Source of the DNA: Cupriavidus necator | GTDB taxonomy: Bacteria > Pseudomonadota > Gammaproteobacteria > Burkholderiales > Burkholderiaceae | Length of the DNA stretch: 32,000 nucleotides | Assembly: GCF_016127575.1 (NCBI RefSeq) | Contig: NZ_CP066018.1 | Span: 3,870,001-3,902,000 of the forward strand | Direction: 5' to 3' | Notes under the pieces: generated by a model | Databases searched by the model: none | The model's input: only the letters and a program-made list of their open reading frames with translations | Told to the model about the DNA's origin: nothing | Program-made: the position numbers and the translations under genes | Shown: positions 1-32,000 of the stretch, piece after piece | Layout: each line of letters starts with the position of its first letter | How positions within the stretch are numbered: position 1 is the first letter of the stretch

Positions 1-704
1 TGCGCAGCGACGGCGTGCGCATGGCGATTGCCGATGCGGTGTCCGACGCGGACCTGTTCACGCTGGGCGAGGCCTGCGCCAACCTGCCGCTGATCACCGG
101 CGGCTCCGGCATCGCGCTGGGACTGCCCGAGAATTTCCGCCGCGCCGGCCTGCTACCGCAGCGCGGTGACGCGGCCTCGGTGCCGGCCATCGACGGCCCG
201 GGCGTGGTGCTGGCCGGCAGCGCCTCGCGCGCGACCAATGGCCAGGTAGCACGCTGGCTGGAGCAAGGCCGCCCGGCGCTGCGCATCGACCCGCTCGCGC
301 TGGCACGCGGCGAAGCCGTTGCCGACGCGGCGCTGGCCTTTGCCGCCGGTCATGGCGAACCGGTGCTGATCTACGCCACCTCCAGCCCCGACGAAGTCAA
401 GGCCGTGCAGGCCGAACTGGGCGTCGAGCGCGCCGGACACCTGGTCGAACAGTGCCTGGCCACGGTTGCCGCCGGGCTGCTGGCACGCGGCACGCGCCGC
501 TTCGTCGTGGCCGGCGGCGAAACCTCCGGCGCGGTGGTGCAGGCGCTGGGCGTGCGCGCCTTGCGTATCGGCGCGCAGATTGCACCGGGCGTGCCGGCCA
601 CCGTCACGCTGGATGCCAAGCCGCTGGCACTGGCGCTCAAGTCGGGCAACTTCGGCGGCCCGGATTTCTTTGACGAAGCGCTGCGCCAGCTTGGAGGTCA
701 CTGA
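1..704 (+). CDS. otnK: 3-oxo-tetronate kinase (four-carbon acid-sugar kinase, DUF1537 family), C-terminal part. The 5' end lies outside the window.
   Basis: The frame is open from the window edge to TGA 702-704. The translation (..ITGGSGIALGLPENF.., ..FVVAGGETSGAVVQALG.., ..LKSGNFGGPDFF..) looks like the C-terminal nucleotide-binding half of DUF1537 kinases. A GGAGG at 693-697 and a 1-nt TGATG overlap couple it to the next gene. Context with otnC/otnI/denD-type genes supports the call. Confidence 0.75.
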   Translation, partial: RSDGVRMAIADAVSDADLFTLGEACANLPLITGGSGIALGLPENFRRAGLLPQRGDAASVPAIDGPGVVLAGSASRATNGQVARWLEQGRPALRIDPLALARGEAVADAALAFAAGHGEPVLIYATSSPDEVKAVQAELGVERAGHLVEQCLATVAAGLLARGTRRFVVAGGETSGAVVQALGVRALRIGAQIAPGVPATVTLDAKPLALALKSGNFGGPDFFDEALRQLGGH

Positions 705-1357
705 TGAGCACCGAAAGCAAGCTGCGCGAAGAGATCTGCCGCATCGGCGCCAGCCTGTACCAGCGCGGCTATACCGTGGGCTCGGCCGGCAATATCAGCG
801 CGCGGCTGGACGACGGCTGGCTGATCACGCCGACCGATGCCTGCCTGGGGATGATGGACCCGGCCGCGGTCGCCAAGGTGGCCACCGATGGCAGCTGGGT
901 CTCCGGCGACAAGCCGTCCAAGACGCTGATGCTGCATCGCGCGATCTACGACAACAACCGCGAGGCGCACGCCGTGGTGCATACGCACTCGACGCACCTC
1001 GTGGCCCTGACGCTGGCCGGTGTCTGGCAACCGGACGACGTACTGCCGCCGCTCACGCCCTACTACGTGATGAAGGTCGGCCATATCCCGCTGATTCCCT
1101 ACCATCGCCCCGGCGATCCGGCCGTGGCCGCGCGCGTGGCCACGCTGGCCGCGCAGGTGCGTGGCGTGCTGCTGGAGCGCCTTGGTCCGGTAGTGTGGGA
1201 ATCCAGCGTCTCGCGCGCCGCGTTCGCGCTGGAAGAACTGGAGGAAACCGCCAAGCTATGGATGACGATGAAAGACACGCCGGGCTTCGCCGCCCGCGCT
1301 GCGCTGCCCGACGGCGCACTGACTGAGCTGCGCGACGCCTTCCAGGCGCGCTGGTAA
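704..1357 (+). CDS. otnC: 3-oxo-tetronate 4-phosphate decarboxylase (class II aldolase/adducin family)
   Basis: 217-aa ORF. ..GYTVGSAGNISARLDDGWLITPT.. and ..AVVHTHSTH.. are typical class II aldolase/adducin motifs. The ATG at 704 overlaps the otnK stop. Pathway context supports the assignment. Confidence 0.75.
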   Translation: MSTESKLREEICRIGASLYQRGYTVGSAGNISARLDDGWLITPTDACLGMMDPAAVAKVATDGSWVSGDKPSKTLMLHRAIYDNNREAHAVVHTHSTHLVALTLAGVWQPDDVLPPLTPYYVMKVGHIPLIPYHRPGDPAVAARVATLAAQVRGVLLERLGPVVWESSVSRAAFALEELEETAKLWMTMKDTPGFAARAALPDGALTELRDAFQARW

Positions 1358-1486
1358 CAACCGCTTTTCCCCGATAAACGACGGCTTCACCCGGCGCGGT
1401 TGCCTTGCGGCCACCGTGCGGGGGACGCGCATGCCTGCAGTCCGCGCGCCGCCGCATTAGACCCACCACCATACCCGGAGACCACC

Positions 1487-2860
1487 GTGAATCCAAACCA
1501 ACCGGCGGCAAGCGTGCCCGCCCTTGACAGCCTGGGCGGCAACGCCCGGCTGGACACCGAAGCCCAGATCGAAAAACGCGCCTACAGCAAGGTGTTCTGG
1601 CGCGTCATGCCGTTCCTGATGCTGTGCTACGTGGTCGCCTACCTGGACCGCGTCAATGTCGGCTTCGCCAAGCTGCAGATGGGCCAGGACCTGGCCTTCT
1701 CCGAAACCGTGTTCGGCCTCGGCGCCGGCCTGTTCTTTATCGGCTACTTCCTGTTCGAGGTGCCCAGCAACCTGCTGATGCATCGTATCGGCGCGCGCAT
1801 CTGGATCGCGCGCATCATGATCACGTGGGGCATCATCTCGGCGCTGTTCCTGTTCGTGAAGACGCCGACCCAGTTCTACGTGATGCGCTTCCTGCTCGGC
1901 CTCGCCGAAGCGGGTTTCTATCCCGGCGTGATCCTGTACCTGACCTACTGGTTCCCGGCCAACCGCCGCGGCAAGATGATCGCGCTGTTCATGTCGGGCA
2001 TCCCCATCGCGGGCATGTTCGGCAATCCGCTGTCGGGCTGGATCATGGACGCGTTCAACGGCACGCACGGCATGCGCGGCTGGCAATGGATGTTCCTGCT
2101 CGAGGCCCTGCCCGCGCTTGTGATCGGCGTGGTGACGGTGTTCGTGCTGCGCGACGGCATCGACAAGGCGCCGTGGCTCGACGCCGATGAAAAGCGCGTG
2201 CTCAAGCGCAATATCGAGGAAGACCAGCGCGGCGCCCATAACGCCGCCAGCGCCGCCGGCAAGGCCCACGGCCACTCGCTGGGCGCGGTGTTCTCCGACC
2301 GCCGCGTGTGGTGGATGTGCCTGATCTACTTCTGCTTCGTCACCGGCCAGTACGCGCTGACCTTCTGGATGCCGACGCTGGTGAAGGCCAGCGGCGTGAC
2401 CGGCAACCTGAACATCGGCCTGCTGTCGGCGATCCCGTTCATCTGCGCCGTGATCGTCATGAACATCCTGGGCCACAGCGCCGACGCACGCCGCGAGCGC
2501 CGCTGGCACCTGATCGTGCCGGCGCTGATGGGTGCCACGGGCTTTGCCATTGCGGCCTCGTTCACCAACAATACAACGGTGGCCATCGCCGCGCTGTCGC
2601 TGGCCGCCGCCGGGGTGCTGACCTGCGCGCCGCTGTTCTGGTCGCTGCCGACCTCGTTCCTGTCGGGCATTGCCGCCGCTTCCGGTATTGCCGTGGTGAA
2701 TTCGGTGGGCAACCTGGCCGGTTTCGTGTCGCCGTACATGGTCGGCGCGCTGAAGGACATGACGCAAAGTACGCAGCTGCCCATGTACGTGCTGTCCGCG
2801 ATCCTGGTCGTCGGCGCAGTGCTGGTGTGGCTGACGCCCGCTAAACTGGTCAACCGCTGA
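1487..2860 (+). CDS. MFS transporter (anion:cation symporter type), probable acid-sugar permease of the cluster
   Basis: Hydrophobic multi-helix ORF with an ..AYLDRVNVGFAKLQM.. N-terminal signature typical of ACS-family MFS permeases. I prefer the GTG at 1487, preceded by GGAG at 1477-1480, over the track start at 1400, whose extension is Arg/Ala/Pro-rich. Confidence 0.85.
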   Translation: MNPNQPAASVPALDSLGGNARLDTEAQIEKRAYSKVFWRVMPFLMLCYVVAYLDRVNVGFAKLQMGQDLAFSETVFGLGAGLFFIGYFLFEVPSNLLMHRIGARIWIARIMITWGIISALFLFVKTPTQFYVMRFLLGLAEAGFYPGVILYLTYWFPANRRGKMIALFMSGIPIAGMFGNPLSGWIMDAFNGTHGMRGWQWMFLLEALPALVIGVVTVFVLRDGIDKAPWLDADEKRVLKRNIEEDQRGAHNAASAAGKAHGHSLGAVFSDRRVWWMCLIYFCFVTGQYALTFWMPTLVKASGVTGNLNIGLLSAIPFICAVIVMNILGHSADARRERRWHLIVPALMGATGFAIAASFTNNTTVAIAALSLAAAGVLTCAPLFWSLPTSFLSGIAAASGIAVVNSVGNLAGFVSPYMVGALKDMTQSTQLPMYVLSAILVVGAVLVWLTPAKLVNR

Positions 2861-2928
2861 TCCTGGCCGGCCCGCTTTCGACGTAGTCTCGATCGGGCCG
2901 GATCCGTACCACCGCTTTGGAGTTCCGA

Positions 2929-3711
2929 ATGCCGCGCTTCGCCGCAAACCTCTCGATGATGTACAACGAGCACGCCTTCCTGGACCGCTTTGCCGCAGCC
3001 GCGGCCGACGGCTTCCGGGCGGTGGAGTTCCTGTTCCCGTACGAGCACGCCGCCGCCGAGCTGCGCGCGCGCCTGGACGCGAACGGCCTCACACAGGCAC
3101 TGTTCAACGCGGCGCCGGGCGACTGGGCAGCAGGCGAACGCGGCCTGGCCGCCCTGCCCGGGCGCGAGGCGGATTTCCGCGGCACCATCGGCCGCGCGCT
3201 GGAATACGCCGGCGTGATCGGCAATGACCGCATCCACGTGATGGCGGGCCTGATCCCTGCCGATGCCGACCGCGCGCGCTGCCGCGCCACATACCTCGAG
3301 AACCTCGCCTTTGCTGCCAACGCTGCCGCCGCCCAGGGCGTGACCGTGCTGATCGAGCCGATCAACACGCGCGACATGCCGGGCTATTTCCTGAACCGCC
3401 AGGACGACGGCCAGGCTATCTGCAAGGAAGTCGGCGCGGCCAACCTGAAGGTGCAGTTCGACTGCTACCACTGCCAGATCGTCGAAGGCGATGTCGCGAT
3501 GAAGCTCAAGCGCGACATCGCGGGCATCGGCCATATCCAGATCGCCGGCGTGCCCGAGCGCCATGAGCCGGACGTGGGCGAGCTGAACTATCCCTACCTG
3601 TTCGAGGTCATGGACACGCTCGGCTACGACGGCTGGATCGGCTGCGAATACCGCCCGCGCGCCGGCACCTCGGCCGGCCTGGGCTGGCTCAAGCCCTACC
3701 TGGGCCGCTGA
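2929..3711 (+). CDS. otnI: 2-oxo-tetronate isomerase (hydroxypyruvate isomerase-like TIM-barrel family)
   Basis: [34 protein letters not shown].. is a typical Hyi-family N-terminus. The ATG at 2929 is preceded by GGAG at 2919-2922. Pathway context supports the call. Confidence 0.75.
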
Positions 3712-3749
3712 TCGCGACCAACCCCAAGAACAACCGCTCCCATCCTGCC

Positions 3750-4724
3750 ATGAACGTACTGATTACCGGCGGCGCCGGCTTCCTCGGCCTGCAACTCGCC
3801 CGCCTGCTGCTGCAACGCGGCACCCTGAACCTGGACGGCCAGCCCGTGGCCATCAAGCGCCTGACGCTGCTGGACGTGGTGGCGCCGCAAGGCCTGGACG
3901 ATGCGCGCGTGCGCGTGGTCACCGGCGACCTGTCCGACCCGGCCGTGCTGCGCCAGGCCATCGACACCGACACTGGCGCCGTGTTCCACCTGGCGGCCGT
4001 GGTCAGCGGCCAGGCCGAGGCCGACTTCGACCTGGGCATGCGCGTCAACCTGGACGCCTCGCGCGCGCTGCTGGAAACCTGCCGCGAGCTGGGCCACCAG
4101 CCGCGCGTGCTGTTCACCAGCTCGGTCGCGGTCTACGGGGGCCAGTTGCCGCCGGTGGTGCAGGACGATACCGCGCTGAACCCGCAATCGTCATACGGCG
4201 TGCAGAAGGCCATCGGCGAGCTGCTGCTGTCGGACTACAGCCGCCGCGGCTTTGTCGACGGCCGCGTGCTGCGCCTGCCGACCATCAGCGTGCGCCCCGG
4301 CAAACCCAATGCGGCGGCCTCGTCGTTCGCCAGCGGCATCATCCGTGAGCCGCTGTCTGGTGTTGCTGCCAACTGCCCGGTGGCACCGGAAACGCCGCTG
4401 TGGCTGCTGTCGCCGCGAGCGGCCGTCGCGGCACTGGTCAATGGCATCGAACTGGCCGGCGAACGGCTGGGCAACCGCCGCGTGGTGAACTTGCCGGGGT
4501 TGTCGGTCACGGCTGCCGGCATGATCGAAGCCCTGCGCCGCGTGGCGGGCAATGCCGTGGCGGACCGCGTGACGTGGGAGCGCGAAGCGCGCGTGGAGAA
4601 CATCGTCGGCACCTGGCCGGCGGCGTGGAACGCGGAGCGTGCGCTGGCGCTGGGGTTCCAGAGCGACGCGAGCTTTGATGAGGTGATTCGCGCCTATATG
4701 GAAGATGCGGGGCTGGCCAAGTAA
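3750..4724 (+). CDS. denD: D-erythronate 2-dehydrogenase-like oxidoreductase (NAD-dependent epimerase/dehydratase fold)
   Basis: MNVLITGGAGFLG Rossmann motif and a later ..SSYGVQK.. (YxxxK) motif. It is the last gene of the tetronate cluster. The substrate assignment is by context only. Confidence 0.7.
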   Translation: MNVLITGGAGFLGLQLARLLLQRGTLNLDGQPVAIKRLTLLDVVAPQGLDDARVRVVTGDLSDPAVLRQAIDTDTGAVFHLAAVVSGQAEADFDLGMRVNLDASRALLETCRELGHQPRVLFTSSVAVYGGQLPPVVQDDTALNPQSSYGVQKAIGELLLSDYSRRGFVDGRVLRLPTISVRPGKPNAAASSFASGIIREPLSGVAANCPVAPETPLWLLSPRAAVAALVNGIELAGERLGNRRVVNLPGLSVTAAGMIEALRRVAGNAVADRVTWEREARVENIVGTWPAAWNAERALALGFQSDASFDEVIRAYMEDAGLAK

Positions 4725-4772
4725 GCGAATCTCGCCTCCCTGCTGCGACGGCCCTAATATTTGCTGAGAGCC

Positions 4773-4804
4773 GCTCCCCTCTCCCGCTTGCGGGAGAGGG
4801 GAGC
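4773..4804. repeat. REP-like perfect hairpin, also a likely bidirectional terminator between convergent genes
   Basis: GCTCCCCTCTCCCG (4773-4786), loop CTTG, CGGGAGAGGGGAGC (4791-4804). This is a 14-bp perfect stem. The GGGAGAGGGG-type palindrome is a dispersed intergenic element in Burkholderiaceae genomes as I recall them. Confidence 0.6.
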
Positions 4805-4839
4805 AAACAAGCGGGATTTGAAGACTCGTCGGCACGGAA

Positions 4840-5277
4840 TCACCCCGCCGGCTTCACCACCTCATACCCCTCGATAATCTCCCGCACCGGCCCCGGAATC
4901 GCCGCCGATTTCTGCGTGGCCGGGTCCGCGCACACATAGACGATCTCACCGGTAATCAGGTGTTCGTCGCCGCGGAACATCTCCACCCGGAACAGCATGC
5001 TCGAGCGCCCCAGGCGCGACATGCGGCCGCGGATTTCCAGCTCGTCGTCAAAGCGCGCCGAGGCGTGGTATTCCAGCGTGGACTTGACCACGAAGATGTC
5101 CACGCCATGCGCGTGCAGCACATCTTCCGGATAGCGGATGCCCAGCGCGCGCCAGTACTCGGTCACGCAGATATCGCAGTACGTCAGGTAGTGCGCGTTG
5201 AAGACGATCGACTGCGGATCGACTTCGGCCCAGCGCACGCGCAGCGGGATGCTGTGGCGAAAATCCTCTTTGGCCAT
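4840..5277 (-). CDS. Acyl-CoA thioesterase, hotdog fold (YbgC/4HBT type)
   Basis: 145-aa ORF. ..IPLRVRWAEVDPQSIVFNAHYLTYCD.. is the typical 4HBT/YbgC N-terminal pattern. AAGGAGA lies upstream of the ATG. Confidence 0.85.
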   Translation of the reverse strand: MAKEDFRHSIPLRVRWAEVDPQSIVFNAHYLTYCDICVTEYWRALGIRYPEDVLHAHGVDIFVVKSTLEYHASARFDDELEIRGRMSRLGRSSMLFRVEMFRGDEHLITGEIVYVCADPATQKSAAIPGPVREIIEGYEVVKPAG

Positions 5278-5315
5278 CGGCCTGGTCTCCTTGTTTGTCG
5301 TGGCTTGTCAAAGCA

Positions 5316-5362
5316 CCAGGCCGCCGGCCCGCCGGACAGGACCGGCAGGCGCGGCGGCCTGG
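5316..5362 (-). terminator. GC-rich stem-loop downstream of the Bug gene (no U-tract)
   Basis: CCAGGCCGCCG (5316-5326) pairs with CGGCGGCCTGG (5352-5362). An inner GCCGG/CCGGC pairing lies in the loop. It sits about 30 nt after the stop at 5394. No T-run follows on the minus strand. Confidence 0.3.
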
Positions 5363-5393
5363 ATCGATGATGGCGGCGGCAGGCTGATTGCGC

Positions 5394-6377
5394 TTACTGT
5401 GCCTTGGCCAGCCCCAGCTTCTCGATGATCGCCTTTTCCTTCTTGACGGTCTCGGCCGCAAACTGCGCGTATTGCTGGCTGTTCATGTAGTACGGCTCCA
5501 TGTCGAACTTGGCCAGCGATTCGCGGTAGTTGGGCATGTCCATGGCCTTCTTGAAGGCGTCATGCAGCTTCTGCACGATCTTCGGATCGGTGCCCTTGGG
5601 CGCGACCAGGCCGAACGGCGAGGTCTGCACGATGCCGATGCCCAGTTCCTTCAGCGTCGGCACGCTGGGGAAGCGCGCCGAGCGCTTCTCGCCCCAGGTC
5701 GACAGCAGGCGCAGCTTGCCCTGCTCAACGTACGGTGCCCATGCCGGCGTGTCGGCCACCGACATCACGTGGCCGCCCAGCAGCGCCTGCATCGACTCGG
5801 AATTGCCCTTGTAGGGGATGTGCGAGAACTGCACGCCCTGCTTCATCGCCAGCTCTTCCATGGTCAGGTGCAGCGTGGTCATCGAGCCCGGCGAACCGTA
5901 GGTCAGCTTGCCCGGATTGGCCTTGGCGTAGGCAATGTACTCCTGCATCGTCTTGATCGGCGAATCGGCCGGCACCACCAGGCCGAACGAATAGCCGGCG
6001 AGGTTGATGATGTAGTTCAGGTCCTTGACCGGGTCCCAGTTGATCTTGGTGGTGTACGGCAGGCGGTAGACCGGCATGGCGACCTGGGCCAGCGTGTAGC
6101 CGTCCGGCGCGGTGGACTGCATCATCTGCGCGGGCAGCACGCCACCCGCGCCGGGCTTGTTCTCGACGATCACGGGCTGGCCCAGGATCTTGGAGGCGTT
6201 GTCGGCGAGCACGCGGAACGGGATATCCGTGGAGCCGCCGGCGGTGTAGCCGATCACCAGGCGGATCGGGCGCTGCGGGAACTTGTCGGCCTGTGCCTGG
6301 GCGGGCATGGCGGCAAGGCCCAGTGCCGCGGTGGCGGCGGCGATGCCCGCGCGGGCGATGAAGTGGCGGCGTTGCAT
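5394..6377 (-). CDS. Bug-family (TctC-like) tripartite tricarboxylate transporter substrate-binding protein, orphan
   Basis: MQRRHFIARAGIAAATAALGLAAMPAQA is a signal peptide with a twin-Arg. It is followed by ..PIRLVIGYTAGGSTD.. and ..ENKPGAGG.., both hallmarks of Bug proteins. The ATG at 6377 has GGAGAC upstream. No tctA or tctB genes are nearby. Confidence 0.9.
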   Translation of the reverse strand: MQRRHFIARAGIAAATAALGLAAMPAQAQADKFPQRPIRLVIGYTAGGSTDIPFRVLADNASKILGQPVIVENKPGAGGVLPAQMMQSTAPDGYTLAQVAMPVYRLPYTTKINWDPVKDLNYIINLAGYSFGLVVPADSPIKTMQEYIAYAKANPGKLTYGSPGSMTTLHLTMEELAMKQGVQFSHIPYKGNSESMQALLGGHVMSVADTPAWAPYVEQGKLRLLSTWGEKRSARFPSVPTLKELGIGIVQTSPFGLVAPKGTDPKIVQKLHDAFKKAMDMPNYRESLAKFDMEPYYMNSQQYAQFAAETVKKEKAIIEKLGLAKAQ

Positions 6378-6458
6378 TTGACTATGTCTCCTTGTGCTGC
6401 AAGTCACTGCTGAAAATGGAAGGCCGGGGCCGGTGCGGCCCTGACCGTGGCTGCTGGT

Positions 6459-7481
6459 CTAGTTGTGCGGTGTGCCGAACGCGGCGCGCAGCGCGGCAAC
6501 GGCCTCGGCATGTGCCTGCGCCACCGCCGGCACGAACCGGCCCAGCTTGAAGAAATCATGGATCATGCCGGGGTAGTCCGCCAGCGTGGCGGCCACGCCG
6601 GCGGCGCGCAGCTTCTCCGCGTAGGCCACACCCTCGTCATGCAGCGGATCGTAGCCGGCCACGGCGATCCAGGCCGGGCATGTGCCGCGCACCTCGGCGC
6701 CGGCGCCGCCGCCATCCAGCGGGGCGAAACGCCAGTCGTCGCGGCTGGCTTCCTGGTCCAGGTACTGGGCAAAGAACCAGCGGATCATGTCCGCCGTCAG
6801 CAGGTAGCCATCGGCCAGCGCGCGGTGCGACGGCGTGTCCTGGCGTGCACAGGTGCCGGGATAGATCAGCAACTGCAGCACGGGCGCCAGGCCCGCATTG
6901 CGGGCCTCCACGGCACACGCCGCGGCCAGCGTGCCGCCGGCGCTGTCGCCACCCACGGCGATGCGCGCCGGGTCGGCACCGAGCCGGCCGGCTTCGGCGA
7001 AGACCCAGTGCAGCACATCGAAGGCGTCGTTGGCCGCCGTCGGGAAACGCCATTGCGGCCCGAGCCGGTAGTCCACCGACAGCACCATGCAGTCCGCCTG
7101 GCCACACAGCAGCCGGCACAGCGGATCGTGCGAATCGACGCTGCCGACCGTGAAGCCGCCGCCATGGAAATACACCAGCAAGGGCAGCGGCTCGGTCCAG
7201 CTGGCCTCGCGCGGGGTGTACAGCCTGAGCGGGATGGCGTGGCCGTCGCGCGCCGGCGCCAGCAGGTCTTCCGCCATATACACGGGCGGCGGGTTGATAT
7301 CGAGGATCGGCGCGCTTTTCTCGTAGGCGATCTTGGCGTCCTCGGGCTCCATCGCGTGGATCGGCGGCCGCTTGGCGCGCGCGATCAGCTCCAGCAGCGC
7401 GGCCACCTGCGGGTCGAGCGGGCTGGACGGCAGGCCGGGCGTGGCGGGCGCATCAGGGCTGGAAGACGGTGCGGCGGACAT
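6459..7481 (-). CDS. Alpha/beta hydrolase, hormone-sensitive-lipase-type esterase
   Basis: It has the ..LLVYFHGGGFTVGS.. oxyanion motif and the ..GDSAGGTLAA.. nucleophile elbow. The start is uncertain: the ATG at 7481 has no clear SD, and the track start at 7553 is a TTG with an Arg/Ala-rich extension. Confidence 0.8.
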   Translation of the reverse strand: MSAAPSSSPDAPATPGLPSSPLDPQVAALLELIARAKRPPIHAMEPEDAKIAYEKSAPILDINPPPVYMAEDLLAPARDGHAIPLRLYTPREASWTEPLPLLVYFHGGGFTVGSVDSHDPLCRLLCGQADCMVLSVDYRLGPQWRFPTAANDAFDVLHWVFAEAGRLGADPARIAVGGDSAGGTLAAACAVEARNAGLAPVLQLLIYPGTCARQDTPSHRALADGYLLTADMIRWFFAQYLDQEASRDDWRFAPLDGGGAGAEVRGTCPAWIAVAGYDPLHDEGVAYAEKLRAAGVAATLADYPGMIHDFFKLGRFVPAVAQAHAEAVAALRAAFGTPHN

Positions 7482-7560
7482 AGGGAATGACGCGGATCCG
7501 GAGCCGGTGCCAGCGGCGTGCAGAAGTTCTGCGCGTCGCCCGCATCGGGACAAGTTCGAA

Positions 7561-7590
7561 TTGTGAACGATCGTTCGATTTTAGTATGAT
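7561..7590 (+). promoter_or_regulatory. Candidate sigma70-type promoter with an embedded 12-bp perfect palindrome (putative operator)
   Basis: TTGTGA (7561-7566), an 18-nt spacer, then TATGAT (7585-7590). The palindrome GAACGATCGTTC (7565-7576) overlaps the -35 element and lies in the spacer. It sits in the 335-bp divergent region between the esterase and the alcohol dehydrogenase. Confidence 0.3.
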
Positions 7591-7816
7591 GCCAGATGTT
7601 CCAGGTGCCCGGCAGTACGAGATAACCCCGAAAAGTCGCTGTCAGCCTGCCACGCGGCAAGTTTTTGCGCGATGATCGGCTGAAGCGGTCCCGAGGGCTC
7701 CGGAAACGCAGTAGTGCAGGTCCATTGAAACCCAAGACAGCGGGCCTGGCGAGCATCCGCTCCAGGCCCGTGCAAAAGACAATTTGGCGGCAGATCCCGG
7801 CAGGAGACAAGCAAAC

Positions 7817-8965
7817 ATGGCGTTTATCTACTATCTGACCCACATCCACCTGGATTTCGGCGCGGTAAGCCTGCTCAAGTCCGAATGCGAGCGCATCGGC
7901 ATCCGCCGCCCGTTGCTGGTGACCGACAAGGGCGTGGTCGCCGCGGGAGTGGCGCAGCGTGCCATCGATGCAATGCAGGGCCTGCAGGTTGCGGTATTCG
8001 ATGAAACCCCGTCGAACCCGACCGAGGCCATGGTGCGCAAGGCCGCCGCACAATACCGCGAGGCCGGCTGCGACGGGCTGGTGGCAGTGGGCGGCGGCTC
8101 GTCGATCGACCTCGCCAAGGGCATCGCCATCCTGGCCACGCATGAGGGCGAGCTGACCACCTATGCCACCATCGAAGGCGGCAGCGCCAGGATCACCGAC
8201 AAGGCGGCGCCGCTGATCGCGGTGCCCACCACCTCGGGCACCGGCAGCGAGGTGGCGCGCGGCGCCATCATCATCCTGGACGACGGCCGCAAGCTGGGCT
8301 TCCATTCCTGGCATTTGCTGCCCAAGTCCGCCGTCTGCGACCCGGAACTGACGCTGGGGCTGCCGGCCGGGCTGACCGCGGCCACCGGCATGGATGCGAT
8401 CGCGCACTGCATCGAGACCTTCCTGGCCCCCGCCTTCAACCCGCCCGCGGACGGCATTGCGCTGGACGGGCTGGAGCGCGGCTGGGGCCATATCGAACGC
8501 GCCACCCGCGACGGTCAGGACCGCGACGCACGCCTGAACATGATGAGCGCGTCGATGCAGGGCGCAATGGCGTTCCAGAAGGGGCTGGGCTGCGTGCATT
8601 CGCTGTCGCACCCGCTGGGCGGGCTGAAGATCGACGGCCGCACCGGCCTGCACCACGGCACGCTCAACGCGGTGGTGATGCCGGCGGTGCTGCGCTTCAA
8701 CGCCGATGCGCCCACGGTGGTGCGCGACGACCGCTACGCACGCCTGCGCCGCGCCATGCACCTGCCCGACGGCGCCGATATCGCGCAGGCCGTGCACGAC
8801 ATGACCGTGCGCCTGGGCCTGCCCACCGGGCTGCGTCAGATGGGTGTCACCGAGGACATGTTCGACAAGGTGATTGCCGGTGCGCTGGTCGACCATTGCC
8901 ACAAGACCAACCCGAAAGAAGCCAGCGCCGCGGATTATCGGCGTATGCTTGAGCAGTCCATGTAG
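7817..8965 (+). CDS. Iron-containing (group III) alcohol dehydrogenase, possibly 4-hydroxybutyrate-dehydrogenase-like
   Basis: It has ..[14 protein letters not shown].. and ..[10 protein letters not shown].. / ..HSLSHPLGG.. metal and NAD motifs. The ATG at 7817 is preceded by AGGAGA at 7802-7807. The N-terminus [15 protein letters not shown] resembles my memory of the Cupriavidus gbd product. I have not verified this. Confidence 0.85.
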
Positions 8966-9041
8966 CACACAGCGGCTTCCCGCCGGTCAGACCGACCAAG
9001 CGGCTGTCCGGCGGCCCTCCCTCCACAGCGCAGGAGACAAC

Positions 9042-9563
9042 ATGAGCGGCGAGCACTTGCAGGTAGTCCATGGCGATATCACCCGGATGGAAGTCGATGC
9101 CATCGTCAACGCGGCCAATAGCGGCCTGTTGGGCGGCGGCGGCGTCGACGGGGCCATCCACGGGGCAGGCGGCTCCGCGATCAAGGAGGCCTGCCGCGCG
9201 ATCCGCGACACGCAGGGCGGCTGCCCCACCGGCGAGGCGGTGATCACTACCGGCGGCCACCTGCCGGCGCCATACGTGATCCACGCGGTCGGGCCGGTCT
9301 GGCAAGGCGGCGACCAGGGCGAGGACGAACTGCTCGCCAACGCCTACCGCAACAGCATCCGGCTGGCGGCGCAGCACCACCTGCGCAGGCTGGCCTTTCC
9401 CAATATCAGCACCGGCATCTACGCCTTCCCGCGCGAGCGCGCGGCGGATATCGCCATCGCCGCGGTGCGCGAGGCGCTGGCCGCGGCGCCGGAGATCGAG
9501 CAGGTCACCTTCGTCTGCTTCGACGACGAGAACTACCGCCTGTACCGCGAGCGCTTGTCCTGA
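9042..9563 (+). CDS. Stand-alone macro-domain protein (O-acetyl-ADP-ribose deacetylase, YmdB-like)
   Basis: ..[37 protein letters not shown].. is the canonical macro-domain signature. The ATG at 9042 is preceded by AGGAGA at 9032-9037. Confidence 0.85.
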
Positions 9564-9567
9564 GACG

Positions 9568-9591
9568 GATCGCGGGGCATGCCCCGCGATC
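9568..9591. terminator. Perfect 24-bp palindrome between convergent genes (bidirectional terminator-like)
   Basis: GATCGCGGGGCATGCCCCGCGATC. It lies between the macro-domain stop (9563) and the porin stop (9605). Confidence 0.5.
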
Positions 9592-9604
9592 TCCACCGCC
9601 TGCG

Positions 9605-10777
9605 TCAGAACTTGTGGCGCAGGCCCACGCGCAACACCGCCTGGCTGTCATCGGCCGACGGACGCACGCCGTTGATCGCGGCCACCGCGCGCTTGCCGGT
9701 GGAATCGATTCCCGAGGCCTTCTGGTAGATCGCCATCGCGTAGACATCGGTGCGCCTGGACAGGCTGTAGTCCGCCCCCAGCACGAACTGCCGGTAGCTG
9801 GCGTCATTGATGCCGCTGCCCCTGGCATAGTCCGCGGCCACGCCCATCAGCAATGCCGGCGTCACCTGGTACTTGAAGCTGACTTCCACATTGTTGAAGG
9901 TCGCGGTGCCGCGATAGCCGAACGGATTCGGGCCGGACGACAGGTCTCCCAGGTCCTTGAAGCGCGTGTTGGAGTACGTGGTCCCGACCGTGGCCGCGCC
10001 GAAGCTGTACGCTGCGCCCGCGGCAAAGACTTCCTGCGAGCGCGCCGACGCGTAGCCCGACTGCACCGGCGAGCCGATATTGGTCAGCGTGTTCAACGGT
10101 GCCGAGCCGGTGGTGTTGGCCGTGACACCGGTGCCGTAGAACGAGGTATTGGGGTTCCTGACGTTCAGGTAGCCGATGCCGAGCAGCAACGGCCCGCTGC
10201 CATAGCCCGCGCCCAGCGACCAGATCTGGTTGCGCGCCGGGCTGCCCGCCACGCCGCCCAGGCTGTAGACCCCGCCAAAACTCAGGCCGCCGTAGTTCTG
10301 GCTGCGGAACTTGATGGCGTTGTTGACCCGGGCGGAGTTGTTCAGGTTGTCGATATCGCCGGGGTGGGCGTTGTAGAAGCCGCCCCATTGCGCGCCGATG
10401 TTGAGCGGACCGACAAAATCCACCACCGAGTCGTACTGGCGGCCCATGGTCACCGTGCCGTAGTTGCCGGACAGGCCGACGTACGCCTGGCGCCCGAATA
10501 TCAGGCCGCCCTGCCCCAGCTTGCCGCTGCTGGCGTCGAAGCCGTTTTCCAGCACGAACAGCGCCTTCATGCCACCGCCCAGGTCCTCACTGCCGCGCAG
10601 GCCGAAGCGGCTGGCCTGGATCACGCCGCTGACCAGGCCAAACTGGTGATGGCCACCGGCGTTGTTGTTGTAGGTCAGGCCTTCATCGACGACGCCATAG
10701 AGGGTCACGCTGCCCTGTGCGCAAGCCATCTGCGCGAATCCGCCGATCAATGCAAAACCTGCAAGCTGCTTTTTCAT
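9605..10777 (-). CDS. Outer-membrane general porin (Gram-negative porin family, Burkholderiales type)
   Basis: MKKQLAGFALIGGFAQMACAQ is a signal peptide, followed by GSVTLYGVVDEGL... The body is Gly/Tyr/Asn-rich beta-strand sequence, and the C-terminus is ..LRVGLRHKF. The ATG at 10777 has GGAGGAAAC upstream. Confidence 0.9.
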   Translation of the reverse strand: MKKQLAGFALIGGFAQMACAQGSVTLYGVVDEGLTYNNNAGGHHQFGLVSGVIQASRFGLRGSEDLGGGMKALFVLENGFDASSGKLGQGGLIFGRQAYVGLSGNYGTVTMGRQYDSVVDFVGPLNIGAQWGGFYNAHPGDIDNLNNSARVNNAIKFRSQNYGGLSFGGVYSLGGVAGSPARNQIWSLGAGYGSGPLLLGIGYLNVRNPNTSFYGTGVTANTTGSAPLNTLTNIGSPVQSGYASARSQEVFAAGAAYSFGAATVGTTYSNTRFKDLGDLSSGPNPFGYRGTATFNNVEVSFKYQVTPALLMGVAADYARGSGINDASYRQFVLGADYSLSRRTDVYAMAIYQKASGIDSTGKRAVAAINGVRPSADDSQAVLRVGLRHKF

Positions 10778-10936
10778 TCTGTTTCCTCCGTCTTTGAATT
10801 TGTTGCCGCACCTGTTGATTCGCGTCCCTCGCATATGCGCCGACTGGGTGCGGGCCCTCCCGGAACTGCCTTCGAAAACCACTGCAACGACACCTGCTGA
10901 GGGATTCCGCCCGCGTTTCGCTGGCGATGGGCGTGA

Positions 10937-10986
10937 CAAAGCCGCTCACGCCGTGAGCACGGCTTTGCGCCGCTGGCGCAAAGCCG
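10937..10986. other. Two overlapping, mutually exclusive GC-rich hairpins in the leuD-like/porin intergenic region
   Basis: Hairpin A spans 10937-10967: 8+5 bp with a 2-nt bulge (CAAAGCCGCTCAC / GTGAG-CA-CGGCTTTG). Hairpin B spans 10960-10986: a 12-bp perfect stem (CGGCTTTGCGCC GCT GGCGCAAAGCCG). Both use 10960-10967. Confidence 0.5.
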
Positions 10987-11095
10987 AACATCCACCCCTG
11001 GAAAAATCAGAACCAAGAACCGCCGCGCGTTTTGAAAACGACGAGACGCAGGCAGGAATGCGCGTCAGGCCGTCCCGCCCGACAGCCGCCGCGCC

Positions 11096-11722
11096 TTAGC
11101 CATCGAAATGGATCCAGGGCCGGCGCAACCGGTCCGCGCCCTGGAACGCGTCGATGCTTGACGCCAGCTTCAGCGTCAGCGCGATCGGGTCCAGCCCTTC
11201 AAGCAGCATCTGCCGCTGCTCGCTGCCCAGCGTGAAGCCGTACCGCGCGCCCGCTGGCGACACCACTTCCAGCTGCCGGAGGTCGACCGTCACCTGCCGC
11301 GTGGCCGGCGCTGCGGCGCAGTCGTCGGCGAGTGCCTGCACCGTTGCCATCGGCAGCACCACCGGAAGCAGGCCGTTGCGCACGCAGTTGTTGTGGAAGA
11401 TGGCACCGAAGCCGGGCGCAACGATGGCGCGGATGCCGAACTCCTTCAGCGCCCACACCGCATGCTCGCGCGAGGAGCCGCAGCCAAAATTGCTTCCGGC
11501 CAGCAGGATCGACGCCCCGGTGTACTCCGGCTGGTTCAGCACGAACAAGGGATCGGGGCTGCGGTCCGTCCCCGCCAGGTAGCGCCAGCCGGCGAACAGG
11601 CCCTCGGCCAGCCCGTGCCTGGAGACGCGCTTCATTTCCCGCGACGGGATGATGGCGTCGGTGTCGATGTTGATGCGCAGCAGCGGCGCGGCCACGCCGC
11701 GATGCATGGTAAACGGCTCCAT
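11096..11722 (-). CDS. Aconitase-family dehydratase, small subunit (LeuD-like). Probably not the leucine-biosynthesis enzyme.
   Basis: It has ..INIDTDAIIPSREM.. and ..AGSNFGCGSSREHA.. LeuD/swivel-domain motifs. AGGAG lies 6 nt upstream of the ATG at 11722. A 1-nt gap separates it from the large-subunit stop. Confidence 0.85.
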   Translation of the reverse strand: MEPFTMHRGVAAPLLRINIDTDAIIPSREMKRVSRHGLAEGLFAGWRYLAGTDRSPDPLFVLNQPEYTGASILLAGSNFGCGSSREHAVWALKEFGIRAIVAPGFGAIFHNNCVRNGLLPVVLPMATVQALADDCAAAPATRQVTVDLRQLEVVSPAGARYGFTLGSEQRQMLLEGLDPIALTLKLASSIDAFQGADRLRRPWIHFDG

Positions 11723-11723
11723 C

Positions 11724-13145
11724 TCAGGCTCCTGGCGGCCGGCGCGGGTCGGCGATGCGCCCCAGCACGGCCGATGCCGCCACCGTGGCCGGGCCGGCAA
11801 GGTGGGTGCGGGTCTGCGGGCCCTGGCGGCTTTCAAAATTGCGGTTGGTGCTGCTGATCACGCGCTGCCGGTGGCCGAAGCTTTCGCCGCCGGCGTAGAA
11901 GCACATCGAGCAACCCGATTCACGCCACTCGAATCCCGCTTCACGGAACACGCGATCCAGCCCTTCGGCCTCGGCGGCGCGCTTGACGGCGCTGGAAACC
12001 GGCACGCAGATGGCCGTCACGCCGGGCGCCACCTTACGCCCGGCCAGCACACCGGCCGCGCTGCGCAGGTCCGACAGCCGGCTGTTGGTGCAGGAGCCGA
12101 TAAATGCGGCATCGATGGCGATGTCCGCCATCCGCTGCCCGGGACGCAGGTCCATGTAGGACAGTGCGCGCTCCATGGCCTGGCGCGTATCGGCATCGAT
12201 CGCCATGGCGGGGTTGGGCACGGCGCCGTCGACGGCCACGCCGTGCTGCGGGCTGGTGCCCCAGGTCACCATCGGCGCCAGCTGCCTGCAATCCACCGAC
12301 AGCTCGCGGTCGAACACGGCGTCGGCGTCGCTGTACAGGCTGCGCCAGTGCCACAGCGCTGGTTCCCACTGCGCACCGGCGGGCGCATACGGCCGGCCGG
12401 CGAGGTATTCGAAGACCGTGTCGTCGGGCGCGACAATGCCCGAGAACGCCGAGAACTCCACCGCCAGGTTGCACAGCGTCAGGCGCGCCTCGACCGGCAG
12501 GCTGCGCACCGCGCTGCCGCCGAATTCGAGCATATGGCCGCCGGCGCCCGCCGCCGAGTAGCGTGCGATCAGCCACAGCATCAGGTCCTTGGCGCCGACG
12601 CCCGCTGGCAGCGCGCCGTCGAACGACACCCGCATGGTGCGCGGCCGCGTCACGCGCAGCGTCTGCGTCGCCAGCGCATGTTCCGCCTCGGACGAGCCGA
12701 TGCCCCAGGCCAGCGCGCCCAGGCCGCCCTGCGTGCAGGTATGGCTGTCGGGACAGACCACGGTGGTGCCGGGCAAGGCAATGCCCTGTTCCGGCGACAC
12801 CACATGGACGATGCCCTGGCCGGGATCGCCGATATCGAACAGCCGGATGGCCTCGCGCCTGGCGCTGTCGCGCGTGCTGGTGATAAAGGCCTCGCCGCCC
12901 GGCATCAGCGTGCTGTCGTTGCGCCCGGGCCGCGTATCGACGATATGGTCCATGGTGCAGAACGCCAGCGCCGGCGCGCGCACGCGCCGCCCGGCCGCGC
13001 GCAGCGAGCTCAGCGCGATGCTGCCGGTGCGCTCGTGCAGGAAGACGCGGTCTATATGCAGCAGGCTGGCGCCGTCCAGTTCGGCAATGGCATGCGCCTG
13101 CCAAATCTTGTCGAACAGGGTCCGGCCCTGGGACATGGCGCTCAT
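11724..13145 (-). CDS. Aconitase-family dehydratase, large subunit (LeuC-like, 4Fe-4S)
   Basis: 473-aa ORF with ..LHIDRVFLHERTG.., ..FIGSCTNSR.. and ..GCSMCFY.. (putative cluster Cys ligands). The ATG at 13145 overlaps the upstream stop (ATGA). Confidence 0.85.
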   Translation of the reverse strand: MSAMSQGRTLFDKIWQAHAIAELDGASLLHIDRVFLHERTGSIALSSLRAAGRRVRAPALAFCTMDHIVDTRPGRNDSTLMPGGEAFITSTRDSARREAIRLFDIGDPGQGIVHVVSPEQGIALPGTTVVCPDSHTCTQGGLGALAWGIGSSEAEHALATQTLRVTRPRTMRVSFDGALPAGVGAKDLMLWLIARYSAAGAGGHMLEFGGSAVRSLPVEARLTLCNLAVEFSAFSGIVAPDDTVFEYLAGRPYAPAGAQWEPALWHWRSLYSDADAVFDRELSVDCRQLAPMVTWGTSPQHGVAVDGAVPNPAMAIDADTRQAMERALSYMDLRPGQRMADIAIDAAFIGSCTNSRLSDLRSAAGVLAGRKVAPGVTAICVPVSSAVKRAAEAEGLDRVFREAGFEWRESGCSMCFYAGGESFGHRQRVISSTNRNFESRQGPQTRTHLAGPATVAASAVLGRIADPRRPPGA

Positions 13146-14332
13146 CGCTGCGCTCCGATCGCGCGCTCACTCTCCAGCGTGTCGATGGCGTCGCCGCTCA
13201 TGCCCGCGGCCAGCAGTGCCGTGCGCGAATGCTCGCCGGCGCGCGGCAGGTCGCGGTAGACGTCGAAGCGCCGCCCGTCCATCGCAATCGGCAGCGCCGG
13301 CAGCCGCACCTGCTGGCCCGAGGGCAGCGTCACCGGCACCAGCCCGCCGCCCGCGTTCAGGTGCGGATCGTCGAACAGGTCTTCGGGCCGGGAAATCGGC
13401 GCGAACGGCAGGCCACACGCTTCCAGCTTCGCCATCAGTTCCTGCTTGCCGAAGCTGCGGAACATCGGCGCCAGCGCGCCCAGCACGCGCGGCCGCTGCC
13501 GCACGCGTCCGTCGTTGCGGTCCAGGGTGGGGTCGCCGATGAAGTCGGCCAGTGCAAACGCCTCGCAGAACTTGCGCCACTGCGTGTCGCTGACGATGCC
13601 GACAAAGACCGGGGCGCCTTCCATGGTCTCGAAGGTGTCATAAACCCCCCACGCCGAACTGCGCACCGTCATCGGCGGAGCGGGCGTGCCCGTCACGGCC
13701 TGCTGTGCCATGTGCTGGCCGACCAGGAAGGCCGTGGTCTCGAACAGCGAGCTGCACACATGCTGCCCGCGTCCGGTCCGGTGCCGTTCCTGCAGCGCGC
13801 CGAGAATGGCGATCACGCCGAACATCGCGCCGGTGACGTCGATCACCGAGGCGCCGGCGCGCATCGGCTTGCCCGGCAGGCCCGTCATATAGGCCAGCCC
13901 GCCCATCATCTGGGTGACTTCGTCCAGTGCCACGCGCCGGTCGTAGGGGCCGGCAAGAAAGCCCTTGGCCGAGCAGTAGATCAGGCCGGGGTTGTGCGCC
14001 GCCAGCACGCCGTAGCCGAAGCCGTTCTCGTCCATCGCCCCGGCACGGAAGTTCTCGATCACCACGTCGGCGCTGTCCACCAGCCTGCGCACGGCGTCCC
14101 TGCCCGCTGCCGACTTCAGGTCCGCGCACAGGCTCTGCTTGTTGCGGTTGTACATGGCGAAGTAGCCCGCGCCCGAGCCCCCCAGCCGGCGCGTGTTGTC
14201 GCCGCCGGGCGGCTCGACCTTGGTCACCTCCGCGCCCATGTCGGCGAGGATCATGCCGATCGCCGGCCCCATCACCATGTGGGTGAATTCGACTACCTTC
14301 AGGCCAACCAGCGGCCTTTCCATTGTTGTCAT
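13142..14332 (-). CDS. Type III (CaiB/BaiF/Frc family) acyl-CoA transferase
   Basis: It has ..LKVVEFTHMVMGPAIGMILADMGAEVTKVEPP.. and ..ALDEVTQMMGGLAYMTG.. (region of the catalytic Asp). AGGAG lies upstream. Confidence 0.85.
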   Translation of the reverse strand: MTTMERPLVGLKVVEFTHMVMGPAIGMILADMGAEVTKVEPPGGDNTRRLGGSGAGYFAMYNRNKQSLCADLKSAAGRDAVRRLVDSADVVIENFRAGAMDENGFGYGVLAAHNPGLIYCSAKGFLAGPYDRRVALDEVTQMMGGLAYMTGLPGKPMRAGASVIDVTGAMFGVIAILGALQERHRTGRGQHVCSSLFETTAFLVGQHMAQQAVTGTPAPPMTVRSSAWGVYDTFETMEGAPVFVGIVSDTQWRKFCEAFALADFIGDPTLDRNDGRVRQRPRVLGALAPMFRSFGKQELMAKLEACGLPFAPISRPEDLFDDPHLNAGGGLVPVTLPSGQQVRLPALPIAMDGRRFDVYRDLPRAGEHSRTALLAAGMSGDAIDTLESERAIGAQR

Positions 14333-14348
14333 CCGTCGCTCCTGCTGA

Positions 14349-15308
14349 TCATTGCCACGCCGCCAGGACGGCAGGCACGAAGCCCTTGGGCAGGCCGGCC
14401 TCCGGCGTGTGCCCGTAAAGCGGTTCGTCCGCCAGGTTGGCCCTGACGATGTCGCGCACGCGGAACAGCGCCTCCAGGTCGATGCCGGTGCGCAGCCCCA
14501 TCGACTCGAGCAGGAACACCAGGTCCTCCGTCACCACATTGCCGCTCGCGCCGGGCGCGAACGGACAGCCGCCGAGCCCGCCCAGCGAGGCATCGACCGT
14601 GGTCAGGCCCACGTCGATCGCCGCCAGCACATTGGCCAGCCCCTGCCCGCGCGTGTTGTGCAGGTGGATGCCGCTCAGGTGCTGCTGCCCGATCGCGCGC
14701 CATACCGCCAGCGTCAGGCTGCGCACCTGGCGCGGATTGCCGTAGCCGGTGGTGTCGGACAAGCCGACTTCGTCGCAGCCCGCGTCCATCAGCGCTTCGG
14801 CCAGCCCGACCACGCGCGCCTCGGCGACCGGGCCTTCCAGCGTGCAGCCGAATGCGGTCGACAGCCCCGCCTCGAAGCGCGGCCGCGCATGGGCCGGCAA
14901 GGCGCGGATGCGTTCGGCAATGCGCCGGACCTCGCGCAGCATCTGCTCATGGGTGCGGTTGACGTTGCGCAGGCTGTGCGTCTCGCTGACCGACACCGGG
15001 ATGGTGAGCTTGTGCACGCCGGCGCCGATGGCGCGCTCGGCGCCCACGTAGTTGGGCACCAGTGCCGCCACCGTGAGCCCGCCGATGCCGAGCGCGTGCG
15101 CCACCACCTCGGCCGTGTCCGCCATCTGCGGCAGCACCGTGGCCGGAACGAACGAGCCGACCTCGATCTCGCGCACGCCGGCGGCGGCTTCCGCGCTGAT
15201 CCAGGCCTTCTTGGCCGCGGTCGCCATCACGCGCCGGGTCATCTGCAGGCCGTCGCGCGGGCCGACTTCGCTGACCAGTACGTCGATGTTCTGCATGTTT
15301 GCTGTCAT
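14349..15308 (-). CDS. HMG-CoA-lyase-family (HMGL-like) hydroxyacyl-CoA lyase
   Basis: It has ..EVGPRDGLQ.., ..HLHNTRGQGLAN.. and ..GGLGGCPFAPGASGNV.. motifs of the HMGL family. The ATG at 15308 overlaps the upstream stop (ATGA). Confidence 0.85.
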   Translation of the reverse strand: MTANMQNIDVLVSEVGPRDGLQMTRRVMATAAKKAWISAEAAAGVREIEVGSFVPATVLPQMADTAEVVAHALGIGGLTVAALVPNYVGAERAIGAGVHKLTIPVSVSETHSLRNVNRTHEQMLREVRRIAERIRALPAHARPRFEAGLSTAFGCTLEGPVAEARVVGLAEALMDAGCDEVGLSDTTGYGNPRQVRSLTLAVWRAIGQQHLSGIHLHNTRGQGLANVLAAIDVGLTTVDASLGGLGGCPFAPGASGNVVTEDLVFLLESMGLRTGIDLEALFRVRDIVRANLADEPLYGHTPEAGLPKGFVPAVLAAWQ

Positions 15309-16249
15309 GGGTTTTCCTGTGGTTGGGAATCCTGTGCCGCGAACGCCGCGAGAATCTCGCCCGCGCCCGCGCTCCAGACTTCAGGTCTTGCCATCACGTA
15401 TTCGAGCGCGGCTTCCAGGTAGCGGATCCGGTGCGGCTGCCCCAGCACCCACGGGTGCACGGACAGCGCGAGGATGCGCCCGCCCTGTTCGCGCGCTTCG
15501 TCGAGCAGCAGGTCGCAGGCGTCTTTCACCTGCCGCGCCCACGATGCTTCCGGGTGCAGGTTCTCCATCAGCACGAAGCGGTCCTCCAGCTCGGTCGACA
15601 GCGGCATCGCCCACAACTTGCCGTGGCGCGTGCGGAACGGGTAAGGCATGTCGTCGTTGACCCAGTCGCACAGGTACTCGATGCCGTTGGCGCGCAGCAG
15701 CTCCGGCGTATTGGCGCTCTGCAGCTTGCCGGGGCTGAGCCAGCCGCGGACGTCTTGCCCGCTGAGCGTACGCAGCCGGTCCAGCGAACGCCGGACGACT
15801 TCCGCCTCGACGGCTTCATCCAGGCCGCCGGCGTGTGCGGTGTCCATGCTCCATGAATGGCCGATGATCTCGTCGCCGCGCTCGCTCACCGTGGCGAGCA
15901 GCGACGGATACAGCTCGGCCAGCCGCGCATTGATGGCAAAGGTCGGGCGCACGCCGTAGCGGTCGAAGCCGCGCAGCATCCGGTGGATGCCGATGCGGTT
16001 GCCGTAGTCGCGCAGCGTGTAGTGGCGCAGGTCCGGATACGGCATGGTCATGTTGCCCGGCACCGCCACCGGTTTGCCGGTCGGGTTCAGCGGGAAGAAC
16101 TGCAGGCTGACGTTGACCCACAGGGCCAGCGTCTTGCCGCCTGGCCAGCGCACCGGCGCGCGGCTTGCCAGCATCGACCAGTCATAGCGGTCGTGGTCCA
16201 TGCCGGCGCGGCGGTGCGGGTATTGCGGGGCTTGATGGTCGCGTGGCAT
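15305..16249 (-). CDS. CE4/polysaccharide-deacetylase-like hydrolase, paralog B (cytoplasmic, probable small-molecule amidohydrolase)
   Basis: It contains ..VRWPGGKTLALWVNVSLQFF.., ..LRDYGNRIGIHR.., ..IIGHSW.. and ..LEAALEYV... GGAGGG lies 7 nt upstream of the ATG at 16249, which overlaps the upstream stop (TGATG). An alternative ATG at 16201 lacks an SD. No signal peptide. Confidence 0.75.
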   Translation of the reverse strand: MPRDHQAPQYPHRRAGMDHDRYDWSMLASRAPVRWPGGKTLALWVNVSLQFFPLNPTGKPVAVPGNMTMPYPDLRHYTLRDYGNRIGIHRMLRGFDRYGVRPTFAINARLAELYPSLLATVSERGDEIIGHSWSMDTAHAGGLDEAVEAEVVRRSLDRLRTLSGQDVRGWLSPGKLQSANTPELLRANGIEYLCDWVNDDMPYPFRTRHGKLWAMPLSTELEDRFVLMENLHPEASWARQVKDACDLLLDEAREQGGRILALSVHPWVLGQPHRIRYLEAALEYVMARPEVWSAGAGEILAAFAAQDSQPQENP

Positions 16250-17175
16250 CAGCACGCCCTCCGCACCGGGTTGGCTGCGGCAATCGCAGCCGCGGCCGTG
16301 TCGTAGCAATGTTCGAGGTAGTAATCGGCGATCTCGCGGCCGGTGGTGACCCAGACATCCGCGTGGCCAGTGATGTATTCCAGCGCTTCCTCGAAGGCGC
16401 GCAGCCGGTGCGGGCAGCTGACCTGGTAGTTATGGGTCGGGATGCACATCACGGTGCCGGACTCGGCCCCTTCCGCATAGAGCCGGTCGAAGCAGTCCTT
16501 CAGCATCTGCCCGTAGCGGCGCGGCTCGGCCTTGTTCACCACGTAGGCGATGGTGTCGTTCATCTCCAGCGAGTACGGCAGCGAGATAAAGCGCTGGCCG
16601 CCGCGCACGCGCACCGGCGTGGGCTGGTCGTCATGGAACAGGTCGCAGGTATAGCGGCCGCCCAGTTCGGCGAACAAGTCCAGAGTCGATTCGCTGTGCG
16701 ACAGCGCTGGCGCCAGGTAGCCGGCCGGCTTGCTGCCGGTGCAGTCCTCGATGATCTGCATCGACTCGCGGATCATCTCGCGCTCCTGTTCCTCGGACAT
16801 GCCGTAGGTGTAGCGCGTGTTGTAGATGCCGTGCGAGAAGAACTCCCACTCGCGCTCCATGCACATCGCCACGATCTCGGGGTGATGCACGCACAGCGCC
16901 GCCGACAGCGACACCGAGCCGCGGATGCCGTACTTGTCCAGCAGCCGCATCTGGCGCTGATGGCCGACGCGGTTGCCGTAGTCGCGGATCGAGTAGCCCG
17001 GCACCGCGGGGTACGGATGGGGCCATGCGCGCCGGTGCGGATTGCCTGGCGGGTCGAGTTCGTAGAACTCGATGTTGGGCGCGACCCAGAAGGCCAGCCG
17101 TGCCCCGCCCGGCCAGCTGATCCTGGGGCGGTCCTGGTAGGGCCAGTAGTCGTAGTAGCCGGGGCTTTCACGCAT
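16249..17175 (-). CDS. CE4/polysaccharide-deacetylase-like hydrolase, paralog A
   Basis: It contains ..ISWPGGARLAFWVAPNIEFYE.., ..IRDYGNRVGHQR.., ..FFSHGIY.. and ..FEEALEYI... The ATG at 17175 has an AAGGGGGA SD and lies 1 nt after the upstream stop. No signal peptide. Confidence 0.75.
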   Translation of the reverse strand: MRESPGYYDYWPYQDRPRISWPGGARLAFWVAPNIEFYELDPPGNPHRRAWPHPYPAVPGYSIRDYGNRVGHQRQMRLLDKYGIRGSVSLSAALCVHHPEIVAMCMEREWEFFSHGIYNTRYTYGMSEEQEREMIRESMQIIEDCTGSKPAGYLAPALSHSESTLDLFAELGGRYTCDLFHDDQPTPVRVRGGQRFISLPYSLEMNDTIAYVVNKAEPRRYGQMLKDCFDRLYAEGAESGTVMCIPTHNYQVSCPHRLRAFEEALEYITGHADVWVTTGREIADYYLEHCYDTAAAAIAAANPVRRAC

Positions 17176-17176
17176 G

Positions 17177-17869
17177 TCAGTCCCCCTTCGCGGTGTGCAG
17201 CATGGCATGCTGGTCTTCGAGCCAGTTCTGCACCTCGAGCACGTCGAGCACGTCGGCGTATTTCAGCATCAGGTCGGTCAGGTTGGCGAAGTGGTAGCTC
17301 TCATGCTTGTCGGCCACGCACTGCTCCGGCACGATGGTGCGATACCCGCGTGACAGCGAATCCACCGCCGTGGCGCGCACGCAGCCCGAGGTGGAGCCGC
17401 CGGTGATGACCACGGTATCCACCTGGTGCCACACCAGCAACGACTGCAGCTGGGTCTCGAAGAACGCCGACGGCATCTTCTTGCAATAGACCACGTCGCG
17501 CACCGGATCGACGTCGACGCGGCTGTCGAACTGCGCGCGCTCCGACCCATGCTTGATGTTCTGCAGCGAATCCGGCGTATCGGTGCGGGTGCCCCAGATG
17601 CCCGCATCCTCGCCGGACGCCATGTACGCCACCCGCGTCCACACCACCGGCCAGCCCAGCGCCCGGAAGCGCCGCGCCAGCCCGTTGATATGCGCCAGCT
17701 GCGCGGGATCGGTCTCGTACGCGGTCTTGAAGCGGTCGGTGCAGGTGTAGGCGTTCTGCAGGTCGATATTGACCAGCACCGCCTTGCGCCCGAAGCCGAA
17801 GCGCGCCCGGCTGGGGTTGGCCCTGACCTCCTGCCAGATCTGGCGCGCGGTCTTGTCTGACAATTCCAT
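17177..17869 (-). CDS. Isochorismatase-family cysteine amidohydrolase (NicF / RutB / N-carbamoylsarcosine amidase / biuret hydrolase type)
   Basis: It has ..AVLVNIDLQNAY.. (Asp), ..VVYCKKMPSAFF.. (Lys) and ..VITGGSTSGCVRATAVD.. (nucleophile Cys). These match the D-K-C triad pattern of the family. GGAG lies 7 nt upstream. Confidence 0.85.
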   Translation of the reverse strand: MELSDKTARQIWQEVRANPSRARFGFGRKAVLVNIDLQNAYTCTDRFKTAYETDPAQLAHINGLARRFRALGWPVVWTRVAYMASGEDAGIWGTRTDTPDSLQNIKHGSERAQFDSRVDVDPVRDVVYCKKMPSAFFETQLQSLLVWHQVDTVVITGGSTSGCVRATAVDSLSRGYRTIVPEQCVADKHESYHFANLTDLMLKYADVLDVLEVQNWLEDQHAMLHTAKGD

Positions 17870-17915
17870 CGGTTTGACTCCGTTCTTTGCTTCTCTGATT
17901 GCTGGATGGGTACGC

Positions 17916-18621
<706 letters not shown>

Positions 18622-18629
<8 letters not shown>

Positions 18630-19389
18630 GGGCGGCCGCCTCCTGCTGCGCGCCGATGCGCTGCGCCATGCCGTGGCCCAGGTAGGCCTCGATCACCTGC
18701 GGGTCGCGCGTCACCTGCGCGGGCGAACCCTGCGCGATCAGCCGGCCGCCGGCCAGCACGAATACGTCCTGCGCCAGGTTCATCACCGCCTGCATCACGT
18801 GCTCGATCATCACGACGGTCACGCCGTCGTCGCAGATGCCGCGCACCACCGGGATCATCGCGGCGATTTCGCCGGGGTTGAGCCCGGCCAGCACCTCGTC
18901 CAGCAGCAGCACGCGCGGCCGCGTGGCCAGTGCGCGCGCCAGCTCCAGGCGCTTGCGCCCGGCCACGGTCAGGCTCGAAGCGCTCTTGTGCAGCTGGTCT
19001 TCCAGCCCGACCCGGCGGGCCACTTCATCGGCGTGTGCCAGCGCCACATTGCGGCCGCGCACATGCAGGTGCGCGCCGACCGCGATGTTCTCGCGCACGG
19101 TCTGCCCGGCAAACGGCTGCACGATCTGGAAGGTGCGCGCCAGCCCGAGCCGGCAGATGACATGAGGCGCGAGCCCGTTGAGGGTGCGGCCTTCCAGCTC
19201 CACCGTGCCCTGCGTGGGCGCGAGGAAGCCGGACAGCATGCCGAACAGGGTCGACTTGCCGGCGCCGTTGGGGCCGATCAGGCCGGTGATGCGGCCGCGC
19301 GCAATGGACAGGTTCACGTCCTGCACCGCCGCCAGGCCGCCGAAGCGGATCGACAGTCCGTGGGTCGAAAGTATGGTCTGCATCGTCAT
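18622..19389 (-). CDS. HAAT-family ABC transporter ATP-binding protein (LivG-like)
   Basis: It has Walker A (GPNGAGKST), Walker B (VLLLDEVLAG) and the LivG-type C-terminal extension. Confidence 0.9.
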
Positions 19390-19399
19390 TTCCCTTGCC

Positions 19400-20365
19400 T
19401 TATGCCCTCGCCTTGCGCACCGATCCGGCCGCCCCGGCCAGGCCCTGCGGCAGGAACATCACCATCAGCACCAGCAGCGCGCCGTAGATCACCAGGCTCA
19501 CGCCCGGCACATCGCCCAGCGCATTGCGCGTCAGCTCGTTGAGCAGCTGCAGCGCCAGCGCGCCGAGCAGCGGGCCGAACACCGTGGCGGTGCCGCCGAT
19601 CACCGCCCCAACCAGCGCGGCCACCGAAAAGGCCGGACCGTAGGCGATATGCGGATCGAGGTATTGCAGGTACTGCGTATAAAAAACGCCGGCCGCCGCC
19701 ATCAGCGCCGCGGACATGGCAATGGCTACCAACTTGACGCGCAGCACGTCGATGCCGAGCGCCTTCGCCGCGTCCTCACTGTCCCGCACCGCCATCAGAC
19801 AGGCACCGAAGCGCGACCTGCGCAGCCACCACGAGAGGAGAAGGCCCGCGGCGACGAACGTCAGGATGAACCAGAGGTAGCCAGCCTTGCCGGCAAACTG
19901 GAGATGCAAGGCACCGGGCTGCAACGGCAACTGCATGCCTGCACCGGCACCGGTAAAACCGACCGCATTGGCCACGATGCGCAGCACCTCGGCCACCGCC
20001 AGCGTCGCCAGCGAGAAGTACGAACCCTTGAGCCCGTAGCGGAACGACAGCACGCCCACGCCGACGCCGGCGAGCGCGCCGACGCCGGTCGCCAGCACCA
20101 GCGCCAGCCACGCATTCATGCCGAACGCGACCTGCAAGATCGCCATGGCATAGGCGCCGGTGCCGAAGAACGCCGCGTGGCCGAACGAGAACTGCCCGCC
20201 AAAGCCGCCGAGGATGTTCCACGACTGCGCCATCAGCGTCATCAGCAGCACCATCACCAGCAGGTTCAGCGCGAAGCCGGAGGACAGCCACAGCGGCGCC
20301 GCGGCAAAGCCGGCCAGAACGATGGCGATCCAGCCGAGCGTGGGAAGAGAAGAAATTCGATTCAT
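19400..20365 (-). CDS. HAAT-family ABC transporter permease (LivM-like)
   Basis: 321-aa polytopic hydrophobic ORF containing ..SFGHAAFFGTGAY... GAGGAG lies upstream. Confidence 0.9.
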   Translation of the reverse strand: MNRISSLPTLGWIAIVLAGFAAAPLWLSSGFALNLLVMVLLMTLMAQSWNILGGFGGQFSFGHAAFFGTGAYAMAILQVAFGMNAWLALVLATGVGALAGVGVGVLSFRYGLKGSYFSLATLAVAEVLRIVANAVGFTGAGAGMQLPLQPGALHLQFAGKAGYLWFILTFVAAGLLLSWWLRRSRFGACLMAVRDSEDAAKALGIDVLRVKLVAIAMSAALMAAAGVFYTQYLQYLDPHIAYGPAFSVAALVGAVIGGTATVFGPLLGALALQLLNELTRNALGDVPGVSLVIYGALLVLMVMFLPQGLAGAAGSVRKARA

Positions 20366-20380
20366 GTCAGGCTCCTCGAG

Positions 20381-21253
20381 TCACGCCTTCGCGCCGAACA
20401 GGCCCTGCGGACGGAACAGCAGCACCAGGATGAAGATCAGGAAAATGCCGACCTGGCCCAGGCTGTCGCCCAGCCACAGGCCGCCCAGTGACTCGACCAC
20501 GCCGATCAGCAGGCCGCCCCACAGCGCCCCGGCGAAGCTGCCCATGCCACCCAGCACGACCACGGTGAAGGCGATCAGCACGAAGCCGTCGCCGACGCGC
20601 GGATTGACGTAGTAGGCCGGCAGCAGGAAGCAGGCGGCCGCGCCCAGGCAGGCCAGGCCGATGCCGAAACTGAGCGCATAGACGCGCTCGACATCGATGC
20701 CGACCACGCGCGCGCCCTGCTTTTCCCTGGCCACCGCGCGGATGGCGCGGCCCAGCGTGGTGCGCCGGATCATCAGCATCAGCAGGCCGCAGGCCAACAG
20801 TGCGCCGGCGAAGGCGATCACCTTGGGCAGCGCGATCGATGCACCCAGCAGCTCGACGGTGGACAGCGCATAGGGCGTGTCGATGGTGTAGGTGTCGGAG
20901 CGGAACAGGTACAGCGCCAGGTTCTCCAGCACGATCGAGATGCCCAGCGTGACCAGCAGCACGTTCTGCTCGTTGCCGCGACTTGCCCGCGCGATCAGGT
21001 GGCGCTGCAGCAGGTAGCCCGCGGCGAACATGGCCGGCAGCATCACCAGCAGCGCCGCGTAGGGATCGACATGGAGCCGGGTAAAGAGGAAATAGACGCC
21101 ATACAGCGCCGCCATCAGCGCGGCGCCGTGGGCGAAGTTGACGATATGGAGCACGCCGTAGATCAGCGTCAGGCCCAGCGCGACCAGGGCATAGATCGCC
21201 CCGGTGGTCAGGCCGTTGAGCCAGGAGGCCCAGAGTATCGGGATATCGAACAT
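20381..21253 (-). CDS. HAAT-family ABC transporter permease (LivH-like)
   Basis: MFDIPILWASWLNGLTTGAIYALVALGLTLIYGVLHIVNFAHG.. is the typical LivH N-terminus. The ATG at 21253 has a GAGGAA SD. Confidence 0.9.
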   Translation of the reverse strand: MFDIPILWASWLNGLTTGAIYALVALGLTLIYGVLHIVNFAHGAALMAALYGVYFLFTRLHVDPYAALLVMLPAMFAAGYLLQRHLIARASRGNEQNVLLVTLGISIVLENLALYLFRSDTYTIDTPYALSTVELLGASIALPKVIAFAGALLACGLLMLMIRRTTLGRAIRAVAREKQGARVVGIDVERVYALSFGIGLACLGAAACFLLPAYYVNPRVGDGFVLIAFTVVVLGGMGSFAGALWGGLLIGVVESLGGLWLGDSLGQVGIFLIFILVLLFRPQGLFGAKA

Positions 21254-21286
21254 GTAATGCGTTCCTCGCGGCAACAGGAGTCCAGC

Positions 21287-21308
21287 GTCGGGAAGCGGGC
21301 TTCCCGAC
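21287..21308 (-). other. Intercistronic stem-loop between the binding-protein and permease genes
   Basis: GTCGGGAAGC GG GCTTCCCGAC, a 9-10 bp stem. It lies inside the 104-bp gap, the largest in the operon. Confidence 0.5.
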
Positions 21309-21357
21309 CGTAGCGACTAGGGATAAACGGCGTACCGGCGCGACCGGCGTGAAGCGC

Positions 21358-22575
21358 TTAGCTGGCCGGCAGCGGGAACACCGCGTCGACCTGCCGGTAG
21401 GCGTTGGGGAAGACCACCTTGATGTCGCCATCCACCACCTGCGTCAGCAGCGGCTGCGCGCCGGTGTTCTGGCCGTTGACGAAGCGCGTCGGCCCGTACG
21501 GCATGAAGTGGCTGCTGAAGCTGCTGCTGGCGAGCGCTTCGATCACGCGCTCGCGCTGCGCCGAGCCGGCGCGCTCAATGCTGTCGGCCAGCAGCATGGT
21601 GGACGCATAGGTGCAGAAAACCTCGTAGGTAAAGAACAGGCCGCTGGCCTCAACGCGCTTGCGCAGCGCAATGGCGCGAGGATCCCTGGGGTTGTACCAG
21701 TGGTTGCAGTCCAGCACATGCTGCGCCGCCGCCGGGAACTCCTTGATGAACTTGAAGCTCGACGCCGCGCCGCCCAGCACCGAGTAGACCGCCTTGGGCC
21801 GGAACTTCTGCTGCTGCATGGTGCGCATCAGCAGGGCGTACTCGTTGTAGTAGTTGGCCGCGATCACGATGTCCGGATCGGCCGCCTTCATGCGTAGCAC
21901 GATATTGCTGAAGTCGCGCGTCGGGTTGGCGTGCTTGACCACCTCCTTCACCTCGAAACCGAACTCCGGCAGGCGCTGGCTCAGCAGCTTGGCCGTGCCA
22001 CTGCCGAACAGCGATTCCTCGTGGATGATCATCGCCGTGCGCGCGCGGTTGCCGCTGAGCTGGTTGAGCGTGCGCAGGTTGCTCATCGCGGTTTCGGTGG
22101 CGACCTTGTAGCCGGGGCCGAAGCGGAACGTGTTGGTCAGGCCGCGCTCGACGATGGCATCGGCCACGCCCACGTCGACCACATGCGCCAGGCCATGCCG
22201 CGCCGCCGCCTGCGTGGTGGCCAGGCAGATCGCGCTGGCATAGGCGCCGACCACGGCGCTGACGCCGGCCTCGTTCATCTTCTCGACTTCGGCCGCGCCG
22301 ATCTCCGGCTGCGACTGGGCATCGCCCAGCACCGCTTCCAGCCTGGCGCCGCCCAGCGACTTGATACCGCCGGCGGCGTTGATGTCGGCGATCGCCAGCA
22401 GCGCGCCGGCACGGCATTGCGTGCCGGAAAACGCCAGCGCTCCGGTGACCGGATGCAGCACGCCGATGCGCACCGGCCTGGGCTGGGCCCGTCCGATCTG
22501 CGGCGCCAGCGCACCGGCGCCAAGCAGCGCGGCCTGGCCCAGGAACCGGCGTCTTGCCGGATAAGTCTTGGTCAT
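21358..22575 (-). CDS. HAAT-family periplasmic substrate-binding protein (type I PBP, LivK/AmiC/UrtA superfamily)
   Basis: MTKTYPARRRFLGQAALLGAGALAPQIGRAQ is a Tat-like signal, followed by ..VRIGVLHPVTGALAFSG... The ATG at 22575 has a GGGAGGAGA SD. Confidence 0.9.
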   Translation of the reverse strand: MTKTYPARRRFLGQAALLGAGALAPQIGRAQPRPVRIGVLHPVTGALAFSGTQCRAGALLAIADINAAGGIKSLGGARLEAVLGDAQSQPEIGAAEVEKMNEAGVSAVVGAYASAICLATTQAAARHGLAHVVDVGVADAIVERGLTNTFRFGPGYKVATETAMSNLRTLNQLSGNRARTAMIIHEESLFGSGTAKLLSQRLPEFGFEVKEVVKHANPTRDFSNIVLRMKAADPDIVIAANYYNEYALLMRTMQQQKFRPKAVYSVLGGAASSFKFIKEFPAAAQHVLDCNHWYNPRDPRAIALRKRVEASGLFFTYEVFCTYASTMLLADSIERAGSAQRERVIEALASSSFSSHFMPYGPTRFVNGQNTGAQPLLTQVVDGDIKVVFPNAYRQVDAVFPLPAS

Positions 22576-22600
22576 TTCTGTCTCCTCCCGATTTCTTGGA

Positions 22601-23383
22601 TCACCGCGTCGCGGTGGATAGGTCGCGCGCAAGCCAGATACGCGCCTTGTCTTCGCCAGCGCGCGTCAGCGCCATGCGGTAGTCGTAGCATTGCGGGCGA
22701 TACAGGCCGCTGAGCCACTGGACCGGGTTGCCGTCGACATCGCGCACCACGCGCACCACCGACAGCAGCGCCGCACCCACCGGCTCGTCCAGCAGCGCCG
22801 CGGCCTGCGCGTCGGCCAGGCAGCAGGACAGCGTCTGGTCGGCGTGGCCGATGCGAACCCCGCCGTCTTCCAGCAGCGCCAGCATGGGCTGCTGCTGCAG
22901 CGCGCCCGGTGTCAGCAACAGCGCCACGTGCGGCGGCGACCATGTCGTGATCAGCGAGACCGGTTCGTCCCGGTGCAGGCGCACGCGCATCACGTGCAGG
23001 GCTTCGTCCCGCTCCGCCAGCCGCAGCGCCTCCCGGACGTGCGTGGGGCAGCTCCGCATGCCGAAATCGACCACCCGCACCGAGGTGCCGGCGACGACTT
23101 CGAGCAGGCTGTCGAGCAGGCCGCACATCTGCGCTGGTGGCCTGTTCAGCCGAACCTGCTCGATATTGACGAATGTCCCCTGCCCGGGCCGCCGGTAGAT
23201 CAGGCCTTCCTGGAGCAGCTCGGCTAACGCCCGCCGCACCGTCACCCGCGCCACGCGATACTGCTCCATCAAGCGGAACTCGGCCGGCAGCCCGCTCTCG
23301 TCGTATAACCCGTTCAGGATTTTCTGCCGCAGCACCAGGTAAATGCGGTGATACCGCGGCATCGGCGAATTTTGGTTTCCCAT
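22601..23383 (-). CDS. GntR-family transcriptional regulator, HutC subfamily (wHTH + UTRA effector domain)
   Basis: It has ..LPAEFRLMEQYRVARVTVRRALAELLQEGLIYRRPGQGTFV.. and a UTRA-like C-terminal half. It lies 25 nt upstream of, and co-directional with, the transporter genes. The start could be 23383 or the ATG at 23362. Neither has a good SD. Confidence 0.85.
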   Translation of the reverse strand: MGNQNSPMPRYHRIYLVLRQKILNGLYDESGLPAEFRLMEQYRVARVTVRRALAELLQEGLIYRRPGQGTFVNIEQVRLNRPPAQMCGLLDSLLEVVAGTSVRVVDFGMRSCPTHVREALRLAERDEALHVMRVRLHRDEPVSLITTWSPPHVALLLTPGALQQQPMLALLEDGGVRIGHADQTLSCCLADAQAAALLDEPVGAALLSVVRVVRDVDGNPVQWLSGLYRPQCYDYRMALTRAGEDKARIWLARDLSTATR

Positions 23384-23495
23384 AAATGGCGGCTGCTATC
23401 TTTCGACCCGTTGAAATTTATCGGTTCACCGACATCGGATACTTCCCGTTCAGGCCAATTAGTCAAGGGAATATCGGCTCTGAAGCATGGACCGA

Positions 23496-23543
23496 AAGAT
23501 ATATCAGTATTATTGTCGCTTCAATAGGACAACTAATAGGACA
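23496..23543 (-). promoter_or_regulatory. Candidate promoter and operator of the GntR-headed operon
   Basis: Minus strand: TTGAAG (23524-23519), a 17-nt spacer, then TATCTT (23501-23496). The direct repeat AATAGGACA sits at 23523-23531 and 23535-23543. The inverted repeat TTGTC-N10-GACAA spans 23513-23532. All lie within the only AT-rich tract of the window. Confidence 0.25.
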
Positions 23544-23691
23544 TCGTAGATATTTTCCCCAATGAGACATGGAATGAAAGCCAGCCCTTAATAAAAAGTC
23601 AGGGGTCGTCCGGATTACTCAGTAAATGCTTCAGACGTTCCGGAAACACCAGCGCGAGCCGGACAGCGCCAGGCATGGCGCACCAACAAAA

Positions 23692-23714
23692 AGCCCCGCC
23701 ATCAAGGCGGGGCT
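23692..23714 (-). terminator. Rho-independent terminator of the upstream alpha/beta-hydrolase gene
   Basis: The minus strand reads AGCCCCGCC TTGAT GGCGGGGCT followed by TTTTTGTTGG. It is about 50 nt downstream of the stop at 23764. Confidence 0.8.
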
Positions 23715-23763
23715 GAAAGCTGCTGACTGGGGTTTCGTTGGCGGCCCGAACGACATCTGGCAG

Positions 23764-24711
23764 CTACCCCGGCAGCGCACTCCGGATCAGCAGGTTGACG
23801 CGTTCCGGCTGCTCATGGATCACCCAGTGCGTGCCCTCGGGGATGCGTTCCAGGCGCAGGTCAGGCACGAAGTCGCCCAGCCCGTCCACCAGCGACTTCG
23901 GCAGCGCGCGGTCGCGTTCGCCCCAGATCACCAGCGTGGGGACCTTGACCACAAACGCGGCCGGATCCAGGCGCGAGATATCGGGCGGCGGCTCGCCCTC
24001 GCCCGGCGGGTGCATGGGCGAGGCGCGGTAGAAATTGACGCCGCCGGTGAGCGGATGGACGCCGGCGTCCTGGCCTTCGCCCGGCTGGGACCATGCCGCG
24101 TGGTACCTGGCGCGCGTCTCCGGCGTGTACCATGCCGCCGGCTTGCCGTCGGCATCGGCAAGCATCCGGTCCAGCAGCGCGAAGTCGTTGGCGGCCAGCG
24201 CCTTTTCCGAGCCCGGCTTGCGCAGCCAGTTCATGTAGGCGGAAGCGGCCTGCTGCTCGGGATCGGTGGCCAGCGCGCGCGCAAACAGGTACGGATGCGG
24301 CGAGTTGACGATGACGAGCTGGCGCACCAGCTGCGGGAACTGGATCGCCAGGTTCCAGCAGATCGCCCCGCCCCAGTCGTGCGCCACCACCACGGCCTGG
24401 TCATAGCCCAGCGCGCTGACCAGCTGCACCAGGTCTTCGACGATATGGCGCGGCCGGTAGGCCTCGACCTCGGCGGGCTTGCTCGACAGGTTGTAGCCGC
24501 GCAGGTCCGGCGCCACGGCAAAATGCGTGCGTCCGAACTCGGCCAGCTGGGCCTCCCATTCGAACCAGAATTCAGGAAAGCCGTGCACGAACAGCATCAG
24601 CGGCTTGCCGCGCTCGCCCGCGCTGGCGTAGTGCAGGCGGGTGCCGTTGGGCAGCGTGGCGTACTGCAGGTGGCGGATCACGGCGGCGGGGGCAGCCATG
24701 TTGTTCTCCAT
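23764..24711 (-). CDS. Alpha/beta hydrolase, epoxide-hydrolase / haloalkane-dehalogenase-like
   Basis: It has ..LMLFVHGFPEFWFEWEAQ.. and ..VVVAHDWGGAI.. (Asp nucleophile motif). The ATG at 24711 has a GAGGAGG SD. The longer track ORF adds a Ser/Pro/Arg-rich extension. Confidence 0.85.
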   Translation of the reverse strand: MENNMAAPAAVIRHLQYATLPNGTRLHYASAGERGKPLMLFVHGFPEFWFEWEAQLAEFGRTHFAVAPDLRGYNLSSKPAEVEAYRPRHIVEDLVQLVSALGYDQAVVVAHDWGGAICWNLAIQFPQLVRQLVIVNSPHPYLFARALATDPEQQAASAYMNWLRKPGSEKALAANDFALLDRMLADADGKPAAWYTPETRARYHAAWSQPGEGQDAGVHPLTGGVNFYRASPMHPPGEGEPPPDISRLDPAAFVVKVPTLVIWGERDRALPKSLVDGLGDFVPDLRLERIPEGTHWVIHEQPERVNLLIRSALPG

Positions 24712-24745
24712 ATGCGGTCCTCCTCGTTGTGGCGTTGTGCTGGCG

Positions 24746-25648
24746 TCAGCCGCGCAGCGCGGCAACGAGGCCCGCGCGGACCTCGGGCTTGTCGGCAAAC
24801 GGATCGCCGGGATTGCGCTGCCCGACGATGTCCTCGAAGCGCTGGCGCACGGGGGCGAGCGCCTGGGGGTGGGAATAAATATAGAAGCTTTCGTCGCGGA
24901 TGGCATCGAAGGTCAGCTGCGCGACCTCGGCGGCGGTCACCTTGCCGGAGCCGACGGCCTTGTCCGACAAGGCCTGCGACACCAGCTGCGAACGCGTCGG
25001 CGGCGCCTGGTTGGCCAGGTCGGCGGGCCGGTTGCGCTGGGACTGGTTGATGCCGGTGGGCACAAAGTACGGGCACAGCACCGAGCAGCGCACCTGCTCC
25101 GTCACCAGGCCCAGGTCCTGGTACAGGGTTTCGGTCAACGCCACCACCGCGTGCTTGGACACGTTGTACACGCCCATTGCCGGCGGGTTCAGCAAGCCCG
25201 CCATCGACGCCGTGTTGACGATATGGCCCTGGTAGGCCGGATCCTTCTCCGCCGCGGCCAGCATCAGCGGCGTGAAGATGCGCACGCCGTGCACGACGCC
25301 GTACAGGTTGACGCCCAGCACCCACTCCCAGTCCTTCTCGGAGTTCTCCCAGATCAGGCCGCCCGCGCCCACGCCGGCGTTATTGAACAGCAGGTTGACC
25401 TGGCCGAAGGCCTCGATGGCGGCATCGGCCAGCGCCTGCACCTGGTCGGCACGCGAGACGTCCGTGCGCAACCCGATCACCGGCACATTGCGTGCCTTGA
25501 ATTCCGCCACGGTCGCGTCCAGCGCGTCTTCCTGCACATCCGCCAGCACCAGCTTCATGCCGAGGTCGGCGGCAATGTGGGCAAACTCCTTGCCGAAACC
25601 CGAGGCGCCGCCGGTAATGACAGCCACCTTGTTGGAGAAGTCCTTCAT
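24746..25648 (-). CDS. Short-chain dehydrogenase/reductase (classical SDR)
   Basis: It has the ..VAVITGGASGFGKE.. cofactor motif, ..NTASMAG.. and ..YNVSKHAV.. (YxxxK). Confidence 0.85.
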   Translation of the reverse strand: MKDFSNKVAVITGGASGFGKEFAHIAADLGMKLVLADVQEDALDATVAEFKARNVPVIGLRTDVSRADQVQALADAAIEAFGQVNLLFNNAGVGAGGLIWENSEKDWEWVLGVNLYGVVHGVRIFTPLMLAAAEKDPAYQGHIVNTASMAGLLNPPAMGVYNVSKHAVVALTETLYQDLGLVTEQVRCSVLCPYFVPTGINQSQRNRPADLANQAPPTRSQLVSQALSDKAVGSGKVTAAEVAQLTFDAIRDESFYIYSHPQALAPVRQRFEDIVGQRNPGDPFADKPEVRAGLVAALRG

Positions 25649-25707
25649 ATCGTCTGTCCTGTCGCGTGATTCGTTTTGGGAAACGGCGGGCCGTGTGCCA
25701 TGCGCGC

Positions 25708-26643
25708 TCAGGCGGCGCGCTGCACCTGGTAGCCCTGCCGCGGGAAATGCACATTGAGCGCGCCGGCGCGCGGGTCCTGGCGGCGCAGCGTGACGCGGCG
25801 CGCGCTCAGCGCCAGCAGCACGCCGGCCACCGGGTCGCGCGCATAGTCGGTCGGCGTGACGGTGACGGCGTCGCCGGCCTGCAGGCCGGCATCCACGACC
25901 ACGCCCTCATCCAGCGCCAGCGGATCGGCACTGCGCGCGGCGCCGATCGCGTCCTCGCTGTCGATCACGCGCGGCCGGCCATGGCCGAAGGTGTTCATGC
26001 GCGCATACCAGGCCTGCAAGCGCGGATAAGCCTCCAGCAGCTGCGCCAGCGCGCCGGCGCGGCGGATAAACCAGAGGTTGTGGTACAGCGAGAAATCGGC
26101 AACCGACAGCGCCGGCCCGGCCACATGCCCGATCCCGGCAGCGAACTGCGTTTCCAGTTGGCCGAACGTTTCATGCAGCAGCGCGGTGGCTTCGGGCAAC
26201 GGCATGCGCAGCGCATTGGTGTCGCCACGCATGGCCTTGCGGTCCGCGCTGAAGGCCTGGACCTGCGCCGGCGACAGGTGGCCCAGCATGCTGGCAACGC
26301 CGGCCGGCTGGAACACATAGGTCACCGATGCCGTGAACAGCGCCGCATCGAACCAGGCTGCCGCGACCCGCGCCGCCGCGGCCTGGGCCGGCGGATACAG
26401 CGCCGGCGCGGGCGCCAGCGCGTCCAGCACCTCGCAGATCAGCGCGGTATCGCAGTAGATATCGGCACCGACCTGCAGCACCGGCGTGCGGCGGTAGCCG
26501 CCGGTCAGCGCCAGCAGGTCAGGCTTGGGCAGGATGGCGGGGATTTCCACCGCGTGCCAGGCCAGTCCCTTGGCGCCCAGCAGCAGGCGGACCTTCTCGG
26601 AGAATGGCGAAGTTGCGTACTGGTGAAGAATGATGTCGGCCAT
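25708..26643 (-). CDS. Glutathione S-transferase-family protein with an extra C-terminal domain of about 90 aa
   Basis: The N-terminus ..ILHQYATSPFSEKVRLLLGAKGL.. is a thioredoxin-like GST start, and ..RRTPVLQVGADIYCDTALI.. follows. The start is either 26643 or 26658. Confidence 0.75.
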   Translation of the reverse strand: MADIILHQYATSPFSEKVRLLLGAKGLAWHAVEIPAILPKPDLLALTGGYRRTPVLQVGADIYCDTALICEVLDALAPAPALYPPAQAAAARVAAAWFDAALFTASVTYVFQPAGVASMLGHLSPAQVQAFSADRKAMRGDTNALRMPLPEATALLHETFGQLETQFAAGIGHVAGPALSVADFSLYHNLWFIRRAGALAQLLEAYPRLQAWYARMNTFGHGRPRVIDSEDAIGAARSADPLALDEGVVVDAGLQAGDAVTVTPTDYARDPVAGVLLALSARRVTLRRQDPRAGALNVHFPRQGYQVQRAA

Positions 26644-26682
26644 GCGATCCAACTCCATGTTTGCCAGCGGGTGCCGTGCGGT

Positions 26683-27531
26683 TCAGTCCAGCAGGTCCGG
26701 CTGCTCCTTGACGATGCGGGCATAGAGCGGCTGGAACTGGAACCAGCCCGCCTGCGCCGTGCCGACGATCGAATAGGCCTGGCGCGCGGCCGCATCGGAG
26801 ATCAGCTTGAGCGGCGCCTGGGTGCGCGCCGCGGCGGCTTCGGCCAGCAGCTGGACCTGGCAGGAGCGCTCCATGGTGATGAACCACCAGGCGGCTTCGT
26901 CCACGGTCTTGCCGACCGTCAGCAGGCCATGGTTCTGCAGGATCGCGGCCTTGTTCTGGCCCAGCGCATTGGCGATGCGCTGGCCTTCGTCGAGCTCCAC
27001 CACCACGCCGCCGAAATCGTCATAGACCGCATGATCCTGGTAGAACGCGCACACGTCCTGCGTGAGCGGATCGAGCGGGCGGCCCAGCGTGGACCACGCG
27101 CGGCCATGGGTGCTGTGCGAATGCGCTGCCGCGACCGCGTCGGAGCGGGTCTGGTGCACGCGCGAATGGATGGCGAAGGCCGCGGCATTGACCGGGTAGT
27201 CGCCCTCGACCACGTCGCCGTGGTGGTCGCAGCGGATCAGGTTGGAGACCTTGACCTGGCTGAAATGGACGCCGAAGGGATTGACCCAGAAGGTATCGGG
27301 AAACTCCGGGTCGCGCGCGGTGATATGGCCGGCCACGCCTTCGTCGAAACCGAACCTGGAAAACAGCCGGAAGGCCGCGGCCAGGCGCTGCTTGCGGTGC
27401 AGGCGCTCTGCGGCGGCGGTGGCGAACTGCGGCGGGCGCGGCAGGTTGCGGTAGCGGGCCTTGACCTCTTCGGGCAGGCCGGCGCCGATCTCGTCGCCGC
27501 TCTGGATTTGCGGGGCTTGCGGGGCATTCAT
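26683..27531 (-). CDS. Class II aldolase/adducin-family protein
   Basis: It has ..DEGVAGHITARDPE.. and ..AAHSHSTHG.. motifs. I prefer the ATG at 27531 (GGAGA 5 nt upstream) over 27543. Confidence 0.8.
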   Translation of the reverse strand: MNAPQAPQIQSGDEIGAGLPEEVKARYRNLPRPPQFATAAAERLHRKQRLAAAFRLFSRFGFDEGVAGHITARDPEFPDTFWVNPFGVHFSQVKVSNLIRCDHHGDVVEGDYPVNAAAFAIHSRVHQTRSDAVAAAHSHSTHGRAWSTLGRPLDPLTQDVCAFYQDHAVYDDFGGVVVELDEGQRIANALGQNKAAILQNHGLLTVGKTVDEAAWWFITMERSCQVQLLAEAAAARTQAPLKLISDAAARQAYSIVGTAQAGWFQFQPLYARIVKEQPDLLD

Positions 27532-27564
27532 CGGTGTCTCCATCTTTTTGGTGAAATCCGTTGC

Positions 27565-27593
27565 CCGCGGCGCGCCCGGCAGGCGCGCCGCGG
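27565..27593 (-). terminator. 12-bp GC stem-loop after the oxidoreductase gene (weak U-tract)
   Basis: CCGCGGCGCGCC CGGCA GGCGCGCCGCGG. It is 16 nt downstream of the stop at 27609. Confidence 0.35.
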
Positions 27594-27608
27594 CCCTGCA
27601 TGCGCCGG

Positions 27609-28619
27609 TCAGACCAGCTTGACCAGCTGCTTGCCGAAGTTCTTGCCCTTGAGCAGGCCGATAAAGGCTTCAGGCGCGCTGGCCAGGCCTTCGGCAATGC
27701 TCTCGCGGAACTTGAGCTTGCCCTGGGCGACGGCGGTGCCCAGTTCCTTCAGCGCCTGCGGCCAGACCTCCATATGCTCGGAGACGATAAAGCCTTCGAT
27801 GGTCAGGCGCGACACCAGGATCAGCTGCGGGTTCTTCAGCGGCAGCGGCTGGCCGTCATAGCCCGCGATCATGCCGCACATGGCGATGCGGCCGAAGGCG
27901 TTCATGCGCGTCAGCACGGCGTCCAGGATATCGCCGCCGACATTCTCGAAATAGCCGTCGATGCCGTCCGGGGTGGCTTCCTTGAGCATCTTGTAGAGCT
28001 CCTTGGGATCCTTGGCCGCCTTGTAGTCGATGCAGGCATCGAAGCCCAGCTCATTGACCACGTAGTCGCACTTGTCCTTGCCGCCGGCAAAGCCGACCGC
28101 GCGGCAGCCGGCCAGCTTGGCCAGCTGCCCGACCACGCTGCCCACTGCGCCGGAGGCAGCGCTGACCGCGATGGTCTTGCCCGGCTTGGGCAGGATGATC
28201 TTGTTCAGGCCATACCAGGCGGTCACGCCCGGCATGCCGACCGAACCGAGGTAGGCCGACAGCGGGATATGCGTGGTGTCGACCGGCTGCAGGCCGGTGC
28301 CGTCGCTGACGCCCATCTCCTGCCAGCCGAACATGCCGACCACCTTGTCGCCTGGCTTGAACTTGCTGTTCCTGCTTTCCACCACTTCGCCCACGGTGCC
28401 GCCGATCATGACCTCATCGAGCGGCTGCGGCGCGGCGTAGGACTTGCTGTCGTTCATGCGGCCGCGCATGTACGGGTCCAGCGACAGGTAGTGGTTGCGC
28501 ACCAGCACCTGGCCGTCGGCGATCTGCGGCACGGGCACTTCTTCCAGGCGGAAATTGGCCGGCGTCACCGCGCCTTCGGGACGCGAGGCCAGGACGATGC
28601 GCTTGAACGTTTTGGACAT
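27609..28619 (-). CDS. NADP-dependent oxidoreductase, zinc-independent MDR family (YncB/CurA/alkenal-one reductase type)
   Basis: It has ..FRLEEVPVPQIADGQVLVRNHYLSLDPYMRGRM.. and ..AASGAVGSVVGQLAKLAGCRAVG... AAGGAA SD. Confidence 0.85.
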   Translation of the reverse strand: MSKTFKRIVLASRPEGAVTPANFRLEEVPVPQIADGQVLVRNHYLSLDPYMRGRMNDSKSYAAPQPLDEVMIGGTVGEVVESRNSKFKPGDKVVGMFGWQEMGVSDGTGLQPVDTTHIPLSAYLGSVGMPGVTAWYGLNKIILPKPGKTIAVSAASGAVGSVVGQLAKLAGCRAVGFAGGKDKCDYVVNELGFDACIDYKAAKDPKELYKMLKEATPDGIDGYFENVGGDILDAVLTRMNAFGRIAMCGMIAGYDGQPLPLKNPQLILVSRLTIEGFIVSEHMEVWPQALKELGTAVAQGKLKFRESIAEGLASAPEAFIGLLKGKNFGKQLVKLV

Positions 28620-28713
28620 GGTCGATTCCTTTCAGTAGGAATATGGAACGGCTTGAATACTGCGTCGGGAAGGGACAGCCGCGCTGCCCCGTCTGCTGCA
28701 TCGGTGCCGGCGC

Positions 28714-29151
28714 TCAGCCGTCGGCACCGGTATCGGTCTCACCCGGGCGCTGCGGCGGCATGCGCCGGATGTACTTGAAGGTGCCCGAGCCGCGCGCCAC
28801 GGTCTTGCCGTCGGCGTCGACGATCTCGGCTTCGCAGAACACCATGGTGGTGGTGCGGTGCACGGTGGTGCCGCGCGCGGTCAGCGCGCCGCGCCCCGGC
28901 GCCATGAAGCTGGTCTTCATCTCGATGGTGACCACGCCCCGGCCATCCGCGTCGCTGCTGCGGCCGGCCACCGCCATGGCCACGTCGAGCAGCGTCATGA
29001 TTACGCCGCCGTGGGCCATGTCCCAGCTGTTCTGGTGGCGCTTCTCGATCGGCAGTGCGATCTCGCTGCGGCCGCCTTCGGCGAGGTTGCAGGTCACGCC
29101 GAGGTCGGCGAGGAAGGGAATGTGGGTCAGGGGGCCTTTGAACTGGTTCAT
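28714..29151 (-). CDS. PaaI-family hotdog thioesterase
   Basis: It has ..HQNSWDMAHGGVIMTLLDVAMAVA... I chose the ATG at 29151, because the longer track ORF adds an Arg/Ala/Pro-rich extension. Confidence 0.8.
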   Translation of the reverse strand: MNQFKGPLTHIPFLADLGVTCNLAEGGRSEIALPIEKRHQNSWDMAHGGVIMTLLDVAMAVAGRSSDADGRGVVTIEMKTSFMAPGRGALTARGTTVHRTTTMVFCEAEIVDADGKTVARGSGTFKYIRRMPPQRPGETDTGADG

Positions 29152-29235
29152 GGCAATTGCGAGTCCGAGAATTAGGTGCCGGCGAGGCCGAGGCCTTGCG
29201 CCGGCCCCAAGTTTGAGGGCAATCCGGGATTCCGC

Positions 29236-29256
29236 CAAGCCGCACGGTGCGGCTTG
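29236..29256 (-). terminator. Stem-loop after the SDR gene (no U-tract)
   Basis: CAAGCCGCA CGG TGCGGCTTG, a 9-bp stem. It is 23 nt downstream of the stop at 29279. Confidence 0.3.
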
Positions 29257-29278
29257 CCCGGAATGCGCCCTGCCCGGC

Positions 29279-30061
<783 letters not shown>

Positions 30062-30107
30062 ATTGTCTTCCTTCGTTCTGTAGGGTTCGGGGATGGGCAA
30101 GCGCCGC

Positions 30108-31970
30108 TCAGAACCACGCGTCCTGCATGTCGAGCGTGGTGCGGTCGAGCGACTCGAGCAGCGCCAGCTGCGGGCCGACCTTGGGCAGCTCCCAGCGGAA
30201 GAAGTAGGCCGCCGCGGCCAGCTTGCCGCGGTAGAAGTCCTCGTCTTCCTTGCCGTTCGCGCGCGGCAGCGCGGCTTGCGCCAGCAGTGCCTGTTCCAGC
30301 CAGATCCACGCCACCACCACGTGCCCGAAGGCCTCCAGGTAGACCGAGGCATTGGCCAGCGTCACGTTGGGGTCGCCCGCGCTCCACAGCGCCTGCGTGA
30401 CCTCGGCCAGGCGCTTGGTGGCGGTGCCGAGGGCGCCTGCCTGCTGCGACAACTCGGCATTGCCGGCGGCGAGCGCGCGGGTGATGGTGTCCTGCACGCG
30501 CTCGCCCAGCAGCTTGAAGGCGGCGCCGTCCTTCATCACCACCTTGCGGCCCAGCAGGTCCAGGCCCTGGATGCCGTGCGTGCCTTCGTGGATCGGGTTG
30601 AGGCGGTTGTCGCGGTAGAACTGCTCGACGTTGTACTCGCGCGTATAGCCGTAGCCGCCATGCACCTGGATCGCCAGGTTGTTGGCCTCCAGGCACCATT
30701 GCGACGGCCAGCTCTTGGCGATCGGGGTCAGGATATCGAGCAATAGCGCCAGGCGCGCATGCGCGGCTTGGTCGCCGGCGGCCGCAGCGGCCTCTTCCTC
30801 GTCGACCAGGCGCGCGCAATAGAGGTTCAGCGCCAGGCCGCCTTCGACATAGCTCTTCTGCGCCAGCAGCATGCGGCGGATATCGGCGTGCTCGACCAGC
30901 TTCACCTGCGGGCTGGCCGCATCCTTGCCGCCGGGGCCGACCGCGCGGCCTTGCGGGCGGTTGCGCGCGTAGTCCAGCGCGTGCAGGTAGCCGGTATAGC
31001 CCAGCATCACCGCGCCCAGGCCCACGCCGATGCGCGCCTCGTTCATCATGTGGAACATGCAGGCCAGGCCCTTGTGCGGCTCGCCCACCAGGTAGCCGAT
31101 CGCGCCGGCCTTGCCGCCCGGCCGGTACTTCATGCCTTCGCCGAAGTTGAGCAGGCAGTTGGTGGTGCCGCGGTAGCCCATCTTGTGGTTCAGGCCGGCC
31201 AGCACCACGTCGTTGTGCTCGCCCAGCGAGCCGTCTTCATTGACCAGGTACTTGGGCACGATGAAGAGCGAGATGCCCTTCACGCCCGGGATCAGCTTGC
31301 CGTCCGGGCCGGGGATCTTGGCCAGCACCAGGTGGACGATATTTTCCGACAGCTCGTGCTCGCCGGCAGAGATCCACATCTTGTTGCCGCGCAGCCGGTA
31401 CTGCGCGCCCAGCGGCGATTCGCCCTCGTACTCGGCGCGCGTGGTGATGTCCGACAGCGACGAGCCCGCCTGCGGCTCGGACAGGCACATGGTGCCGAAG
31501 AAGCGACCGTCCATCTCCGGCTTGACGAAGGTCTCGACCTGCGCCGGCGTGCCGTGCGTCAGCAGCAGGTTGGCGTTGCCGATGGTCAGGAACGGGTACG
31601 AGCTGGTGCCGACGTTGGCACCCTTGAAGTAGGCAAAGCCAGCCTTCTCGACCACCACCGGCAGTTGCATGCCGCCCAGTTCATAGTCCTGGCCGGCGGC
31701 CATCAAGCCGGCCTCGCAGAAGGCCTTCAGCGCGGTGCTGACCTCGGGGATGATGCTGACGGTCTCGCCGTCGAAATGCGGCTCTTGCTGGTCGTTCTTC
31801 TTGTTGTGCGGCGCGAACAGGTCGGTGGCGATTTTCTCGCAGGTGTCCAGCGCGGCGTCGAAAGTCTCGCGCGAGTGGTCGGCATAGCGCGGGATGCGCG
31901 TGAGCTCGTCGACCTTGAGCCATTCGTACAGCACGAAATTCAGGTCGCGGCGGGATAGGATCATCGACAT
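30108..31970 (-). CDS. Large (~620 aa) acyl-CoA dehydrogenase with a C-terminal extension domain
   Basis: It has ..FFGTMCLSEPQAGSSLSDI.. and ..GNKMWISAGEH.. ACAD motifs, and ..QVHGGYGYTREY... The extra C-terminal ~150 aa is typical of the long FadE-like class. GGAGACACC SD. Confidence 0.9.
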   Translation of the reverse strand: MSMILSRRDLNFVLYEWLKVDELTRIPRYADHSRETFDAALDTCEKIATDLFAPHNKKNDQQEPHFDGETVSIIPEVSTALKAFCEAGLMAAGQDYELGGMQLPVVVEKAGFAYFKGANVGTSSYPFLTIGNANLLLTHGTPAQVETFVKPEMDGRFFGTMCLSEPQAGSSLSDITTRAEYEGESPLGAQYRLRGNKMWISAGEHELSENIVHLVLAKIPGPDGKLIPGVKGISLFIVPKYLVNEDGSLGEHNDVVLAGLNHKMGYRGTTNCLLNFGEGMKYRPGGKAGAIGYLVGEPHKGLACMFHMMNEARIGVGLGAVMLGYTGYLHALDYARNRPQGRAVGPGGKDAASPQVKLVEHADIRRMLLAQKSYVEGGLALNLYCARLVDEEEAAAAAGDQAAHARLALLLDILTPIAKSWPSQWCLEANNLAIQVHGGYGYTREYNVEQFYRDNRLNPIHEGTHGIQGLDLLGRKVVMKDGAAFKLLGERVQDTITRALAAGNAELSQQAGALGTATKRLAEVTQALWSAGDPNVTLANASVYLEAFGHVVVAWIWLEQALLAQAALPRANGKEDEDFYRGKLAAAAYFFRWELPKVGPQLALLESLDRTTLDMQDAWF

Positions 31971-32000
31971 GGTGTCTCCATGCGGCGCACTGCGTGGCGT

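Follow-up and report, generated by a model that had tools for sequence, protein, structure and literature searches.

The window analysed here, a stretch of 32,000 nucleotides from Cupriavidus necator, contains thirteen minus-strand genes that all run in one direction from position 23383 down to 11096 (Table 1). The ORF listing and its translations bear out the original prediction of such a co-directional array with gaps of at most 104 nt, and all 13 gene boundaries coincide with those annotated in NCBI record CP196472.1. The junctions were likewise found exactly as predicted: 4-nt ATGA overlaps join the LeuC-like and CoA-transferase genes (13142-13145) and CE4-B and HMGL (15305-15308), a one-base TGATG overlap joins CE4-A and CE4-B (16247-16251), an 8-nt overlap joins the LivG-like and LivF-like genes (18622-18629), and 1-nt gaps lie at 17176 and 11723, the widest intergenic gap being 104 nt (21254-21357). 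The longest ORF, 20367-21431, was rejected as a permease, being a wrong-frame shadow of the real LivH-like gene. The window corresponds to chromosome 1 of C. necator H16 (proteins CAJ92676-82), in which the operon genes have generic names only.

Both predicted upstream features, a clean terminator and an AT-rich tract unique in the window, were found by terminator scan and GC profile. GC content (150-nt windows) falls below 50% solely at 23341-23670, with a minimum of 40%, and the region carries a tandem TGTCCTATT repeat, i.e., plus-strand AATAGGACA at 23523-23531 and 23535-23543, a direct repeat with 12-nt spacing. C. necator EM36 keeps this repeat and a neighbouring TAATACTGATATATC block despite diverged flanks, and we infer an operator role for the repeat region. 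The terminator (23714-23692, minus strand; 9-bp stem with eight G-C pairs, T-run) closes an alpha/beta-hydrolase gene upstream of the operon. At the other end, the 318-nt spacer after leuD, expected to be structured, holds a twin hairpin, one perfect stem of 12 bp and then a second of 7 bp, with a folding energy of -40.3 kcal/mol (z = -3.08) that none of 200 shuffled sequences reached; it is without a clean T-run, was not flagged by a simple terminator scan, and is a probable transcript 3' end or stabiliser. The overlapping and near-abutting genes between one AT-rich promoter tract and this hairpin support a single operon. The downstream porin may serve as its outer-membrane uptake route, with uncertain membership: among the genome-scan loci a homolog occurs in C. 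necator strains only (L002, L004), and a porin is also annotated in the Burkholderia plantarii plasmid version of the cluster.

Table 1. Genes and other features of the locus, with coordinates in the window.
Feature	Position	Strand	Evidence or remark
Promoter/operator region (putative)	23384-23691	-	Window's only AT-rich tract; tandem TGTCCTATT repeat
GntR/UTRA	22601-23383	-	First operon gene; Pfam GntR 1.5e-15, UTRA 5.9e-25
SBP, HAAT-type ABC importer	21358-22575	-	Peripla_BP_6 5.4e-48
ABC permease, LivH-like	20381-21253	-	Hydrophobic membrane protein by translation; BPD_transp_2 on identical gene call
ABC permease, LivM-like	19400-20365	-	BPD_transp_2
ABC ATPase, LivG-like	18622-19389	-	ABC_tran + BCA_ABC_TP_C
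ABC ATPase, LivF-like	17916-18629	-	ABC_tran; 8-nt overlap with LivG-like gene
ISO, isochorismatase-like cysteine amidohydrolase	17177-17869	-	PF00857 6.5e-32
CE4-A, PuuE-like CE4-fold hydrolase	16249-17175	-	PF01522
CE4-B, CE4-A paralog	15305-16249	-	PF01522; translationally coupled to CE4-A
HMGL, HMG-CoA-lyase-family lyase	14349-15308	-	PF00682 1.1e-40
Class III (CaiB/BaiF) CoA-transferase	13142-14332	-	PF02515 8.9e-106
LeuC-like large subunit, aconitase-family [4Fe-4S] hydratase	11724-13145	-	PF00330 1.6e-149
LeuD-like small subunit of hydratase	11096-11722	-	PF00694 1.7e-30; PRK01641 242 bits
Twin G+C-rich hairpin	10943-10986	-	About 110 nt past leuD stop codon
Porin gene, co-directional	9605-10777	-	Downstream; Porin_4/Porin_1

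Profile searches against Pfam and NCBIfam upheld every predicted family assignment. Judged by its domains, the product of the first gene is a GntR/HutC-type regulator, combining a winged-helix domain with a UTRA effector domain; of 81 related loci, about 40 have a GntR/UTRA gene adjoining the hydrolase core described below. The importer had been called amide-type: the HAAT-type assignment stands, but the amide specificity stays conjectural, the binding protein being a generic HAAT/Peripla_BP_6 member with a 'probable Leu/Ile/Val-binding protein' (8wch, 1.3e-36) as best solved relative. That its closest solved relatives bind amino acids counts against the main reading proposed here. Conservation within the cluster is lowest for the transporter: an ABC binding protein occurs in only 2 of the 49 full loci (those with at least 8 kb on each side of the core), and the types found beside the core vary (ABC, TRAP, SSF, MFS). 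The TRAP and SSF transporters of other genomes suggest that the imported molecule has a carboxylate, so that a half-amide or a carboxylated imide fits better than a plain imide.

Three C-N hydrolases had been predicted; three genes of those families are indeed present, but they probably make up two enzymes, CE4-B being without a catalytic residue. In ISO, the Asp-Lys-Cys triad (Asp36, Lys130, Cys163) is invariant or nearly so among 77 sequences. Its best solved relatives are the N-carbamoylsarcosine amidase 26st (3.6e-29), 4l07 (6.4e-29), which we take to be the maleamate amidase of Pseudomonas putida S16, and 3ot4 (2.2e-19), presumably NicF of Bordetella; the substrates of this group of N-carbamoylsarcosine and maleamate amidases are isosteric (H2N-CO-X-Y-COO-). 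ISO is predicted to be a half-amide (or N-carbamoyl) deamidase. The NicF-like assignment holds as far as the relation to 4l07 and 3ot4 goes, but the likeness to the carbamoyl-amidase is equally strong, which counts against the main reading.

CE4-A matches PuuE 3cl6 (3.9e-29) and 3s6o (1.1e-24), and its Asn34, Glu36, His115 and His248 are each kept in 81 or all of 82 sequences, the last three corresponding to catalytic residues of PuuE and BpIH (roles in PMC11424739). It has Asn119 where both of these enzymes have their triad Trp, and its score against its best NCBIfam match, the PuuE equivalog TIGR03212, is far below the cut-off (129.9 vs 424.6), so its chemistry could differ from theirs. From these similarities CE4-A is predicted to be the catalytic subunit of a ring-opening (imidase-type) amidohydrolase. 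CE4-B is 33% identical to it; among the orthologs, 70 of 78 have Gln at the position of the catalytic Glu, while in pairs further removed the substitution falls on His115 or His248. Since at least one of the Glu and two His is missing in every lineage examined, CE4-B is probably a non-catalytic or auxiliary partner. Neither paralog has the canonical CE4 Asp-His-His metal site. That the CE4 fold includes bacterial cyclic-imide hydrolases, as stated in the original prediction, is confirmed by published work: cyclic imidase activity is proven for PuuE-like CE4 enzymes, metal-independent ones among them, and for HpPgdA-like ones, which work with a downstream amidase (PMC11424739; PMC8478523; PMC9304392).

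Among the carbon-skeleton enzymes, HMGL exceeds the NF004283 cut-off (275 vs 246 bits), matches solved HMG-CoA lyases at 6e-59, conserves Arg18, Asp19, His215, His217 and Cys248, and is predicted to cleave a 3-hydroxy-3-substituted acyl-CoA. The CoA-transferase reaches no NCBIfam equivalog cut-off; its solved relatives include succinate-hydroxymethylglutarate CoA-transferase (9br7, 6.9e-45). The LeuC-like subunit conserves Cys352, Cys412 and Cys415, scores 705 bits with the paralog model PRK12466 and falls under the cut-off of the LeuC equivalog TIGR00170 (533.6 vs 560.25).

The distribution of these genes shows a fixed three-gene unit wherever the contig allows, ISO lying directly upstream of CE4-A in 78/78 loci and CE4-B adjoining CE4-A in 79/79. 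This core is nearly unchanged in hundreds of bacterial species from soil, freshwater and marine habitats, with identities (CE4-A included) of 74-94% in Beta-, Gamma- and some Alphaproteobacteria and of 55-60% on plasmids. The predicted link between the C-N hydrolases and hydratase/lyase genes is conserved across these three classes and plasmids: of the 49 full loci, a LeuC-type gene is found in 26, an HMGL-like or ICL-like lyase in 38, and one or both in 43. However, roughly half of the full loci have no LeuC-type gene within 8-10 kb and six lack every one of these downstream genes, which counts against the main reading. The hydratases beside the core belong to three lineages: one is 55-71% identical to the LeuC of the window, another 47-50%, and the last, of LeuD/DmdB-type, 34-37%. 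CE4-A meanwhile stays 74-83% identical, indicating that the same chemistry was recruited repeatedly. The C-C lyases are of two kinds: HMGL, accompanied by a CoA-transferase, and an enzyme resembling methylisocitrate/dimethylmalate lyase. The latter, whose nearest relatives are petal death protein, 2-methylisocitrate lyase and 2,3-dimethylmalate lyase, replaces the CoA-transferase/HMGL pair in Halomonas, Marinobacter, B. plantarii p1 and Sterolibacterium, in an arrangement that presumably mirrors the DmdAB plus Dml pair of Eubacterium barkeri; Sphingomonas pJE1 carries both versions within one cluster. On Agrobacterium pAt15955 an amidase-signature amidase takes the place of ISO beside the CE4 pair, as fits a ring opener plus a generic half-amidase.

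Gene anatomy, family membership, catalytic-residue conservation and gene linkage are matters of observation. Taken together, we put the chances slightly above even that all thirteen genes belong to a single operon under GntR/HutC control for the catabolism of a small organic nitrogen compound and that its route runs through import, C-N hydrolysis to a maleate-type diacid, hydration, CoA activation and cleavage. The compound would contain, or yield on hydrolysis, a half-amide of maleate (cis-butenedioate) type. After import by the HAAT-type ABC system, a heteromeric PuuE-type CE4 hydrolase, probably metal-independent, with CE4-A as catalytic subunit and CE4-B as degenerate partner, would open a cyclic imide to the half-amide or, alternatively, take off an N-acyl group. 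The ISO cysteine hydrolase would then free ammonia, leaving an alkyl-substituted maleate, to which the LeuCD-like Fe-S hydratase would add water to give a 2-hydroxy-2-alkyl-succinate of (R)-citramalate or D-malate type; activated by the class III CoA-transferase, this product would be split by the HMG-CoA-lyase homolog to yield a 2-oxoacid, for instance pyruvate, and an acyl-CoA, which would be acetyl-CoA where C3 bears no substituent. Unsubstituted maleimide, a thiol-reactive toxin, is an unlikely growth substrate. Linkage and families support the C-N hydrolysis, hydration and cleavage of the original scheme; its substrate and step order, like the CE4 heteromer and the identity of every substrate, we infer. 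As had been claimed, no characterised pathway with this 13-gene set was found in the literature or curated models.

It is unlikely that the CE4 pair instead works on a hydantoin- or pyrimidine-type ring in the manner of an allantoinase or hydantoinase, with ISO releasing CO2 and NH3 as an N-carbamoyl amidase comparable to N-carbamoylsarcosine amidase or RutB, and with LeuCD, CoA-transferase and lyase handling the leftover carbon skeleton or a separate step. PuuE allantoinase and N-carbamoylsarcosine amidohydrolase as best solved relatives of CE4-A and ISO, TIGR03212 as best NCBIfam match of CE4-A, and HyuA-type hydantoinase/oxoprolinase homologs near the core in several marine loci (seen by eye, not by profile search) all speak for such a route. 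Yet decarbamoylation would yield an amino acid, and the core has no conserved aminotransferase, deaminase or ammonia-lyase alongside it; the consistent recruitment of hydratases and lyases for 2-alkyl-malate-type acids would stay unexplained, and an ordinary amidase replaces ISO on pAt15955.

Slightly less likely still, the pair may perform the classical CE4 reaction, stripping formyl or acetyl from an open-chain N-acyl-maleamate (e.g., N-formylmaleamate, formed from 2,5-dihydroxypyridine by other enzymes of the cell or by bacteria nearby), with ISO as a NicF-type maleamate amidase and maleate being hydrated, not isomerised. The de-N-acetylase origin of the CE4 family (PF01522), the 4l07/3ot4 relation of ISO, the carboxylate that would suit TRAP and SSF transporters, and the Rieske oxygenases and alpha/beta hydrolases flanking the core in Halieaceae agree with this, but both paralogs are without the canonical metal site, ring-cleaving dioxygenases and hydroxylases are absent from the window and most loci, and the closest relatives of known function are ring openers. 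Very improbable is a chance fusion in Cupriavidus of an amide/nitrogen-scavenging module (regulator, ABC importer, three hydrolases) with an unrelated organic-acid module (LeuCD-like, CoA-transferase, HMG-CoA lyase, e.g., for HMG or citramalate-type acids), to which the loci without LeuC-type or any downstream genes and the passing of a generic HMG-CoA lyase subfamily model by HMGL would be congenial, since the CE4-B/HMGL overlap indicates translational coupling and the pairing recurs on two plasmids and across Alpha-, Beta- and Gammaproteobacteria, with varied gene orders, hydratase lineages and lyase types.

The operon looks like a complete route for the import, nitrogen removal and carbon-skeleton breakdown of a small amide or ring nitrogen compound, and what is new is its conserved ISO/CE4-A/CE4-B core, with variable surroundings and an unequal CE4 pair.

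All thirteen genes of the operon run co-directionally on the minus strand from 23383 to 11096, and listing of the open reading frames with translation reproduced the junctions of the original prediction: 4-nt overlaps at 13142-13145 and 15305-15308, a one-base overlap (TGATG) at 16247-16251, one of 8 nt at 18622-18629, single-nucleotide gaps at 17176 and 11723, and a widest intergenic gap of 104 nt (21254-21357). The longest open reading frame around the LivH permease, 20367-21431, was rejected as a wrong-frame, Arg/Pro-rich shadow, the true permease gene being 20381-21253. The products of 17869-11096 match exactly the Cupriavidus necator H16 proteins CAJ92676-CAJ92682, annotated at source as 'amidase related to nicotinamidase', 'polysaccharide deacetylase', 'chitooligosaccharide deacetylase', 'HMG-CoA lyase', 'putative acyl-CoA transferase' and 'LeuC/LeuD', and CE4-A, the first of two PuuE-like paralogs, is encoded identically on NCBI record CP196472.1 (4.05 Mb).

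The window has a G+C content of 67.7%, and the AT-rich tract described upstream of the operon is indeed its sole part below 50%. The upstream terminator was likewise recovered, as a hairpin plus T-run (9-bp stem, eight G-C pairs) that closes the upstream alpha/beta-hydrolase gene and is the strongest of seven terminator-like sites on both strands of 9400-24000, seven being about the number that shuffled sequence would give. Simple scans returned neither a convincing sigma-70 promoter nor a terminator downstream of leuD; a twin hairpin there, missed by the simple scan, emerged when the sequence was read and folded (-40.3 kcal/mol, z = -3.1). An Rfam search gave no RNA family within the window. 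The AT-rich leader carries a tandem TGTCCTATT repeat with 12-nt spacing, which together with the adjacent TAATACTGATATATC block is kept in C. necator EM36 amid diverged surrounding sequence, and which may serve the GntR/UTRA protein as operator.

Among the flanking genes, the left-hand cluster resembles threonate/erythronate (tetronate) catabolic clusters, and a link between the genes of 5394-9563 and the operon is not apparent. The upstream genes 23764-27543 (aldolase II, GST, SDR, alpha/beta hydrolase) were considered as operon members and excluded, given identities of ~30-40% and the strong terminator between; GST, SDR and enone-reductase genes do recur beside the core in marine genomes, at only ~30-40% identity.

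Features of the window and of loci carrying CE4-A relatives in other genomes (L-numbers; coordinates there are those of the locus)
Feature	Coordinates	Strand	Assignment or content
ISO	17177-17869	-	Isochorismatase PF00857, 6.5e-32
CE4-A	16249-17175	-	Polysacc_deac_1; best NCBIfam match PuuE allantoinase, far under cut-off
CE4-B	15305-16249	-	Polysacc_deac_1; best NCBIfam match PuuE allantoinase, far under cut-off
HMGL		-	HMGL-like; passes generic HMG-CoA lyase subfamily model NF004283, 275 bits against a cut-off of 246
CoA-transferase		-	CoA_transf_3 PF02515, 354 bits over residues 8-369; class III (CaiB/BaiF)
LeuC/LeuD-like		-	Aconitase PF00330, 1.6e-149; Aconitase_C PF00694, 1.7e-30; [4Fe-4S] hydro-lyase
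Regulator		-	GntR + UTRA (Pfam, NCBIfam)
Binding protein		-	Peripla_BP_6
Permeases		-	two BPD_transp_2
ATPases		-	two ABC_tran
AT-rich tract	23341-23670		upstream of operon
Tandem repeat	23523-23543		in AT-rich leader
Upstream terminator	23714-23692		hairpin and T-run
Twin hairpin	10943-10986	-	between leuD and porin gene; 12-bp perfect stem and 7-bp stem, no clean T-run
Left flank	15-4724	+	NBD_C C-terminal domain of four-carbon acid-sugar kinase, class II aldolase, MFS, xylose-isomerase-like TIM barrel, NAD epimerase
Downstream flank	5394-9563		TctC/Bug-family binding protein, carboxylesterase, iron-containing alcohol dehydrogenase, Macro-domain protein
Upstream genes	23764-28619	-	aldolase II, 311-aa GST, SDR, alpha/beta hydrolase, NADP-dependent enone-reductase-type oxidoreductase
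Marinobacter			tautomerase-SnoaL, ICL, ISO, CE4-A, CE4-B, FAD_binding_2; divergent GntR-LeuC-LeuD-DctPQM
B. plantarii conjugative plasmid p1			GntR-LeuC-LeuD-FAD oxidoreductase-ICL-porin; divergent ISO-CE4-CE4-MFS
Sphingomonas pJE1			HMGL-ISO-CE4-CE4-LeuC-LeuD-ICL, adjoining CoA-transferase-LeuC-LeuD
Microbulbifer bruguierae			ISO-CE4-CE4, divergent CoA-transferase-HMGL-LeuC-LeuD; with GntR/UTRA, SSF
Agrobacterium pAt15955 (L086)	8977-13762		CE4 pair (48% identity to CE4-A), TetR, MFS, amidase-signature amidase in place of ISO
Second module			~1-9 kb upstream of core in L017, L019, L023, L025, L026, L040, L051, L055, L067
Rieske/VanA-type oxygenase (Halieaceae)	L038 7396-8562		immediately upstream of core in L031, L032, L038; few genes off core in L033, L039, L048, L069
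Pfam-less neighbours (c12, c13/c27, c17, c21), examples	L010 8536-9267; L069 6834-7805; L028 6893-7792; L049 4635-5315; L025 8445-9110

The core of the operon, consisting of the isochorismatase-like hydrolase ISO and the paralogs CE4-A and CE4-B, is widely distributed. Database searching yields 5673 relatives of CE4-A at E <= 1e-20; the top 120 are 78-90% identical and include proteins of marine Gammaproteobacteria. A scan of one genome per species confirmed at least 582 relatives. Across the best 80 of these loci CE4-A identity is 74-94%, a conservation that extends between classes, and the hosts comprise Burkholderiales, Rhodocyclales, Halieaceae, Microbulbifer, Halomonas, Marinobacter, Alteromonas, Shewanella, SAR92, Pseudohongiella and a few Alphaproteobacteria; the core is also found on conjugative plasmids. 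When the 13 window proteins were mapped onto all loci and adjacency was counted wherever the contig permits, ISO lay directly upstream of CE4-A in 78 of 78 mapped loci and CE4-B directly downstream in 79 of 79, so that the neighbourhood check proposed with the original prediction finds the trio kept together in every mapped locus permitting it.

CE4-A and CE4-B are 33% identical and translationally coupled, and their solved relatives are PuuE (3cl6) and 3s6o. CE4-A is nearer to PuuE (3.9e-29) than to HpPgdA (3qbu, 2.8e-19), and the match to the HpPgdA-like subgroup, that of the cyclic-imide hydrolases CIH and HxnM, is moderate at most, with CE4-B at 3.4e-9. Of a canonical CE4 polysaccharide/peptidoglycan deacetylase they retain the PF01522 fold signal alone, at 1e-8: the canonical positions are occupied by Glu36, His115 and Asn119 in CE4-A and by Gln50, His131 and Asp136 in CE4-B, and the Asp-His-His metal site is lost in CE4-A. 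A role in purine/allantoin catabolism was rejected, given the genomic context and the scores against TIGR03212 (PuuE allantoinase), 129.9 bits for CE4-A and 86.8 for CE4-B against a cut-off of 424.6.

PuuE and the B. phytofirmans imidase BpIH, which shares 91% identity with 3s6o and 61% with PuuE, are metal-independent, with Glu36 and His259 catalytic in PuuE and a Glu38, His127, Trp131 triad in BpIH (PMC11424739). Alignments of 82 CE4-A and 78 CE4-B sequences, with positions mapped on 3s6o and 3cl6, show a different fate of these residues in the two paralogs. In CE4-A, Asn34-x-Glu36, His115 and His248 are essentially invariant (Glu in 81/82, each His in 82/82), and Asn119 stands instead of Trp in 81/82. 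In CE4-B, Gln replaces the catalytic Glu in 70 of 78 sequences, and distant copies keep the Glu and have lost His115 (B. plantarii, Comamonas), His248 (pJE1) or both (pAt15955), with Asn or Ala at the position of His115 and Thr or Ser at that of His248. Every lineage examined has a CE4-B without the Glu or without at least one of the two His, and the catalytic residues of CE4-A are unchanged in these same distant pairs. This pattern suggests that CE4-A and CE4-B may form a heteromer in which A alone would be catalytic. The first CE4 gene of pAt15955 carries the annotation 'hypothetical protein' only.

PuuE is a homotetramer. BpIH is also a homotetramer (PMC11424739). These enzymes and AfIH share with CE4-A the fold, the catalytic Glu and both His, and the loss of the metal site. 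CE4-A differs from them in its identity of only ~30%, in the Asn replacing the triad Trp, in its score far under the PuuE equivalog cut-off and in a context that is not purine catabolism, and an obligate A/B pair, rather than a homotetramer, would be implied here.

ISO is an isochorismatase-like cysteine hydrolase whose Asp-Lys-Cys triad is conserved (Asp36 in 76 of 77 sequences, Lys130 and Cys163 in all 77). Its solved relatives are about equally matched (best ~1e-29), with N-carbamoylsarcosine amidase (26st) on one side and the isochorismatase-family hydrolases 4l07 (6.4e-29) and 3ot4 (2.2e-19) on the other; we take 4l07 (also 4l08) to be the maleamate amidase Ami of Pseudomonas putida S16, and 3ot4 (also 3uao) to be the maleamate amidohydrolase NicF of Bordetella. 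ISO reaches no curated equivalog, nicotinamidase included, and has sub-threshold NCBIfam matches only (BiuH 34 bits against 370, RutB 31 against 378), among which there is no maleamate-amidase or N-carbamoylsarcosine-amidase model. It resembles NicF/Ami in fold, triad and its predicted pathway position, yielding a cis-enedioate, and differs in being just as similar to N-carbamoylsarcosine amidase and in the absence of nic or nicotine genes (hydroxylases, 2,5-dihydroxypyridine dioxygenase, maleate isomerase).

Since the best characterised relatives use isosteric substrates, H2N-CO-X-Y-COO-, ISO cannot tell a half-amide from an N-carbamoyl compound. A cyclic-ureide route, with an allantoinase-like step followed by a carbamoylase, would be compatible with this ambiguity, but the downstream enzymes favour a half-amide as the ISO substrate, and we regard such a route as unlikely. 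Still less probable is a route in which the CE4 pair would act as an N-acyl-maleamate deacylase.

Profile searches in Pfam and NCBIfam upheld the family assignments originally made for the operon genes, including the downstream enzymes that argue for the half-amide. HMGL keeps the catalytic Arg-Asp and His-x-His residues of the HMG-CoA lyase family (Arg18, Asp19; His215, His217), Cys248 is conserved as well, and its solved relatives are HMG-CoA lyases. The CoA-transferase falls far under all named equivalog cut-offs (succinate-glutarate, mesaconate and formyl-CoA transferases), and its solved relatives are CaiB/BaiF proteins, succinate-hydroxymethylglutarate CoA-transferase among them. In the LeuC-like subunit the cluster cysteines Cys352, Cys412 and Cys415 are invariant in 22 sequences; it scores 533.6 against the TIGR00170 cut-off of 560.25 and better, at 705 bits, with the paralog model PRK12466, whereas the LeuD-like subunit passes TIGR00171. 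No leuA or leuB lies near these genes, which sit inside a catabolic operon, and a role in leucine biosynthesis as 3-isopropylmalate dehydratase was rejected, given equivalog score and genomic context. NCBIfam (June 2026) holds no equivalog for ISO, CE4-A, CE4-B, the CoA-transferase or the binding protein.

The neighbours of the core are much more variable than the core itself. Among the 49 loci with at least 8 kb either side of it, a LeuC-type gene is present in 26, an HMGL-type gene in 24 and a PEP-mutase/ICL-family gene in 21; at least one lyase occurs in 38, a hydratase or a lyase in 43 and neither in 6. By identity to the window LeuC the hydratases form three groups: 55-71%; 47-50% (the Halomonas/Marinobacter group and locus L061); and 34-37%, with a 166-172-aa LeuD/DmdB-type small subunit (Rhodocyclaceae, Sterolibacterium, Burkholderia plantarii). 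CE4-A identity in these loci is 74-83%, and 59% in the plasmid-borne B. plantarii copy, and such divergent hydratases beside a steady CE4-A point to a single function filled by non-orthologous enzymes. The ICL-family protein is nearest to petal death protein, 2-methylisocitrate lyase and 2,3-dimethylmalate lyase, under the PrpB equivalog cut-offs. The recurring logic would be a ring/amide hydrolase pair, an amidase, an alkyl-maleate hydratase and a C-C lyase, the last step being probably either CoA-dependent (CoA-transferase and HMGL, the arrangement in the window) or independent of CoA (ICL-type). That two unrelated modules were brought together by chance is very improbable, because CE4-B and HMGL overlap (15305-15308) and because the modules co-occur repeatedly, in rearranged form, in three classes and on plasmids.

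A second module accompanies the core in Microbulbifer, Alteromonas, Cellvibrionaceae, Massilia and Paraglaciecola. By profile search it contains a REDY/HapK-like 103-aa protein and an SDR, by tblastn a third CE4 paralog ~30% identical to CE4-A, and by eye from the sequences a CoA-transferase, an acyl-CoA dehydrogenase, a MaoC hydratase and a CitE-like lyase. The module may act on a saturated analogue of the succinimide type. Four core-adjoining families recur without a Pfam match: a protein of 243 aa whose gene immediately precedes ISO in 16 loci, one of 323 aa beside a Crp regulator in 10, one of 299 aa in 12, and membrane proteins of 220 aa. The Halieaceae loci with a Rieske/VanA-type oxygenase also encode two alpha/beta-hydrolase-like proteins (by eye) and an ICL-type lyase, neighbours which hint that the core substrate is produced there from a larger molecule.

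The transporter is a variable part as well. The importer had been called amide-type, which is not established: the solved relative of its binding protein is a 'probable Leu/Ile/Val-binding protein', and UrtA models match it only at residues 35-115 (50 bits against a cut-off of 493), so that in place of the full-length match of an amide/urea-type HAAT member (AmiC, UrtA) it shows generic Peripla_BP_6 membership. Only 2 of the 49 full-length loci have a HAAT binding protein; in other genomes the core adjoins SSF (Microbulbifer bruguierae), TRAP DctPQM (Marinobacter, Halomonas) or MFS transporters, and the TRAP and SSF systems suggest that the imported compound carries a carboxylate.

In the scheme that we favour, a compound would be imported and, as a cyclic imide, opened by CE4-A/B (removal of an N-acyl group being less likely); ISO would deamidate the product to an alkyl-maleate, the LeuCD-like enzyme would hydrate this, and CoA transfer followed by lyase cleavage would yield an acyl-CoA and a 2-oxoacid. 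All parts of the operon belong to known families, and the pathway logic has precedents. Cyclic-imide catabolism by an imidase and then a half-amidase occurs in Blastobacter sp. A17p-4. Fungal HxnM and HxnN provide another imidase-plus-amidase precedent, and HxnM and the Pseudomonas putida imidase (CIH; cyclic-imide hydrolase, EC 3.5.2.16) are PuuE-related proteins of the CE4 fold (PMC9304392, PMC8478523). The operon would share with these systems the two-step C-N logic from imide ring to half-amide to dicarboxylate and ammonia. It differs in that its ring opener would be a conserved paralog pair with one degenerate member, its second enzyme a Cys hydrolase of the isochorismatase fold where those systems use an amidase-signature enzyme, and its product fed into a dedicated hydratase/lyase branch and not directly into central metabolism.

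For the later steps, HbzIJ is a maleate hydratase, and nicotinate fermentation in Eubacterium barkeri employs the dimethylmaleate hydratase DmdAB and the 2,3-dimethylmalate lyase Dml. The likeness to DmdAB/Dml lies in a LeuCD-type hydratase acting on an alkyl-maleate before C-C cleavage to pyruvate and an acid, and many sister loci encode such a pair, a LeuD/DmdB-type small subunit with a methylisocitrate/dimethylmalate-lyase-like protein; in the window, by contrast, cleavage would be CoA-dependent (CoA-transferase and HMGL) and the diacid would derive from an amide/imide, not from methylitaconate. Chloroflexus aurantiacus uses succinyl-CoA:D-citramalate CoA-transferase and (R)-citramalyl-CoA lyase in autotrophic glyoxylate assimilation. 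That pair is alike, by description and not by sequence, in setting a class III CoA-transferase before an HMGL-family lyase to give acetyl-CoA and pyruvate, although it serves assimilation and not catabolism.

As to the substrate, a speculative and rather improbable reading is that the core and its alkyl-maleate hydratase/lyase partners constitute a widespread route consuming monopyrrole fragments of oxidised tetrapyrroles (chlorophylls, bilins, haem). The substrates may then be 3,4-disubstituted maleimides and succinimides, e.g., hematinic acid and methyl-ethyl-maleimide. Ring opening and deamidation would give a 2-methyl-3-alkyl-maleate, from hematinic acid the methyl analogue of cis-homoaconitate; LeuCD/homoaconitase-type hydration would follow, and cleavage by a methylisocitrate-lyase-like enzyme or by CoA-transferase and HMGL would yield pyruvate and butyrate or glutarate, or CoA esters of these. 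Such a route fits the dimethylmalate/methylisocitrate-type lyase, the carboxylate-type transporters (TRAP, SSF) and the fumarate-reductase/TcuA-like flavoproteins of sister loci, which could interconvert succinate-type and maleate-type skeletons, and it fits the frequency of the core among phytoplankton-associated marine Gammaproteobacteria.

As originally asserted, no characterised pathway with this gene set appears in the full-text literature searched, which leaves out most subscription journals, or in curated models. The cluster is not described in the searched literature on the H16 locus, imidase/half-amidase systems, maleimide or hematinic-acid degradation, or PuuE with isochorismatase; PMC3417382 was considered as an account of it and rejected, as it lists unrelated Burkholderia cenocepacia genes. 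There is a small chance that it has already been described somewhere.

Metal-independent CE4 hydrolases are of industrial interest as enantioselective imidases, e.g., for pregabalin intermediates (PMC11424739), and, if the scheme is right, a heteromeric, half-degenerate form would be added to them. Misleading labels ('polysaccharide deacetylase', 'chitooligosaccharide deacetylase', 'allantoinase', '3-isopropylmalate dehydratase', 'HMG-CoA lyase') would be mended in thousands of database records. As C. necator H16 is a genetically tractable host, every step is open to direct testing. If correct, the scheme would link the bacterial catabolism of cyclic imides or half-amides to specific genes and define a widely distributed N- and C-salvage pathway, its core being present in at least 582 species-representative genomes.
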